DNA of 64,000 nt from Alphaproteobacteria bacterium (lineage in GTDB: Bacteria > Pseudomonadota > Alphaproteobacteria > UBA828 > JAPUJA01), in NCBI GenBank assembly GCA_963694715.1, contig CAVOEB010000002.1, positions 4,305 to 68,304 of the forward strand, given 5' to 3'. Positions 1-64,000 of this stretch are shown in pieces. A program made the translations under genes and the position numbers. The notes beneath the pieces were generated by a model that ran no database searches, was not told where the DNA came from, and saw only the letters and a program-made list of their open reading frames with translations. Position 1 is the stretch's first letter, and every line of letters begins with the position of its first letter.

Positions 1-803
1 TGGGCGGAGCAGTCGTACCAGTCACCGGTGGTGGAATCGACACGGGTCAAAGCCTCTTCATACTGCAACAGCAGCGCTTCATGGCAGGTATGGAACTCGG
101 TCTCGCGGATCTGCGGCGTGGTCTCGGAATTAAGCCCGCAGGCGGCCATGAAGCTCAAGGTCTCCGACAGCCGGTTGGCAAGATCTTCGTACTGCGCGCC
201 CTGAGCGCTGCGCGCGACGAAGCCGAGATTCCAGCGGTGCACTTCATGGAGGTCGGCATAGCCGCCCTGGGAGAAGGCGCGCAGCAGGTTGAGCGTAGCC
301 GCGGATTGACCGTAGCCGCGCAACAGACGCGTGGGATTGGGCTCGCGCGCCTCTGCGGTAAAATCCATCGCGTTGACCATGTCGCCGCGATAGGACGGCA
401 ATGAGATACCGTCCCGCTCCTCCATATCGCCGGAGCGGGGCTTGGCGAACTGGCCGGCGAGCCGGCCCACCTTCACCACCGGGCAGGCCGCTCCGAAGGT
501 CAGCACGATGGCCATTTGGAGCAGCACCCGGAAGGTATCGCGAATGTTATCGGCGTGGAATTCGGCGAAGCTCTCGGCGCAATCGCCGCCCTGGAGCAGG
601 AAAGCGCGGCCCTCGGCAACCTCGGCAAGTCGCGCGCGCAGGCGACGCGCTTCGCCCGCGAAGACGAGAGGGGGCGAGCCGCGCAGCTCGGTCTCGGCAG
701 CGGCGAGCGCCTGTGCAGGCCACTCGGGCTGCTGCAGTATCGGGCGCGCACGCCAGCTGTCCGGGTTCCAAGCCCCCGGGGAGGATTTGGATTTTTTTGA
801 CAT
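1..803 (-). CDS. Class II 3-deoxy-7-phosphoheptulonate (DAHP) synthase, N-terminal ~267 aa; the 3-prime end runs off the window
   Basis: Reverse-strand translation from the ATG at 803-801 reads [29 protein letters not shown]...[12 protein letters not shown]...[16 protein letters not shown]...SYRGDMVNA, matching the class II (AroAII/Mtb AroG-type) DAHP synthase family. It is missing from the ORF track only because no stop lies inside the window. Confidence 0.85.
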
Positions 804-842
804 GGCGATTGGATATACGCGCAAACCGCCGAATTTTCCAGC

Positions 843-2207
843 CTATTCCGCGGCTTGTGCCACCGGCTCATAAAGGGTCACGAACTCTTCCGCCGAGGTC
901 GGGTGGACCGCCATGGTGGCATCGAACTGGGCCTTGGTCACCCCCGCCTTGACACAGATGCCGAAGATCTGGGCGATCTCGCCCGAGCTCGGGCCCAGCA
1001 TGTGGCAACCGACGACCCGGTCGCTCTCGGGCTCGACGATCAGCTTCATTAGGGTTTTTTCGTCGCGCTTCGTGATGGTGTGCTTGAGCGGACGGAAGCG
1101 GGTTTGGAAAATTTTCACGTCGCCGTATTCCGCCCGGGCCTCGGCCTCGGTCATGCCCACGGTGCCCATCTCGGGCTGAGTGAACACGGCGGTGGGCACG
1201 TCACGGTGATCGGGCGCCTGGGGATTGTCGTTGTAGAGGGTCTCGGCCAGGCAGCGGCCTTCGTGAACCGCCACGGGCGTCAGGTTAACCCGGTCGGTGC
1301 AGTCGCCGATGGCATAGATGTTCTCGACGTTGGTCCGCGACCACTGGTCGACCACGACCGCGCCCTTCTTGTTAAGCTCGATGCCGGCCTCGGCGAGGCC
1401 GATGCCATGGGTGTTGGGCGCCCGCCCGGTCGCGTACATGACCTGATCGGCCTTGAGCGTCTCGCCCTGGGTGGTGTGGGCAATCAGCCGGTCGCCGGAT
1501 TTTTCGATCGCCCCGACATTGTCCTTGAAGCGAATATCGACGCCGTTATTGCGCATCTCTTCGGCAAGGCAATTGCGCAGATCGTCGTCGAAGCCACGCA
1601 GGAACATCTCGCCGCGGTAAAGCTGCGTAGTTTCGACGCCCAGGCCGTTGAAAATTCCGGCGAACTCGCAGGCGATATAGCCGCCGCCCACGATGACGAC
1701 CTTGCCCGGCTTCTCGTCGAGCAGGAACGCCTCGTTCGAGGTGATGGCGTGCTCGATGCCTGGAATCTCCGGCACGGTGGGCCAGCCGCCCGTCGCGATC
1801 CAGATGGTCTTGGCGGTGTAGGTCTTATCACCGACCCGCACGGTGTGGGGATCGACGAGTTCGCCATGCTCGGGCAGATAGGTAACGTTCGATCCCTCGA
1901 GCAGACCATCATAGATGCCGTTCAAGCGATCGAGCTCGGCGTTTATGTTAGTCATCATGGTGGCCCAGTCGTGCCGGGTCTCGCCCACCGTCCAGCCGTA
2001 ATTGGCGGCATCGGCGAATTCCTCGTGGAAATGCGAGGCGTAGACCATCATTTTCTTGGGCACGCAGCCGCGGTTTACGCAGGTGCCGCCGATACGGCTC
2101 TCCTCGCAAATCGCGACGCGCGCGCCGTAAGAGCCCGCGCGCCGGCCGCCGGCGACGCCGCCCGAGCCCGCACCAAAAACAAAAAGATCGAAGTCGTAAC
2201 TGGCCAC
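843..2207 (-). CDS. gor: Glutathione-disulfide reductase
   Basis: 454-aa ORF with GxGxxG FAD motif, redox-active GGTCVNRGCVPKK disulfide and the C-terminal HPTSAEE signature typical of Gor. Probable GTG start. Confidence 0.85.
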   Translation of the reverse strand: MASYDFDLFVFGAGSGGVAGGRRAGSYGARVAICEESRIGGTCVNRGCVPKKMMVYASHFHEEFADAANYGWTVGETRHDWATMMTNINAELDRLNGIYDGLLEGSNVTYLPEHGELVDPHTVRVGDKTYTAKTIWIATGGWPTVPEIPGIEHAITSNEAFLLDEKPGKVVIVGGGYIACEFAGIFNGLGVETTQLYRGEMFLRGFDDDLRNCLAEEMRNNGVDIRFKDNVGAIEKSGDRLIAHTTQGETLKADQVMYATGRAPNTHGIGLAEAGIELNKKGAVVVDQWSRTNVENIYAIGDCTDRVNLTPVAVHEGRCLAETLYNDNPQAPDHRDVPTAVFTQPEMGTVGMTEAEARAEYGDVKIFQTRFRPLKHTITKRDEKTLMKLIVEPESDRVVGCHMLGPSSGEIAQIFGICVKAGVTKAQFDATMAVHPTSAEEFVTLYEPVAQAAE

Positions 2208-2320
2208 GGGTTTCCCTTTTTTTGGTCTTATTGAAGCCGCCAGGACTGTGCGCCGTGGCCAATAGCCGGGGGCTTATGATACTTGCTAGTTACTCCTCTT
2301 CATACTTCCAAAAGCATAAA

Positions 2321-3787
2321 TCAGCTATCGAGCCCGCCGACGCAGTGGTATTTGACCTCGAGGAACTCGTCGATGCCGTGATGGCTGCCCTCGCGGCCGA
2401 TGCCGGATTCCTTCATGCCGCCGAACGGGGCCTCGGGCGCTGAGATGATGCCTACATTGACGCCGATGATGCCGTATTCAAGCGCTTCGGCAACCCTCCA
2501 GACCTTGCCGATGTCGCGGCTGTAGAAATAGGCCGCGAGACCGAACTCGGTGTCGTTGGCGAGCCGGATCGCCTCGTCTTCGTCCTCAAAACGGAAGAGC
2601 GGCGCGACGGGGCCGAAGGTTTCCTCGCGCGCGACCTTCATCTGGGTATCGACCCCGGTGAGCACGGTGGGCTCGAAGAAGGTACCGCCGAGAGCGTGAC
2701 GTTTGCCGCCGGTGGCGACCTTGGCACCCTTCGAGACCGCATCCTCGATATGCTCCTCGACCTTTTCGACGCCCGCCATGTCGATCATCGGCCCCTGCTC
2801 GGAGCCGCCCTCGAGGCCGGGCGCTACCTTGAGCTTCGCCGCCGCCTTGGCGAAGGCGGTAGCGAACTTGTCGTAGACGCCATCCTGGACGAGAAAACGG
2901 TTCGCACAGACGCAGGTCTGGCCCGCGTTGCGGTATTTCGACTGCATTGCGCCGACGATGGCAGCGTCGATGTCGGCATCGTCGAACACGATGAAGGGCG
3001 CGTTGCCGCCCAGCTCCATCGAGACCTTCTTGACGGTGCTCGCGCATTGCTCGATCAGCTTTTTACCGACCTCGGTCGAGCCGGTGAAGGTCAGTTTGCG
3101 CACGATGGGGTTCGAGGTAAGCTCGCCGCCAATGGCGCCGGACGCACCGGTCACAACGGAGATGAGGCCCGCGGGAACCCCGGCACGCTCGGCCAGCTCG
3201 CACAGCGCCAGCGCCGAATAGGGTGTCGCAGTCGCGGGCTTGATGACCATCGGACAGCCCGCCGCCAGCGCGGGGCCCGCCTTGCGGGTGATCATGGCGG
3301 TCGGGAAATTCCACGGCGTGATCGCCGCGGTCACGCCGATGGGCTCCTTGGTCACGATGATGCGCCGGTCGGACAGGGCTGCGGGAATGGTCTCGCCGTA
3401 AACACGGCGCGCCTCTTCGGAGAACCAGTCGAGAAAGCCCGCGGCATAGGCAATCTCGCCCTTGGCCTCGGCGAGCGGCTTGCCCTGCTCGGCGGTCATG
3501 ATAACGGCGAGGTCTTCCTGGTTTGCCATCATCAGCTCGTACCAGTTGCGCAATATGACGCTGCGCTCCTTGGCCGAATTGGCGCGCCATGCCGGATAGG
3601 CCGCGCTGGCCGCCTCGATCGCGCGGCGGGTCTCGGCGGCGCCCATCTTGGGCACCGTACCCAGGACCGATCCGTCGGCCGGGTTTGTGACCTCGATGGT
3701 TTCGCCGGAATCGGCATCCTGCCATTCGCCGCCGATATAGCATTGCTGGCGAAACAGGCCCGAATCCTTCAGGTTCAGCGCGCTCAT
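2321..3787 (-). CDS. gabD: NADP-dependent succinate-semialdehyde dehydrogenase (aldehyde dehydrogenase family)
   Basis: 488-aa ORF with typical ALDH motifs (TFTGSTEVGK, ELGGNAP, catalytic Cys region QTCVCANR). The N-terminal pattern resembles GabD. Confidence 0.85.
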   Translation of the reverse strand: MSALNLKDSGLFRQQCYIGGEWQDADSGETIEVTNPADGSVLGTVPKMGAAETRRAIEAASAAYPAWRANSAKERSVILRNWYELMMANQEDLAVIMTAEQGKPLAEAKGEIAYAAGFLDWFSEEARRVYGETIPAALSDRRIIVTKEPIGVTAAITPWNFPTAMITRKAGPALAAGCPMVIKPATATPYSALALCELAERAGVPAGLISVVTGASGAIGGELTSNPIVRKLTFTGSTEVGKKLIEQCASTVKKVSMELGGNAPFIVFDDADIDAAIVGAMQSKYRNAGQTCVCANRFLVQDGVYDKFATAFAKAAAKLKVAPGLEGGSEQGPMIDMAGVEKVEEHIEDAVSKGAKVATGGKRHALGGTFFEPTVLTGVDTQMKVAREETFGPVAPLFRFEDEDEAIRLANDTEFGLAAYFYSRDIGKVWRVAEALEYGIIGVNVGIISAPEAPFGGMKESGIGREGSHHGIDEFLEVKYHCVGGLDS

Positions 3788-3869
3788 GATGCTTTCTCCC
3801 CTTCCAAATAGCGTGACGGGCGCGCACCGCGCGCCTCCGTGTTTCCAATCGTTATCGCGTGCAGCGGGC

Positions 3870-4769
3870 TCAGCTGTCGAGCAACTCGCTGATCTTGGTA
3901 CCCTCCCAGCCCTCGTTGCGCCGTGTCCAGTAGCTGTTGTGCAACTGGCTGGTGATCATGCCCGGCGCCCCGTTGCCCAGCGGCTTGTCGTCGATCGCCG
4001 TGACCGGCAGGACGCCGCCGGCAGACGAGGTCGCGAACGCTTCGTCGGCGTTACGCAGCTCGTCGGGATGGACCTTGCGGACCTCACAGGGAATGCCCTC
4101 GATCTCGCACAACTCGAGGGCGGTTCGGCGCGAAATGCCAAGCAGACAGTTTGCGTTGGGCGTCGCCGCCACGCCGTCCTTGACGACGAAGATGTTGAAG
4201 CCCGGCCCTTCCGAGAGATTGCCGTCGGGACCGCACAGCACCGCGTCGTCGCGGCCCGCCTCGTAGGCCTCGTACTGGCTCTGGATGAGATCGGCCCAGT
4301 GAAAATTCTTGTAGCGGGTGTCCACCGCCTTGCTCGAAATCCGCTCGATGCTCGACATGTGAATATTGACGCCCGCCTTGCTCTTCTCTTCACCCCACAG
4401 CCAGATATAGGGGCTGACGTAACAGGTGAACTGGTTCTCGCAAAGCCGGGGATCGCGCGTGCCCTCGGGGTACTGGCCGCGGGTGACGTGCATATGGATG
4501 AAGCCCGCGTCTTCGCATTCGGCGCGGCGCGTGCATTCGGCCAGCAGCTTTGCGGTCTCCTCGTCGGAATAGGGGTTTTTCAGGCGGAACCCGCCGCACG
4601 ACGCGCCGAAGCGCTCGAGATGCTCATCGAGCCTGAAAATCCAACCTTTCCAAGAAGTTGTGACGTCGTAAACGACGTCGGAGTGGAGGAATCCCGTGTC
4701 GAAGATAGAAATCTTGGCGTCTTCGAGAGAAACGAATTTGCCGCCGATGAACGCGCAGCCCATTGACAT
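3870..4769 (-). CDS. PLP fold-type IV aminotransferase (branched-chain / D-amino-acid aminotransferase family)
   Basis: ORF 3870..4799. I chose the internal start MSMGCAF at 4769 because it is preceded by AGGGAG, 7 nt upstream. The family fold is recognisable, but substrate specificity is not determinable. Confidence 0.7.
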   Translation of the reverse strand: MSMGCAFIGGKFVSLEDAKISIFDTGFLHSDVVYDVTTSWKGWIFRLDEHLERFGASCGGFRLKNPYSDEETAKLLAECTRRAECEDAGFIHMHVTRGQYPEGTRDPRLCENQFTCYVSPYIWLWGEEKSKAGVNIHMSSIERISSKAVDTRYKNFHWADLIQSQYEAYEAGRDDAVLCGPDGNLSEGPGFNIFVVKDGVAATPNANCLLGISRRTALELCEIEGIPCEVRKVHPDELRNADEAFATSSAGGVLPVTAIDDKPLGNGAPGMITSQLHNSYWTRRNEGWEGTKISELLDS

Positions 4770-4877
4770 CCGAGCATCTCCCTTTCCGATAACCGCCATG
4801 CAGTCTGTTGCGCTAATCTGAGGCCACGGTAGTCCACCGGCCGGGCCCTGACAAGCTCGCGCCGAGCGGCCCGAAGG

Positions 4878-6032
4878 TCAGCTGAGCGCGGCCTCGAAAT
4901 CAGCGATCAGCTCGGCGGCATCCTCGAGCCCGACGGAGCAGCGCACGAGGCCCGGGGTGATGCCCAGGGCCACGCGCTCGGCCTCCGGGACCAGCGCGTG
5001 CGAGGTGCGCACGGGAAGTGTTACGAGGGTTTCCGGGCCGCCCAGGCTGGGTGCGACGACGGGGATATCGAGCGCGGCGAGTAGCCGCTCAGCCGCCGAC
5101 TCGCCGGCCGCCATCTCGAACGCCAGCATCGCACCGAAACCGTCGAGCAGCGCGGCGGCGCGGGCATGATCGGGGTGGCTTTTCAGGCCGGGGTAACTGA
5201 CCCGGGAAACCGCAGGGTGGGCCTCAAGCGCGCGAGCCAGCGCAAGCGCGCTGGCTTCCTGCTGACGCAGGCGCAGTGCCAGCGTGGTCAGGCCGCGACG
5301 GACCAGGAAGCAGGCGTGGGGGTCGAGCGAGCCGCCCAGGCTCCACTGGGTGGCGCGCACCGTCTCGACCAGATCGGTGCGCCCGATCACGGCGCCCGCG
5401 ACGACGTCGGAATGGCCGTTGAGGTATTTCGTGGCGCTGTGGACCGAGAGGTCGTAGCCCGCCTCGGGGGGCCGGAAATTCGCCGGCGTGGCAAAGGTGT
5501 TGTCGATCACCGAGACCAGACCGTGGGTTTTGGCGAACTCAACGATACGGGGATGATCGGGAACCCGGACCAGGGGGTTGGTGACGGTCTCGACATAGAC
5601 TAGGCGGGTCTCGGGCGTGACGCGATCGGACCAGCCGTCGATGTCCTCGGCAGAGACCGGCGTGTTCGTAACCCCGTAGCGGGCAAGCAGGCCGTTGAGC
5701 AGGTCGTAGGTGCCGCCGTAGAGGCTGTCGAGTACCAGCATGTGATCGCCGGGCGAGACCAGAGACATCAGGGTGGTCGAAATCGCCGCCATGCCGCTTG
5801 AGGTGACCAACGCCGCCTCGGCGCCTTCGAGGGAGGCCAGGGCCTCGCCGAGCGCGAGCTGGTTGGGCGTATTGTTGTAGCGGATATAGCGCGTGCCGCG
5901 CGGATCGCCGACCCCGGTGGATTCGAACGTCGCGGTCTGAAAGATCGGCGTGATGACCGCGCCGTCGACACGCGGCTCAGGGGTGCCGCCATGAACGAGC
6001 TTGGTGGCGAAGGCCTTGGGTGGCTTCTTCAC
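4878..6032 (-). CDS. Cys/Met-metabolism PLP-dependent enzyme (cystathionine gamma-synthase / beta-lyase / methionine gamma-lyase family)
   Basis: 384-aa ORF with N-terminal TKLVHGG and the overall trans-sulfuration enzyme pattern, including the PLP-lysine region SATKYLNGHSD. Confidence 0.8.
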   Translation of the reverse strand: MKKPPKAFATKLVHGGTPEPRVDGAVITPIFQTATFESTGVGDPRGTRYIRYNNTPNQLALGEALASLEGAEAALVTSSGMAAISTTLMSLVSPGDHMLVLDSLYGGTYDLLNGLLARYGVTNTPVSAEDIDGWSDRVTPETRLVYVETVTNPLVRVPDHPRIVEFAKTHGLVSVIDNTFATPANFRPPEAGYDLSVHSATKYLNGHSDVVAGAVIGRTDLVETVRATQWSLGGSLDPHACFLVRRGLTTLALRLRQQEASALALARALEAHPAVSRVSYPGLKSHPDHARAAALLDGFGAMLAFEMAAGESAAERLLAALDIPVVAPSLGGPETLVTLPVRTSHALVPEAERVALGITPGLVRCSVGLEDAAELIADFEAALS

Positions 6033-6069
6033 GGAGGCGTCTCCTTACGAATTTGTCCGGTCGGGCCGG

Positions 6070-6921
6070 TCAGGCGCCGAGGACGGCTGCGTGGTGGCGC
6101 AGGTGATTCTCAATGAAACTGCTGATGAAATAATAGCTGTGGTCGTAGCCGTCCTGCAAGCGAAGCTCGAGCTTCTGGCCGCCTGCCTTGCACGCTGCGA
6201 GGAACGCGTCGGGCAGAAGCAGGCTGTCCTTGAACTCGTCGCCCGAGCCCTGATCGACGAGGAAGGTCAGATCGTCGCGCGCCGCGCCGAGTACCAACTC
6301 ACAGGCGTCATAGGCGCGCCACGCGGCCTCGTCCGGGCCCAGATAACCGGCGAACGCCTTTTGCCCGACCTCACAGCGGGTCGGGTTGCAGATCGGCGCA
6401 AAGGCCGAGCAGGAGCGGTAGAGATCGGGATTGCGCAGCGCGGCGACCAGCGCGCCGTGACCACCCATGGAATGGCCGAAGATGCCTTGGCGCTCTTCGT
6501 CGGCCGGAAAGTGCTCGGTGATGTAGGCGGGCAATTCCTGGGTGACGTAGGAGTACATCTGGTAATGGGCCGACCAGGGCGCTTGCGTCGCATCGCAATA
6601 AAACCCCGCGCCGGAGCCGAAATTCCACGCCTCGTCCTCGCCCGCGATGCCGGTGCCACGCGGGCTGGTGTCGGGGGCAACGATCATCAGGCCGAGCTCG
6701 GCCGCGACGCGCTGGGCACCCGCCTTGATCGTGAAGTTCTCCTCGGTGCAGGTCAGCCCGGAGAGGTAAGTGAGCACGGGCACGGGGCCCTGCTCGGCCT
6801 GGGGCGGGTGAAACACGGAAAATCGCATCTCGCCGGCGCAAGCGTCGGAGACGTGGCTGTAAAAGCGGGTCGCGCCGCCGAAATGGCGGTGCTCCTCGCG
6901 CAAAACGGGTGCGGCACTCAT
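6070..6921 (-). CDS. frmB: S-formylglutathione hydrolase (esterase D family)
   Basis: 283-aa ORF with the GHSMGGHGA serine-hydrolase motif and FghA-like N-terminus. It sits immediately downstream of frmA with no gap. Confidence 0.85.
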   Translation of the reverse strand: MSAAPVLREEHRHFGGATRFYSHVSDACAGEMRFSVFHPPQAEQGPVPVLTYLSGLTCTEENFTIKAGAQRVAAELGLMIVAPDTSPRGTGIAGEDEAWNFGSGAGFYCDATQAPWSAHYQMYSYVTQELPAYITEHFPADEERQGIFGHSMGGHGALVAALRNPDLYRSCSAFAPICNPTRCEVGQKAFAGYLGPDEAAWRAYDACELVLGAARDDLTFLVDQGSGDEFKDSLLLPDAFLAACKAGGQKLELRLQDGYDHSYYFISSFIENHLRHHAAVLGA

Positions 6922-8031
<1,110 letters not shown>

Positions 8032-8124
8032 GTCGTCTCCCCCTCGGCTGACCTGGTTTGGCTGGCCCCGACTATAGCCGCGCAGGACGGGTCCATCCAA
8101 GCCCCAAGACGGGGCCGGCACCGA

Positions 8125-9120
8125 TTATTCAAGGCGGAAGACGACCGGGACATCGACCACCGCCTGAACGGGCTGCCCGGCCACAAGCGCCGGTGCGAAA
8201 CGCCAGCGACGGACTGCGTCGAGCGCGGCCTCGTCGAGCAGGGCGTAACCGCTGCTGGTACGCAGCTCGACGGCGACGGGCGCACCATCGGCGAGCACCG
8301 TCACTGCGAGCAGGGCCTCGCCTTCCTGACCGCGCCGGCGCGCGAGACGCGGATAATCGGGCCACGGGTTGTCGAGCCCCGGAAGATCAAACAGCGGCGC
8401 GCGGTCCACGCCCGGCCCTGCGACGGCGGGCGCCGCACCGGGCTCCGCGTTAGCCACTCTCGGGGGGGCTTCGCTCGTGGTGCTCGCCGCCGTCTCGACG
8501 GCCTGTCCCAGTACGGATGAGGCAGAGGCCTCAACCAATTGCACCGAGGGTATGGCAACGGGACGAGTAGTGACTGGGGCGGCGCGCGCGGCAGCCAGTG
8601 CAGGCTTTGCCGTGAGCGTCAGCAGGGCGAGCGCGGCCAGGGTAGCTGTCGGGATTTCGGGCTCGGCGAGTTCGGGCTCGGATTCCAGTGGCGGCCCGGC
8701 GGTGGGCTCGATGGCGGCGAGCTCGGCGACGTGTGCGATCTCTAAGGCCGGCCCAACAACCGGTTCCGGTTCGGGGCGTACTATCGACGCTTCAACGACG
8801 ACGGGCTGGGCCGCAGGTGGTTCGATGACCGTCTCGACGGGGCTGACCTCGGCGGGGTTGGCGTTCTGCATCGCCGGTGGCGTTGCCGTCGCGGGCGTAT
8901 CGGCAGCGGCTTGCGGCGCGGCGCCGACGATCTCGACCACGAGGGCGGCGCCCTCCCCCGCCGCGTCGCGCGGCCCCGCGGCCGGCCACAGCAGAACCGC
9001 CGCGACGGCGGCATGGACCAGCAGGGAAATAGCGAGTGCTATTAGCATGACGCGCACGCGCCAACGCCGGGGCGAGGCCGCCTCGGCGACGATCCGGGGG
9101 CCGACGGCGAGCGTGGTCAT
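8125..9120 (-). CDS. tonB: Energy transducer TonB
   Basis: N-terminal membrane anchor, long Pro/Ala/Glu-rich spacer and a conserved TonB C-terminal domain. Last gene of the btu operon. Confidence 0.75.
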   Translation of the reverse strand: MTTLAVGPRIVAEAASPRRWRVRVMLIALAISLLVHAAVAAVLLWPAAGPRDAAGEGAALVVEIVGAAPQAAADTPATATPPAMQNANPAEVSPVETVIEPPAAQPVVVEASIVRPEPEPVVGPALEIAHVAELAAIEPTAGPPLESEPELAEPEIPTATLAALALLTLTAKPALAAARAAPVTTRPVAIPSVQLVEASASSVLGQAVETAASTTSEAPPRVANAEPGAAPAVAGPGVDRAPLFDLPGLDNPWPDYPRLARRRGQEGEALLAVTVLADGAPVAVELRTSSGYALLDEAALDAVRRWRFAPALVAGQPVQAVVDVPVVFRLE

Positions 9121-9917
9121 GGCGCAGTTTCCGGCCGCTCGGGAGCGAGACAGCGCCAGGGCAGGACATAGCCCTGGCCGTCGACCTCACCGCGCAAGGC
9201 AGCGATGCCGTAGGTCTCGCGCAAATTCTCTTCGGAGAGCACGGCCATGGGCGCCCCTTCGGCAACCGCATGGCCGTCGTTGAGCAACACGAGACGGTGG
9301 CAAAAACGGGCAGCCAGGGCGAGGTCGTGAAGCACAACCAGCACGCCGCCGCCCTTGGCCGCAACGCCGGCGATCAACTCCATGACCCGAAGCTGGTGGT
9401 AGGGATCGAGCGCGGTGACGGGCTCATCCGCCAGGAGCAGGCGCGGTTCGACCGCGAGCGCCCGGGCGATCAGGACGCGCATGCGCTCGCCGTCGGACAG
9501 CTCGGTTACCGGCCGCGCGGCAAACGCGGTGACGTCCGCCTCGCTCATGGCGCGCGCGATCGCCTCGCGGTCCGTCCGCGCCGGGCGCTGCCACGGGCCG
9601 AGATGGGGCAGGCGGCCCAGCGCCACGACGCGCTCGACGGCAAGCGGCCAATGCACGCCAGCGCCCTGCGCGAGATAGGCAACCTCGCGCGCCAACGCCC
9701 GGCGCCGACCGCGAGCCGGAGGCGCGCCGACGATCTCAAGCCGCGTGAACGTCGCCGGCACGAGCCCAGCCGACGCCTTGAGCAAGGAGGTCTTGCCCGC
9801 GCCGTTGGGTCCGATCAGGCCGACCACCTCGCCCGGCCTGACGTCGAGATCGACGGCGTCGAGCACGGTGTGCTCGCCGTAGCGGACGATCAGTGCGCGG
9901 GCGGTGAGCAGGCTCAT
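9117..9917 (-). CDS. btuD: ABC transporter ATP-binding protein (FecE/FhuC/BtuD family)
   Basis: Walker A GPNGAGKTSLL, LSDGERMRVLIARAL signature and Walker B. Overlaps neighbours by 4 nt. The B12 assignment is inferred from the upstream riboswitch. Confidence 0.75.
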   Translation of the reverse strand: MSLLTARALIVRYGEHTVLDAVDLDVRPGEVVGLIGPNGAGKTSLLKASAGLVPATFTRLEIVGAPPARGRRRALAREVAYLAQGAGVHWPLAVERVVALGRLPHLGPWQRPARTDREAIARAMSEADVTAFAARPVTELSDGERMRVLIARALAVEPRLLLADEPVTALDPYHQLRVMELIAGVAAKGGGVLVVLHDLALAARFCHRLVLLNDGHAVAEGAPMAVLSEENLRETYGIAALRGEVDGQGYVLPWRCLAPERPETAP

Positions 9918-10945
9918 AGCACCTCCCGGCGAACCTTGACGACGAGCCAGAGGAAGAACGGCGCGCCTACCAGGGCGGTAAAGACGCCGAGCCGAAGCTC
10001 GGGCCCGGTTGAGACCAGACGCACGGCGATGTCTGCGGCCAGGGTCAGCGACGCGCCGCCGAGCGCACTCGCGGGCAACAACACGCCCGGCCGGTGGCCG
10101 ACCAACGGGCGTAGGATGTGGGGCACGACCAACCCGATAAAGCCGATACTGCCCGCCACCGACACGGCTGCGCCGACGGCGAGAGCGACGCCGAGTACGA
10201 GACGCAGCCGCAGCCGCTTGAGATCGACGCCGAGCGTGCGCGCGGTCTCTTCGCCTAACGACAGGGCCTCAAGAGGCCGGCCCAACCCGGCTAATAAGAT
10301 CCAGCCCACCACCATGAAGGGGGCGGCGAGCTGGACATGCTCGAAGCTGCGGTCGGCCAGCGAGCCGAGCAGCCAGAACAGGATCTCCATCGCCGCGTAG
10401 GGATTGGGCGCGAGGCTGAGCGCCAGAGAAGTGAGCGCGGCGGCGAGGCTGTTGATGGCGATGCCCGCCAGGATCAGTGACAACCCACTGCTGCCGCGGC
10501 CCGCGAGCAGGTGGATCAGTACCACCGAGACGAGCGCGCCGGCCATGCCGCCGAGCGGCAAGGCGAGGGGAAAGGCGGCGGCGAACCCGAAATAAAACAT
10601 CACCACGGCGCCCAGCGCCGCCGAACCAGAAACTCCGATCAGCGAGGGCTCGGCCAGCGGATTGCGCAACAGGCCCTGGAGCGCCGCGCCGGCCAGCCCC
10701 AGGGTGGCGCCGATCATGGTGGCGAGGATCGCCCGGGGCAGGCGGATTTCCTGCAGGATCAGCGCCAGGACCGAGCCGTTGTCGGCAAACAGGTGGCCGT
10801 AGGATTCGATCAGCGGGATCGGCGCGCGGCCGACCCCGAGCGAAAGCAAGAAGAGGACCAGAACGAGCAAACTGAGGCCGGCGAACAGCCAGCCGTCGCT
10901 CCGCCCGGCGAGGCGGCCCGATGCGCTCGCCGCGGGGCCGCTCAC
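9914..10945 (-). CDS. btuC: FecCD-family ABC permease
   Basis: 343-aa polytopic membrane protein of the FecCD/BtuC family. Confidence 0.75.
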   Translation of the reverse strand: MSGPAASASGRLAGRSDGWLFAGLSLLVLVLFLLSLGVGRAPIPLIESYGHLFADNGSVLALILQEIRLPRAILATMIGATLGLAGAALQGLLRNPLAEPSLIGVSGSAALGAVVMFYFGFAAAFPLALPLGGMAGALVSVVLIHLLAGRGSSGLSLILAGIAINSLAAALTSLALSLAPNPYAAMEILFWLLGSLADRSFEHVQLAAPFMVVGWILLAGLGRPLEALSLGEETARTLGVDLKRLRLRLVLGVALAVGAAVSVAGSIGFIGLVVPHILRPLVGHRPGVLLPASALGGASLTLAADIAVRLVSTGPELRLGVFTALVGAPFFLWLVVKVRREVL

Positions 10946-11799
10946 GGCGCTTCTCCATCATTGACATCGAGCGCCGCGCGCGCCGCGTCGGCCAGAAACG
11001 CCACCGCCTCGGCGAGAAACTCGCCGCCGCAGATCCACAACCGCGAGGGCACGAACAGCGTGGGGCGCTGGGCGATCGCATGCTGGAGCGCGGGATGGCG
11101 CAACAGGGTCTGGCCGAGCGACGCGGCGCCGGGCCAGTAACGCTCCATGAGCAGGACGTCGGGGTCGGCCGCGAGCAGACGCTCGAGCGAGAGGTAGCCG
11201 CCCACGCCTAGTCCGACCCGGGGGGCGAGGTTGATCAACCCCGCCTGACCGAGCAGGTCGTCGATTAGGGACGGTGCGCCGATGGTATGGCCGTTGGTCT
11301 GATAGACGGCAGCCACGGGGCGCCAGGCGCCCACGGGCGGGGCCAGAGCGGCGAGCCGGGCGTCGAGCGCGGCAAGCAGCGCCTCCGCCCGCACCGCTTC
11401 GCCGATCGCGGCTCCGACCTCGCGGATCTGCTCGCGCACGTCGGCAAGACTTTGGGCAACGGGCAGCTCGAGCACCGGAACGTCCAAGCGGCGCAGCAGG
11501 TTGACAGTGGCGCGGGTACTCATCGTGCCCGCCAGGACCAGATCGGGATGGAGCAGCAGCACCTCGTCGGCGCTGCCGCGCACGACCGGGAAGCGCTCGG
11601 CTTCGGCCGCGTGGTAGGAAAGATAGGGATCGCGCGCCACGAAGCTAAGGGCCGCGATGTGTTCGGGCTCAGCCAGCTCGAGCAGGATTTGGTCGGCGCA
11701 AAGGTTGAGGGAGACGATGCGCTCGGACTTGGCAACTGCCGACTCCGCCAACAGGAGCAGCAGCAGTACCAGCGCCAGAATCACGGTTGCAAAACGCAT
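10942..11799 (-). CDS. btuF: Periplasmic substrate-binding protein (BtuF/siderophore-binding class)
   Basis: Signal peptide MRFATVILALVLLLLLLAESAVA followed by a class III SBP-like fold (IVSLNLCADQILLEL). Confidence 0.7.
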   Translation of the reverse strand: MRFATVILALVLLLLLLAESAVAKSERIVSLNLCADQILLELAEPEHIAALSFVARDPYLSYHAAEAERFPVVRGSADEVLLLHPDLVLAGTMSTRATVNLLRRLDVPVLELPVAQSLADVREQIREVGAAIGEAVRAEALLAALDARLAALAPPVGAWRPVAAVYQTNGHTIGAPSLIDDLLGQAGLINLAPRVGLGVGGYLSLERLLAADPDVLLMERYWPGAASLGQTLLRHPALQHAIAQRPTLFVPSRLWICGGEFLAEAVAFLADAARAALDVNDGEAP

Positions 11800-11825
11800 C
11801 GTCCCCCCTCCCTTCTCCCGCAGCG

Positions 11826-13763
11826 CTAGAAGTCGAACCCGACGCCGAACAGACCGGCGATGCCCGGGCGGGCGAATCCGTCGGCGATTTCGTAGTCGCG
11901 ATCAAACAGGTTTTCCACCCGGCCCTGCAGGTGCACGCCGTCACCCAAATCGTAGGCTGCCGCAACATCGACGACCGTGTAGCTCGCCATGCGCACGCCG
12001 CCCACATCTACGGTCGAGCCCGTGTGTAGGGTTGCGAAATTGACGGTCAGGAGATCGAGCGGATACCAGGTCAGATTGACCGACGCCTTGTGCTTTGGCC
12101 GGCGCAGCAAATCCTCGTTGATCGACGAATCGAACGCGCGGGTAAAGGTGTAGTCGAGAGCAACCAGAACCTCGGGCAACGGCTGCACCTCGATAAAGGT
12201 TTCGATCCCGCGGGTTTTCGCCTCGTCGACGTTGCGGGTGGTAAACAGACCGGCTCCGGCGTCGAACACGAAGCCATCGATCAACTCGTCGATGTCGTTC
12301 TCGAAATAGGTCGCGCCCAACACCAGGCGTCCTGCAAGCAGCTCCTGCTCGACCCCCGCATCCCAGCCGAAGCTCTTCTCCGGCACGAGATCGGCATTAC
12401 CGAAAAACAGTCCGCTCACGCCGCCGAACAGATCGACCAGCGACGGAGCCTTGAAGCCGGTGCCGACGCTGGCGCGAAATGTCGTCGCCGTCTCGAGATG
12501 GCGATAGCCAAGACTCGCGCCGTAGGTGGTTTCGGATTCGAAGTCCCGGTTGTTGTCGCCGCGCACGCCAAGCGTGCCGAATACGCGCTTCGCAAACTCG
12601 AATTGGTACTCGGCGAAGGCACTATAGGTGCGCGACTGATCGGCAAAATTGAAGAATGCGCCGCCTCCGCTCTCGCCCTGTTCACGGCGGGCCTCAAGCC
12701 CAAGCACCAGCGTGCCGAGTGGGGCAATCTGGAAATCGTTGAGCAGGGCCGCCTCCATGACCGTCCCGTCGAAGATCGAGCGGCTGGTCTCGCCGACCCC
12801 CGATTCGGGGGGATTGTCGTTCTGGAAATCCTGATCGTTGAACCCGCCCGTCAACCGGGCACCCCAGAGATCGTCAACGAGGTCGGCCTTAACGTCGAGC
12901 TGAGCCAGACGGATCGTTCTAGAATCTTCGGCGTTCACATCGTCCGCCCCGAAGCTATCGATTTCGGTGACAGCCCTGACATACTGGCCGTAGAGGTCGA
13001 CCGTCACGCTCTCAGTCGGTGAAAAACCCAAGGCGATAGACGCGACATCGTTGCGGAAGCCGTCGTTCTCGGGGTTGCCCTCATCGTCGGGTGCGATCGA
13101 GACGCCATCGGTCCTGAGCTTCGCCAGATTGAGCTGCATGGTCACCGGCCCGGCATCGCCTCCCAGCCCCCAACGGCCCGAGACGGTCCGAAAGCTTCCG
13201 GCTTCAACGTGAGCGGAACCGGTGATAGGTCCGCTGACCCGTTTGGTGATAACGTTAATCACCCCGCCGATGGCGTCGGAGCCGTACAATACGCTGCGCG
13301 GACCCCGGACGATTTCGATGCGCGCGATATTATCTACCAACAAAGATTGCGGATCGAACACTCCGCCCGATCCAGCCGGATCACCGGCCCGCCGGCCGTT
13401 GACGAGAAAGAGCACGTGATTCGACTCGGTGCCGCGCATGAAGATTGAGGTCGCCGTTCCAGCACCGCCCAACTGGACGAGATTGAGCCCGGGTACGCTT
13501 CGCAAAGCGTCGTTGACGGAGCGGTGCTGACGCTCCTCAATTTCCTCAGCCGTTATAATCGTGATGGAACTCGCGACGCTCGTCGCCGGGGTGGGCAGGC
13601 TGGTCGCGGTAACGACGACGGGAGACGTCGTCCGGGTTGCCGGCTCCGGGTCTGCGGCACCGACGGTCGAGCTGATCGAAAGGGCGGCAAGAAGCGACGC
13701 ACCGGCCGCGACAGCGAGGCGACGAGAGGGCAACGATCGAATAGAACGTGGTGATTCGGGCAT
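11826..13763 (-). CDS. btuB: TonB-dependent outer-membrane receptor, probable cobalamin receptor
   Basis: Start MPESPRS at 13763, preceded by GGAG. Signal peptide, TonB box SPVVVTATS, plug and barrel, C-terminal aromatic (…GFDF). Lies downstream of a cobalamin riboswitch. Confidence 0.8.
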   Translation of the reverse strand: MPESPRSIRSLPSRRLAVAAGASLLAALSISSTVGAADPEPATRTTSPVVVTATSLPTPATSVASSITIITAEEIEERQHRSVNDALRSVPGLNLVQLGGAGTATSIFMRGTESNHVLFLVNGRRAGDPAGSGGVFDPQSLLVDNIARIEIVRGPRSVLYGSDAIGGVINVITKRVSGPITGSAHVEAGSFRTVSGRWGLGGDAGPVTMQLNLAKLRTDGVSIAPDDEGNPENDGFRNDVASIALGFSPTESVTVDLYGQYVRAVTEIDSFGADDVNAEDSRTIRLAQLDVKADLVDDLWGARLTGGFNDQDFQNDNPPESGVGETSRSIFDGTVMEAALLNDFQIAPLGTLVLGLEARREQGESGGGAFFNFADQSRTYSAFAEYQFEFAKRVFGTLGVRGDNNRDFESETTYGASLGYRHLETATTFRASVGTGFKAPSLVDLFGGVSGLFFGNADLVPEKSFGWDAGVEQELLAGRLVLGATYFENDIDELIDGFVFDAGAGLFTTRNVDEAKTRGIETFIEVQPLPEVLVALDYTFTRAFDSSINEDLLRRPKHKASVNLTWYPLDLLTVNFATLHTGSTVDVGGVRMASYTVVDVAAAYDLGDGVHLQGRVENLFDRDYEIADGFARPGIAGLFGVGFDF

Positions 13764-13994
13764 GGCTGACTCCGTTGGGAAACGTGGAATCCGCTGACGC
13801 CGGACGAGAGACGGGGATCGCCCGGGTAACAACCGAGCAAAGCGCGGCACCCGGACGGATGATGAGACGATCGAGCTACGGAACTTGTGAGCGGCCACCC
13901 CGAACATCCCTACACGGCAACAGCAGTTCCCTGCGTCACCACATACGGATTAACCGTCCCGTCGGGAGTCCCCACCCAACGGGTATGCGACGCT

Positions 13995-14170
13995 ATCCGA
14001 CGGCAGGTCTCCTGGCTTGCGGGTCACCGCCCGACACCCGGCCTTCCCAGTTTCCCAGTGGCACACGAGGGGTGCGGACTCGCCGCTGACAGTTGCGGGG
14101 GCAGCCACGTTTCGGTCTCAATCCGACCGCACCGTGTTCCCTTTTCAGCCCGCAGAAGCGGGCACCGTCG
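13995..14170 (-). ncRNA. Cobalamin (AdoCbl) riboswitch in the btuB leader
   Basis: Minus-strand sequence reads GGTGCC…GGGAACACGGTGCGGTCGGATTGAGACCGAAACGTGGCTGCCCCCGCAACTGTCAGCGG…GTGCCACTGGGAAACTGGGAAGGCCGGG…AAGCCAGGAGACCTGCC. The B12-box and the conserved GCCACTG / GGGAAGGC elements of RF00174 are all present. Confidence 0.8.
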
Positions 14171-14188
14171 CTATAAGGACTATAGGCC

Positions 14189-14228
14189 AAAAAAAGCGGC
14201 GGAGTAATCTCATTTGCTCCGCCGCCTC
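14189..14228 (-). terminator. Rho-independent terminator after the GcvT-family gene, upstream of the riboswitch
   Basis: On the minus strand, hairpin GCGGCGGAGCAAATGAGATTACTCCGCCGC followed by TTTTTTT. Confidence 0.55.
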
Positions 14229-14265
14229 GTTTCCGGGGCGCACAACCGTGCGCCCGTTAGCGCGC

Positions 14266-15366
14266 TTACATCGCGTGCAAGCGCTCCTTTTTCGGATCGA
14301 CGAAGGGGATCGGCACCACGGTGGCCGAACAGCTGACGGTCTCGCCCTTGATCTCGACCGCAGTGCCGGTCGCGGCGTGGGCCGGAGCGACATGGCACAT
14401 GGCGATCGACTTGCCGAGCGCACGGGAGAAGGCGGGGCTGTTAACAACGCCGACCTTCTCGCCGCCGACCATGACGACGGCGCCGATATCGACGGCACCG
14501 TCGTGCTGCGCCTCGATCCCGCAGGTCACGACCTTTTCCTTGCCTTCAAGCTCGAACAGCGCCTTGCGGCCACGGAAATCACCCTTCTTGCGCGAGACGG
14601 CCCAGGCACAGGCGCATTCCCACGGCGTATGGTCGGGCGTCGCATCGCCGCCGTAGAACAGCAACGCGCTCTCGACGTGGAGGACGTCGATGCCGCCAAA
14701 GCTGATCGGCAGCAAGCCCATGGGCTTGCCGTTCTCGAAGATCTGGTTGTAGACGTCGACCGCGTTGGCCGCGTTCACCATCACCTCGTAGCCCCGCTCG
14801 CCGGAGAACCCGGTGCGCGAAATGCGGACGTCCACGCCATAAATTTTGGTGCTCATCTGGTGACAGAACGCTAGCTCGGCGATAGAATCCGCGGCATCCG
14901 CGCCTAGCAGATCGACCGACTTCGGCCCCTGCACGGAGAGCATGTGCAGATCGTCGTCGAGTTCAACAGCAGCATCCTTGCCGGCCGCGGACTCGTTCAC
15001 CCGCTCGACGCCCTCACCCCCGCCATGGACCACGAGGTAGTGGTTTTCGGCCAGGTTGTAGATATAGGCATCGTCGCAGAAATGCCCGTTGCCCAGAAGG
15101 ACGGGCGTGTAAGCCGACTTGCCGACGTAGATCTTGCTCATGTCGCGGGTGGCGAGATGATCGACCACCGCCAGGGCGTCGGGCCCACGGACATGAAGTT
15201 TCTTGAGCGCGGAGGTGTCCCACATGCCGACGCCGTTGCGCACTGCGTCCCGCTCGTCCTGAGAGTCGGTGGGGAAAGTGAAAGGAACATCCATGTCGTT
15301 CCATTCGCCCATTTCCGCGCCCAGTTCGCGCAAGCGTGCGTCGAGCGCCGATACCCGTTTGGCCAT
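14266..15366 (-). CDS. Aminomethyltransferase (GcvT/DmdA) family protein, probably folate-binding
   Basis: 366 aa from MAKRVSALDA at 15366. GcvT-family fold pattern. Starts 52 nt downstream of the TMADH stop on the same strand. Confidence 0.75.
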   Translation of the reverse strand: MAKRVSALDARLRELGAEMGEWNDMDVPFTFPTDSQDERDAVRNGVGMWDTSALKKLHVRGPDALAVVDHLATRDMSKIYVGKSAYTPVLLGNGHFCDDAYIYNLAENHYLVVHGGGEGVERVNESAAGKDAAVELDDDLHMLSVQGPKSVDLLGADAADSIAELAFCHQMSTKIYGVDVRISRTGFSGERGYEVMVNAANAVDVYNQIFENGKPMGLLPISFGGIDVLHVESALLFYGGDATPDHTPWECACAWAVSRKKGDFRGRKALFELEGKEKVVTCGIEAQHDGAVDIGAVVMVGGEKVGVVNSPAFSRALGKSIAMCHVAPAHAATGTAVEIKGETVSCSATVVPIPFVDPKKERLHAM

Positions 15367-15418
15367 AATCAAACTCCCTTTCTGTACTCGTTCAGCCGTC
15401 ACATTCAGCCGTTTGGCT

Positions 15419-17593
15419 CTAGCTCAGCTTCGGCATATTTTCCTGACCCCAGATCTGACGCTCACGAATGTAGGGCATCGGACGCTGAGGATTGGGGGAC
15501 TCGAACTCGCGGGCGATCCGGTGGCCCTCGAACACCGCGTCCGCGATGTAGCGCGGTGCGTAGGCGTCGCCCGAGAGATAGATCGCCTGGATCTCGTTTT
15601 CCTCCCACTCGGCCTTGCGGGCCTTAAGCTCGCGGAACAGGCCATCATTGGAGAGCCGCGCCGTACACAGCACGACGGTATCGACCATGAGATCCTCATG
15701 TTCGGTGCCCTGGGTGCGGGGCAGTTCGCCGACCCGCGGCTCGGTGGTGCGCCGATAGCCGTCACGCGAGAGATCGTAGGCCCGCACGCGAACCTCGTTG
15801 CCGACTTCGATCTCCTCGACCCAGTGACCGGTCATTTCCTTGATCTTCTTTTCGTGCAGCATGCGGTGCAGGTTCGGCCCCTCGAGGGTGAACTCGGTGT
15901 AGGGCGCAACCTCACCCAACTGGGTGATAATGGTCACGTCCTTGCCCTGGTCCTTGAGAAACTCGGCCATGCCGACACCGGTGAAATAGCCATCGGCATC
16001 GAGCACCACGACCCGGTCGCCCACTTCCTTGCCCGCCATGACCTGCTCGGGCGTGCAGAACTGCGCCTGCGAGGAATCAACGTTGGCGATGGTCTCGTGG
16101 TCGACGCAGTTGTGGCCGTTGCCGGCCCAGTAAGATCCGGTCGCAATGACGACCTTGTCCGCGCCGTAGCCCAGCACGTCGTCGGTCGACAGACGCGTCT
16201 TTGTGTGGACCTCGACATTCTTCAACTTGTCGAGCTGGAGCTCGCGGTAGGTCACGATGCGGCCCCACTCGGAGAGGCCGGGATAGCGCTGAATTTCCTT
16301 CATGGAGCCGCCGACCTCGGCGTCGGCCTCGACGAGATGAACCTCGAAACCGCGCATGCCGAGCACCCGCGCGCATTCCAGACCCGAAGGTCCGGCCCCG
16401 ACGACGAGCACCGACGCCTCCTCAGGCGCCTTCTCGAACTTCTCGGGATGCCAGCCGCGGCGGTATTCTTCCATCGCGGTGGCGTTCTGGGTGCAGATCA
16501 GCGGCGGACCGCCGATCTCCCAACGCGAGATGCACATGTTGCAACCGATGCATTCGCAGATGTCTTCGGGCCTGCCTTCCTCAATCTTCGTGGGCAGGAA
16601 GGGGTCGGCGATCGAGGGCCGCGCCGCACCGATGATATCGGCCTGGCCCGACTTGATGATCTCGACCATGTCGTCGGGGCTCGTGACACGCCCGACGGTG
16701 AGGACCGGCACGTTGGCCACGTCCTTGACGCCCTTGACCCATGGTCGCTGGTGGTTCGCCTTGTAGAAACGCGACGGCCCCGCATCCTCGCCCCACTCGG
16801 CGATGTCGGAAATATTGACGTCCCACAGATCGGTCAACCCCTCGCGGGTGACGAGCTCGACGAACTTCATGCCGTCCTCGCCCATTTCGACACCAGCCGA
16901 ACCGATGATGGTGTCGATGGCGAAGCGGGTGACGACGCCACAGTTCGCACCGACGGCGGTCTTCACGCCCTCAAGGCATTCCATCCAAAAGCGGGCGCGG
17001 TTCTCGATGTTGCCGCCATACTTGTCGGTGCGCTTGTTGTAGTACGTGGAGAGAAACTGCAGTGGCAGATAGCTGTGCGAGCCGTAAACGTAGATCAGAT
17101 CGAATCCGGCCTGCTCAGCGCGCTTGGCACCCTCGACATACATCTGAACGAGCTGCTTGACGTCGTCTTCGTCGGCCTCGTGAGGATAGGTCCGGTTTTC
17201 GAAGTTCGACGAAAAGGGCGACGGGCTCATGGGCACGTGGCGGGTGTCCATGCAGGGAGCATGGGGGCCGCCATGCCACATCTCGCAGCCGACCAACGCG
17301 CCGTGCTCGTGGCAGCTTTCGGTCAGGTGGCGCAGATTGATGACATCGCCGTCGTCCCACAGCCGCGCGTGGACGCGCGGCGTATCGTCGGAATCCGGAT
17401 CGATCGAGCAGTATTCGGTGCACACAGCGCCCCAGCCGCCCTCGGCGCGGATCGAACGAAAGCTCGCCTGGCCGCCCGGCTTATCGGATCCGGCTCCGAT
17501 ACAGTGGGGCACCTGGTAGAAGCGGTTCTTCATCGTCTTAGGCCCAATCTTGATGGGCTCGAACAGAATGTCGTATTTTGGATCGCGTGCCAT
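15419..17593 (-). CDS. tmd: Trimethylamine (or dimethylamine) dehydrogenase, FMN/4Fe-4S/ADP three-domain family
   Basis: 724 aa. N-terminus ARDPKYDILFEPIKIGPKTMKNRFYQVPHCIGAGSDKPG and the cluster motif CECIGCNMCISRWEIGGPPLICTQNATAMEEYRRGWHPEKF align almost residue for residue with the Methylophilus TMADH sequence as recalled. Preceded by GGGAG at -8. Confidence 0.85.
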   Translation of the reverse strand: MARDPKYDILFEPIKIGPKTMKNRFYQVPHCIGAGSDKPGGQASFRSIRAEGGWGAVCTEYCSIDPDSDDTPRVHARLWDDGDVINLRHLTESCHEHGALVGCEMWHGGPHAPCMDTRHVPMSPSPFSSNFENRTYPHEADEDDVKQLVQMYVEGAKRAEQAGFDLIYVYGSHSYLPLQFLSTYYNKRTDKYGGNIENRARFWMECLEGVKTAVGANCGVVTRFAIDTIIGSAGVEMGEDGMKFVELVTREGLTDLWDVNISDIAEWGEDAGPSRFYKANHQRPWVKGVKDVANVPVLTVGRVTSPDDMVEIIKSGQADIIGAARPSIADPFLPTKIEEGRPEDICECIGCNMCISRWEIGGPPLICTQNATAMEEYRRGWHPEKFEKAPEEASVLVVGAGPSGLECARVLGMRGFEVHLVEADAEVGGSMKEIQRYPGLSEWGRIVTYRELQLDKLKNVEVHTKTRLSTDDVLGYGADKVVIATGSYWAGNGHNCVDHETIANVDSSQAQFCTPEQVMAGKEVGDRVVVLDADGYFTGVGMAEFLKDQGKDVTIITQLGEVAPYTEFTLEGPNLHRMLHEKKIKEMTGHWVEEIEVGNEVRVRAYDLSRDGYRRTTEPRVGELPRTQGTEHEDLMVDTVVLCTARLSNDGLFRELKARKAEWEENEIQAIYLSGDAYAPRYIADAVFEGHRIAREFESPNPQRPMPYIRERQIWGQENMPKLS

Positions 17594-18057
17594 GAGATCG
17601 GCTCCCTTCCAGCTTGGGTTCGTTACCCGGCTTGGCCGGGCATTTTCATCTTCGCGCCGGGGTGACCCGACGGTAAATTTACAACGTGGGGCACATGGCC
17701 CCGAACATAATCAATCGAGCGAATATGGCGTCGATCGACCCGGCAGCCTTGATTCAAATCAAGCCCGCTTCGGGGCCCTCGCCCCGTCGGCGAACTCGAC
17801 GAACAGCTTATGACGCCGACAGACAGCCCGCGGAAACCTTCTTTTTCAGTATACAGCAATTCGTCCGCCAACGCGCCTTCCGGACGTCGGCGGTCTATAT
17901 TACTGCGCAGTTCACCAGTCTCTCCCATTCGATCCCCGGCGCCGTTCGCACTCGCTGTTTCCCGCCGCACAGGCTCGTTCCATGCCCGGCCTGTTTCATC
18001 GGAACCGGAACGCAACTTAGCCAAATTGGCCTATTGGTCCAACTATACCGATTATAT

Positions 18058-18576
18058 CTATTGGTTCTGCGTCATATAGCCATAATGCGAACTTACAATG
18101 GACCAATTATGAGTAACCGGTCTAGTTCGTGGCCGGATCCGATTTTTGTTCTCCCGCAAGCTCAACAGGGCTCGATGCAGCTGACCGGTCGAAGCAACGG
18201 GGCACCACCCCCCCCCTCCGTCGACTTCAACCATGAAGTAATAGCTGTCGCGCAGCGCGAGCTGATTGGTTCGATCAGGATCCTGCGCGCCGGTCACGGC
18301 TCCTGCCGCCAGCCAGGTGACGCCGATAATGGTGCCGAGATCGATCCGGGGCATATGGACGGAATTTGGCAGAGTGACGGAACGCTTGCCAACGGCGTCG
18401 CACAGAACCACCCGGCCGCTTGCGCCAAGACAGATAGTGTCGAACGCCGAGCCCGCCACAGCCGAGGACGATGCGCCCAGCGCCAGGACGGCGCCGAGGA
18501 TCACGATCCTTTGAGCGCGCCCTATTGACCGGCCGGCGGCAGGTTGGTGTTCCAGACGTCGAGCGCGATCTGCCAT
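18058..18576 (-). CDS. Hypothetical Cys-containing, possibly secreted protein (uncertain)
   Basis: 172-aa ORF with a hydrophobic N-region. Its 3-prime end lies in the low-GC palindrome-rich zone, so it may be spurious or shorter. Confidence 0.3.
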   Translation of the reverse strand: MADRARRLEHQPAAGRSIGRAQRIVILGAVLALGASSSAVAGSAFDTICLGASGRVVLCDAVGKRSVTLPNSVHMPRIDLGTIIGVTWLAAGAVTGAQDPDRTNQLALRDSYYFMVEVDGGGGWCPVASTGQLHRALLSLRENKNRIRPRTRPVTHNWSIVSSHYGYMTQNQ

Positions 18577-19010
18577 TTTCCGTTCGGTCCGCGCCGCCAG
18601 ACCAGCGCGTACTTGCCTTCATCGCTGATCTCAGCCCCGCCCCGGGGTGTAAAGGAGAGCGTGAAATCACCCCGCGACCAGCCCAGCGTGCCGTTGCGCT
18701 CGGCCTGGCTGTTGGTCAGGGTCAATTCGAAGGCATCCATGGCGCCGAAGAATCCATCCCAGAATTCGACGATGGCGTCACGGCCCTCAACGGGCCCGCC
18801 GTTCGGCGCCATGATGACACCGTCCTTCGCATAAAGCTGGCCGAGTACCGTGGCGTCGCCCACGTTGAAGGTCTCGACGAACCCGGCAATGCCATCCTCG
18901 ACCTTGCGCTCGAACCAGTCGGCACGGGCGGCGTTGGGCGTGGTGAGAAAACCCGCCGCGAGTACCACTGCGGCAAGCGCCAAAACGCGGCGGCGAAGCA
19001 AGTTAGTCAT
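18522..19010 (-). CDS. SnoaL-like / DUF4440 (NTF2-fold) periplasmic protein
   Basis: Signal peptide MTNLLRRRVLALAAVVLAAG, then an NTF2-like pattern (…GDATVLGQLYAKDGVIMAPNGGPVEGRDAIVEFW…KWQIALDVWN). Confidence 0.6.
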   Translation of the reverse strand: MTNLLRRRVLALAAVVLAAGFLTTPNAARADWFERKVEDGIAGFVETFNVGDATVLGQLYAKDGVIMAPNGGPVEGRDAIVEFWDGFFGAMDAFELTLTNSQAERNGTLGWSRGDFTLSFTPRGGAEISDEGKYALVWRRGPNGKWQIALDVWNTNLPPAGQ

Positions 19011-19161
19011 GGCAGGATCTCCCGGGATGGTGCGGCGGGATCAACCCGCCTTACGAGCATAATAGCAGACGATCCCAACGCGAGCGCACGACGGTCCGAG
19101 CTTCACGAGGCGGGCCCCGCCCGCCCCGGATGAGCTTCACGCCGGCATTGAGCCAGAGGAC

Positions 19162-19533
19162 CTAGCCGACGGTCTTGCCGTAATAGCAGATGACCTCGGA
19201 GAGAACGCCGGCGTCGGCGACCTTGATCAGGCCCGTGCCCTCGAAGGGAGTGCCGGCAATTGCCCACCAGCACCACACGGTGACCGTGCCGTCGTCCTCT
19301 TCCTTAGTGACCACTTCTGTTATGTCCATGAAGTTGTCGAACGCCTTGCCGGCGCGGATTTCGTCCACTGCCAACTTGAGCGCGGCAAAATAGGACTCGA
19401 AATCCGCCTTGGCGATCTTGCCCGCGTTGGGATCGTCGAAATAGAAACTGTCGGCGGTCGACTTCATGTGACAGCCGGAATCGCCGGTGACCCAGCCCTG
19501 AGCGTAGGTCCCGATGTGATCGGATATGGCCAT
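19162..19533 (-). CDS. Hypothetical small protein, possibly NTF2-like
   Basis: 123-aa ORF with protein-like composition. No specific family recognised. Confidence 0.5.
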   Translation of the reverse strand: MAISDHIGTYAQGWVTGDSGCHMKSTADSFYFDDPNAGKIAKADFESYFAALKLAVDEIRAGKAFDNFMDITEVVTKEEDDGTVTVWCWWAIAGTPFEGTGLIKVADAGVLSEVICYYGKTVG

Positions 19534-19753
19534 TGTCTTCTCCCCGTGTGTTTGTGGCGCCGTTCAGCGTGAGGCTCTGAATTACGCCAAGGCCCGCATG
19601 CCTGTCAAACGATAGGAATGGACGGACGGCCGGCTCCAATAAATATTTATCAGAACAGCGTATGGCGCTTGCCATGGCATCGATCAAAGATTCTATATAA
19701 TAGAAGACGTTTATTCCTACTGACTGGTGTCTCTACCTAGCGGAGCCGCATCT

Positions 19754-21382
19754 ATGGTGAGCTACGACTACGTGATTGTCGGCGCCGGTTCGGCGGGCTG
19801 CGTGCTGGCCAACAAGCTAAGCGCAGACGGCAAGAATTCGGTGCTCGTTCTGGAAGCCGGACCGATGGATCGCGGTTTGCTGATCCACATGCCGGCCGGC
19901 GTCTACCGTGCCCACGTGGATCCCCGAATTAACTGGAATTATGTGACCGAGGGCGAGCCGGAACTCTACGATCGTCAGATCGATATGCCCCGAGGCAAGG
20001 TCGTGGGCGGTTCCTCGTCGATCAACTCCATGGTTTACATGCGCGGCCAGCCTCAGGACTACGACCGTTGGGCCGACGAACTGGGCCTGACGGAATGGCG
20101 TTATGCCAATTGTCTACCCTATTTCAAGGCGGGTGAGACGAGCGACCGCGGAGTCGACGACTGGCGCGGCGGCGACGGGCCGCTGGGGGTGACCAAGGGG
20201 AATTTCCAGAACCCGCTCTACGACGCCTTTCTCGAGGCCGGCGAACAGGCCGGCCAAGGCGCCACGGACGATCCCAACGGCTTCAACCCAGAAGGCGTGA
20301 CGCGGCTCGACGCAACCAAGAAAAACGGTCGGCGCTGTAGCGCCGCCGTCGCGTTTCTCAAGCCCGCGCTTACTCGCCCCAACCTAACGCTGCTCGCGGG
20401 CGCGATGGTTCAAACGGTCATCTTTGACGATAACCGCGCCTCGGGCATCGCGTTCGATCACAAGGGCGAACGGCGAACCGTCGAGGCCGAAAAGGAGGTC
20501 ATTCTTTCGGGCGGTGCGATCAATTCGCCACAAACGCTCATGCTCTCCGGGATAGGTCCGGCCGATCATCTGCGTTCGCTCGGCATCGAACCGAGGCTCG
20601 ACCTGGCCGGGGTGGGCCAAAACCTGCAGGATCACGCGGCTATTCTCTTCCAGTTTGAGAGCAAGAAGTCGTTCCCCATGCACCGGGTCGACCGGCCGCT
20701 CAACAAACTTCTCGTCGGGGCCCAGTGGATGATCAACCGCACCGGCATGGCCTCGTCGAACGTATGGGAAGCTGGCGGCCTGATCCGGAGCAACGACCAT
20801 GTCGATTACCCGAACCTGCAATACCACTTTGCCCCTACGGGCTATGAGTACGAGGGCACGAAGATAAAACTGCTGCAGGCTTTCTGCATTCAGATCGACC
20901 AGCTGCGCCCGCGCAGCCACGGCCATATCGCGTTGAAGTCGGCCAATCCCAACGACAAGCCTGCGATGTTCTTCAATTACCTGTCGGACCCGTTCGATCT
21001 TGGGGAACTGGTCGAGGGCGTGAAGAAGATGCGCGAGTTGGTCGCGCAACCGGCCTTCGACGGCCTACGCGGCCGGGAAATCGGGCTCAGCCTCGACGCA
21101 AAGACCGATAAGGAAATCGAAGAAGCGGTCCGGCGCATGACGTCGACCGATTTCCATCCCTGCGGAACCTGCCGCATGGGCCACGACCCCGGTGCCGTGG
21201 TCGATGCGGAGTTGCGGGTTCACGGTATCGAGGCGCTGCGTGTGGTCGATGCTTCGGTTATGCCGCGCGTCATCAGCGCAAACCTGAACGCCCCGACCCA
21301 GATGATCGCCTCGCGCGCCGCTGACTACATCCTGGGGCGTGCGCCGCTTGCCCCCTTCGAGGCACGCTTTGCGTTTCAGTGA
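19754..21382 (+). CDS. betA: GMC-family oxidoreductase, choline dehydrogenase-like
   Basis: Start MVSYDYVIVGAGSAGCVLANKLS (FAD GxGxxG). GMC signatures and C-terminal HPCGTCRMG active-site region. The betA assignment is by family resemblance only; no betB or betI is nearby. Confidence 0.75.
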   Translation: MVSYDYVIVGAGSAGCVLANKLSADGKNSVLVLEAGPMDRGLLIHMPAGVYRAHVDPRINWNYVTEGEPELYDRQIDMPRGKVVGGSSSINSMVYMRGQPQDYDRWADELGLTEWRYANCLPYFKAGETSDRGVDDWRGGDGPLGVTKGNFQNPLYDAFLEAGEQAGQGATDDPNGFNPEGVTRLDATKKNGRRCSAAVAFLKPALTRPNLTLLAGAMVQTVIFDDNRASGIAFDHKGERRTVEAEKEVILSGGAINSPQTLMLSGIGPADHLRSLGIEPRLDLAGVGQNLQDHAAILFQFESKKSFPMHRVDRPLNKLLVGAQWMINRTGMASSNVWEAGGLIRSNDHVDYPNLQYHFAPTGYEYEGTKIKLLQAFCIQIDQLRPRSHGHIALKSANPNDKPAMFFNYLSDPFDLGELVEGVKKMRELVAQPAFDGLRGREIGLSLDAKTDKEIEEAVRRMTSTDFHPCGTCRMGHDPGAVVDAELRVHGIEALRVVDASVMPRVISANLNAPTQMIASRAADYILGRAPLAPFEARFAFQ

Positions 21383-21396
21383 TCAATTTAAAAAGC

Positions 21397-21472
21397 TGGC
21401 GTCCCCAGGGGGAGTCGAACCCCCGTTTTCGGCGTGAGAGGCCGACGTCCTAGGCCACTAGACGATGGGGAC
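21397..21472 (-). tRNA. tRNA-Glu (anticodon CUC)
   Basis: Minus-strand sequence GTCCCCATCGTCTAGTGGCCTAGGACGTCGGCCTCTCACGCCGAAAACGGGGGTTCGACTCCCCCTGGGGACGCCA folds as a cloverleaf. Anticodon loop CTCTCAC gives CUC. Close match to E. coli tRNA-Glu. Encoded CCA. Confidence 0.85.
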
Positions 21473-21623
21473 CAGCGGCAAGGGGGCATGTGATAGCCCA
21501 AGGTCGCGGGAAAATCAATTGCGCCGCGTAGCGTCGGGGCCGGATGGCGACACTGCGGACCAGGCGATTGTTCCACCGAAGGCCTCTTCGACCGTCTTAC
21601 CCACACTTGCCCGGCACAGCTTC

Positions 21624-22184
21624 GGGTGGCCTGTGTCGCTGCTGTGCGGCGCATTGGCGCTGAGCATAGCCGGTTGCTCCGACATTCACGCCGACGCGGT
21701 GACCGGCCTGAAGCAGATCGTCGCAGAAATCGACGACACGCCGTCGAACGACATGCTGCTCGCCGACCGGGGCCACAAGGCGCTGAGCGAGGCCAATTAC
21801 CGCGACGCCGAGGTCTATCTGACTTCGGCGCTGGAAGCCAACCCGTCGAATCCCCACGCGCTCCTCAACATGGGCGTCGTCTTCGAGAATACCCAGCGGA
21901 TCGATCAGGCCCGTGAGGTGTATGCCCGGGTCATCCTGATCGATCCTCCAACCGAAGCCGAAAAATCGACCGACGAGGGGATGACCGGCGCGTCGCTTAC
22001 CGAAATCGCACGCCAGAACCTGGTGCGGCTCAACGCGCGCACGGTGGTGCCCGACAAAACACCTCAGTTCTCGACCGGTGCCGCCCGTCTCGAGATTCTG
22101 AACAAAGTGCTAGCCGCCGGTCTGATAAGCACCGGAAAATTCGCCGCCCGGGCGCCGAGAGCCCGGCGCTGCCGCAGAACGTGA
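21624..22184 (+). CDS. TPR-repeat lipoprotein (intact N-terminal part)
   Basis: In-frame GTG at 21624 (the track ORF begins inside the tRNA, so the real start must be later). Lipobox LALSIAGCS, TPR-like repeats. The R-rich C-terminal tail suggests the true reading frame is lost near the 3-prime end. Confidence 0.5.
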   Translation, partial: GWPVSLLCGALALSIAGCSDIHADAVTGLKQIVAEIDDTPSNDMLLADRGHKALSEANYRDAEVYLTSALEANPSNPHALLNMGVVFENTQRIDQAREVYARVILIDPPTEAEKSTDEGMTGASLTEIARQNLVRLNARTVVPDKTPQFSTGAARLEILNKVLAAGLISTGKFAARAPRARRCRRT

Positions 22185-22310
22185 TCCCACCGCTAGCGAG
22201 CTAAATTATCGACCGGCTGTCGAGCCTCGAGCTTTACCGGCAAACCGAACTTATCACCAATCAGGTTTACGGCTTCGAGCGCAGCGCCCTGCTCGAGGCG
22301 TTGTTGCCCA

Positions 22311-22662
22311 TTGCGCCCGCTCCGGTTGCTCCCCGCGCCCCCAACACCCGACGCAAGCGCCCCCGATCCCCTCACGCCGACCCAGACGAGTGTGGCGCCC
22401 GCCGCCTCCAGCGGCGACATGCGCGTGCATATCGCCTCCTATCGCTCGGTCGAAGATACAAAAACGGGGCTGGGCGGAACTGCGCCAGGCCAATGAAGAT
22501 CTGCTGGGCCCTCTTTCGCTCGATATCGCCGAGATCGATCTCGGACCGGGCCAGGGGATATATTACCGGGCCCAGGCCGGCCCGGTTGGCGACATCTCCG
22601 CGGCACAGGCGCTGTGCGCCCAGCTCAAGTCCCGCGAGCTTTACTGCGTGCCGACGATCTGA
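22311..22662 (+). pseudogene. SPOR (peptidoglycan-binding) domain coding region split by a frameshift; probably the original C-terminus of the upstream TPR lipoprotein
   Basis: Track ORF 22311..22496 (frame 0) ends …PAASSGDMRVHIASYRSVEDTKTG. Track ORF 22390..22662 (frame +1) carries GWAELRQANEDLLGPLSLDIAEIDLGPGQGIYYRAQAGPVGDISAAQALCAQLKSRELYCVPTI. Together they form one SPOR domain with the junction at the AAAAACGGGG tract near 22461-22470. Confidence 0.45.
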
Positions 22663-22684
22663 CCTGCCCGCGCAGCGATCTCCA

Positions 22685-23728
22685 TCAAATTTCGAGAAGG
22701 CACCGGGTCGCCGCCAGCAGGGCCGTCACATCGGCGTCTGTGGTGTCGTGCGCACAGACCAACCGAATGGTGGGGCTGGTGGGCGAGCTTTCGGGCCAAC
22801 GATGGAACCCCGCACCCTCGGCCTCGAGCCCCGCGATCACCGGTTCGGGCAGGGTAACGAACATCTCGTTGCCCTCGACCACACCCTCGATATGCGCGCC
22901 CGGCAACGCCGCCAACTCTGCAGCGAGGCGCGCGGTCATGGCGTTCGCGTGGCGCCCCAGATCGAGCCACAACCCGTCCGCCAAATAGGCCTCGAGCTGG
23001 GCCGAGACAAAACGCATCTTTGAGACCAGTTGCCCGGCGCGCTTGCGGTAATAGGCAAGCGGCTCGGCCAGCTCGGTACGAAACAGCACGATCGCCTCGG
23101 CCGCCATGGCGCCGCCCTTGGTTGCGCCAAACGAGAGCATGTCGACGCCGGCCCGCCAGGTGACGTCGGCCGGGGCGCAGTCCAGCGCCGCAACAGCGTT
23201 AGCGAAACGGGCCCCGTCCATGTGGACCGTCATGGCGTGGCCGTGGGCGACATCTGCAAGAGCGGCGATCTGGTCGATGGCGTAGATGCCGCCAGTCTCG
23301 GTCTGCTGGGTCAGGCTGAGTGCGGCGGGCTGGGCGTGATGGACATCGCCGACACCTGAATTGGCGAGCGCGCCAGCCAGGACAACGGGATCGATCTTGC
23401 CCTGCTCGCCGGGCAGGAGTGCCAGCTTGGCTCCGCCCGTGAAGAGCTCGGGCGCGCCGCATTCGTCAGACTCAATATGGGCCGCTTCGTGGCAGTAGAT
23501 CGCCCCGTAGGGCGGGGTTGCCGCCGCAAGCGCCAGGGCGTTCGCTGCCGTGCCCGTGAGCACGGGAAGCACCCGGACCTCGGTCTCGAACAGCGCGCCG
23601 AACAGCCCGTCGAGCCGCGCGGTGATCTCGTCCTCGCCGTAGCCGGCGGCGGAGCGGGCGTTCGCCGCTACGATCGCGTCGAGGATCGCCGGCGCCACCG
23701 CGCCAACATTGTCGCTGCGAAAGTTCAT
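22685..23728 (-). CDS. ltaE: Low-specificity L-threonine aldolase
   Basis: True start MNFRSDNVGAVAPAILDAI at 23728. Threonine aldolase / beta-eliminating lyase family with PLP-lysine region SFGATKGG. Confidence 0.8.
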   Translation of the reverse strand: MNFRSDNVGAVAPAILDAIVAANARSAAGYGEDEITARLDGLFGALFETEVRVLPVLTGTAANALALAAATPPYGAIYCHEAAHIESDECGAPELFTGGAKLALLPGEQGKIDPVVLAGALANSGVGDVHHAQPAALSLTQQTETGGIYAIDQIAALADVAHGHAMTVHMDGARFANAVAALDCAPADVTWRAGVDMLSFGATKGGAMAAEAIVLFRTELAEPLAYYRKRAGQLVSKMRFVSAQLEAYLADGLWLDLGRHANAMTARLAAELAALPGAHIEGVVEGNEMFVTLPEPVIAGLEAEGAGFHRWPESSPTSPTIRLVCAHDTTDADVTALLAATRCLLEI

Positions 23729-24183
23729 GAGTTCTCCTCGTCGCTGCGCACGGGGTAAGCGGTCCAGTCGTCGGTGCGCAGGCCGGTGTCGTGAAACTGG
23801 CGGCCGCCCGCGTCCAGGGCATGGGCCGTCGAATGCACCGCCTGGCCGTCCTCGACCGCAACGATCAGCCAGACCAGATCCGGGTCCCAGGCGAGCTCGA
23901 GATCGGTCTCGGACGGTTGGGCGCGATGATCGCAATGGGAATGATAGACCCCAACGACCCGCTCCTCGGTGCCGCGCAGATCACGGCTGAGATCGATGAA
24001 CAGCTTCGAATCGACTTCGAAGCGGTCGGCCCGGCCGCTGCGGTCGAGATTGGCGCTGGGATGAACAGCGCGGACTTCGATGTCGCTGTCGGGACCACTG
24101 CGCCCGGCAAGGAGGCCGCAACATTCGCGCGGATAGGCGGCTTCGACAGCGTCGACGACCTGCTTGAGCTGGGCCCGGGACAT
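23725..24183 (-). CDS. JAMM/MPN+ (Mov34) family zinc metalloprotease
   Basis: EAAYPRECCGLLAG (E-x-x-G) and HSHCDHRAQPSETD (HxHx7Sx2D JAMM motif) are intact. The stop overlaps the ltaE start (ATGA). Confidence 0.7.
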   Translation of the reverse strand: MSRAQLKQVVDAVEAAYPRECCGLLAGRSGPDSDIEVRAVHPSANLDRSGRADRFEVDSKLFIDLSRDLRGTEERVVGVYHSHCDHRAQPSETDLELAWDPDLVWLIVAVEDGQAVHSTAHALDAGGRQFHDTGLRTDDWTAYPVRSDEENS

Positions 24184-24203
24184 GACCAACATGGCGCGCC
24201 CGC

Positions 24204-24563
24204 CTAGGGGGCGGCCTCGAGGTGGATCGCACCCAGCCGGGCGCCGCTCTCGAGATCGACAACAATCACCCGCTCGCCAGCGTCAGGCACGTCCACGACC
24301 AGGATGAGGCGGCGGCCCTCGATGCTCATGCTCTGGACCCAGCTTCCTGCGGGCAGGCCCAGCGCGCTCGACGCAAACCCGGTGGGTGGGGCGGCCTCGC
24401 TTCCGGGCAGAACCGGCGCAGGCGCGGGCGCGGCGGCGGACGGCGCGGCGCTGTCGCTGGAGACCAATTTCGAGCTGCGCGAGACGATGGTGTAACCCAG
24501 GATGCCGATACCGACGACGATCATGACACCCATGACGATGACGGCGACCTTGAGAAGTTGCAT
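24204..24563 (-). CDS. Hypothetical membrane-anchored protein
   Basis: N-terminal TM helix VAVIVMGVMIVVGIGILGYTIV, a Pro/Ala-rich linker, then a ~50-aa C-terminal domain. GGAGAG lies upstream of the start. First gene of a three-gene minus-strand operon. Confidence 0.45.
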   Translation of the reverse strand: MQLLKVAVIVMGVMIVVGIGILGYTIVSRSSKLVSSDSAAPSAAAPAPAPVLPGSEAAPPTGFASSALGLPAGSWVQSMSIEGRRLILVVDVPDAGERVIVVDLESGARLGAIHLEAAP

Positions 24564-24586
24564 GGTTTCGGTCCACTCTCCACGCT

Positions 24587-25573
24587 ATGACGACGACAAG
24601 CCATCACCAGCTCGATGCCGGGGCCGACGCGGCAGGGCAGCGGCTCGATGTTTTCCTGACCCAGGCGCTGCCCGACCTTTCGCGCTCGCGCCTCAAGGCG
24701 CTGATCCTCGACGGCCGCCTCTCGCGTGACGGCCAGACGATAGCGGACCCCGCATACCGGGTCAAACCGGGCGAGCGCTTCGATCTAGTTCTGCCCGAGG
24801 TGCGCCCCGCGACGCCCGAGGGCCAGGCGATGCCGCTCAGCGTGGTCTATGAAGACGAGGCGCTGATCGTGATCGACAAACCGGCGGGCATGGTCGTCCA
24901 CCCAGCGCCAGGCAACCCGGATCACACCCTGGTCAACGCCCTGATCGCCCATTGCGGCGCCAGCCTCTCGGGCATCGGCGGCGTGCGCCGGCCGGGCATC
25001 GTCCACCGCCTCGACAAGGACACCAGCGGCCTACTGGTCGCCGCCAAGACCGACACCGCCCATCACGGCCTGGCCGAACAGTTCGCCGCCCACAGCCTGA
25101 CCCGGGCCTATCAGGCGCTGGTGTGGGCGGTGCTGCGCCCGGCCGAGGGCGAGATCGAGGGTAATATCGGGCGCAGCCCTAGAAACCGGAAGAAAATGGC
25201 CATCGTGACGCGTGGCGGAAAGCCGGCCCTGACCCATTACCGCCGGTTGGAGACCTTCGGCACGACGCTGGCCTGCCTGACCGAATGCCGGCTCGAAACC
25301 GGGCGTACCCACCAGATTCGGGTTCACCTCACCAGCCTCGGACACCCGGTCATCGGCGATCGGCTCTACGGCCGGGGCCGGCGCCGCGCAGTTGCGAAGG
25401 AAGTGAGCGAAACCGTGCGAACTGCGCTGGCAGGCTTTCCCCGTCAGGCACTGCATGCCGGCCGACTTGGCTTTCGCCACCCCATCGACGACCGGGAGCT
25501 GGAATTCGAAAGCCCTCTGCCCGACGACATGGCCGGACTGCTGAGCGTGCTCCGCGACGCGTCGACCGGCTAG
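24587..25573 (+). CDS. rluD: 23S rRNA pseudouridine synthase, RluA family (RluD)
   Basis: S4 domain followed by the catalytic HRLDKDTSGLLVAAKTD motif. 328 aa. Confidence 0.85.
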   Translation: MTTTSHHQLDAGADAAGQRLDVFLTQALPDLSRSRLKALILDGRLSRDGQTIADPAYRVKPGERFDLVLPEVRPATPEGQAMPLSVVYEDEALIVIDKPAGMVVHPAPGNPDHTLVNALIAHCGASLSGIGGVRRPGIVHRLDKDTSGLLVAAKTDTAHHGLAEQFAAHSLTRAYQALVWAVLRPAEGEIEGNIGRSPRNRKKMAIVTRGGKPALTHYRRLETFGTTLACLTECRLETGRTHQIRVHLTSLGHPVIGDRLYGRGRRRAVAKEVSETVRTALAGFPRQALHAGRLGFRHPIDDRELEFESPLPDDMAGLLSVLRDASTG

Positions 25574-25584
25574 GGCGCGAGCGA

Positions 25585-25615
25585 AAAAAGAAAGGCGGCC
25601 GAAGCCGCCTTTTCC
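25585..25615. terminator. Bidirectional rho-independent terminator between rluD and the first cupin gene
   Basis: AAAAAAG-AAAGGCGGC-cgaa-GCCGCCTTT-TCC: a GC hairpin with A-run and T-run on opposite sides. Confidence 0.5.
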
Positions 25616-25699
25616 AGTCTGTTATCGATCGGTCCCTTCGGGCAAGCCTCCCAAGTACAGCTTCCCGTCGTTCGGCCCGGTTAAGGCCCCGCTCGTAGT

Positions 25700-26089
25700 C
25701 TATTCGGCAGCCACCGCGGCTTCGACCTGGTCGCCGGTGTAGATGAAGAACGCCTTGCGGACTTTGTCGCTGTGAATTGTCCAGGTCACGGTTTCGCCCT
25801 TCGTGGCGTAATGCGTATCGCCGGGGCCGAAGTTGTGCCCGGAGCCGTCGGGGAAGGTGATCGTGATGTTGCCTTCCAGAATGGTCGCCATCTCGTTCCA
25901 GGGATAGGTCGCCTTGAAACTTCCCTTGGTGCATTCCCAAACACCGACGATCAACGGAGTTTCAAGCGAGCCGTAATCGACACGACCGGATTGCTGCGGG
26001 GTGCCGTCAAGAAATTCGGCACCGCTCTCTTCGAGCGAAGGCCACGGATCGAGCCCGCTCTGGGACAGGTTTTGTGCATAATCAAGCAT
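25700..26089 (-). CDS. Cupin-fold protein (cupin_3/DUF861-like), paralog 1
   Basis: Start MLDYAQNL at 26089 with AAAGGA 6 nt upstream. About 80% identical to the next ORF. Confidence 0.7.
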   Translation of the reverse strand: MLDYAQNLSQSGLDPWPSLEESGAEFLDGTPQQSGRVDYGSLETPLIVGVWECTKGSFKATYPWNEMATILEGNITITFPDGSGHNFGPGDTHYATKGETVTWTIHSDKVRKAFFIYTGDQVEAAVAAE

Positions 26090-26213
26090 GGATTTATCCT
26101 TTGGGTTGGGGGCCCGCGACACGCTTCGTGCCGCTCGTTACGGGCCTGGACAGATTGTCGGATCGTCGGGCGCGGATGTCACATTCGGGCAGGACGTGGA
26201 AGCCACCACGCGA

Positions 26214-26241
26214 ACAAAAAAAGGCGGCTTCACGCCGCCTT
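26214..26241 (-). terminator. Rho-independent terminator after cupin paralog 2
   Basis: Minus-strand hairpin AAGGCGGCGTGAAGCCGCCTT followed by TTTTTTTGT. Confidence 0.5.
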
Positions 26242-26312
26242 CTGGATAGTCCCGGTCGTCTATGACCGTCCTGCAAGCCTCTCAAACCACTTGCTTCGTT
26301 TGTTTTTGCCGG

Positions 26313-26717
26313 TTATTCGGCCGCGACCGAAGCCTCGACCTGATCGCCGGTGTAGATGAAAAACGCCTTACGGACCTTCTCGCTGTGGATCGTCCAGGTC
26401 ACGGTATCGCCCTTCGTGGCGTAATGCGTGTCGCCGGGGCCGAAGTCGTGCGAAGAACCGTCCGGGAAGGTGATCGTGATATTGCCCTCAAGGATGGTGG
26501 CAAGCTCGTTCCAGGGATAGCTCACCTTGAAGCTGCCCTGGGTGCACTGCCAAACGCCAACGATCAACGGGGTCTCGAGCGAGCCGTAGTCGATGCGGCC
26601 GGACTGTGCGGGGCTGCCGCTCAGGATCTCGGCGCCGATCTCCTCGAGCGGATGCCACTGCTCTAGCCCATCCTGGGAAAGATTTTGTGCGTAATCAAGC
26701 ATAGGGGTCTCCCTCAA
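26313..26717 (-). CDS. Cupin-fold protein (cupin_3/DUF861-like), paralog 2
   Basis: 134 aa, near-identical to paralog 1 over most of its length (…GSLETPLIVGVW.CT.GSFK.YPWNE.ATILEGNITITFPDGS.H.FGPGDTHYATKG.TVTWTIHS.KVRKAFFIYTGDQVEA.VAAE). Confidence 0.7.
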   Translation of the reverse strand: MRETPMLDYAQNLSQDGLEQWHPLEEIGAEILSGSPAQSGRIDYGSLETPLIVGVWQCTQGSFKVSYPWNELATILEGNITITFPDGSSHDFGPGDTHYATKGDTVTWTIHSEKVRKAFFIYTGDQVEASVAAE

Positions 26718-26764
26718 TAAAAATTGCGTTCCGCGACGGATCGTCCGGGCGGAGTCTGCGGCGG

Positions 26765-26793
26765 ATTATGTTGCCGGACCCCTTGCCTGTCAA
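26765..26793 (-). promoter_or_regulatory. Sigma70-like promoter for cupin paralog 2
   Basis: Minus strand TTGACA-N17-CATAAT, about 75 nt upstream of the start. Confidence 0.35.
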
Positions 26794-26903
26794 CCGAGAA
26801 AACCACCACTCCGGCACATCATAATTTCTAAAAATCGTATGTTTTCAACGCCTTGATGATTTTAGAGACGCCGCTTCGTGTGCGGCCCGCTGTCGCAGGC
26901 GGG

Positions 26904-27287
26904 TCACGCCGCGGCGCGCGACGGCGCGACGTTCTGCAGACAGAATATCTTGCGGAAGGTCTCGGTCACCTCCCAGATTTCCGTGTCGCCCTTGGGTGTG
27001 AAAACCGTATCGCCGGGACCGACCTCGTAGGTTTGCCCCGCGGGATCGGTGATGCGCGCGCGGCCCGCGAGCACGATGTAGGTTTCGTCGCCCTGGCCGG
27101 TCCAACTCATGGTTCCCGGCGTGCATTCCCAGATCCCGACCTGTGTTGCGCTCTCGGCGGTGCCCACGTCGAGGCGGCCCGACTGGTGCGGATCGCCGGC
27201 GACTACCGCGGCATAATCAAGCTCGTCGAACGGTTCCCAGGCTTCGAGTTCGCCGCCATCGCGGCCATCGGCCCTGTATTGAAGCAT
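26904..27287 (-). CDS. Cupin-fold protein, divergent paralog 3
   Basis: 127 aa. Shares the …GSLETPLIVG(I)WECTPG…FTPKGDT..W…RK.F motif skeleton with paralogs 1 and 2 at roughly 35-40% identity. Confidence 0.6.
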   Translation of the reverse strand: MLQYRADGRDGGELEAWEPFDELDYAAVVAGDPHQSGRLDVGTAESATQVGIWECTPGTMSWTGQGDETYIVLAGRARITDPAGQTYEVGPGDTVFTPKGDTEIWEVTETFRKIFCLQNVAPSRAAA

Positions 27288-27495
27288 GATCCTCTCCCTC
27301 CCCTATTCTGCCGTTAAGCCCGCTCGATTGTCGGGCTCCCGTCGGGACGCTGTCAATGGAGCGGAACTGGACATTGGGATTTGTAGGTTCCCGGCTACTT
27401 TCCGTTCACGATTTATTGACCGGCTACGGGTCACAATTCCGCCGCGTCCCCCCATATAACAGGCGTCCAAGGGCGTTGTGCGATGTGCAATTTCC

Positions 27496-27525
27496 TTGAC
27501 AAATTGAGAACAAAGCGGGTAGATT
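27496..27525 (+). promoter_or_regulatory. Sigma70-like promoter of rpoH
   Basis: TTGACA (27496-27501), 18-nt spacer, TAGATT (27520-27525). Confidence 0.4.
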
Positions 27526-27550
27526 AGCACTCGATAGGCGAGAGTGCCAA
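27524..27550. promoter_or_regulatory. CIRCE-like inverted repeat (HrcA operator) overlapping the rpoH -10 region
   Basis: TTAGCACTC-gataggcga-GAGTGCCAA versus consensus TTAGCACTC-N9-GAGTGCTAA: 1 mismatch, correct 9-nt spacer. Confidence 0.45.
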
Positions 27551-27585
27551 TAATCCCGCCGGTCAGAATAGAACAGGTGAAAATC

Positions 27586-28491
27586 ATGGCTGTCGCACGC
27601 GTTCCCAGCATCTCCTCGGACACCGGTCTGTCGCAATATCTGCGCGAGATCCGCAAGTTTCCGATGCTTGAGCCAGGTCAGGAGTATGCGCTGGCCAAGC
27701 GGTTTCAGGAGGACGGCGACGTCGACGCGGCCCACCAGCTGGTGACCAGCCATCTGCGCCTGGTGGCTAAGATCGCGATGGGCTTTCGCGGCTATGGCCT
27801 GCCGGTCAACGAGCTGATCTCCGAAGGCAATGTCGGCATGATGCAGGCGGTTAAGCGTTTCGACCCGGAACGCGGCTTTCGCCTCGCGACCTACGCCATG
27901 TGGTGGATCCGCGCCTCGATCCAGGAATATGTCCTGCGGTCCTGGTCGCTCGTGAAGATGGGGACCACGGCGGCGCAGAAGAAGCTGTTCTTCAATCTGC
28001 GCAAGATCAAGGGCGAGCTCAAGGCCTTGGATGCGGGCGATCTGACGCCTGAGCATACGCGTCAAATCGCCGAACGCCTTGGCGTCTCGGAGACCGAGGT
28101 GACCAACATGAACCGCCGGCTGTCCGGCCCAGACCAGTCGCTTAATGCGCCGCTCCGCGAAAACGGCGAGGGCGAATGGCAGGATTGGCTGGAGGAGAGC
28201 TCGGTCGATCAGGAAACCCAACTGGGCGAATTCCAGGAGACGGCCCAGCGCCGGCGCATGTTGAACGACGCCATGGCAGACCTCAAGGATCGTGAGCGCC
28301 ACATCCTGGTCGAGCGGCGCCTGAGCGAGGAGCCCAAGACCCTGGAGGAGCTCAGCCAGCAATACGGCATCTCGCGCGAACGCGTGCGCCAGATCGAGGC
28401 CCGTGCCTTTGAGAAACTCCAGAAGGCCATGGTCGCCTCCGAAGCGGAAGAACGCCGACAGGCCCGCGAGGCGATTCCGCCCGCGTCCTAA
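27586..28491 (+). CDS. rpoH: RNA polymerase sigma-32 (heat-shock sigma factor)
   Basis: Start MAVARVPSISSDTGLSQYLREIRKFPML. RpoH box region QRKLFFNLRKIKGEL and regions 2-4 all present. Confidence 0.85.
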   Translation: MAVARVPSISSDTGLSQYLREIRKFPMLEPGQEYALAKRFQEDGDVDAAHQLVTSHLRLVAKIAMGFRGYGLPVNELISEGNVGMMQAVKRFDPERGFRLATYAMWWIRASIQEYVLRSWSLVKMGTTAAQKKLFFNLRKIKGELKALDAGDLTPEHTRQIAERLGVSETEVTNMNRRLSGPDQSLNAPLRENGEGEWQDWLEESSVDQETQLGEFQETAQRRRMLNDAMADLKDRERHILVERRLSEEPKTLEELSQQYGISRERVRQIEARAFEKLQKAMVASEAEERRQAREAIPPAS

Positions 28492-28526
28492 ACCGTAGCG
28501 CTCGAAAAACGTTGTTTCGGAATGAT

Positions 28527-28557
28527 CGGGGCCGGCCTTACGCCGGCCCTTTATTTT
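28527..28557. terminator. Terminator hairpin between convergent rpoH and the 28551 membrane-protein gene
   Basis: GGGGCCGGC-ctta-CGCCGGCCC followed by TTTATTTT. Confidence 0.45.
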
Positions 28558-29066
28558 AAGATCTCGGTCTTGTCGCGTAGAGCTAAATCCCAACCCTGTT
28601 CGAGTGCCGCGTCTTCGGCACGTAGCCGGTTAGCGAGATATTGCAGCATGGTCTGGACAAATACGGTGGTCAGGATCGGCGCGAGCCAGACGAGGCCCCA
28701 GCCGATCGCTGCCGCTCCGTACATGGCAAAAAAATTGAACGGGTTAATGAGGTGGGCCACGGTGCGGTCCATGCCGAGGCCGCCCTGCCAGAGCCCCAGC
28801 ACCACGGGCGCAACGCCCGCGGAATTCAGCGTCGCAACACATTGAAAGGTGTGCCGCCCCGGCCGGTTCTCGACGACGAAAGCAACGATCGCCGGCAGCA
28901 TGCCAGCCAGAACCGTCAAGACCATGGGCATCGAGACCATCGATCCGAGCCCGGTGGCAACCATAAGTATCGAAATCACCGTAAAGGCGCGTAGCGGCCG
29001 GCCAGTCGGTCGCGCCACTGTTGCCGCTCCGCGGCGGGGCGCTCCCAAGGCGCCCGACTTACTCAC
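28551..29066 (-). CDS. Hypothetical polytopic membrane protein
   Basis: 171 aa with 4 predicted hydrophobic helices. Its start overlaps the stop of the upstream ORF (ATGA). Confidence 0.5.
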   Translation of the reverse strand: MSKSGALGAPRRGAATVARPTGRPLRAFTVISILMVATGLGSMVSMPMVLTVLAGMLPAIVAFVVENRPGRHTFQCVATLNSAGVAPVVLGLWQGGLGMDRTVAHLINPFNFFAMYGAAAIGWGLVWLAPILTTVFVQTMLQYLANRLRAEDAALEQGWDLALRDKTEILK

Positions 29067-29509
29067 GGCATTCCCCGAAAGGCGAAACCGAACACAGCGA
29101 TAGCCAAAAGCAGGTAGAAGGTGCCCGTCGCAATCCGGTGACCGTAATATTCGGCGATCGCCTGGGGTGCGTCATCCTGCTTGTCGATCCGGGCGATCTC
29201 CGCTCGGATCTGGGGCCGGCGCGCCACCGCAGCGCGAAAACCTTGCCGGCCACGCTGTGCGCGCACGGGATTGGTCGCGGCATGAAACAGCCGGGCCAGC
29301 GAACCGTTCGATGCGGCAACCGCGAGATCCTGCTTGAGCTGACGGCGCAGCCCGCGATTGCGCAAGTTCTCAGCCGCTCTGGCCAGGCGCGCCGCCAGCC
29401 AACGGGCCAGGTTGGGAAGCTTGCGTACGCCGGAGCGCTGCTGAACTAGCGCGAGTACGGTAAGCGCAGCGACTGCGTCGCGCCCCGTATCGGCAGCGGT
29501 CGGGCCCAT
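29063..29509 (-). CDS. Hypothetical protein with a C-terminal transmembrane anchor
   Basis: 148 aa with an Arg/Ala-rich soluble part and the terminal helix TFYLLLAIAVFGFAFRG. Translationally coupled to the downstream membrane protein. Confidence 0.45.
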   Translation of the reverse strand: MGPTAADTGRDAVAALTVLALVQQRSGVRKLPNLARWLAARLARAAENLRNRGLRRQLKQDLAVAASNGSLARLFHAATNPVRAQRGRQGFRAAVARRPQIRAEIARIDKQDDAPQAIAEYYGHRIATGTFYLLLAIAVFGFAFRGMP

Positions 29510-29674
29510 CGCCTGCAGTTCTTCCTGATCGGGAATGGTGAGCCGGCTGCCGATGAAGGCAGCGACCTGCTTGTCGAACGGACTGACCTTGGGATCATAA
29601 GATTTCGCCGCGGCCTCGAGGCCTTCAAGCAGGCTATCGAAATCGTCGGCCCAGCGACCCTCGAGAAGCGGCGT

Positions 29675-30773
29675 CTAGCAGGGCAGCGACGGATTGAGTT
29701 CGTAAAGGCAGCGCTCGACGCCGTAACCACATCCCCGGTCACGCAGCATGGCTTCAAGCTTAATGAAGCTGCTATGGAACGTCGCCAGCCGGGTCTGTCC
29801 ATCGGGCCGCTCCTCGATCGAGCGCGCGGCGAGCCCGCTGGCAATTACCTGCCCGGCAATCTGAACCGCCTCGTCGGACCCTTCGGTCACGGCTTCAGCC
29901 AACGCGGGCCCGAAACCGTCGAGATTTGCGGCGAAGCTCTTGTAGCGGACCGGCCCCTCAGGATCGAGGATCACACAGATGCGCCCAACCAACTCGTCTT
30001 CGCTGAGCGGCTGGCATCCCCCCGTGCCACGCTCGGCCGCATCGAGCACGGCGACGACGGACCGGGCCATCTCGGTATTGTTGACGGAACGATCAAGCCA
30101 GAGGGCGAGGCGGCCTTCGCGCACGGCTCGATGGGCCGCATCCCAGTGGCACCCAAACGCACAGGCCAAGGCCCGCGGATGGTCATAGCCGGTTCCAAGG
30201 AATTCGTAGGGTTGGTGCGAGCGGCGTCGGGGTTCGGCGAAGGACGGGCCGCCGCGGCGTCCCGCGAGCCAGCCCTGCAGCCGCTCGAGCGTCCAGCGGT
30301 ATTTCGGAACGTCGGTGAGCAACCCGGCCAGCAACTCTGTCATCGCGAGGGTCGCGTTGCACAACCCCGCGATGGCCTCGAGCGATCCGACGGCGAGACG
30401 CCGGGCAATCACCGTGTCGTCGTCAACGCCGGCCAGGGGGTGACGCCCGGCCAGAAGCGCCACAAGTGTGACGCCCAGCGCAAAAAAATCAGCCTCGGGC
30501 GTCCCCTCGCCCCGGCCGGACGGTTGCGCCATGGCGCTCTCGATGGGCTCGTAGGCGAGAGGCTGACTGCGCCCGGGCGCCGCCGCTCGCGCACCCGCCT
30601 ATAACGACCCGGCTGCCCTTATCATCAAGAGAATAGATGGTTTCCGGACGCAGCGAGCGGTGAACGAGACCGCGGCCGTGCAACACCGCCAAGCCCTCCA
30701 CCAGAGCCGGCAGCACGCCGCGGACTAATTCGTCTTCTGACCACGGCTTGGGCGGCCCTTCGGCCGGAAACAA
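29675..30773 (-). pseudogene. Ser/Thr protein-kinase-like gene, frameshifted and catalytically degenerate
   Basis: Track ORF 30489..30773 holds the hinge and catalytic loop (…LAVLHGRGLVHRSLRPETIYSLDD…). Track ORF 29675..30532 (different frame) holds the APE/subdomain IX-XI region (PLAYEPIES…GEGTPEADFFALGVTLVALLAGRHPLAG…). The HRD Asp is replaced by Ser, no DFG, no recognisable Gly-loop upstream. One frameshift lies near 30550-30590. Confidence 0.5.
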
Positions 30774-30943
30774 CGCGCCGCCGACAGGCCAATCGAGGAC
30801 GAGGAGGCGCGACTGGCGTCCGCTGCGCGGCTGGGGACAACGATACTGTGCGCCGCCAGCCGCAGCGGGCAGCGGTGGCGCAGTGTACGCAAGGTTTCCA
30901 GGGCTTCGCCCCGGACGGGTGCGCCCGTCCGGCAGATCAGACC

Positions 30944-31117
30944 TTACAGCGAGGCGTTGGAGTCCTCGGGATCGACAACCTCGAACGCTTCGGCAAACGG
31001 GGGGTCAAGCTCGGGCAAGCGGCGATCGAAGCAGATGCGATAGCAACCTTCCAAATTTCGCGATTCACCTGCCCGTTCGCCATCGTCGACCCGGGCTTGT
31101 ATAGATTCTCGTGTCAT
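30944..31117 (-). CDS. Small ORF (57 aa) with a strong ribosome-binding site, function unknown
   Basis: AGAGGA 5 nt upstream of ATG. MTRESIQARVDDGERAGESRNLEGCYRICFDRRLPELDPPFAEAFEVVDPEDSNASL. Lies in a lower-GC pocket and is not in the ORF track (shorter than 60 aa). Confidence 0.3.
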   Translation of the reverse strand: MTRESIQARVDDGERAGESRNLEGCYRICFDRRLPELDPPFAEAFEVVDPEDSNASL

Positions 31118-31215
31118 TTCAATCCTCTACAGGACGCACTGCGTGCACCACATAAAACATTGGAGGTTGCAAGGGATCGGTTAACACTTAGAAGAAATCT
31201 CGTCCGATTCGGGGC

Positions 31216-32505
31216 TCAATCGGCGAAGGGATCGGTCACCAGGATAGTGTCTTCGCGCTCGGGGCTGGTCGAGAGCAGGGCGACAGGCACCCCGATAAAC
31301 TCTTCGAGGCGGCGGATGTATTTGACGGCCGTGGCCGGAAGCTGGGCCCAACTGCGCGCCCCGCGGGTGCTATCGGACCAGCCTTCCATGGTCTCGTAAA
31401 TCGGCTCGACCGCCGCCTGCAGGGCACTGCAGGCGGGCAGGTAGTCGAGTGTCTCACCAGCGCAATTGTAGCCGACACAAACCTTCAATTCCTCGACCCC
31501 GTCCAACACGTCGAGCTTGGTCAGAGCTATCCCCGAGATGCCGCCGATCTTGACCGCCTGGCGAACCAGCACCGCGTCGAACCAGCCGCACCGCCGTTTG
31601 CGCCCCGTGACCGTGCCAAACTCGCGACCGCGCTCGCCCAGACCCTGGCCGACGGCATCGGTCAGTTCGGTCGGAAACGGACCGCCGCCGACGCGCGTCG
31701 TGTAGGCCTTGGTAATGCCCAGCACGTAACCGACCGTGCCCGGCCCCACTCCGGCGCCGGCGCAGACCTGCCCCGCCACCGTGTTCGACGAGGTGACGAA
31801 GGGATAGGTTCCGTGATCGATGTCGAGCATCATTCCCTGCGCGCCCTCGAAGAGCACGCGCTCCCGATTGCGCCGGGCGTCGTCGAGCCGCCTCCAGGCC
31901 GGACCGGCATAGGACAGGACACGCGGCGCGATCTCGTCAAGTTGGGCTATGAGCGCGGCGCCGTCGACCTCCTCGACACCCAAGCCGCGGCGCAACGCGT
32001 TATGGTGGAGCAGAAGCTCGTCGAGTTGTGCGCGCAAACGCTCGGGGTTTGCGAGATCGCATACCCGGACGGCGCGACGCGCCACCTTATCTTCGTAGGC
32101 GGGACCGATCCCCCGACCGGTTGTCCCGATCTTGGCTTCGCCTCGCGCCGCCTCGCGAATTTGGTCGATCTCGGGATGCAGCGGCAGGATGAGCGCGGCG
32201 TTCTCCGCGACGAGCAGCTTGTCGGGACCGACCGGGTAACCACGCTCGGCCAAGCGGTCGATCTCGCCCAGCAAGGCCCAGGGATCGATCACCACACCGT
32301 TGCCGATAACGGAAAATTTGCCCCGTACCGCGCCCGAGGGCAGCAGGCTGAGATGAAATTCCTCGTCGCCAACGACCAGGGTGTGACCCGCATTATGGCC
32401 GCCCTGGAAGCGCGCGACGACATCCGCCCGGCGGGCAAGCCAGTCGACAATCTTACCCTTTCCTTCGTCGCCCCACTGGGCGCCGACGACAACAACATTG
32501 GCCAT
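31216..32505 (-). CDS. purA: Adenylosuccinate synthetase
   Basis: [21 protein letters not shown]… with full-length strong conservation. Confidence 0.9.
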
Positions 32506-32508
32506 ACT

Positions 32509-33669
32509 TTAACTCTCCGTCGATTCGAGCGCCCGGGCCGCGGCGCCATCCCACACCCAGCCACAGCGCATGAGGGCAGCCTCGGCGCCCGTATCGCCAG
32601 CGGCTTGAAGACCCGCGATGGTGATCCAGCCTTCGGCTCTCAGACCGGCACCGACGGCGAGATCGGTGCCGAGGGGAAGGAAAATGCGCCGTCCGTCGGG
32701 CGGCGGCGAAAGGGCACGCAACACCGTGTGCATGTAAAGGCTGGCGCCGGTGGCGGATTCGCCGCTTGCCGGATCGCCGACGTTGTAACGCCCGCCCCGA
32801 CCGAGTTCCGCCGCCTCGGCACGAGCAAAAATGGAGAAGCTCACACCACTGTGATACTCGAACCCGCGGTGCTCGACCGCATCGACCGTCAAGCCCAGGT
32901 CGGGAATCGCGGTCGCAACCAGTTCGGCCACCGCGCCGAGCTCAGCGGCGCTTTGTCGCGCGCCATCGGGCAGATCGAGTTTGGCCAAGGCCGGTAGGGC
33001 CGTGTGCGCCGGTCCACCGACCGCGAGCAGCGCAGCGAGCAAGGCTCCCGCTTCTCCGCCCAACGCTTCAACGGCGGCCGCATCCTTGCGATCAAGTGCG
33101 CGCCGGGCGACCTGGGCGGCACCGCCCTCCAAACCGAGCGCCGCGCATACTAAAGGCACTAGCGTCGGTGCGTTGAGGTCTATGGTCAGGTCTGCGACGC
33201 CCACCGCCGCAAGGCCCTCGGCGACGAGGCGCACGACCTCGGCGTCGCCCTCGGGCGTGGCGTTGCCGATGAGTTCGAAGCCGACCTGAGCGAACTCGCG
33301 CTCGGGACGCAAGCCGCCGCCTTTCACCCGCAACACCTCGCCCGCGTAGCTCAAGCGCAAGGGACGGGGCGCCGTCGCCAAACGGCTCCGGGCGATGCGC
33401 GCGACCTGCAGCGTCATGTCGGCACGCACGCCCATCATGCGGCGCGAGACCGGATCCATGACCCGGAAAATATCCATCGCCATGGCCTGGCCGCTACCCT
33501 CGATCAGATTTTCCTCGAACTCGACCAGAGGGGGCTTGACCCGTTCGTAGCCATGGCCGGCCAGCTCGGCCAGCACGCGTTCGATGACCGCTGCCTCGAA
33601 CGCGGCATCAGGCGCCAGGACATCTTTCAGCCCGGCAGGCAGCAGCCCTAATTCCTTGCCTTCGACCAT
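32509..33669 (-). CDS. hisZ: ATP phosphoribosyltransferase regulatory subunit
   Basis: HisRS-like class II aaRS core lacking the anticodon domain (LPAGLKDVLAP…). The purA-adjacent placement is typical. Start is uncertain (33669 or 33702). Confidence 0.8.
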   Translation of the reverse strand: MVEGKELGLLPAGLKDVLAPDAAFEAAVIERVLAELAGHGYERVKPPLVEFEENLIEGSGQAMAMDIFRVMDPVSRRMMGVRADMTLQVARIARSRLATAPRPLRLSYAGEVLRVKGGGLRPEREFAQVGFELIGNATPEGDAEVVRLVAEGLAAVGVADLTIDLNAPTLVPLVCAALGLEGGAAQVARRALDRKDAAAVEALGGEAGALLAALLAVGGPAHTALPALAKLDLPDGARQSAAELGAVAELVATAIPDLGLTVDAVEHRGFEYHSGVSFSIFARAEAAELGRGGRYNVGDPASGESATGASLYMHTVLRALSPPPDGRRIFLPLGTDLAVGAGLRAEGWITIAGLQAAGDTGAEAALMRCGWVWDGAAARALESTES

Positions 33670-33723
33670 GAAGCGGCCCGTCCCCGTCAACCCTAGCGCC
33701 ACGCCCGGCGGCGCACAACGCGG

Positions 33724-35301
33724 TCAGAAATGAAGCGCCTTGGCCTGAATAACATGTGGCAGGGCGCGAACTCTTTTGAGTACCCCATCGGGTACTGGAT
33801 CGTCCACCTGAATGAGGCCGATGGCATCGCCTTTCGGCGCGGCGCGACCAAGATGGAAGGTCGCGATGTTGACGCCCGCGTCGCCGAGGATCTGCCCGAG
33901 AGCACCGATCAGACCTGGTTTGTCCTCGTTGGTCACGTAGAGCATATGGGGCGAAAGCTCGGCCTCGATGGGGATGCCCTTGACCTCGACCAAACGCGGC
34001 CGGGAGCCGGCGAACAGGGTTCCGGCCACGGTTTGCTCCTGGCGCTCGGTGACCACGGTGAGCCGGATCAAGGTCTGGTAGTCGCTTGGCCGGTCGTGAC
34101 GCACCTCGGAAACGTCGATGCTGCGTTCGCGCGCGACCACCGGAGCGTTGACCATGTTGACCGATTCCATCAGCGGGCTTAGCAGGCCTTCGAGGCAGAT
34201 CGCCGTCAGCGGCTTGGTGTTAAGCCCGGCAACATGGCCCTCGTACTCGATCCGTGCCGCGCGCAGGCCGCGTTCGGTCAGCTGGCCGACGAAGCTCCCG
34301 AGCTGCTTGGCGAGCTGAAGATAGGGTTTTAGCCGCGGCGCCTCCTCGGCACTGACCGAAGGCATGTTGAACGCGTTGCTGGCCGCGCCGGTCAGCAGAA
34401 AATCCGAAATCTGCTCGGCGATCTGTCCGGCGACGCTGTCCTGGGCCTCCGCGGTCGCGGCACCGAGATGGGGCGTGGCGACGAATTCGTCCATGCCGAA
34501 CAGGGGGTTGTCGGTGGCAGGCTCGGTTTCGAACACGTCGAATGCGGCGCCGGCGAGATGGCCGCTTTCGAGCGCGGTCTTGAGCGCCGCCTCGTCAACC
34601 AGACCGCCGCGCGCGCAGTTGAGCAGCCGGGCACCGGGCTTCATTCGCCCGATCACCGCAGCATCGATCAGGTGCCGGGTCTGGTCCGTCAGCGGCGTGT
34701 GCAGGGAGACCACGTCGGCGCGCGCCAGAAGCTCGTCAAATTCGACCTTTTCGACGCCTAGCGCCTGGGCGTGCTCCGGAGATAGATAAGGATCGTAGGC
34801 GATGGCCCGCATGCGCAAGCCCTGGGCGAGACGTGCCACGATCGAGCCGATATTACCGCACCCGACGATGCCCAGCACCTTCTGGCACAACTCGACCCCC
34901 ATGAACCGTGACTTTGCCCATTCGCCTGCCTGGGTCGAGCGGTCGGCCTGGGGGATCTGGCGGGCCAGCGCCATCAACATCGCGATAGTGTGCTCGGCCG
35001 TGGTTATCGAATTGCCGTACGGCGTGTTCATCACGACGATGCCGCGCGCGGTGGCCGCCGCGAGATCGACATTGTCGATCCCTATCCCGGCGCGGCCCAC
35101 GACCTTGAGATCGGGGGCGGCGGCCAAGAGCTCGGCGGTGACCTGTGTGCTCGAGCGCACGACCAGTCCGTCGGCACCGGCCAGGGCAGCGGCCAACGCG
35201 CTCGCGTCAAGACCGGGGCGCATCTCGGCCTCGATGCCCCGCTCGGCAAACATCTCGAGACACCGGGGGCTGAGCTTGTCGGAAATAAGAACCTTGGGCA
35301 T
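33724..35301 (-). CDS. serA: D-3-phosphoglycerate dehydrogenase with C-terminal ACT domain
   Basis: 525 aa. NAD-binding GxGxxG (GIVGCGNIG), catalytic R/E/H positions and an ASB/ACT C-terminus. Confidence 0.9.
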   Translation of the reverse strand: MPKVLISDKLSPRCLEMFAERGIEAEMRPGLDASALAAALAGADGLVVRSSTQVTAELLAAAPDLKVVGRAGIGIDNVDLAAATARGIVVMNTPYGNSITTAEHTIAMLMALARQIPQADRSTQAGEWAKSRFMGVELCQKVLGIVGCGNIGSIVARLAQGLRMRAIAYDPYLSPEHAQALGVEKVEFDELLARADVVSLHTPLTDQTRHLIDAAVIGRMKPGARLLNCARGGLVDEAALKTALESGHLAGAAFDVFETEPATDNPLFGMDEFVATPHLGAATAEAQDSVAGQIAEQISDFLLTGAASNAFNMPSVSAEEAPRLKPYLQLAKQLGSFVGQLTERGLRAARIEYEGHVAGLNTKPLTAICLEGLLSPLMESVNMVNAPVVARERSIDVSEVRHDRPSDYQTLIRLTVVTERQEQTVAGTLFAGSRPRLVEVKGIPIEAELSPHMLYVTNEDKPGLIGALGQILGDAGVNIATFHLGRAAPKGDAIGLIQVDDPVPDGVLKRVRALPHVIQAKALHF

Positions 35302-35425
35302 TATGGGACCCCCTCTTCCGCCCGGCTATTACGGCGGCGCCAAGATCGCCAAAAGCGGTTGGCAAGCCGGGATCAGCTAACATAGGATGACACTGTGAGA
35401 AAAGACACACTCGGGGATAAGCTCA

Positions 35426-35809
35426 ATGACGGACGCATCGTCCGGGCCTCTCTACCACAGCCTCGGCGGCTATGACGCGGTCGCATCCGTCGTCAGCGCA
35501 TTCGCCGCCCCCGAGACCGCAGTTTTTTTTCGCGGTCATAGCCGCCAGAACCGCCAACGAATCGTGCAGCGCACGGTCGATTTCTTCTGCGCGCTTGCGG
35601 GCGGCCCGGCGATCCACACGGGCGCGGACATGGTAAGCGCCCGTGATGGGCTGGCGTTAACCGAACGCGACTGGCACGCCACCGGCGCCCACTTGGTTGG
35701 CGCGCTCGACGCTCACGCTGTGGCGGAGACCGAAAAGAACGAATCGCTCGAGCTGATCACGCGCTACAAGGAGGAGATCGTCGCGCCGACGAAGAATGGA
35801 GCCGGATGA
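35426..35809 (+). CDS. Truncated (2/2) hemoglobin family protein
   Basis: PLYHSLGGYDAVASVV…F pattern of the trHb globin fold. 127 aa. Confidence 0.65.
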   Translation: MTDASSGPLYHSLGGYDAVASVVSAFAAPETAVFFRGHSRQNRQRIVQRTVDFFCALAGGPAIHTGADMVSARDGLALTERDWHATGAHLVGALDAHAVAETEKNESLELITRYKEEIVAPTKNGAG

Positions 35810-36597
35810 TTGTCGAACAGATCTGGACCGGAAACGCGTATCGCAATTTCAATTATCTCATCGCCTGCCCCGAGACTGGCGAAGCGCTCGCGATCGACCC
35901 TCTCGATCACCGCAAATGCCTTGCCCGGGCGGCGGACAAGGGCTGGAGCGTCACCCAGGTGCTCAATACGCACGAGCATGGCGACCACACGGGTGGCAAC
36001 GCCGCGATGATCGAGGCCACAGGGGCGACGCTGCTCGCGCATAAGAACGCGAAGGATGCGATCCCCGGGCTCGACTGCGGGCTCGACGCCGGCGATGTAG
36101 TCCGGGTCGGGCGCAGCGTCGAGCTTGAGGTGCTTGACACACCGGGCCACACCATGAGCCATGTCTGCCTGCTCACCCACACGGACGAACCCGCGCTGTT
36201 TTGCGGCGACACCCTGTTCAACGCAGGCGCGGGAAACTGCCACAATGGGGGCCATCCCCACGAGCTCTACGTGAGCTTCGAAACCCAGCTCGCGCGCCTG
36301 CCCGACGCGACGCGGATCTTCCCGGGCCACGATTACATCGCCAACAATTTGCGCTTTACCCTCGACCGGGAGTCCGGTAACGCGCCCGCGGCGGCGCTCT
36401 TGGCCACGATCGAGTCGCAAGACCCGGACGACGCCCTGGTGACGACTCTGGGCCAGGAAAAGGACGTCAACAGCTTCTTCCGGCTCTCCAGTCCGACGAT
36501 TATCACGCGGCTGCGCGAGGCCTTTCCCGACCTGGGTGACGAGCCCGACCCCGAGGCGGTGTTCCTGTGCCTGCGCGAACTGCGCAATTCGTGGTAG
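35806..36597 (+). CDS. gloB: Hydroxyacylglutathione hydrolase (glyoxalase II)
   Basis: THEHGDHTGGN and DTPGHT metal-binding motifs. Its start overlaps the hemoglobin stop (ATGA). Confidence 0.85.
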   Translation: MIVEQIWTGNAYRNFNYLIACPETGEALAIDPLDHRKCLARAADKGWSVTQVLNTHEHGDHTGGNAAMIEATGATLLAHKNAKDAIPGLDCGLDAGDVVRVGRSVELEVLDTPGHTMSHVCLLTHTDEPALFCGDTLFNAGAGNCHNGGHPHELYVSFETQLARLPDATRIFPGHDYIANNLRFTLDRESGNAPAAALLATIESQDPDDALVTTLGQEKDVNSFFRLSSPTIITRLREAFPDLGDEPDPEAVFLCLRELRNSW

Positions 36598-37898
36598 GCG
36601 CGATTCCCAAGACCCGAATTATCCGTTCATTGCGCCGCTCCGCTGTGCTGGGGATCTGCTTCGCGTTCGCCGTGTTGCTGGCGAGCCCGGCCGACGCGGG
36701 CGGCAGCGCCAGCAGCGATCCCATGGTGGCGGAGGCCCGCGCCATTCACGAGCGGGTCTTCACCCTCGATTCCCACGTCGATATTCCGTTCGTCTTCGGC
36801 ACCGATCTGGCCGATCCGGGCGACGACGGCAGTTGGCAGGTCGACCTGCCCAAGATGGCCGCTGGCGGTCTCGATGGCGCGTTCTTCGTGGTCTATGTCG
36901 GCCAGCGGGAACGGACGATCGAGGGCTACGGCCGGGCGACCACCGACGCGCTGGTCAAGTTCGAGGCGATCGGCAGGATGACCGAGGATTACGCCGAGCA
37001 GATCGGCCTTGCCGACACGGCGGCCGAGGCGCGCCGTCTGCACGAAGCCGGACGCCTGGTGGCGCTGATCGGGATCGAGAACGGCTTCGTGATCGGCGAG
37101 GATATAGCGTTGCTCGCACGCTACCGCGAACTCGGCGCGCGCTACATGACGCTGACCCATAACGGCCATAACGCGATCGGCGATTCCGCCCAGCCCGACT
37201 CCGAACTGGGCGACGAAGACGCGGAGCATGGCGGGCTCTCGGAATTCGGCCGCCAGGTGGTCGGCGAAATGAACCGGCTCGGCATCCTGATCGACGTCTC
37301 GCATATCGCGCCCGCGACCCTGATTGATGCCATCGCCGCATCAGCGGCTCCGGTGATCGCGTCGCACTCAAATGCCCGCGCGCTGATCGACCATCCGCGC
37401 AACCTCGACGACGAACAGCTCAGGGCCATCGCCGCGAGCGGCGGCGTGATCCAGACGGTCGCGTATCCGACCCACCTGATCACTTACCCGCCCGAGCAGA
37501 CGGAGGCCGACTGGGCGTTCCACGAGGAGTGGGGCCTGATGGGCCATGACGACTGGCGAGTGCTGGAGCGCGACGAGCCGCACCGGGTCGCCTACGAGGC
37601 GGCCTACGACGCGCTGATGGCCCGGTGGCCCGAGCCTTCGGTGGCCGACCTGGTCGATCACATTGACCATATGGTCGGCGTCGTCGGGGTCGACCATGTG
37701 GGGATCAGTTCAGACTTTGGCGGCGGCGGCGGCGTCGCCGGCTGGCGCCACGCCGGCGAGGGCTTCAACGTTACCCTCGAGCTGGCGCGCCGGGGCTATT
37801 CGGAGGCGGAGATCGCCAAGCTGTGGGGCGGCAACCTGCTGCGCGCCCTCGAAGATGCCGAACGGATCAGTACCGATCTTCAGGAAACGGTGAACTAG
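36567..37898 (+). CDS. Membrane/renal dipeptidase family (peptidase M19), secreted
   Basis: Signal peptide. Motifs [16 protein letters not shown] and DVSHIAPA of M19 dipeptidases. The alternative GTG start at 36591 would reduce the overlap with gloB. Confidence 0.8.
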
Positions 37899-39058
37899 CC
37901 GGCGCGAACCTGCGCCCAGGCCCAGTCGAGCCAAGGAAACAACGCTTCTAGATCTGCCGTTTCGACGGTCGCGCCCGCCCATAGCCGTAAGCCGGGCGGG
38001 GCGTCGCGGTAGGCGGCGATATCGAAGGCCACCCCTTCCGCCTCGAGAAATTTCGCCAAGGACTTGGCGAGGACTGCCTGGTCATTGACCGGGCGGGCGG
38101 CGATTTCCGGGTCGGCGAACCGCAGACAGACCGAGGTGCAGGAGCGCGCCGCTGGATCCGCGGCGAGGAACTCAATCCACCTGGTGCGCGCAACCCAGGT
38201 CTCGATGGCGTCGAGATTGGTCCGGCTGCGCGCGATCAACGCCTCCAGCCCGCCGATCGATTCCGCCCAACCGAGAGCGTCGAGCGCGTCTTCGACGCAC
38301 AGCATCGAAGGCGTATTGATGGTCGCGCCTTCGAAAATTTCCTCGTTGAGCCGTCCGCCCTTGGTCAAACGAAAGAGCTTCGGCAGTGGCCAGGGTGGCG
38401 CATAGCTTTCGAGCCGCTCGACGGCGCGCGGTCCCAGAACCAGCATGCCGAGCCCGGCCTCGCCACCTAGCGCCTTCTGCCAGGAGAAAGTGACGACATC
38501 GAGCGCCGCCCAGGGCAGCGCCATGGCGAACGCGGCCGAAGTCGCATCGCAGATCGTCAACCCCTCACGGTCCGCCGCGATCCAGTCGCCGTCGGGCAAG
38601 GCAACCCCCGAGGTCGTACCGTTCCAGACGAACACCACGTCGCGCGCGAAATCGACCGCGCCCAGATCGGGCAGGCCGCCGTAGGCGGCATCGAAACTGC
38701 GAACGTCGTCGAGCTTCAATTGCTTGATCACGTCGCTCGCCCACCCAGCGCCGAAGCTCTCCCACACCAGAAGGTCGACGCCACGCGGCCCCAGCAACGA
38801 CCACAGCGCCATTTCGACCGCCCCCGTGTCCGAAGCCGGCACGATGGCGATGCGCCAGCCCTCGGGCACCCCGAGTAGCGCCCCGGTGCGCTCGATCAGC
38901 GCCTTGAGGCGCGCCTTGCCGGCGGCGGACCGATGGGAGCGCCCAAGCAGGGCGCTGTTCAGGGTCTCGGGCGTCCAGCCGGGGCGCTTGGCACAGGGGC
39001 CCGACGAGAAACACGGGTTGGCCGGGCGGACGGTGGGCGTTTCGATAGATGGGTTCAT
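37895..39058 (-). CDS. serC: Phosphoserine aminotransferase (long alpha-type SerC)
   Basis: Start [28 protein letters not shown] at 39058. PLP-lysine region [12 protein letters not shown]. Confidence 0.85.
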
Positions 39059-39086
39059 GGCGCTGGCCGCAAGCCGCTCCCGCCGC

Positions 39087-39866
39087 TCAGAGAGTAATTT
39101 CGCCGTCGAGGTAGAGCGCGACACGCCCCTCGATGCGCACCCGTGCGCCTTGAAGCTCGCAGGTGAGCACGCCACCACGCGCGGAAATCTGGCGCGCCTC
39201 CAACCGGGTCTTGCCCAAGCGCTCCGCCCAGTAGGGCGTCAGCAGGCAGTGGGCCGAACCGGTCACCGGGTCTTCGGCGATGCCCGCCCGGGGCGCGAAG
39301 AAGCGCGAGACGAAGTCGACGCTCTGGCCGGGCGCGGTGGCGATCACGCCGCGCCGGTCGAGGCGCGTAAGCGCCGCCATGTCGGGTGCCAGCGCCGCCA
39401 CGTCGGCTTCGGAGGCGAACACGGCTAGGTAGTCCATCTCCGCCAGTACCACATCAGGCTCGGTGCCCAGGCCGGCGACGAGGTCGGCCGGGGCAGCGCA
39501 CGGCTCAGGCGGCAGGGCGGGGAAATCCATCGCCAGAGAATCGCCAGCGCGGCTGACCGTGAGCGGGCCGCTAGCGCTCGAAAAGGTCACGCTCTCGCGG
39601 GTAGGGTCGAGAATCGTGAGCACCACATGGCCGGACGCGAGAGTGGCGTGGCCGCACAACTCTACCTCGATTGCCGGGGTAAACCAGCGCAACGCGAAGC
39701 CGTCGCCTTCGGGTACAAAAAACGCCGTCTCGGAAAGATTGTTCTCGGCCGCGATCGCCTGCAGCACGGCGTCGTCGAGCCAGCTCTCAAGCGGGCAAAC
39801 CGCCGCCGGATTGCCCGCGAAAACCCGGCTCGTAAAGGCGTCGACCTGGAACAGACGGAGCTTCAT
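39087..39866 (-). CDS. PhzF-family (phenazine-biosynthesis-like) isomerase
   Basis: Start [23 protein letters not shown] at 39866. DAP-epimerase-like fold with conserved E and the C-terminal pattern. Confidence 0.75.
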
Positions 39867-40005
39867 GCCCTTTTGTCTCACCCGCATTCCACCGACGCAA
39901 CCCCGGAGGCGAGGGGACGGTTGAGAACAATGTTTTTCCCCGCCGAAACGAACGCTATCATCGACAAAAAACAGGGGCGGCCTAGCCGCCTGCGGGAGAT
40001 GTGGT

Positions 40006-41382
40006 GTGACGAGGACAATCCGACAACGCGCCGGCCGGCTGGGCGGGGCGGTGGTGCTGGCAGCCATGGTCGTGGGCGTGGCAGCGCCCGCGAACGCGGA
40101 TTTCGCCGCCGGGTGGAGCGCAGCTCGCAGCGACGATCTTGAAACCGCGCACGACGAATGGCTGGTGCTCGCCAACCGGAGCGACGTCGACGTTCAGTAC
40201 AACATGGCCGTGCTCCACGAGCAGGGCGTCGACGGCGAGCCCGACCTGGTCATGGCCCGCGAGTGGTATCGTCGTGCCGCTGATCGGGGCTTCGCCCCCG
40301 CAGCCTTCCGGCTGGCCCAGTAATACAAATTGGGGCTGGACGGCGAAGCCGGCCTGTCGCGTATCATCGAATACACGGTCCGCGCCGCCCAGCGCGGTCA
40401 CGCCAAGGCCCAATTTGCGCTGGCGATCGCCTAAGAGCATGGCCAAGGCGTCCTGCAGGACTTTCACCGAAGCCGTCGATATTTGTACCGCCTGGCTGCC
40501 GGATAGGGCCTGATGGAAGCGCAGTACAACCTCGCGCACCTCTACGAATCAGGGCTCGGCGTGCCGAAAGACGTCGGTCAGGCGATCGGCTGGTATAGCG
40601 ACGCCGCCGAGCAAGGCTGTACCGATGCTCAGAATAACCTCGGCTATCTCTATGAGCATGGCGTCGGGGTCAAGCGTGATCCCTCGATCGCGGTGCGCTG
40701 GTACTGCCAGGCCGCCGAGCTGGGCCATGCTCTCGCCCAGGCCAATCTCGGTATCCTCTACAACTACGGCCAGGGCGTGAACCACGACTATCTGGCGGCC
40801 GCGCACTGGTATCACGAGGCGGCGGCCCAGGGCGAACCGCTCGCGCAGAACAATCTGGGCCTGATGTACGCCAACGGGCTAGGCGTCGAGAAAGACTTCG
40901 TCGAGTCCTACAAACGGTTCCATCTTGCCGCCCAGGGCGACGACGCCAAGGTGGCCAGCACCGCCGAAGACAACCGCCAGCGGCTGGCCGAAAACATCGG
41001 CCCCGAAACGCTCGCCTGGGCCCAGACCATTGCAGCCAACGCCGTGGGCCGCCAGATCGTCGAGCTGGCCGCCATCGCGCCGGCAGGCGGCGTCGAGCTG
41101 ATGCGCACCGCCGATTTCGGCCAACTCGTGGTAACCGTGCAGCGCCGCCTCGACCAGTTGGACTTCTTCAAAGGCGCGATCGACGGCTTGCTCGGGCCGC
41201 TGACCACCGAGGCCGTCATGGCCTATCAGAAGGCCCAGGACATGGAAGCGACCGGCGAGATCGACGAGACGCTCCTCGCCCGGCTGTTGGCCGAGCGCGA
41301 ACAGGGCCCTCGCCCGATTACTAGACTAAATATAGGGTTTTCTCCTGGTTCGGGGTCCAAAACAGGGCTGGATGTGCGGTGA
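40006..41382 (+). pseudogene. Sel1-repeat protein with C-terminal peptidoglycan-binding domain, interrupted by three in-frame stop codons
   Basis: Track ORFs 40006..40323 (signal peptide + Sel1) and 40513..41382 (Sel1 repeats + PG_binding_1-like LQRRLDQLDFFKGAIDGLLGPLTTEAVMAYQ) share a frame. The 190 nt between them continue the 36-aa Sel1 periodicity but contain TAA (40321), TAA (about 40436) and TAG (about 40504), plus an apparent compensated local frame slip near 40465-40500. Confidence 0.55.
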
Positions 41383-41488
41383 ATTTTAGGCCTATAGTGG
41401 CGTCTTATTGGGAATGCTCGGCTCGAACCTAATCAGGCGCGCGGGCATACGGGAGAACAACCAGCCAAGTTCAGAAAGTGAGCATAGA

Positions 41489-42907
41489 ATGACAGATCAA
41501 GCTGCGAGGAACGTCAGCCTCGAGCAGATGGACACGGACACTACGCTTCATGCGTATACCGCGCTCGACGAGCACCTGAAGAACGGACCCGAACGCATCA
41601 TCGCGAGCGGCAACGGAATTTACATCACCGATACCCAGGGCCGTACCTACATCGACTCCATGGCGTCGTTGTTCTGCGTCAACGTCGGCTATGGCCGTTC
41701 AGAGGTCGCCGACGCGATCTCCGAGCAGGCCCACAAGATGGCCTACTTCCATACCTTCTGCGGCAACGCCAACGAGCCCCAGATTTTGCTCGCCGACCGG
41801 CTGCTCAACGGCCTCCTGCCGCAGAACATGAGCAAGATCCTGTTTGCAAGTTCGGGCTCCGAAGCCAACGACGCGAACGTCAAGCTGGCCTGGAACTACC
41901 AGATTTTCCGGGGCAAGCCCAAGAAGCGCAAGATCATCGCCCGCGAGGGGGGCTATCATGGCGTAACCGTCATGGGGGCAAGCCTATCGGGCCTGCCGAT
42001 CATGCATCAGGCTTTTGGCCTGCCGCTGGATTGCGTGATCCATACGGATAAGCCGCATTACTTCTGGGGCGGCAATCCCGGCGAGTCGGAGTTGGATTAT
42101 TCCAAGCGCCTGGCCAAGAACCTCGACGAGCTGATCCAACGCGAAGATCCCGAGACCGTCTGTGCCTTCATCGCCGAGCCGGTGATGGGCGCGGCCGCTG
42201 CGGTCTGCCCTCCGGAAGGCTACTTCCAGGAGATCCAGAAGGTTCTCGACAAGCACGACGTGCTGTTCATCGCCGACGAGGTAATCACCGGCTTCGGTCG
42301 TCTGGGCGCCTGGTTTGGTTCCGAGCTCTACGGTATTGAACCCGATCTGATGACGCTCTCGAAGGGCATCACCAGCGCCTACATGCCGAGCTCGGCGTCG
42401 GTCGTCTCCAAGAAGGTGTGGGACGTGATCAGCGCGACTCATCCCGAGATGCCGATGTTCGCATCGGGATCGACTGCGGCGGGCCATCCGATCGCCTGCG
42501 CAGCCGCACTTGCCTGCCTCGACATCTATGAGAACGAAAATCTCATCAACAACGCCAAGGTGGTCGGCAAATACTTCAAGGACCAGCTGAACGAGCGCAT
42601 CGGCGATCACCCGCTGATGGGCGAAGTTCGGGGCGAGGGCCTGATGCTCGCAGTCGAGCTGGTGGCCGACAAGGACACCAAGGAAGTGCTCAATCTCGAG
42701 TGGGATTGCTCGCACCGCCTGTTTGATCTCTGCCTTGAGGAGATGCTGATCACGCGCGGCTTCTTCGGGCACAACTCGTCGTCGTTCGCGCCGCCGTTGA
42801 CCATCACCACGAGCGAGGTCGACGACATCATCGGTCGCTTCGAGAAAGGCCTGAACAAGCTGGCCGACGAGCTCGTTGCCGATGGCCGCTGGAAGCCGAA
42901 AAATTAG
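41489..42907 (+). CDS. Class III (omega) PLP aminotransferase, paralog 1
   Basis: Start MTDQAARNVSLEQMD. Fold-type I class III aminotransferase with PLP-lysine in the TLSKGITSAY region. About 60% identical to the paralog at 44144. Confidence 0.8.
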   Translation: MTDQAARNVSLEQMDTDTTLHAYTALDEHLKNGPERIIASGNGIYITDTQGRTYIDSMASLFCVNVGYGRSEVADAISEQAHKMAYFHTFCGNANEPQILLADRLLNGLLPQNMSKILFASSGSEANDANVKLAWNYQIFRGKPKKRKIIAREGGYHGVTVMGASLSGLPIMHQAFGLPLDCVIHTDKPHYFWGGNPGESELDYSKRLAKNLDELIQREDPETVCAFIAEPVMGAAAAVCPPEGYFQEIQKVLDKHDVLFIADEVITGFGRLGAWFGSELYGIEPDLMTLSKGITSAYMPSSASVVSKKVWDVISATHPEMPMFASGSTAAGHPIACAAALACLDIYENENLINNAKVVGKYFKDQLNERIGDHPLMGEVRGEGLMLAVELVADKDTKEVLNLEWDCSHRLFDLCLEEMLITRGFFGHNSSSFAPPLTITTSEVDDIIGRFEKGLNKLADELVADGRWKPKN

Positions 42908-42945
42908 AAACGCTTAAAGCCGCTCCGCCCATTCGGGCGGGAGGG

Positions 42946-42990
42946 TCGAAAATCAAGGCCGGTCCGGAAGCCCCGGGCCGGCTTATTTTT
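42946..42990. terminator. Hairpin plus T-run between convergent aminotransferase and folD
   Basis: GGCCGGTCCGGAAGCCCCGGGCCGGC followed by TTATTTTTT. Confidence 0.45.
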
Positions 42991-42999
42991 TAGCCGATG

Positions 43000-43923
43000 T
43001 CAGGGACGCTGCGCGGTGCCGGGAAGGACGGCGCCGGTCTGACCGAATTCGGATTCGTAATGGGCCCGCTGTCGCTGAGCGGCAATCACCGTGTTGCGCA
43101 TCAGGATTGATACCGTGACGGGGCCAACGCCGCCCGGCACGGGCGTGATCCATCCGGCCACCTCGCGGCAGGACTCGTAATCCACGTCGCCCACGGTGAT
43201 CAAGCGGCCATCTTCGTCCTCGATCCGGTTGATCCCGATATCGATTACGACAGCGCCCGGCTTGATCATCTCGGCCGTTATCATGCGCGGCTTGCCGACG
43301 GCGACGAACAGCGCGTCCGCCTGGCGTGAATGTACGGCGAGATTTCGTGTCATATGGTGACAGACGGTGACCGTAGCGCCTTCCGCCATGAGCAGAAAGG
43401 CAATCGGCTTGCCGACGATCTCGGAGTGCCCGACGATGACCGCGTCCAGTCCCTCCAACGCAACCCCCGTACGCCGGAGCATCTCGACCGACGCGGCGGC
43501 CGTACAAGGGGCGAGCTCAATCTCGTTGTAGACGATGTTACCGATCGAGGCTGGGTGCATGCCTTCGACGTCTTTAAGCGGATGCACCGCGCTTTGCAGC
43601 TCCTTGATGCTGAGCGGCTTGGGCACCGGACGCTGGACGATGATCCCCGTGACCCGGGGATCGACATTCAAGGTCGCAATTGCCGCTAGGATTTCACCGC
43701 GGGTCACGTCGGCCGGAAAATGACGTTCCTCGAAGGCGATACCCGCCGTCTCGGCGCGCCGGCGCTGATTGCGGACATAGACTTCGACCGGCGCCGTATC
43801 GCCGATGGTGATCGAGACAAGCCGCGATGGCCAGCCGGTAGAGACAAGGGCCTGGGCCGCGTCGCGCACCTGACCGAGGATTTCCTCGGATACGGCCTTA
43901 CCGTCAATGTCTTTGTGATGCAT
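43000..43923 (-). CDS. folD: Bifunctional methylene-THF dehydrogenase / methenyl-THF cyclohydrolase
   Basis: Start MHHKDIDGKAVSEEI at 43923. Motifs GKPIAFLL and PVPGGVGPVTVSIL. Confidence 0.9.
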   Translation of the reverse strand: MHHKDIDGKAVSEEILGQVRDAAQALVSTGWPSRLVSITIGDTAPVEVYVRNQRRRAETAGIAFEERHFPADVTRGEILAAIATLNVDPRVTGIIVQRPVPKPLSIKELQSAVHPLKDVEGMHPASIGNIVYNEIELAPCTAAASVEMLRRTGVALEGLDAVIVGHSEIVGKPIAFLLMAEGATVTVCHHMTRNLAVHSRQADALFVAVGKPRMITAEMIKPGAVVIDIGINRIEDEDGRLITVGDVDYESCREVAGWITPVPGGVGPVTVSILMRNTVIAAQRQRAHYESEFGQTGAVLPGTAQRP

Positions 43924-44143
43924 GCGTTCTCGTAGGGAATACAGTTTCTGCCCCGTCCGGGCGTACACACCATAAGTAATGGCGCCAACGAACTACCACT
44001 GTTTTAAATTCCATGGTAGAGACGATGGTACTGGTACCGCGCGCTAATTCACGCGATAGTCAGGGTAAGAGCTCCACTTTTTTCTACTGTCATGGCAGCG
44101 AAAGGTGATGGGCACGATTATTGCATATTTGGAGACCAAAACC

Positions 44144-45550
44144 ATGACGGCTCATATTGGACGCAACCTATCGTTGGAGGAGATGGACAAGCAGAGCCAC
44201 CTCCATCCTTATTCCTCTCTCGCCGACAATCTAGAGACCGGCCCGAAGGTGTGGAGCGGCGCCAAGGGCATCATGCTCACGGACACACAGGGCAACGAGT
44301 TCATCGACGGTATGGCCGGGTTGTGGTGTGTCAATATCGGCTACAGCCGCGATGAAATTGCCGATGCTGTCGCGGCCCAGATGAAGCAGATGAGCTATTA
44401 CCACAGCTTCGCGACCGCCTCGAACGAACCGGTCATTCGTCTTGCCGATCGCCTTCTGGGCCTATTGCCGGACAACATGAGCAAGATATTCTTCGGCAAT
44501 ACAGGATCGGATGCGAACGACACGAACGTTAAGTTCGTCTGGTATTACAGCAACCTGCGCGGCAAGCCCGAAAAGAAGAAGATCATTTCGCGCGAGCGCG
44601 GCTATCACGGCGTGACCATCGCCGCCTCCAGCCTCACCGGTCAGCCGTTGCTGCACAACGCGTTCGACCTGCCAATCAACAACATCATCCATACCCTGCC
44701 CAACCATTATTACCGCCAGGCCGAACCGGGTATGAGCGAGTTGGAGTTTTCCAAGCATCTCGCCGCCGAGCTCGACGCCTTGATCGAGCGCGAGGGCCCC
44801 GAGACCGTGGCCGCCTTCATCGCCGAGCCCGTGATGGGCGCGGGCGGAGTGATCACGCCGCCGGAGGGCTACTTCCCGGAAATCCAAAAAGTGCTCGATA
44901 AGCACGATGTGCTGATGATCGCCGACGAAGTCATCTGCGGCTTTGGGCGGTTGGGAAAATGGTTCGGCACCTACGCCTACGACATCAAGCCCGATATAAT
45001 AACCATGGCGAAGGGCCTGACCAGCGCATACATCCCGATGTCCGCGTCGGCCATATCCCAGCGGGTGTGGGACGTGCTCGTCGAAGGTTCGCCCAAGATT
45101 GGGCCGTTTGGCCACGGCTATACCTACGGCGCCCACCCGGTTGCCGCAGTCGCCGCGATGGCGAACCTCGACGTCATCGAACGCGAGAATCTGGTCGACA
45201 ACTCGGACAAGGTCGGCGGCTATATGCAGGAACGGCTCCGGGCCCGCCTGGCGGATCATCCGTTGGTCGGTGAGATCCGCGGCCGCGCCCTGATTGCTGC
45301 GGTCGAGCTGGTCAAGAACAAGGCGACCAAGGAGGAATTCGACCTCGGTCTCAAGGTCGGCCCCCAGATGATCGCCGCCTGCATGGACGAAGGCCTCGTT
45401 ATCCGCTCGCTGATGGGGACGAATTCCACGGCCTTTTCGCCGCCGCTCGTCGTCAACGAATCGGATATCGACGAAGTCCTGGACCGCTACAGCCGCGCCC
45501 TCGACAAGGTGGCCGGCGACCTCAAGAAGGACGGTCACTGGAACGGCTGA
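44144..45550 (+). CDS. Class III (omega) PLP aminotransferase, paralog 2
   Basis: Start MTAHIGRNLSLEEMD, chosen by alignment to paralog 1. PLP-lysine in TMAKGLTSAY. Confidence 0.8.
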   Translation: MTAHIGRNLSLEEMDKQSHLHPYSSLADNLETGPKVWSGAKGIMLTDTQGNEFIDGMAGLWCVNIGYSRDEIADAVAAQMKQMSYYHSFATASNEPVIRLADRLLGLLPDNMSKIFFGNTGSDANDTNVKFVWYYSNLRGKPEKKKIISRERGYHGVTIAASSLTGQPLLHNAFDLPINNIIHTLPNHYYRQAEPGMSELEFSKHLAAELDALIEREGPETVAAFIAEPVMGAGGVITPPEGYFPEIQKVLDKHDVLMIADEVICGFGRLGKWFGTYAYDIKPDIITMAKGLTSAYIPMSASAISQRVWDVLVEGSPKIGPFGHGYTYGAHPVAAVAAMANLDVIERENLVDNSDKVGGYMQERLRARLADHPLVGEIRGRALIAAVELVKNKATKEEFDLGLKVGPQMIAACMDEGLVIRSLMGTNSTAFSPPLVVNESDIDEVLDRYSRALDKVAGDLKKDGHWNG

Positions 45551-45568
45551 CGCAATACCAACACGCGA

Positions 45569-45598
45569 TTCCAAGGCCCGCCTTACGGCGGGCCTATT
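45569..45598 (+). terminator. Rho-independent terminator after aminotransferase paralog 2
   Basis: AGGCCCGCC-ttac-GGCGGGCCT followed by ATTTTTTA. Confidence 0.55.
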
Positions 45599-45710
45599 TT
45601 TTACGACTTCGCCCAAGGGACATCCGAATTTCCAGAGAATTCATCGCGTCCCAGCCCTTCGCTCCGATAGTCTCATTGAAGTTGGACTCGCCGAAAGAGG
45701 CCGCGATCAG

Positions 45711-46598
45711 ATGTCCGAGCGAGAGGGAGGCTCCACCGTGACAGCGGTAGTGAATAGTTTTCTTCACGAGCGTACCTACACCATCACCCACTTGGTCTCA
45801 GACCCAGATACGGGCCGCGCCCTCATCATCGATTCGGTGCTCGATTTCGATTCGCGCGCGCTGCGAACCACGACCGAAGCCGCCGACCGGATCATCGCCC
45901 ATGTCGGAGAATGCGGGCTAAACGTGGACTGGATTCTCGAGACCCACGTCCACGCCGACCACATGAGCGCGGCGCCCTATCTGCGAGAGGCACTCGGAGG
46001 ACAAACGGCCATCGGCGAGCATGTCCGTGAGGTCCAGAATACCTTTGCCGGGCTGTACAACGCCGGACCCGAGCTTGCGACCGACGGATCGCAATTCGAC
46101 CATCTTCTGGCGGACGGCGAGAAACTGGCGATCGGGAATCTCGAACTCGAGGTCATGAGTACCCCAGGTCATACGCCGGCCTGCGCGAGCTATCGGGTCG
46201 GCGACGCGCTGTTCGTCGGCGATACGATCTTGATGGAGGATTTCGGCACCGCGCGCTGTGACTTTCCGGGCGGCGATGCGCGCACCCTCTATCAGTCGAT
46301 CCAGCGCCTGCTCAGCCTGCCCGAGGAGACGCGGATGTTTCTATGCCACGACTACGGGCCGAACGGGCGGGCCATCGCGTGGGAGACCACGGTCGGCGCC
46401 CAGCGCCGCGGGAATATCCATGTCAAGGAAGGCATCTCGGAAGACGAGTTTTCCGCCAAGCGCGAGGCGCGTGACGCCAAGCTGGAGTTACCGGAGCTGC
46501 TTTTTCAATCGGTTCAGGTCAACATGCGCGCGGGCCAGCTGCCGCCGTCTGAATCGAACGGCGTGACTTACCTGAAGATACCGATCAACGCGCTTTAA
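45711..46598 (+). CDS. MBL-fold metallo-hydrolase (glyoxalase-II / persulfide-dioxygenase-like)
   Basis: THVHADH and TPGHT motifs. 295 aa. Confidence 0.75.
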   Translation: MSEREGGSTVTAVVNSFLHERTYTITHLVSDPDTGRALIIDSVLDFDSRALRTTTEAADRIIAHVGECGLNVDWILETHVHADHMSAAPYLREALGGQTAIGEHVREVQNTFAGLYNAGPELATDGSQFDHLLADGEKLAIGNLELEVMSTPGHTPACASYRVGDALFVGDTILMEDFGTARCDFPGGDARTLYQSIQRLLSLPEETRMFLCHDYGPNGRAIAWETTVGAQRRGNIHVKEGISEDEFSAKREARDAKLELPELLFQSVQVNMRAGQLPPSESNGVTYLKIPINAL

Positions 46599-46614
46599 AC
46601 CCCAGACAAACGAA

Positions 46615-46643
46615 ACGGGGCCCGGCATCAAGCCGGGCCCCGT
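46615..46643 (-). terminator. Terminator hairpin downstream of groEL
   Basis: ACGGGGCCCGGC-ttgat-GCCGGGCCCCGT followed on the minus strand by TTCGTTTGTCTGG. Confidence 0.5.
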
Positions 46644-46675
46644 CACATCTCAGGCTAGCGAGGTTGGAGGTAGGA

Positions 46676-48415
46676 TTACATCCCCATTCCGCCCATTCCG
46701 CCCATTCCGCCCATTCCGCCCATTCCGCCCATTCCGCCCATTCCGCCCATTCCGCCCATTCCACCCGGGGGACCAGCACCGGGTCCACGGCCCATCGGCG
46801 GCGCTGCCGGCGGCTCCTTGGGCACATCGGGCGATTCCGTAATCATCGCCTCGGTGGTGAGCATGCGGGCGGCAACCGAGGCTGCATCTTCCAGCGCGCA
46901 GCGGACCACCTTGGTTGGGTCGATGATGCCGGCCTTGAAGAGATCCTCGTAGGTACCGGTTTCGGCGTTGAAGCCGATCGCCGGGTCCTTAGCGTCCATG
47001 CACTTCTGCACCACGACCCAGCCGTGCTCGCCCGCGTTTTCTGCGATCTGGCGTATCGGTTCCTGGAGAGCCTCGCGGACGATGTTGGCCCCGACGCGCT
47101 GGTCAGAATTTGGAAGCTCTATCTTGTCGAGAGCCTTGCGCGCTCGCAGCAATGCCAGGCCGCCGCCCGACACAACTCCCTCGGCAATCGCCGCACGGGT
47201 CGCGTTGAGCGAGTCGTTGACCCGATCCTTGCGTTCACGAACCTCGGTCTCCGTCGTGCCGCCGACACTGATGACTGCGACGCCCGAGGACAGTCGCGCG
47301 AGCCGCTCGTTGAGCTTCTCGTAATCGTAGGACGCTTTGGTGACCTCCATGGTCTTGCGGATTTCCTCGCACCGCTTCTTGAGATCTGCCTTCTTGCCTT
47401 TGCCGCCGATGATGGCGCAGTCGTCCTTGCGCACGACCACCTTGTCGACCCGGCCCAGCATGTCGAGGGTGACGTTTTCCAGCTTTTCGCCAGCGTCCGC
47501 ACTAACGTAATGAGCACCGGTGAGGATCGCGATGTCACGGAGCGATTCCTTGCGCCGGTCACCGAAACCCGCCCCCTTGACCGCAACGCACTTTAGGCCG
47601 CCCTGGACCTTGTTGGTCACCAGCGTCGCCAGGGCCTTGCCCTCAACGTCCTCGGCCACGATAAGGAGCGGCTTCTTGGCCTTGATGACGAGCTCGAGCA
47701 GTGGCACGAGAGCCGGAATCGCGTCGATCTTGGCTTCGAAGCACAGGACTAGCGCGTTGTTGTACTCACAGACCATCTGCTTGGGATCGGTGACGAAATG
47801 CGATGACAAATAGCCGCGATCCCATTTCATGCCCTCGGTCAGCTTGATTTCGGTCGTAAGGGACTTGCCCTCGTCGACACTAACGAGACCGTCGGTGCCC
47901 ACCGTCGTCATCGCCTCGGCGATCCACTCGCCAACCTCGCTATCGTTGTTGGCCGCAATGGTCGCAACCCGCGCGATCTCGTCGCGTTTTCCGATGGTGC
48001 GGCTCTGCTTCTTGAGCTCGTTGGCCACGGCCTTGGTCGCCGCGTCGATCCCCCGCTCGAGATCGATCGGGTTCATCCCGGCCGCCACGGCCTTGATCCC
48101 CTCACGCGCGATGCAGTGGCTAATCACCGTCGCCGTCGTGGTGCCATCGCCCGCCACATCGTTGGTACGCATCGCGACATCGCGAATCAGGCGCGCGCCC
48201 ATATTCTCGAACTTGTCTTCGAGCTCGACTTCCTTGGCGACGGTCACACCGTCCTTGGTGACCCGCATGCCCATGCTGAACGACTTAGTCAGCAGCACAT
48301 TACGCCCCTTCGGGCCGAGCGTTATCGCCACCGCCCTGTTCAGGATCTCGACCCCTCGAATCATGCGCTCACGGGCCTCCGCGGAAAACACGATATCCTT
48401 CCAGGATTCGGCCAT
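46676..48415 (-). CDS. groL: Chaperonin GroEL (divergent paralog with (GGM)9 tail)
   Basis: Start MAESWKDIVFSAEARERMIRGVEIL at 48415. GDGTTTATV and the equatorial/apical domain pattern. Only about 50% identical to canonical GroEL by eye. Confidence 0.85.
   Translation of the reverse strand: MAESWKDIVFSAEARERMIRGVEILNRAVAITLGPKGRNVLLTKSFSMGMRVTKDGVTVAKEVELEDKFENMGARLIRDVAMRTNDVAGDGTTTATVISHCIAREGIKAVAAGMNPIDLERGIDAATKAVANELKKQSRTIGKRDEIARVATIAANNDSEVGEWIAEAMTTVGTDGLVSVDEGKSLTTEIKLTEGMKWDRGYLSSHFVTDPKQMVCEYNNALVLCFEAKIDAIPALVPLLELVIKAKKPLLIVAEDVEGKALATLVTNKVQGGLKCVAVKGAGFGDRRKESLRDIAILTGAHYVSADAGEKLENVTLDMLGRVDKVVVRKDDCAIIGGKGKKADLKKRCEEIRKTMEVTKASYDYEKLNERLARLSSGVAVISVGGTTETEVRERKDRVNDSLNATRAAIAEGVVSGGGLALLRARKALDKIELPNSDQRVGANIVREALQEPIRQIAENAGEHGWVVVQKCMDAKDPAIGFNAETGTYEDLFKAGIIDPTKVVRCALEDAASVAARMLTTEAMITESPDVPKEPPAAPPMGRGPGAGPPGGMGGMGGMGGMGGMGGMGGMGGMGGMGM
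46685..46765 (-). repeat. Nine tandem copies of a 9-nt unit (CATTCCGCC on the plus strand) encoding the (GGM)n C-terminal tail of GroEL
   Basis: Eight perfect and one imperfect unit, read directly from the sequence. Confidence 0.9.
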
Positions 48416-48452
48416 CGGATTCTCTCTCCCTTGGTTTCGGGGCAGCCCGGCG

Positions 48453-48740
48453 TCAGGCGACCACCGCAAGAATGTCGTTTTCGCGTACGATCAGCATATC
48501 CTTGCCATCGAGCTTGACCTCGGTGCCCGAATATTTTCCGTAGAGCACGCGGTCGCCAGATTTAACCGTCAGTTTGATCAGCTTGCCGTTCTCGTCGCGC
48601 ACGCCCGAACCGACGGACACAACCTTGCCCTCGCTGGGCTTTTCCTGCGCCGTATCGGGAATAATGATGCCACCGGCGGTCTTTTCCTCGCTCTCAAGCG
48701 GCTTAATTAGCACGCGATCATGAAGAGGTCTGAATTTCAT
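48453..48740 (-). CDS. groS: Co-chaperonin GroES
   Basis: [35 protein letters not shown]…. Confidence 0.9.
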
Positions 48741-48812
48741 TGGTCACTCCCACCCTTCGAACGCCCCGGTTGGGGCAGAAATCCTTGAAAACTAGAGCTT
48801 TTCCCTAGTTTG

Positions 48813-48839
48813 TTAGCACTCGTTGCTTGTGAGTGCCAG
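48813..48839. promoter_or_regulatory. CIRCE element (HrcA operator) in the groES leader
   Basis: TTAGCACTC-gttgcttgt-GAGTGCCAG. Perfect left arm, 9-nt spacer, right arm 2 mismatches from GAGTGCTAA. Confidence 0.6.
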
Positions 48840-48840
48840 A

Positions 48841-48869
48841 TATGTAGGAGAATGCGCGCCGCCTGTCAA
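48841..48869 (-). promoter_or_regulatory. Sigma70-like promoter of groES-groEL
   Basis: Minus strand TTGACA-N17-TACATA immediately upstream of the CIRCE element. Confidence 0.45.
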
Positions 48870-48973
48870 GAACACACCCTGTTAATCGCCGGCAATCTTA
48901 GCGTTAACAGCCGGCTAGCCATTTCAAGCGAAGCTCATTTCCACTCAGAATTCAAGCGAAGATGGTCCTTGCG

Positions 48974-49648
48974 ATGTCCTTGCTGACGGTACGCGACGTG
49001 CTTAGCCATGACGAAGTGCGTGAGATTACCGACCGGCTGGCCGCCGGCGAATTCATCGATGGTTCCCTCACGACCCGAAACGCGCCCGCCACTCTCAAGC
49101 TCAATCAGGAGCTCCAGGCCGACGACACCCGCAAGCAGCTTGCGACCTCGGCAATCGACGCGCTCAACCGCAGCGATGCGATCCGCACCCACGCCTATCC
49201 CAACAGGTTTTCCTGCCCCATCTTCAGCCGCTACCAGGAAGGCGTGTATTACGGCTATCACACGGACGGCGCGATCCCGAACTGGGGTCATCCCAACGCG
49301 GTACGCAGCGACTTGTCGTGCACCGTATCTCTTAGCGAACCGGATAGCTACGACGGCGGCAAACTGACCATTCATGCCGGCTCCGAGCCGATTCAGCTCA
49401 AGATTCCCGCGGGCAGCGCCGCGATTTATCCGACCCCGAACCTGCACCGGGTCGAGACCGTGACCCGCGGCGAGCGGCTGGCCGCCGTGCTCTGGGTGCA
49501 TAGCTATGTGCGCGATCCGGCCCGTCGCGACATCCTCGCCAAATGCAACGACCTGGTCGAACGTCCGGGCGCAAAGGACATGAACGACGAGGCGACCCTC
49601 GAATCGAACGTTCTGCACGATCTGTTGCGCCAGTGGGCGGAGACTTGA
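48974..49648 (+). CDS. PKHD-type Fe(II)/2-oxoglutarate-dependent hydroxylase (PiuC/YbiX family)
   Basis: Start MSLLTVRDVLS. HxD…H facial triad pattern (HTDG…H) and 2OG-binding R near the C-terminus. Confidence 0.75.
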   Translation: MSLLTVRDVLSHDEVREITDRLAAGEFIDGSLTTRNAPATLKLNQELQADDTRKQLATSAIDALNRSDAIRTHAYPNRFSCPIFSRYQEGVYYGYHTDGAIPNWGHPNAVRSDLSCTVSLSEPDSYDGGKLTIHAGSEPIQLKIPAGSAAIYPTPNLHRVETVTRGERLAAVLWVHSYVRDPARRDILAKCNDLVERPGAKDMNDEATLESNVLHDLLRQWAET

Positions 49649-49661
49649 GCGCCGGGACGCA

Positions 49662-51071
49662 TCAATCTGCGAAAATCACGCCCGGGTTCATGATGCCGTT
49701 GGGATCGAGGGTTCGTTTGAGCCGGCGCATCAGCGCGATCTCTTCTTCCGTGCGACAAAGCCCGAGATAGTCCCGCTTCATAATACCGATTCCGTGCTCG
49801 GCGCTGATGCTGCCTTCGGCGTCGGCCACGAGGGTGTAGATGCGCTCTGCAAGGGGAGCGCCCTTCGCCCGGAACGTCTCGTCGGGCGCCTCGCGCTTCT
49901 GCACCATGTTGACGTGCAGATTGCCGTCGCCGAGATGGCCGTATACCAGGCAAAGCACGCCGCCGATGGCTTGGGCAATCGCGTCGAGTTTGGGCAGGAC
50001 CTCCGGGATCCGGCCGGGCGGCACGGTGACGTCGAACTTATGGGTCAGACCCTCGCGGCTGATCGCCTCGGTCACACCTTCGCGTAGCTGCCACAGTGCC
50101 GCCGCCTGGTCCTCCGATTCCGCGATCACGGCATCGACGGCATGCCCAGCCTCCAGGGCTGCCGCGAGAGCGTCCAGGAACCCCTCGCGTTCGCCCGCGC
50201 CCGCGCCGGATTCCGCCTCGACCAGGACGAGCAGAGGATAGATCGTGGCAAAGGGCCGGCGCGCCGCGGCATTATGCCGGAACAACAGCTCGATCGCCTC
50301 GCACCTGATCATCTCGAGCGACGAGAGCCCGGGCAGACCCTGGCGTAAGACTTCCAACAGACCGATGGCGGCAGTTGCAGTCTCGACCCCGAACAGCGCC
50401 GTGTGCCGGGCGGCGGGCCGGGGATGGGCCTGGAGTACGAGACGGGTGATCACGCCGAGAATGCCCTCGGATCCGATGAACAGCTGCTTGAGATCGAGGC
50501 CGGTGTTGTTTTTCCGCAGCTTGTTGAGCCCGCTCACCACGGTGCCGTCGGCCAGGACCGCCTCAATGCCGCGAATCTGGTCGCGCACATGGCCGTAGCG
50601 GATCACCTTGACGCCGCCCGCATTGGTCGACGCCATGCCGCCCAGCTGACAGGACCCGCGGGCCCCGAGATCGACGGGAAATACCTGCTCCCGCTCCGCG
50701 AGATACCGGTGCAAATTTTCCAGCACGACGCCGGCCTGGACCCGGACCGTGCCCGATGCGCTATCGAACTCTTCGATCGCGTTGAGCCGCGCAAGGCTGA
50801 GTACAACCTCGCCGTCGCGCGGCACCGAGCCGCCGACCAGCCCCGTGTTGCCGCCCTGGGGCACGACCGCGATACCATGGGCATCGCAGGCGCGCAGCAA
50901 CGTGCTGACCTGCTCGATGCTGTTGGGGCGAGCAACGAGGGCGGGCCGGCCGCTGAACTTGCGGGTCCAGTCGACGCCATAGGGGGCGACCTCGTCGGGC
51001 CCGGTCAGATACAATCCGGGCTCGTCGAGTGCCCCACGTAGCCGGCCCTCGATGTCGGTCATGACTTGCAC
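49662..51071 (-). CDS. FAD-linked oxidase (GlcD / D-lactate / D-2-hydroxyglutarate dehydrogenase family)
   Basis: 469 aa with PCMH-type FAD-binding domain (…VVPQGGNTGLVGGS…). Confidence 0.8.
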   Translation of the reverse strand: MQVMTDIEGRLRGALDEPGLYLTGPDEVAPYGVDWTRKFSGRPALVARPNSIEQVSTLLRACDAHGIAVVPQGGNTGLVGGSVPRDGEVVLSLARLNAIEEFDSASGTVRVQAGVVLENLHRYLAEREQVFPVDLGARGSCQLGGMASTNAGGVKVIRYGHVRDQIRGIEAVLADGTVVSGLNKLRKNNTGLDLKQLFIGSEGILGVITRLVLQAHPRPAARHTALFGVETATAAIGLLEVLRQGLPGLSSLEMIRCEAIELLFRHNAAARRPFATIYPLLVLVEAESGAGAGEREGFLDALAAALEAGHAVDAVIAESEDQAAALWQLREGVTEAISREGLTHKFDVTVPPGRIPEVLPKLDAIAQAIGGVLCLVYGHLGDGNLHVNMVQKREAPDETFRAKGAPLAERIYTLVADAEGSISAEHGIGIMKRDYLGLCRTEEEIALMRRLKRTLDPNGIMNPGVIFAD

Positions 51072-51138
51072 CTTCTCAGCGGAGCCCTAAACTTAGCGCC
51101 GCCAGCTCGAAACTGCACTTGCGAAAGCGCTGCTCCCT

Positions 51139-51801
51139 GTGAATCCGACGATCTTGTTTCTCGATTTCGACGGCGTCGTCGCCGACAGTATGCCGGCCAA
51201 GACCGATGCCTTCATCAAGGCGTTCGAGGGCTGCGGCTTTGCCCCCGACGCGATCGGCCGACTCTATCGTCGATTCTCAGGCAGCGGTCGGGACCGCATT
51301 TTTACCCTCGTCTTCGAGGAATTGGCCGCGCGCGCCATGACGGACGCGGAGCACAGCCGGGCGCAGGCGATCTTCGCCCGACTGGAAACGCAAGCCACAC
51401 CGGGACTGGCGCTATTTCCCGGGGTTGGGGATTTTTTGGCCCACGAGGCGACGCGACGCAGCCTCGTACTGGTGACGGGAACGCCCGCCGGGGTGATTGA
51501 TGCGATCCTTGAAAGCCTCGGCATAGCCGGTCATTTTACCGCCGTCTACAGCGCCACGCTCAACAATCCCAAAGAGCGCCATATGGCCGAAGAGCTCGAA
51601 TTCACCAACGTCTCGGCCGCCAACGCCCTGATGGTCGGCGATTCACTGGTCGACATGGAGGCCGCAAAGGCCGCGAACGTCGCCTTCGTCGGTGTCGGCG
51701 ACCCGGAATTCTTCGCTGGTGGAACGGCCGTTGCGATCATCGACAACCTGCCTGATATCGGCGCCCGGTTCGACGGGGCATGGCAAGAGAAGCCGGGGTG
51801 A
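51139..51801 (+). CDS. HAD-superfamily phosphatase (phosphoglycolate-phosphatase/beta-PGM-like)
   Basis: N-terminal DxDG motif LFLDFDGVVADS. Confidence 0.75.
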   Translation: MNPTILFLDFDGVVADSMPAKTDAFIKAFEGCGFAPDAIGRLYRRFSGSGRDRIFTLVFEELAARAMTDAEHSRAQAIFARLETQATPGLALFPGVGDFLAHEATRRSLVLVTGTPAGVIDAILESLGIAGHFTAVYSATLNNPKERHMAEELEFTNVSAANALMVGDSLVDMEAAKAANVAFVGVGDPEFFAGGTAVAIIDNLPDIGARFDGAWQEKPG

Positions 51802-52673
51802 TGTTCGAAGGCTTCGAACAGCGGACCATCGAGACCGACGGCGCAGCCATCGATCTCGTGGTGGGCGGCGACGGGCCGTCGGTCCTGCTGCTTCACGGCT
51901 ATCCCCAGACCCGCGCCATGTGGCACGCCGTTGCGCCGAAGCTGGCAGAACGTTACCGGGTGGTGGTGCCCGACCTGCGCGGTTACGGCGACAGCACGAA
52001 GCCGCCAGGCGGCCCCGACCACGCGGGATACTCCAAACGCGCCATGGCCGCCGACCAAGTCGCCGTCATGGCCGCGTTGGGCGCGGACCGCTTCGCGGTT
52101 CTGGGCCACGACCGGGGCGCACGGGTGGGACACCGGATGGCGCTCGACCACCGGGACCGGGTGGAGCGGCTTGCGGTGCTCGATATCGTGCCCACGCTGG
52201 CGGTGTTCAGCCAGCTTAGCCAGGGCGTCGCGACGGGCTACTACCACTGGTTCTTCCTGATCCAGGACGAGCCGCTGCCCGAGCGGCTGATCGGCAACGA
52301 TCCGAAATTTTACCTGCACTGGTGCCTTGCCCGGCTCGGCGGCAGCCTCGAGATGTTCCACCCGGACGCGCTGGCCGAATACGAGCGCTGCTTCACTGCC
52401 GAGACCATCCATGCGAGCTGCGAGGACTATCGCGCTGCGGCATCGATCGACCTCGATCACGACCGGGCCGATCTCGACCGAATCCTCACCTGCCCGGTGC
52501 TCGCCCTGTGGGGCGCCCAGGGGCGGGTTCACCAGTGGTACGACGTGCTTGCATGTTGGCGCGAACGCGCCGAACAGGTATCGGGTAACGCGATCGATGC
52601 CGGCCATTTTCTGGTCGAGGAGCGTGCCTCCGGGGTCGGCGACGCCCTGCTCGACTTTCTCGGAACAGGCTGA
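51801..52673 (+). CDS. Alpha/beta-hydrolase, fluoroacetate/haloacetate dehalogenase (DehH1/FAcD) family
   Basis: Start MFEGFEQRTIE overlaps the HAD stop (TGATG). LHGYPQT…DLRGYGDSTKP…PDHAGYS, nucleophile region GHDRGARVGHRMALDH, halide-pocket HW in YYHWFF, and SCEDYRAAASID all mirror FAcD signatures as recalled. Confidence 0.7.
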   Translation: MFEGFEQRTIETDGAAIDLVVGGDGPSVLLLHGYPQTRAMWHAVAPKLAERYRVVVPDLRGYGDSTKPPGGPDHAGYSKRAMAADQVAVMAALGADRFAVLGHDRGARVGHRMALDHRDRVERLAVLDIVPTLAVFSQLSQGVATGYYHWFFLIQDEPLPERLIGNDPKFYLHWCLARLGGSLEMFHPDALAEYERCFTAETIHASCEDYRAAASIDLDHDRADLDRILTCPVLALWGAQGRVHQWYDVLACWRERAEQVSGNAIDAGHFLVEERASGVGDALLDFLGTG

Positions 52674-52676
52674 ACC

Positions 52677-53915
52677 GTGAAGATCCTCGTGCTTGGAGCC
52701 GGCATCGTCGGCGTGACGTTGGCCTGGTTTCTCGCCCAGGACGGCCACGAGGTCACGGTGATCGAGCGGCGCGAGGGCGCGGGGTTGGAGACCAGCTTTG
52801 CCAACGGTGGCCAGCTCGCGAGCAGTTCCGCCGAGCCTTGGGCGAACCCGGCGGCGATCCGCACCGCGCTATCCTCCATCGGCCGCGAGGACGGAACGCT
52901 GATCATGCGCCTGCGCGCCGATCCCGCCATGTGGCTCTGGTGTCTGCAGTTTTTACGCAACTGCACAACCGCACGCGCCCGGCGCAACCGGATACCCCTG
53001 ATCAGGCTGGGCCTGCATTCCCGCGCCATGATGGAAACCGTGCTGGCCGAGACCACGATCGCGTTCGACGAGGAACGCCGTGGAATTCTCGATCTCGTGG
53101 CCGACCCCCGCACGCTCGAGCGTGAAGCCCGTCATGGCGACGATGGCACCGGGCGCGAGGTCGTCGATCACGCCCGTTGCCTAGCCATCGAGCCCGCGCT
53201 CGAAGACTGCCGGGACAAATTCGCCGGCGGGCTTTACTTCCCGACCGACCGCAGCGGCGACGCGCATCGCTTTACCCACTCGCTGGCCGCAGATTGCGAA
53301 CGCCTTGGAGTCGAGTTTCGCTACGAAACCGCAATTTCGAGAATCCGCACTCAAGGCGACATGGTTTCTTCGGTCGAGACGAGCGCCGGCTCACTCACGG
53401 CGGATGCCTACGTCCTGTGCCTGGGCAGTGAAAGCCGCCGCCTGGCCCGCCCGCTTGGCCTGCGCCTGCCAATCTACCCGGTGAAGGGTTATTCCGTGAC
53501 CATCCCCACAGCGGGAGCCAACCGGGCGCCCCGGGTCAGCCTGTCCGATGAAACTCGGAAAATCGTTATTTCGCGCCTGGGCGACCGGCTGCGCGCTGCC
53601 GGCACCGCCGAGCTTGCGGGCGACGATAGAACCCTAAATCCGGTGCGCAGCCGCGCCGTGCTGAACGCACTGATGGACCTGTTCCCCAACGGCGGCGATG
53701 CCGAGCAGGCGGAGTTCTGGACTGGTTTGCGCCCCATGACGCCCGACGGTGCCCCGATTTTGGGGCCAAGTACGCATCTCAACCTGTTCCTCAACACCGG
53801 TCACGGCACGCTCGGCTGGACCACGGCCTGCGGCACCGCCGAACTGCTGGTCGACATCATCGCCGGCCGGTCCCCGGCCATCGAGCTGAACGGACTGACC
53901 CTGGCCCGCTTCTAG
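52677..53915 (+). CDS. dadA: D-amino-acid dehydrogenase small subunit (FAD)
   Basis: MKILVLGAGIVGVTLAWFLAQDGHEVTVIER… and overall DadA pattern. Confidence 0.8.
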   Translation: MKILVLGAGIVGVTLAWFLAQDGHEVTVIERREGAGLETSFANGGQLASSSAEPWANPAAIRTALSSIGREDGTLIMRLRADPAMWLWCLQFLRNCTTARARRNRIPLIRLGLHSRAMMETVLAETTIAFDEERRGILDLVADPRTLEREARHGDDGTGREVVDHARCLAIEPALEDCRDKFAGGLYFPTDRSGDAHRFTHSLAADCERLGVEFRYETAISRIRTQGDMVSSVETSAGSLTADAYVLCLGSESRRLARPLGLRLPIYPVKGYSVTIPTAGANRAPRVSLSDETRKIVISRLGDRLRAAGTAELAGDDRTLNPVRSRAVLNALMDLFPNGGDAEQAEFWTGLRPMTPDGAPILGPSTHLNLFLNTGHGTLGWTTACGTAELLVDIIAGRSPAIELNGLTLARF

Positions 53916-53997
53916 GGTCGCTTCAGGGGGCGATTGCCCGCGCGGCGTACTCCGCTAGAATGACGACTTCATTGGATGAAGAGGGAGCGCGCGGGCT

Positions 53998-55227
53998 ATG
54001 GCAGAGACAATAGAGATCAACCGCGATCGCCTGATCAGCCGGCTCAACGAGCTGGCTAAAATCGGCGCGACGCCGGCGGGCGGCGTGCACCGACTTGCCT
54101 ATACGGACGAGGACAAGGCGGGCCGCGATCTTTTCGTGCGCTGGTGCGAAGACGCCGGGCTCGCGGTACGGGTCGACGAGATGGGCAATATTTTTGCCCG
54201 TCACGGCGACGCCGACGGTGCGCCGGTATTCGCCGGCTCTCATCTCGACAGCCAACCCAAGGGCGGACGCTACGACGGCGCCTACGGCGTGCTGGGCGCA
54301 TTGGAGGCCGTGCAATCCATCAAGGAGGCCGGCCACGCCCTCGCCCACCCCGTCGAGGCCGTGGCCTGGAGCAACGAGGAAGGCAGCCGCTTTCCCCCCT
54401 CCATGATCGGATCGGGCGTGTTCGCCGGACACTTTACCCTGGACTACGCCTATGGCTGCACCAGCCGCGACGGCAAGACCCAGGGCGGAGAGCTTGAACG
54501 CATCGGCTACAAGGGCGACGTGCCGTGCAAGGCGGGGGCGTTGCACCGCTATTTCGAGTTACATATCGAGCAAGGCCCTATTCTCGACGCCGAGGAAATT
54601 CGGCTCGGCGTCGTCGAAGGCGTCTATGGCCTCTACTGGCTTGAGCTGCGCCTCAAGGGCCAGGCCAACCACGCCGGCTCGACGCCCATGGAGTTGCGCC
54701 GCGACACGCTGATGGCCGCCGCCGAAATCTTTCTCGCGGCCGAGAAGCTACCCACGGAGATGGGCGACGGCAACCGCCTGACCGTAGGCTATATCGAGGT
54801 CGTTCCCAACTCGGTCAATGTGATCCCCGGCGATCTTACCTGCACCTTCGATCTGCGCTCGCAAGATCCGGCGACACTCGATGGAATGCGCGAACGCCTG
54901 GCCGCCATCATCGAGGAGATCGCGGCGCGGCGCTCCCTGGAGCACGAAATCGTCGAGCTTTCGGCGAACCCCATGGTGACTTTCGCACCCTCCTGCCAGG
55001 ACGTCGTCGAACAGGCGGCTCAAGCCCTCGGCCTGTCCAACCAGCGCATGTATTCCGGCCCCGGGCACGACGCCGTGTGGGTCTCGACGGTGTGCGACAC
55101 AGGCATGATCTTTGTGCCCAGCATCGGCGGTATCAGCCATGCCGAGATCGAGGACACCCTCGACGACGATCTCGCCGCCGGGGCGCGCGTGCTGGCAACC
55201 GCCATGTGGAAGAGCGCGGCCGGCTGA
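53998..55227 (+). CDS. M20-family amidohydrolase (N-carbamoyl-L-amino-acid hydrolase / allantoate amidohydrolase type)
   Basis: 409 aa. Pattern …GSHLDSQPKGGRYDGAYGVLGALEAV… typical of AmaB/AllC. Confidence 0.8.
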   Translation: MAETIEINRDRLISRLNELAKIGATPAGGVHRLAYTDEDKAGRDLFVRWCEDAGLAVRVDEMGNIFARHGDADGAPVFAGSHLDSQPKGGRYDGAYGVLGALEAVQSIKEAGHALAHPVEAVAWSNEEGSRFPPSMIGSGVFAGHFTLDYAYGCTSRDGKTQGGELERIGYKGDVPCKAGALHRYFELHIEQGPILDAEEIRLGVVEGVYGLYWLELRLKGQANHAGSTPMELRRDTLMAAAEIFLAAEKLPTEMGDGNRLTVGYIEVVPNSVNVIPGDLTCTFDLRSQDPATLDGMRERLAAIIEEIAARRSLEHEIVELSANPMVTFAPSCQDVVEQAAQALGLSNQRMYSGPGHDAVWVSTVCDTGMIFVPSIGGISHAEIEDTLDDDLAAGARVLATAMWKSAAG

Positions 55228-55269
55228 CGGCGCGTAAACAGGCTCGAAAGCCCGCGGAATAATGCACCG

Positions 55270-55737
55270 ATGCTGACCATCTTCCTGATCGCCTTCGTGA
55301 CCGTCGCTTACGCGGGCTACAACCTGTTCGTCAAGGTGGCCGCCGATCACCTGCCCGCTACAACGACTACGACAGTGCTGGCAACGCTGTCGATGCAGGT
55401 TATGACGTTGATCCCCACCCTCGGCTTGCTTGCCATCCTATCGATCCAGGGTGGACACAACTTCAAGCTGAATTTGGGCACCGTTAAGTGGGCGATGATC
55501 GCGGGCTTGTGTATCGGCAGTGCGGAGGTCGCCTACTACTATCTTTTTTCCGGGTTGGGCGGCGGCCGGACAATGCCCGCCAATGTCGTCATTCCCATCG
55601 TCGTCTGCGGCACCGTGGTGATTACAGCCCTCGTGTCTTTCTTCCTTTTTCGCGAAAGCTTTTCCTGGCCGCAGATCCTGGGCTCGGCACTGGTGATCGG
55701 CGGCGTGTTTTTGATTCTCTGGGGCCCGCGTTCGTGA
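55270..55737 (+). CDS. Small EamA/ArnE-like 4-TM membrane protein
   Basis: 155-aa hydrophobic protein. Directly upstream of a GT2 glycosyltransferase. Confidence 0.55.
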   Translation: MLTIFLIAFVTVAYAGYNLFVKVAADHLPATTTTTVLATLSMQVMTLIPTLGLLAILSIQGGHNFKLNLGTVKWAMIAGLCIGSAEVAYYYLFSGLGGGRTMPANVVIPIVVCGTVVITALVSFFLFRESFSWPQILGSALVIGGVFLILWGPRS

Positions 55738-55762
55738 GGAGGCTCCCGGCAGGTAGCGTGGC

Positions 55763-56881
55763 GTGAGCGGGATGATCTTCGCCGCAGCCAGCGCGGCAAT
55801 CTGGCTCGTTATCCTGCTCTTGCCGTGGCGGCCCTGGAGCACCCGCGAAACCCTCGATGCGACACCGGGCGAACCTGCGCCCGACCTCTCCGACCTGACC
55901 GTTTTGATCCCGGCCCGTAACGAAGCGAGCGTCATAGGCGAAGTGCTCGCCGCGCTCGGCGCGCAAGGTTCGCACTTACGAATCGTCCTGATCGACGACC
56001 AATCCGACGACGGCACGGCAGCGGCGGCCCGCGCCGGCTCACCCGAGGGTCTGGAGATCGTCAACGGCGAGCCACTTCCGGAGGGCTGGAGCGGCAAGCT
56101 CTGGGCTCTCGAACAGGGTCGAAAGCACGCCAACACGGCGCTTCTTCTGTTGCTCGATGCGGACATCCGACTTGAGCCCGGAACCATTCCAGCGTTGTTG
56201 CGCCGGCGGGGCGAGAGCGGCGCCGCGTTCGTGTCGCTGATGGCCCAGCTGCGTATGGTCAGCGGATGGGAAATCCTGCTGATGCCGGCGTTCGTTTATT
56301 TCTTCAAGCTGCTCTACCCCTTCGCACTCTCGAACGCGGCGCGCGGCTCCATCGCGGCGGGCGCGGGAGGCTGCATCCTGGTCGAGGCTCAGGCGATTGA
56401 AAAAATCGGCGGCTTTGGCGCCATCCAGGGCGCGTTGATCGACGATTGCGCGCTGGCACGTGCCATCAAACATGACGGCCAGCGCACCTGGATTGGCCTG
56501 ACCCATTCCGCCGTCAGTCTCCGCTCCTACCGCGTACTGGGCGAAATCTGGGGCATGGTTGCCCGCAATGCCTTTACCCAGTTGCGTTACTCACCCGTTC
56601 TCTTGTTGCTCGTCACCGCCGTCTTCGCGCTGGCCTGCGCCATGCCCCTGCTGGCCCTCGTCGCCTTTCCCGGCGTGGGCGTCAAGATTCTCGGAGGCCT
56701 TGGTCTCGCCGCCATGATCGTGAGCTACATCCCGACGCTCCGCTATTACGGGCTTTCACCCCTGCTTGCCCTTTCCATGCCGGTTATCGGGGCGCTCTAC
56801 CTGGCGATGACCTGGAGTTCGGCGTTCCGCTATTGGCGGGGGCACCGTTCGCGATGGAAGGGGCGCGTCTACCGTCGCTGA
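55763..56881 (+). CDS. Family 2 glycosyltransferase with C-terminal membrane domain (possibly HpnB-like)
   Basis: N-terminal TM, GT-A motifs PARNEA…DDQSDDGT…DAD, multiple C-terminal helices. Confidence 0.7.
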   Translation: MSGMIFAAASAAIWLVILLLPWRPWSTRETLDATPGEPAPDLSDLTVLIPARNEASVIGEVLAALGAQGSHLRIVLIDDQSDDGTAAAARAGSPEGLEIVNGEPLPEGWSGKLWALEQGRKHANTALLLLLDADIRLEPGTIPALLRRRGESGAAFVSLMAQLRMVSGWEILLMPAFVYFFKLLYPFALSNAARGSIAAGAGGCILVEAQAIEKIGGFGAIQGALIDDCALARAIKHDGQRTWIGLTHSAVSLRSYRVLGEIWGMVARNAFTQLRYSPVLLLLVTAVFALACAMPLLALVAFPGVGVKILGGLGLAAMIVSYIPTLRYYGLSPLLALSMPVIGALYLAMTWSSAFRYWRGHRSRWKGRVYRR

Positions 56882-56991
56882 ACCTCGAAGCCACTCTTTT
56901 GATGGAGTGATTGTCCCGTGCCCCGAATTGCGCTAAGCCTGCGCCTGCACCGCGCAACGCGGCGTGGCAAAAGACAACGGCCATCGGGCAC

Positions 56992-57288
56992 ACCATGACG
57001 GACGCGCTGTTCCGGCGCCTCGCTGACACCGACCGGAAACGGGTGGTTATCGTCGTCGACGGCGAGCCGGTCGAAGCCCTGGCCGGCGACACCCTTCTCA
57101 CGGCCCTGCTCACCACCGGCCATCACTTAAGAGATTCCGAATTCGGCGACGGGCCCCGCGCCGGATTTTGTCTGATGGGCGCCTGCCAGGATTGCTGGAT
57201 CAACCTCGAAGCGGGCGGACGGGTTCGGGCCTGCAGCACCTTCGTCTCCGACGGCCTACGAGTGCGCAGGCCCAAATCGACCTCATGA
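56992..57288 (+). CDS. Small [2Fe-2S]-binding subunit (HcnA / sarcosine-oxidase-alpha N-terminal type)
   Basis: Start MTDALFRRLA inferred. Pattern V.VDGEP..A..GDTLL.ALL…F.C.MG.CQDCW…G..R.C. Confidence 0.6.
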   Translation, partial: TMTDALFRRLADTDRKRVVIVVDGEPVEALAGDTLLTALLTTGHHLRDSEFGDGPRAGFCLMGACQDCWINLEAGGRVRACSTFVSDGLRVRRPKSTS

Positions 57289-58652
57289 CGGGCCCTCGTG
57301 TCCTGATCGTTGGCGCTGGGCCGGCCGGCAGCCGCGCCGCCGCCGTCCTCGCCGCTGCGGGCTTGCGGCCGGTCGTCGTTGATGAAGCGCCGCGCAGCGG
57401 GGGCCAGGTATATCGTCGTCCGCCACGGGATTGCCACCGCCCGGCCAAGGATCTCTACGGTTTCGAGGCGGCCAAGGCCCTCGACCTGCACCGAGCCTTC
57501 GATGGCCTGGGCGAGGCCGTCGACTACCGGCCCGAGACCCTGGTCTGGAACGTCCATGACGGCGAGGCCTGCACGCGCCACAGTGACGGCACCCTGGAGC
57601 GTATTCCCTACGACGCAGCCCTGCTTGCTACCGGCGCCATGGACCGGATCATCCCCTTCCCCGGCTGGACGACACCGGGCGTCTACACCCTCGGCGCCGC
57701 GCAGATCGCCTACAAATACCAGGGTTGCGCCATCGGCAGCTGCGTCGCGCTGCTCGGCACCGGCCCGCTTCTCTACCTCGTTGCCTATCAATACGCGACG
57801 CACGGCGCGGAGGTCGCCGTCGTGCTCGATACCGCCCGCCTGAGCGACGGGGTGCGCGCCCTGCCCGACTTGCTGTGGGGCGGGGCGACCTTCGCGAAGG
57901 GCCTTTATTACCGAAGCTGGCTCGCGCTACACGGTATTCCCCTGCGCAACGGGGTGACGCCGATCGGCGTCGACGGCGAAGACCGCGTGCGTGCCCTTCG
58001 CTATCGGGACAGCCGCGGGCGTGAACACCATCTCGCCTGCGATGCACTGGCCTTCGGCTACAGTTTGCGTTCCGAAACCCAGCTTGCCGATCTTTTGGGC
58101 TGCGCCTTCGAGTTCGATCCGCTGGGCTATCAGTGGCGGCCCCGGGCAGACGGCGATGGTCGCGCCAGCATCAAAAGCGTCTACCTCGCCGGAGACGGTG
58201 CCGGGATTTCGGGAGCAGACGCCGCCGATCGGCGGGGCGAACTCGCGGCACTTGCCCTGCTTGCGGATCACGGCCAGGCCGTGGATACGCGTCGGGTGGC
58301 GCGCTTGCGCCGGGAACTTGCCCGCCTGCAACGTTTTCGCCGTGGTCTCGAGACCGCATTTCCCTTTCCGCGACGTCTCGCGGAAGGCCTCGGCGATGAC
58401 GTCCTGCTGTGCCGCTGCGAATCCATCAAGGCCGGAGAATTTCGCGCCCAGGCACACGGTCTCGGCGCCGCCGAGGTGAATCGCGCGAAGGCTTTCAGCC
58501 GCGTCGGCATGGGCCGCTGCCAGGGCCGGGTCTGCCACACCGCAGCGGCCGAAGTTCTGGCGGAACAACTGGGCTGCGAGGCAGCGGCGGTCGGCCGACT
58601 GCGCGGCCAGGCGCCGATCAAACCTTTACCCATCCCGGGGCAGGGCTCATGA
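57285..58652 (+). CDS. FAD/NAD(P)-binding oxidoreductase subunit (HcnB / opine-oxidase subunit A type)
   Basis: Start MTGPRVLIVGAGPAGSRAAAVLAAAG overlaps the upstream stop (ATGA). Cys-rich C-terminal region CRCE…C.GRVC. Confidence 0.75.
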   Translation: MTGPRVLIVGAGPAGSRAAAVLAAAGLRPVVVDEAPRSGGQVYRRPPRDCHRPAKDLYGFEAAKALDLHRAFDGLGEAVDYRPETLVWNVHDGEACTRHSDGTLERIPYDAALLATGAMDRIIPFPGWTTPGVYTLGAAQIAYKYQGCAIGSCVALLGTGPLLYLVAYQYATHGAEVAVVLDTARLSDGVRALPDLLWGGATFAKGLYYRSWLALHGIPLRNGVTPIGVDGEDRVRALRYRDSRGREHHLACDALAFGYSLRSETQLADLLGCAFEFDPLGYQWRPRADGDGRASIKSVYLAGDGAGISGADAADRRGELAALALLADHGQAVDTRRVARLRRELARLQRFRRGLETAFPFPRRLAEGLGDDVLLCRCESIKAGEFRAQAHGLGAAEVNRAKAFSRVGMGRCQGRVCHTAAAEVLAEQLGCEAAAVGRLRGQAPIKPLPIPGQGS

Positions 58653-59776
58653 GCCGGATTGAGACCGAGGTCGCCATTATCGGCGGCGGTATCGCGGGAT
58701 GCTCCGCTGCGCTGCATCTTGCCCGCCGGAACGTTCCGGTCATGCTTTTCGATAAGGGATTCGCCGGGGCCGGAGCAAGCGGCGTGAATTTCGGCGGCGT
58801 GCGGCGAAACGGCCGCCATATCGAAGAGATGGCTCTCGCCACACGTTCGCTGGCCGATTACTGGCACAAGCTTGAGGACTGGCTGGGCACGGACTGCGAA
58901 TTCACGGTCACCGGCCAACTGAAGTTGGCCCGCAACGCCGACGAGCTTGCCCTTCTCGATGCTTACGCCGAAGCGGCGGCCCCTTACGACCTCGGCCTCG
59001 AACCGCTGAACCGCAACGCGCTGATGGAGCGCTACGACTGGGTCGGAGAATGGGCCTTTGCGGCCTGGCACTGCCCGTCCGACGGCCACGCAAACTCTAG
59101 GCTCGTCGGCCCCGCCTTTGCCAAGGCCGCCCGGGCCGCCGGCGCGGACTTGCGTGAACACGAATCGGTCGTTCACGCCGAAACGCTTGGCGACGGCTTC
59201 GAGATCGCCACGAAATCCGGACTGGCGGTCCGGGCCAATCGCCTGCTCAACTGTGCGGGCGGCTGGGGTGCCGAGATCGCGGCCCTGTTCGGCGAGCAGG
59301 TGCCGATCGTGCCCCTCGCCCCGCAAATGGCCGTGACCGAGCCTTGCCCCTATTTTCTCGAGCCCGTGCTGGGGATGGTGGGCGGCGAGCTTTATGTCCG
59401 CCAGATCCCGCGGGGCAACATCATCCTTGGAAACGGCGGCGGCGGCGAGGTCGATCTCGCGAGCGGACGAACCAAGGTTCGCCCCGCCGATACGCTTGCT
59501 AGCCTTGCCGACGCGGTCAAGCTGGTGCGCCCGCTCGCCAACGTCAACGTGATCCGCACCTGGACCGGCATCGAGGGCAAGACGCCGGACGGCTACCCGA
59601 TCATCGGACCGAGCGCGACGACGACAGGGCTATTTCACGCCATCGGGTTTTCGGGCCACGGCTTCCAGCTCGGACCGGCGACCGGCGCCGTGTTGGCCGA
59701 GCTAGCCCTGGACGACGCGACCCCGACCGACATATCGGCCATGAGCATTAAGCGCTTTACGGCGCCGGCGACTTAG
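58649..59776 (+). CDS. FAD-dependent oxidoreductase subunit (HcnC / DAO / sarcosine-oxidase-beta type)
   Basis: Start MSRIETEVAIIGGGIAGCSAALHLA overlaps the upstream stop (ATGA). Confidence 0.75.
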   Translation: MSRIETEVAIIGGGIAGCSAALHLARRNVPVMLFDKGFAGAGASGVNFGGVRRNGRHIEEMALATRSLADYWHKLEDWLGTDCEFTVTGQLKLARNADELALLDAYAEAAAPYDLGLEPLNRNALMERYDWVGEWAFAAWHCPSDGHANSRLVGPAFAKAARAAGADLREHESVVHAETLGDGFEIATKSGLAVRANRLLNCAGGWGAEIAALFGEQVPIVPLAPQMAVTEPCPYFLEPVLGMVGGELYVRQIPRGNIILGNGGGGEVDLASGRTKVRPADTLASLADAVKLVRPLANVNVIRTWTGIEGKTPDGYPIIGPSATTTGLFHAIGFSGHGFQLGPATGAVLAELALDDATPTDISAMSIKRFTAPAT

Positions 59777-60789
59777 CGCTCCGGGCGCACCACGACTTTG
59801 CCGAAATGGGTGCCCGCATCGAGATGGCGGATCGCGTCGACACCCTCGCTCAACGGAAACATCCGGTCGATGACCGGTTCGATTTGATGCTGGTTGACCA
59901 TCTCGAGCATCGCCCGACATTCCGCCGTATTGCCCATGGTGGTGCCGCGAATGCTGATCCAGTGCAGAAACACGTAGGCCAAATCGATCTCGACGATATC
60001 GCCCGCCGTCGCGCCGAACACCACCAGCCGACCGCCCTGGCGCAGGCACGCGACCGATTGATTCCAGGTCGGCGCACCCACGGATTCGATGACCAGATCG
60101 GCGCCCGCGCCGCCGGTAAGCTTGCGCACCGCCGGCGCCCACTCGGCATCGCTGGCAAGAGCCAGGTCGGCGCCGAGCGCTCGCGCCCGCTCGCCTTTTT
60201 CCGGGCTTCGCGAGGTCACCACGACCCGCGCCCCAGCCGCCTTGGCAAGCTGGAGCGCCATGATCGAGGTGCCCGCGCCAATCCCGGGAATGACAACCAT
60301 CTGGCCGCTCTGCAACTCCCCCTCGGTAAACAGCGCCCGGTAGGTCGTAATTCCGACCAACGGCACGGCCGCAGCCTGTTCCCAACTCAGATGGGCGGGC
60401 TTGGGCTCGACATTCGCACGCGGCACCACGGCATATTCCGCGAGTGTGCCGTCCGTGGGATAGCCGATGAGCAACCCGTCATAGCCGCCACGGGGCGGGC
60501 CGCTGCGCTCGTCGGGCCAATCGAGGGTCGGGTTGACGACGACCTCCGCACCCTCGTCGATATCCTCGACCCCGGGGCCGCGGCCGGCAATCACGCCGGC
60601 ACCATCCGAGCCGAGAATGGCGGCGGGCTTGTCCAGATCCCGGCCCAGACAGGTCCAGATATCCCGGTGGTTGAGCGCCGCGGCACGGATTTCGAGCAAC
60701 ACCTCGCCCGGACCGGGAACGGGGATCGGTCGATCCGCCAGGGTCAGGCCATCCAACCCGGGTACCTTTTCGTGAATCACGCAGCGCAT
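59773..60789 (-). CDS. Zinc-binding MDR-family dehydrogenase / quinone oxidoreductase
   Basis: Start MRCVIHEK. Motifs GSDGAGVI and GAGTSIMALQLAKAAGARVV. Confidence 0.75.
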   Translation of the reverse strand: MRCVIHEKVPGLDGLTLADRPIPVPGPGEVLLEIRAAALNHRDIWTCLGRDLDKPAAILGSDGAGVIAGRGPGVEDIDEGAEVVVNPTLDWPDERSGPPRGGYDGLLIGYPTDGTLAEYAVVPRANVEPKPAHLSWEQAAAVPLVGITTYRALFTEGELQSGQMVVIPGIGAGTSIMALQLAKAAGARVVVTSRSPEKGERARALGADLALASDAEWAPAVRKLTGGAGADLVIESVGAPTWNQSVACLRQGGRLVVFGATAGDIVEIDLAYVFLHWISIRGTTMGNTAECRAMLEMVNQHQIEPVIDRMFPLSEGVDAIRHLDAGTHFGKVVVRPER

Positions 60790-60857
60790 CGCATAATCTC
60801 CCTCCAAGGCGCGCGTAGCACGCATGCCCGATTTAACCAGCTTTTAGGTCACGAAAC

Positions 60858-61589
60858 CTATTTAGACCGCCCGTGCCGCTTGACCACCCGATCGAACCAA
60901 CGCTCGCCGAGCGTCGTGGTAAGCGGCCCGTGGACCTCGCCGCACAACTCCATTTCGGCGTCGAGCTCGGCAAGCACTTCAGGGTGATCCTTCAGGAACG
61001 CCGCGCCCGGCCCCTGGTAGAGCCAGGTCCGAAGTCCCTCCGGCGATATTTCGAAATGAGGCTGGAAGCCGTAGGTGGACTCACCCATGCGGAACGCCTG
61101 ATTGTCGTAATTATCGCCGCGCATGAGCCGCACGGCGCCGTCGGGCAAATCGAACGTGTCGAGGTGAAATTGCAGGGTCCGGAACCCCGCCTCGGAGATC
61201 GGCGGCAAAAGCGGATCGAGCGCCGCATCGGCGGTCGGATAGACCCGATGGATGCCGAGCTCGGCGATCGGGCCCTTGTAGCAGCGCCCGCCCAGAGATG
61301 CCGCGATCAACTGCGCGCCGAGGCAGATGCCGAGAATAGGCTTGTCTGCTTTATGAAAGCACCGGATAAGGTGGTCGCACCGGCGCAGGAACGGATGCTC
61401 GACGAATTCGTAAGCGCTCTGCGGTCCCCCCAGGATTATCAGGCCGTCATGCTCGGATTCGTCGGTCGGCAAATCGTCGCCGTCGGGCGGGATGCGCGCA
61501 TCGATCGTGACCCCAAATTTAGCGGCCGACGCATCGAGATAGACGTCGGGCGGCCCCCATCGGGCGCCGAGCACGGCCAGTACCTTCAT
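60858..61589 (-). CDS. Class I glutamine amidotransferase-like hydrolase (PuuD/GMP-synthase-like), paralog A
   Basis: ICLGAQ catalytic Cys motif and His near the C-terminus. 243 aa. Confidence 0.7.
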   Translation of the reverse strand: MKVLAVLGARWGPPDVYLDASAAKFGVTIDARIPPDGDDLPTDESEHDGLIILGGPQSAYEFVEHPFLRRCDHLIRCFHKADKPILGICLGAQLIAASLGGRCYKGPIAELGIHRVYPTADAALDPLLPPISEAGFRTLQFHLDTFDLPDGAVRLMRGDNYDNQAFRMGESTYGFQPHFEISPEGLRTWLYQGPGAAFLKDHPEVLAELDAEMELCGEVHGPLTTTLGERWFDRVVKRHGRSK

Positions 61590-62311
61590 GTCTCAGCCCG
61601 CCGGACAGCCAGACCAAACCAACCATCGCCAAACGCCAGGGCGAGCGGTCGATGCACTTCGTCGCACAGATGGGTCTCGGCGTCGATTTCGGCCCAGGCC
61701 TCGGGAATTCGCTCCCGGTAGCCGACGCCCGGCCCCGTATGCAGCCAGGCATCCAGATGGTCGGTCGTTGCCTCGATGTGAGGCTGAAACCCGTAGGTCA
61801 CATCACCAAGGCGAAACGCCTGATTTTCGTAAATCTCGCCGCGCATCAGGCGGGCCGCGCCGTCGGGCAACTCGAAACTGTCGCGGTGAAACTGCAACAG
61901 GCGCAATCCATCACCGGGAATTGGCGGCAGCAACGGACCGCCCACCGCTTCTGCGGTGGCGTAGATGCGAGGAAAGCCCCGCTCCGGCTCCGGGCCCTCA
62001 TAGCACCGCGCCCCGAACGCGCCGGCTATAATCTGCGCCCCCAGGAAAATCCCCAGGATCGGCTTACCGGCATCGTGAAAGCAATGGACCAGTTGATCCG
62101 AGCCTTGCAGAAAGGAATCTGAATCACGGTTGTATGCACTTTGCGGCCCGCCGAGAACGATTAACCCGAGATAGTCGCTGTCGTCGGGCGGCATGTCATC
62201 GCCGTCGGGAGGAATTCGCGATTCGACGGCCACCTCGTGACGAGCCGCACAGGCTTCTAAAATCATACCGGGCGGATCGGGCACGTCGGGCCCGATGGCG
62301 AGGATTTTCAC
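61586..62311 (-). CDS. Class I glutamine amidotransferase-like hydrolase, paralog B
   Basis: 241 aa, co-linear with paralog A (IFLGAQ). 4-nt overlap. Confidence 0.7.
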   Translation of the reverse strand: MKILAIGPDVPDPPGMILEACAARHEVAVESRIPPDGDDMPPDDSDYLGLIVLGGPQSAYNRDSDSFLQGSDQLVHCFHDAGKPILGIFLGAQIIAGAFGARCYEGPEPERGFPRIYATAEAVGGPLLPPIPGDGLRLLQFHRDSFELPDGAARLMRGEIYENQAFRLGDVTYGFQPHIEATTDHLDAWLHTGPGVGYRERIPEAWAEIDAETHLCDEVHRPLALAFGDGWFGLAVRRAET

Positions 62312-62378
62312 CGGCGGACCTCGACGCTGTGTGCCAACTCAAGCCTACCCCTCGATGGATACGTTCCCGAAACAGCGC

Positions 62379-63176
62379 CTATCGGGCGTGCCGGCGGCGC
62401 ATCAGGATCAACGCGAAGAAGCCGCCAAAGGTAAGCACCGCGACGGCGGCAATTATCAGAGAGCCGATGGCCGGAATCATCGGCGTATAGGACCCAACCA
62501 TCTTGCCAAAAATCCATTCGGGCAAGGTCGAGTCCGCCCCTGTTGTAAAGGCCGAGAGCGGGAAATTTCCCCACGAGAGCAGGAAACCCCACAAACCTCC
62601 CGAGATCACGCCCGGCGCTAGCACGGGCAGGGTTACTTCCCAATAGACCTGCCAGCGTTTCGCTCCGAGGTCGTAGGCCGCCTCCTCCATCGAGGCATCG
62701 AACCCGTACATCTGGATCGAGATCACCAGGATAACGATGGGCACGATCCAGACCAGGTGGGCGAGTACCGCCGTCCACCAGTTCGGGATGATGCCAACAT
62801 AGGTGAACCAGAGCAGAAGCGCCAACCCGAGCACCGCCTGGGGAAAGAAGATCGGCAGCAGGATCATCTTCTGATAGATTTTCTGGCCCTTCCAGTCGTA
62901 GCGCACGAAGGCCAGGGCGCCCAAAAAACCCAACACTATAGCAAAGCCCGCGACCACGCCGCCGATCTGCAGCGAGTTGCTTAGAAAGCCCTCGACCGCG
63001 GGCGAAGCGAAGGTTTTATCGTACCACTTGGTGGTGAAATCGCTGTAGGGGAACTTGAAGAAGCGCGACTTGCTGAACGACGCCATTATGACGCAGATGA
63101 TCGGCACATAGAGGAAAAGCACGAGGAAGGCCGTCCAGCTGCCGACCAGCCATTTCATCCAGCACGGGGTCTTCAT
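62379..63176 (-). CDS. ABC transporter permease (PotC/PotI-like)
   Basis: 6-TM BPD-transporter fold with EAA-like loop. Confidence 0.8.
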   Translation of the reverse strand: MKTPCWMKWLVGSWTAFLVLFLYVPIICVIMASFSKSRFFKFPYSDFTTKWYDKTFASPAVEGFLSNSLQIGGVVAGFAIVLGFLGALAFVRYDWKGQKIYQKMILLPIFFPQAVLGLALLLWFTYVGIIPNWWTAVLAHLVWIVPIVILVISIQMYGFDASMEEAAYDLGAKRWQVYWEVTLPVLAPGVISGGLWGFLLSWGNFPLSAFTTGADSTLPEWIFGKMVGSYTPMIPAIGSLIIAAVAVLTFGGFFALILMRRRHAR

Positions 63177-63178
63177 CG

Positions 63179-64000
63179 CTACTTTCTCCCCAACAGAGCG
63201 TCGAGGTCGAGCCGGCCCATCACGAAGGTCACGATCACGGCGACAACCCCGATCATGATGGTTGCCAGCGCCGAGCCCATAGGCCAGTTCTGGGCATAGG
63301 TGAATTCATGCTGGATTTCATTGGCGATGGTGATGACCGACATGCCGCCCAACACCTTGGATTCGGAGATGGCGCCCACCGCCAGGACGAAGCTGAGAAG
63401 GCCGCCGACCAGAATACCGGGCATGGCAATCGGGATCTCGATTTCCCGGAAAATCTGGAACCGCGAGGCACCCAGATCGCGAGCCGATTCCACTAGATCT
63501 TTCGGGATCATCGCAATGCCGAGTGTCATCGGAAACAGTACGAACGGCAGGTAGACGTAAACCAGGCCAAAGATGATCGAAGTCGGTGTGTAGAGGAGAG
63601 TGCCGATGTCCTCAGCACCGAAGACCTCCCGTATGATGCCGGCAAGTACGCCCGATCTCGGCAAATGGAAGAGAAACCAGCCGAACAGACGGACGTTCTC
63701 GGAAACGAACATCGGCATCAGAAACAGGAAGGTGACGATGATCGACCATTTACCGAACAGCTTGGCCATACCGTAGGCTGCCGGGTAGCAGACGACGAGT
63801 AGAATCGCGACGGTCAGGGCGGCCATGCCGAACGACCAGAGGTAGGAAATGTAGAACGTCTCGCTGAAAATCCGCTCGAAATTCTCAAGCGTCCAGGTGC
63901 CGTGATACCCGAACGTCCGGGACGGCAAGAAGCTGAACTCCATCACGATAATCAGAGGCGCCCCGAAGCCGGTAACGAAGAGCACTAAAACCGGGAGCGC
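63179..64000 (-). CDS. ABC transporter permease (PotB/PotH-like); 5-prime end beyond the window
   Basis: The ORF continues in frame to the window edge (…ALPVLVLFVTGFGAPLIIVMEF…). Confidence 0.8.
   Translation of the reverse strand, partial: ALPVLVLFVTGFGAPLIIVMEFSFLPSRTFGYHGTWTLENFERIFSETFYISYLWSFGMAALTVAILLVVCYPAAYGMAKLFGKWSIIVTFLFLMPMFVSENVRLFGWFLFHLPRSGVLAGIIREVFGAEDIGTLLYTPTSIIFGLVYVYLPFVLFPMTLGIAMIPKDLVESARDLGASRFQIFREIEIPIAMPGILVGGLLSFVLAVGAISESKVLGGMSVITIANEIQHEFTYAQNWPMGSALATIMIGVVAVIVTFVMGRLDLDALLGRK

Follow-up and report, generated by a model that had tools for sequence, protein, structure and literature searches.

The window analysed here, a stretch of 64,000 nucleotides, encodes a 290-aa alpha/beta-hydrolase (51801..52673, + strand) that by sequence and fold is a genuine and convincing new member of the known FAcD family (EC 3.8.1.3), and thus a predicted haloacetate/fluoroacetate dehalogenase. 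Taking all the evidence together, we consider it probable that this FAcD dehalogenase gene represents a lineage-specific insertion into an older gene backbone, next to an oxidase resembling D-2-hydroxyglutarate dehydrogenase (D2HGDH), and that the genes found side by side do not form a glycolate pathway. The host is an uncultured bacterium that is so far known from metagenome contigs only.

The hydrolase and its active site

When the hydrolase was used as a phmmer query against the PDB, it retrieved 3qyj (2e-106), 9c9f (5e-93), 8sdc (2e-87), 1y37 (5e-83) and 3r3u (2e-77), and the Pfam model Abhydrolase_1 matches it with 116 bits. The protein is 46.7% identical to FA1, 51% identical to both DAR3835 and the D4B enzyme, and 55.9% identical to NOS0089. 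NOS0089 and DAR3835 are listed as defluorinating fluoroacetate as well as difluoroacetate (review PMC11022551, Table 2 and text), and an identity of ~56% to the assayed NOS0089 is good evidence, short of proof, for the predicted activity of the window enzyme. Its AlphaFold model (pLDDT 91.5, pTM 0.92) shows an alpha/beta-hydrolase core with a helical cap that is superposable on the solved FAcDs, with Foldseek TM scores of 0.94-0.97 and rmsd values of 1.3-1.6 Å against 3qyj, 8sdc, 9c9f, 1y37 and 3r3u. A generic epoxide hydrolase was rejected as an identification, since epoxide hydrolases and Cif-type enzymes are reached only at E-values of 1e-40 to 1e-16, where members of the FAcD group give 1e-106 to 1e-75. 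Note also that two PDB entries, 4b9a and 4b9e, carry the label 'probable epoxide hydrolase' and yet fall in the FAcD group, one of them having been crystallised with monofluoroacetate.

The first-pass annotation had attributed FAcD/DehH1 signatures to this protein and proposed an alignment to characterised enzymes, and the attribution is borne out. The motifs that it quoted lie at residues 102-112 (GHDRGARVGHR), 149-150 (the HW pair) and 206-217 (SCEDYRAAASID), and the Asp, His, Trp, Tyr and Arg positions are all kept, including those of the halide pocket. The nucleophile Asp104 and its triad partners His269 and Asp128 align with D104, H271 and D128 of FA1, the carboxylate-binding pair Arg105 and Arg108 corresponds to R105/R108, and the halide pocket His149/Trp150/Tyr210 corresponds to H149/W150/Y212 of the same enzyme. 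In RPA1163, the counterparts of D104, R105, R108 and D128 are presumably D110, R111, R114 and D134, and those of H149, W150, Y210 and H269 we take to be H155, W156, Y219 and H280; the RPA1163 sequence behind this numbering was cross-checked by its internal numbering and by the 46% identity given independently by Foldseek. All eight functional residues are invariant across 204 family sequences, implying strong selection on the active site. By homology, Arg105 and Arg108 would hold the carboxylate of a 2-haloacetate during SN2 attack of Asp104 on the alpha-carbon, with His149, Trp150 and Tyr210 stabilising the leaving halide; a water molecule activated by His269 and Asp128 would then hydrolyse the glycolyl-enzyme ester to release glycolate and halide.

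At the position of the tunnel gate, which is W185 in RPA1163 (PMC13328661), the window hydrolase has Leu179. A gate Trp is typical of the family and does not define it: Trp is found in 162 and Leu in 25 of the 204 family sequences, the latter including the whole window clade. The replacement of the gate Trp by Leu179 may allow somewhat looser access for slightly bulkier 2-haloacids. As W185 of RPA1163 is an engineered gate position, an enzyme that carries Leu there is a modestly useful test case for substrate scope.

The genes around the hydrolase

The gene arrangement described in the first-pass annotation is fully present in the sequence. The stop codon of a HAD-superfamily gene (51139..51801, + strand) and the hydrolase ATG share one base (TGATG, hydrolase start at 51801), and an FAD oxidase gene (49662..51071, − strand) lies divergently just upstream, separated from the HAD gene by an intergenic region of 67 nt (51072..51138). 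Describing these as a gene trio is correct in that the three genes are adjacent, but the oxidase gene is not co-directional with the other two, and a further gene had been overlooked: it starts 3 nt past the hydrolase stop (52677..53915, + strand) and encodes a D-amino-acid dehydrogenase of the DadA family (412 aa; NF001933 485 bits, cut-off 383; Pfam DAO). The co-directional unit is thus HAD-hydrolase-DadA, and these three genes are probably co-transcribed, their tight packing pointing to co-expression and possibly reflecting an unseen functional link. A scan of positions 48700-57000 for promoter and terminator consensus sequences found as many hits as expected from shuffled sequence, so that transcription units are not definable from it, and no consensus promoter was detected in the oxidase/HAD intergenic region. 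Further downstream is a gene for an M20-family Zn amidohydrolase of the allantoate / N-carbamoyl-amino-acid amidohydrolase subfamily (53998..55227, + strand; NF006769 498.7 bits, cut-off 452), which is a conserved member of the backbone and lies outside the proposed trio. Fluoride riboswitches were searched for in the 64-kb window and none was found, the only elements detected being a cobalamin riboswitch and one tRNA.

The oxidase (an ORF of 469 aa, or 466 aa from the ATG used by gene callers) combines FAD_binding_4 and FAD-oxidase_C domains and is assigned to the VAO-type FAD-linked D-2-hydroxyacid dehydrogenases. Its earlier label of 'GlcD-like' is right at the level of the superfamily, but not in the sense of GlcD itself, as the scores against the GlcD equivalogs TIGR00387 (276.5 bits, cut-off 567.9) and NF008408 (182.4 bits, cut-off 897) are far too low and the distal residues are those of D2HGDH. 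The best PDB matches are RPA1076 (3pm9, 3e-103) and human D2HGDH (6lpn, 7e-102), whereas glycolate oxidase 9qgz is found only at 8e-51. R330, T334, K345, Y377 and H379 of the oxidase correspond to R386, T390, K401, Y432 and H434 of human D2HGDH, and H386, N388, E425 and H426 to H441, N443, E475 and H476, all nine residues being kept; the Zn ligands, the residues that bind C1 and C2, and the binders of the distal (C5) carboxylate (T334, K345, Y377 and N388) are therefore retained. In GlcD and D-LDH, small or hydrophobic residues replace the polar distal pocket of D2HGDH (PMC7801405). Among the Pfam-labelled gene calls within 10 kb there are no GlcE/GlcF partners, with neither a second FAD_binding_4 product nor a GlcF-like product. 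Judged by these residues and scores, the enzyme looks like a dehydrogenase of the D-2-hydroxyglutarate type and not like GlcD, and it is predicted to use D-2-hydroxyglutarate or D-malate as its substrate instead of glycolate.

The HAD protein (220 aa; Pfam HAD_2/Hydrolase) is a subfamily-IA phosphatase-like protein with HAD motifs I-IV and a DxD pair (D9xD11, T113, K145, D168/D172) that are invariant in a 9-sequence family alignment. Its designation as a 'phosphoglycolate-phosphatase type' enzyme applies to the superfamily and fails at the equivalog level, as the best model for this function, NF009695, scores 62.8 bits where 225 are required, and TIGR01449 scores 51.8 bits where 180 are required. 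The family profile reaches at best 52 bits in the PDB, and only 11 homologues were found among 5.8 billion proteins; by sequence, it is a narrow-lineage, generic phosphatase of the COG0546 type. A role of this protein as a haloacid dehalogenase was also considered and rejected, since its motif I is a phosphatase-type DxD and only phosphatase-type models match.

Synteny and competing explanations

The trio is confined to the window clade, in which it extends to hydrolases of 71% identity, while the divergent pairing of oxidase and HAD genes is kept in four out of four lineages in which the context of the HAD gene is visible. The backbone is conserved in two other contigs, L087 and L088. The latter carries the order GroES-2OG-oxidase(-)-HAD-DadA-M20-EamA-GT2, with proteins 44-64% identical to those of the window, and lacks the hydrolase; on a further contig, L090, the oxidase(-)-HAD pair is followed by a LamB_YcsF gene, again without the hydrolase. 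Conservation of the trio in other genomes, proposed earlier as a check, did not hold: in a neighbour analysis of 80 FAcD-homologue loci from other species, in which the ORFs of all six frames were searched with HMMs, no locus had a HAD, a VAO-type oxidase or a close DadA neighbour (HAD/oxidase within 6 kb). Together with the L088 arrangement, this makes the dehalogenase gene look like a lineage-specific insertion, which would have been placed between HAD and dadA in an older backbone consisting of the D2HGDH-like oxidase gene and, divergently, HAD-DadA-amidohydrolase-EamA-GT2. The event could be a gain in the window clade or a loss in L088; with two outgroup contigs and the levels of identity, without a root, to go by, it is best explained as an insertion. 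Given such an insertion and the predicted substrates of the oxidase, the three genes would be neighbours that do not make up a glycolate pathway.

The family to which the hydrolase belongs is very widespread, with at least 7999 close homologues at E<=1e-40 (of 8000 candidates scored) and homologues 54-66% identical to it in many phyla. Several gene contexts are conserved, namely AFG1-ABH, NUDIX-ABH-DUF502-RecG and PFK-ABH-AccA, and all are non-catabolic: in the NJ sister clade of the window hydrolase the gene lies downstream of an AFG1-type ATPase gene, and 22 other loci have DUF502 and RecG genes downstream of the FAcD homologue. The FAcD family thus has several gene contexts that are unrelated to one another and for the most part housekeeping, and at none of the loci surveyed does it lie next to genes for glycolate utilisation. 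Its wide conservation in housekeeping contexts means that the substrate in the cell may be something other than a haloacetate, and raises the possibility, which we regard as unlikely, that FAcD chemistry serves another small carboxylate with a leaving group, in a housekeeping or detoxification role, defluorination being a side activity. The number and spread of the homologues and their non-catabolic neighbours would fit such a role, as would the variability of the gate residue within the family and the invariance of the active site although natural fluoroacetate is rare. It is opposed by the observation that the family members assayed and cited here all dehalogenate haloacetates, by the His-Trp-Tyr halide pocket and the two Arg, which are specific adaptations to a halo-carboxylate, and by the plausibility of chloro- and bromoacetates as natural substrates.

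The close packing of the co-directional genes bears on two further proposals. In one, which we consider improbable, an FAcD gene has been recruited into a HAD-DadA operon as a functioning step of an unrecognised pathway, and the Leu gate fits a natural substrate different from fluoroacetate, such as a bulkier carboxylate with a 2-halo or other alpha-substituent; if true, this would give a widespread family its first physiological role and an operon logic. In the other, which is likewise improbable, HAD-hydrolase-DadA is a true operon of an unrecognised pathway, which could for instance deal with amino or hydroxy acids carrying a halogen or another alpha-substituent, and the Leu gate suits the hydrolase to the substrate concerned. 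Both the overlap with HAD and the 3-nt spacer to dadA speak for such an operon, the clade keeps the gene order to an identity as low as 71%, and Leu179 is fixed throughout it. The hydrolase gene shows no compositional mark of recent transfer, its codon usage being indistinguishable from that of its neighbours (GC3 0.83 versus 0.75-0.81; correlation 0.85), so the association is not recent. Nevertheless, the arrangement is limited to one narrow clade, the backbone functions without the hydrolase in L088, and no chemical logic joins the reactions of HAD, hydrolase and DadA. Moreover, in L087 the gap between the HAD stop and the probable hydrolase start is ~28 nt and that between hydrolase and dadA is 82 nt; the coupling is thus not conserved, which counts against an operon.

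The module put forward in the first-pass annotation had glycolate as the common product or substrate of the trio, being formed from haloacetate by the hydrolase and from 2-phosphoglycolate by the HAD protein, and oxidised to glyoxylate by the divergent oxidase. In its favour, the hydrolase is expected to make glycolate from haloacetates, the HAD protein is labelled 'phosphoglycolate phosphatase' by JGI and its best, though weak, matches bear the same name, the oxidase shares its 2-hydroxyacid dehydrogenase subfamily with GlcD and has retained the residues that contact the C1-carboxylate and the C2-hydroxyl in any 2-hydroxyacid, and the trio persists over the identity range given above. These points are outweighed by the oxidase and HAD scores below the GlcD and phosphoglycolate phosphatase cut-offs, the polar distal pocket of the oxidase, the missing GlcE- and GlcF-like neighbours, the location of the oxidase gene on the opposite strand, the oxidase-HAD pairs of L088 and L090 that do without a hydrolase, and the 80 loci devoid of such neighbours. 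The synteny and residue comparisons thus largely refute the module, to which we assign very little probability; an operon of this kind would have been a novelty, but it is not supported by the evidence.

Comparison with known systems

The hydrolase is an ordinary new member of an already known family. Hydrolytic enzymes that cleave C-F bonds are sought for organofluorine clean-up, and it adds one more natural FAcD variant to these; the survey of gene contexts, in turn, is a small addition that bears on the natural role of FAcD enzymes. Its relationship to Alr0039/NOS0089 (Nostoc sp. PCC 7120, PDB 3qyj) extends over the full length of the protein, with an identical triad, two identical Arg and an identical His-Trp-Tyr pocket, a shared Cys at the position of RPA1163 K181, and superposition of the model at TM 0.96-0.97 and rmsd 1.3 Å. 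The two differ at the gate, where Trp179 of NOS0089 is replaced by Leu179, and in their genomic context, since cyanobacterial NOS0089 homologues have IS elements, stress genes and photosynthesis genes as neighbours (bioRxiv 10.1101/2025.07.23.666183) and the window hydrolase gene has HAD and dadA. The mechanistically characterised FAcDs RPA1163 (Rhodopseudomonas palustris) and FAc-DEX FA1 (Burkholderia sp. FA1) are more distant, at ~46-47% identity, and match in the eight functional residues. The gate pair of RPA1163, which we take to be K181-W185, is replaced by C175-L179.

As for the neighbouring genes, the oxidase conserves all Zn-, C1/C2- and C5-carboxylate-binding residues of human D2HGDH (6lpn) and RPA1076 (3pm9). 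In bacteria, D2HGDH genes are often adjacent to serA (see PMC9504171), whereas the conserved partner of the window oxidase is the divergent HAD phosphatase gene. With GlcDEF it shares the superfamily of VAO-type FAD 2-hydroxyacid dehydrogenases, but it differs in its sub-cut-off scores, the absence of GlcE/GlcF and a distal pocket of the D2HGDH type. Similarly, the HAD protein has subfamily IA and the DxD motif in common with the phosphoglycolate phosphatase Gph, but stays far under the curated equivalog cut-offs.

Gene order around the hydrolase

ORF listing and family scans place GroEL and GroES (minus strand) beside a PiuC/YbiX-type Fe(II)/2OG dioxygenase (48962-49648, plus), followed by a VAO-type FAD oxidase (49662-51071, minus), a HAD-superfamily protein (51139-51801, plus), an alpha/beta hydrolase (ABH) of the fluoroacetate dehalogenase (FAcD) family (51801-52673, plus), a DadA-family D-amino-acid dehydrogenase (52677-53915, plus; NF001933, 485 bits against a cut-off of 383) and an M20 amidohydrolase (53998-55227, plus). 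An EamA transporter, a GT2 glycosyltransferase and a Fer2_4/Pyr_redox_2/DAO oxidase set come after M20. What the first-pass annotation had observed in the sequence, including the overlap of start and stop, is correct: the HAD stop codon and the hydrolase ATG have one base in common (TGATG). The dadA gene starts 3 nt past the hydrolase stop, and 67 nt separate the divergently oriented oxidase and HAD genes. The co-directional unit is HAD-hydrolase-DadA, with the oxidase on the opposite strand. The tight packing of these three genes makes their co-transcription probable, so a functional link that has gone unrecognised retains a small probability.

Several other features of the window were recorded. 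A 9-nt tandem repeat (46683-46766; 9.3 copies, 98% matches) codes for the Gly-Gly-Met tail at the GroEL C-terminus and creates a spurious 'WAEWAE' ORF on the opposite strand. The MBL-fold protein at 45711-46598 matches Blh, a bifunctional sulfur transferase/dioxygenase, scoring 372.7 bits where the cut-off is 625; the match spans profile positions 141-423, only the C-terminal dioxygenase half, and the protein is probably a stand-alone persulfide-dioxygenase-like enzyme. The Fer2_4/Pyr_redox_2/DAO set (56911-58652 and onward) is opine- or sarcosine-oxidase-like; two class-III aminotransferases and FolD lie upstream of it, and in related contigs it is followed by a Zn-ADH gene, two GATase genes and an ABC permease gene, so that the wider region looks like one of amine and amino-acid catabolism. 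A cobalamin riboswitch (13985-14184, 116.7 bits) heads an operon (8125-14184, minus) encoding a TonB-dependent receptor, a periplasmic binding protein, a FecCD permease, an ABC ATPase and TonB, in all a B12-type uptake system, which coincides with a GC-rich stretch with strong AT skew (8-12 kb).

Predicted functions of the oxidase and the HAD protein

The oxidase had been called GlcD-like, after the glycolate oxidase subunit, but its scores on GlcD equivalog models fall below the cut-offs (276.5 against 567.9 and 182.4 against 897). Among solved structures it is closest to RPA1076 (3e-103) and human D-2-hydroxyglutarate dehydrogenase (D2HGDH; 7e-102), whereas a solved glycolate oxidase and the D-lactate dehydrogenases match only at about 1e-50. 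In D2HGDH the distal C5-carboxylate is bound by Thr390, Lys401, Tyr432 and Asn443; small or hydrophobic residues replace these four in GlcD and D-LDH, which is why the latter accept glycolate or D-lactate and not D-2-hydroxyglutarate (PMC7801405). The oxidase carries T334, K345, Y377 and N388 at the corresponding positions, together with R330, H379, H386, E425 and H426, and no GlcE- or GlcF-like neighbour is found among the gene calls within 10 kb. GlcD identity was rejected on these grounds; the best prediction is a dehydrogenase for D-2-hydroxyglutarate or D-malate.

In the HAD protein the motifs (D9xD11, T113, K145, D168/D172) are of the phosphatase type. Its proposed identity as a phosphoglycolate phosphatase is not supported, the best such model giving 62.8 bits, short of its cut-off of 225; that label mirrors the general COG0546-type family. 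The HAD-family profile reaches 52 bits at most against solved structures, and a search of 5.8 billion proteins found only 11 homologues, so that this is a narrow family. In the window (49662-51801) and in loci L087, L088, L089 and L090, its gene and that of the D2HGDH-like oxidase are always divergent neighbours, 'always' referring to four lineages with visible HAD gene context. Bacterial SerA makes D-2-hydroxyglutarate, and the HAD enzymes include phosphoserine phosphatases; a link of the pair to the serine pathway is conceivable, though purely speculative.

Conservation and origin of the arrangement

The hydrolase recurs in identical form on 13 metagenome contigs, with gene order unchanged in six of the six places shown, where contig ends limit the comparison. 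The order also persists in L087, whose hydrolase homologue is 71% identical and probably starts about 28 nt past the HAD stop, with 82 nt to dadA. Outside this clade, in 80 loci from species-representative genomes with hydrolase homologues 54-66% identical, no HAD or oxidase homologue lies within 6 kb (tblastn at 1e-10 and 1e-3); HAD-family HMM and phmmer searches of all six-frame ORFs again gave 0/80, and a distant DAO-family gene is present in a single locus. Conservation of the trio beyond this clade is thus not borne out.

L088 contains GroES-2OG-oxidase(-)-HAD-DadA-M20-EamA-GT2-Fer2_4, with proteins 44-64% identical to those of the window, and lacks the hydrolase, 58 nt separating HAD from dadA; in L090, oxidase(-)-HAD is followed by a LamB_YcsF gene. 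These arrangements identify oxidase and HAD as the conserved pair. For the hydrolase, the simplest explanation is that the ancestor of the window clade gained it by insertion between HAD and dadA, although it may instead have been lost in the other lineages. Since its codon usage and GC3 are like those of its neighbours, the insertion, or loss, was not recent. The envisaged module leading from haloacetate or phosphoglycolate via glycolate to glyoxylate is therefore unsupported: the predicted oxidase specificity is wrong for it, no substrate can be assigned to the HAD protein, and the trio is a separable association of one narrow lineage.

FAcD-family genes have at least three other conserved contexts (L009-L072, 22 loci; L091; L092). 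Rhodospirillales-type genomes show NUDIX-ABH-DUF502-RecG, with a DUF502 membrane protein gene downstream in 22 of the 80 loci, RecG nearby in 16 and NUDIX in 10; Rubrobacter-type genomes show PFK-ABH-AccA. Metagenome proteins form the sister group to the window clade in a neighbour-joining tree; their genes have the order AFG1 ATPase-ABH-YceI/aldehyde dehydrogenase, the hydrolase gene lying directly 3' of the AFG1-type ATPase gene in 3/3 cases examined. None of the three is a catabolic cluster, and this prompts the question of what the family does physiologically. The main value of the analysis lies in this survey and in the testing and rejection of the operon idea.

The hydrolase and its relatives

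Against all PDB sequences, the hydrolase best matches Alr0039 (3qyj, 2e-106), followed by the Delftia D4B fluoroacetate dehalogenase (9c9f, 5e-93), Daro3835 (8sdc, 2e-87), FAc-DEX FA1 (1y37, 5e-83) and RPA1163 (3r3u, 2e-77). An epoxide hydrolase or Cif-type identity was discarded, such matches being 1e-40 or weaker and behind the FAcD group. According to a review, Alr0039 is NOS0089, which it lists with DAR3835 as defluorinating fluoroacetate and difluoroacetate; the functional residues it gives are Asp104-His271-Asp128 and Trp150 in FA1, and Asp110-His280-Asp134, His155, Trp156 and Tyr219 in RPA1163 (PMC11022551). D104, R105, R108, D128, H149, W150, Y210 and H269 of the hydrolase occupy FA1-equivalent positions (pairwise alignment, positions checked), and all eight are invariant among 204 family sequences. 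Its AlphaFold model (pLDDT 91.5, pTM 0.92) superposes on FAcD crystal structures with TM 0.94-0.97 and rmsd 1.3-1.6 Å. Together with the identities to characterised enzymes, these results make FAcD membership, as first proposed, well supported. By homology, the mechanism would be SN2 attack and ester hydrolysis.

In RPA1163 the tunnel gate tryptophan is W185, a residue described as a gatekeeper and targeted by engineering (PMC13328661). Leu179 (codon 52335-52337) takes its position in the hydrolase, and leucine is found there throughout the window clade (P0001-P0009); the family alignment has Trp in 162/204 and Leu in 25/204, with Arg, Phe and Tyr also present. The mapping relies on what we take to be the RPA1163 sequence: it reproduces every published residue number, the 46% identity to the hydrolase agrees with the Foldseek value for 3r3u, and alignments with FA1 and NOS0089 independently show the same gate column. 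The smaller residue may widen substrate access. Cys175 corresponds to K181, the partner of W185 in RPA1163, and NOS0089 and FA1 likewise have Cys there. With identities of 55.9% (NOS0089), 51% (DAR3835 and the D4B enzyme, each) and 46.7% (FA1), the hydrolase is a new member of a well-known family, a natural gate-position variant with predicted dehalogenase activity.
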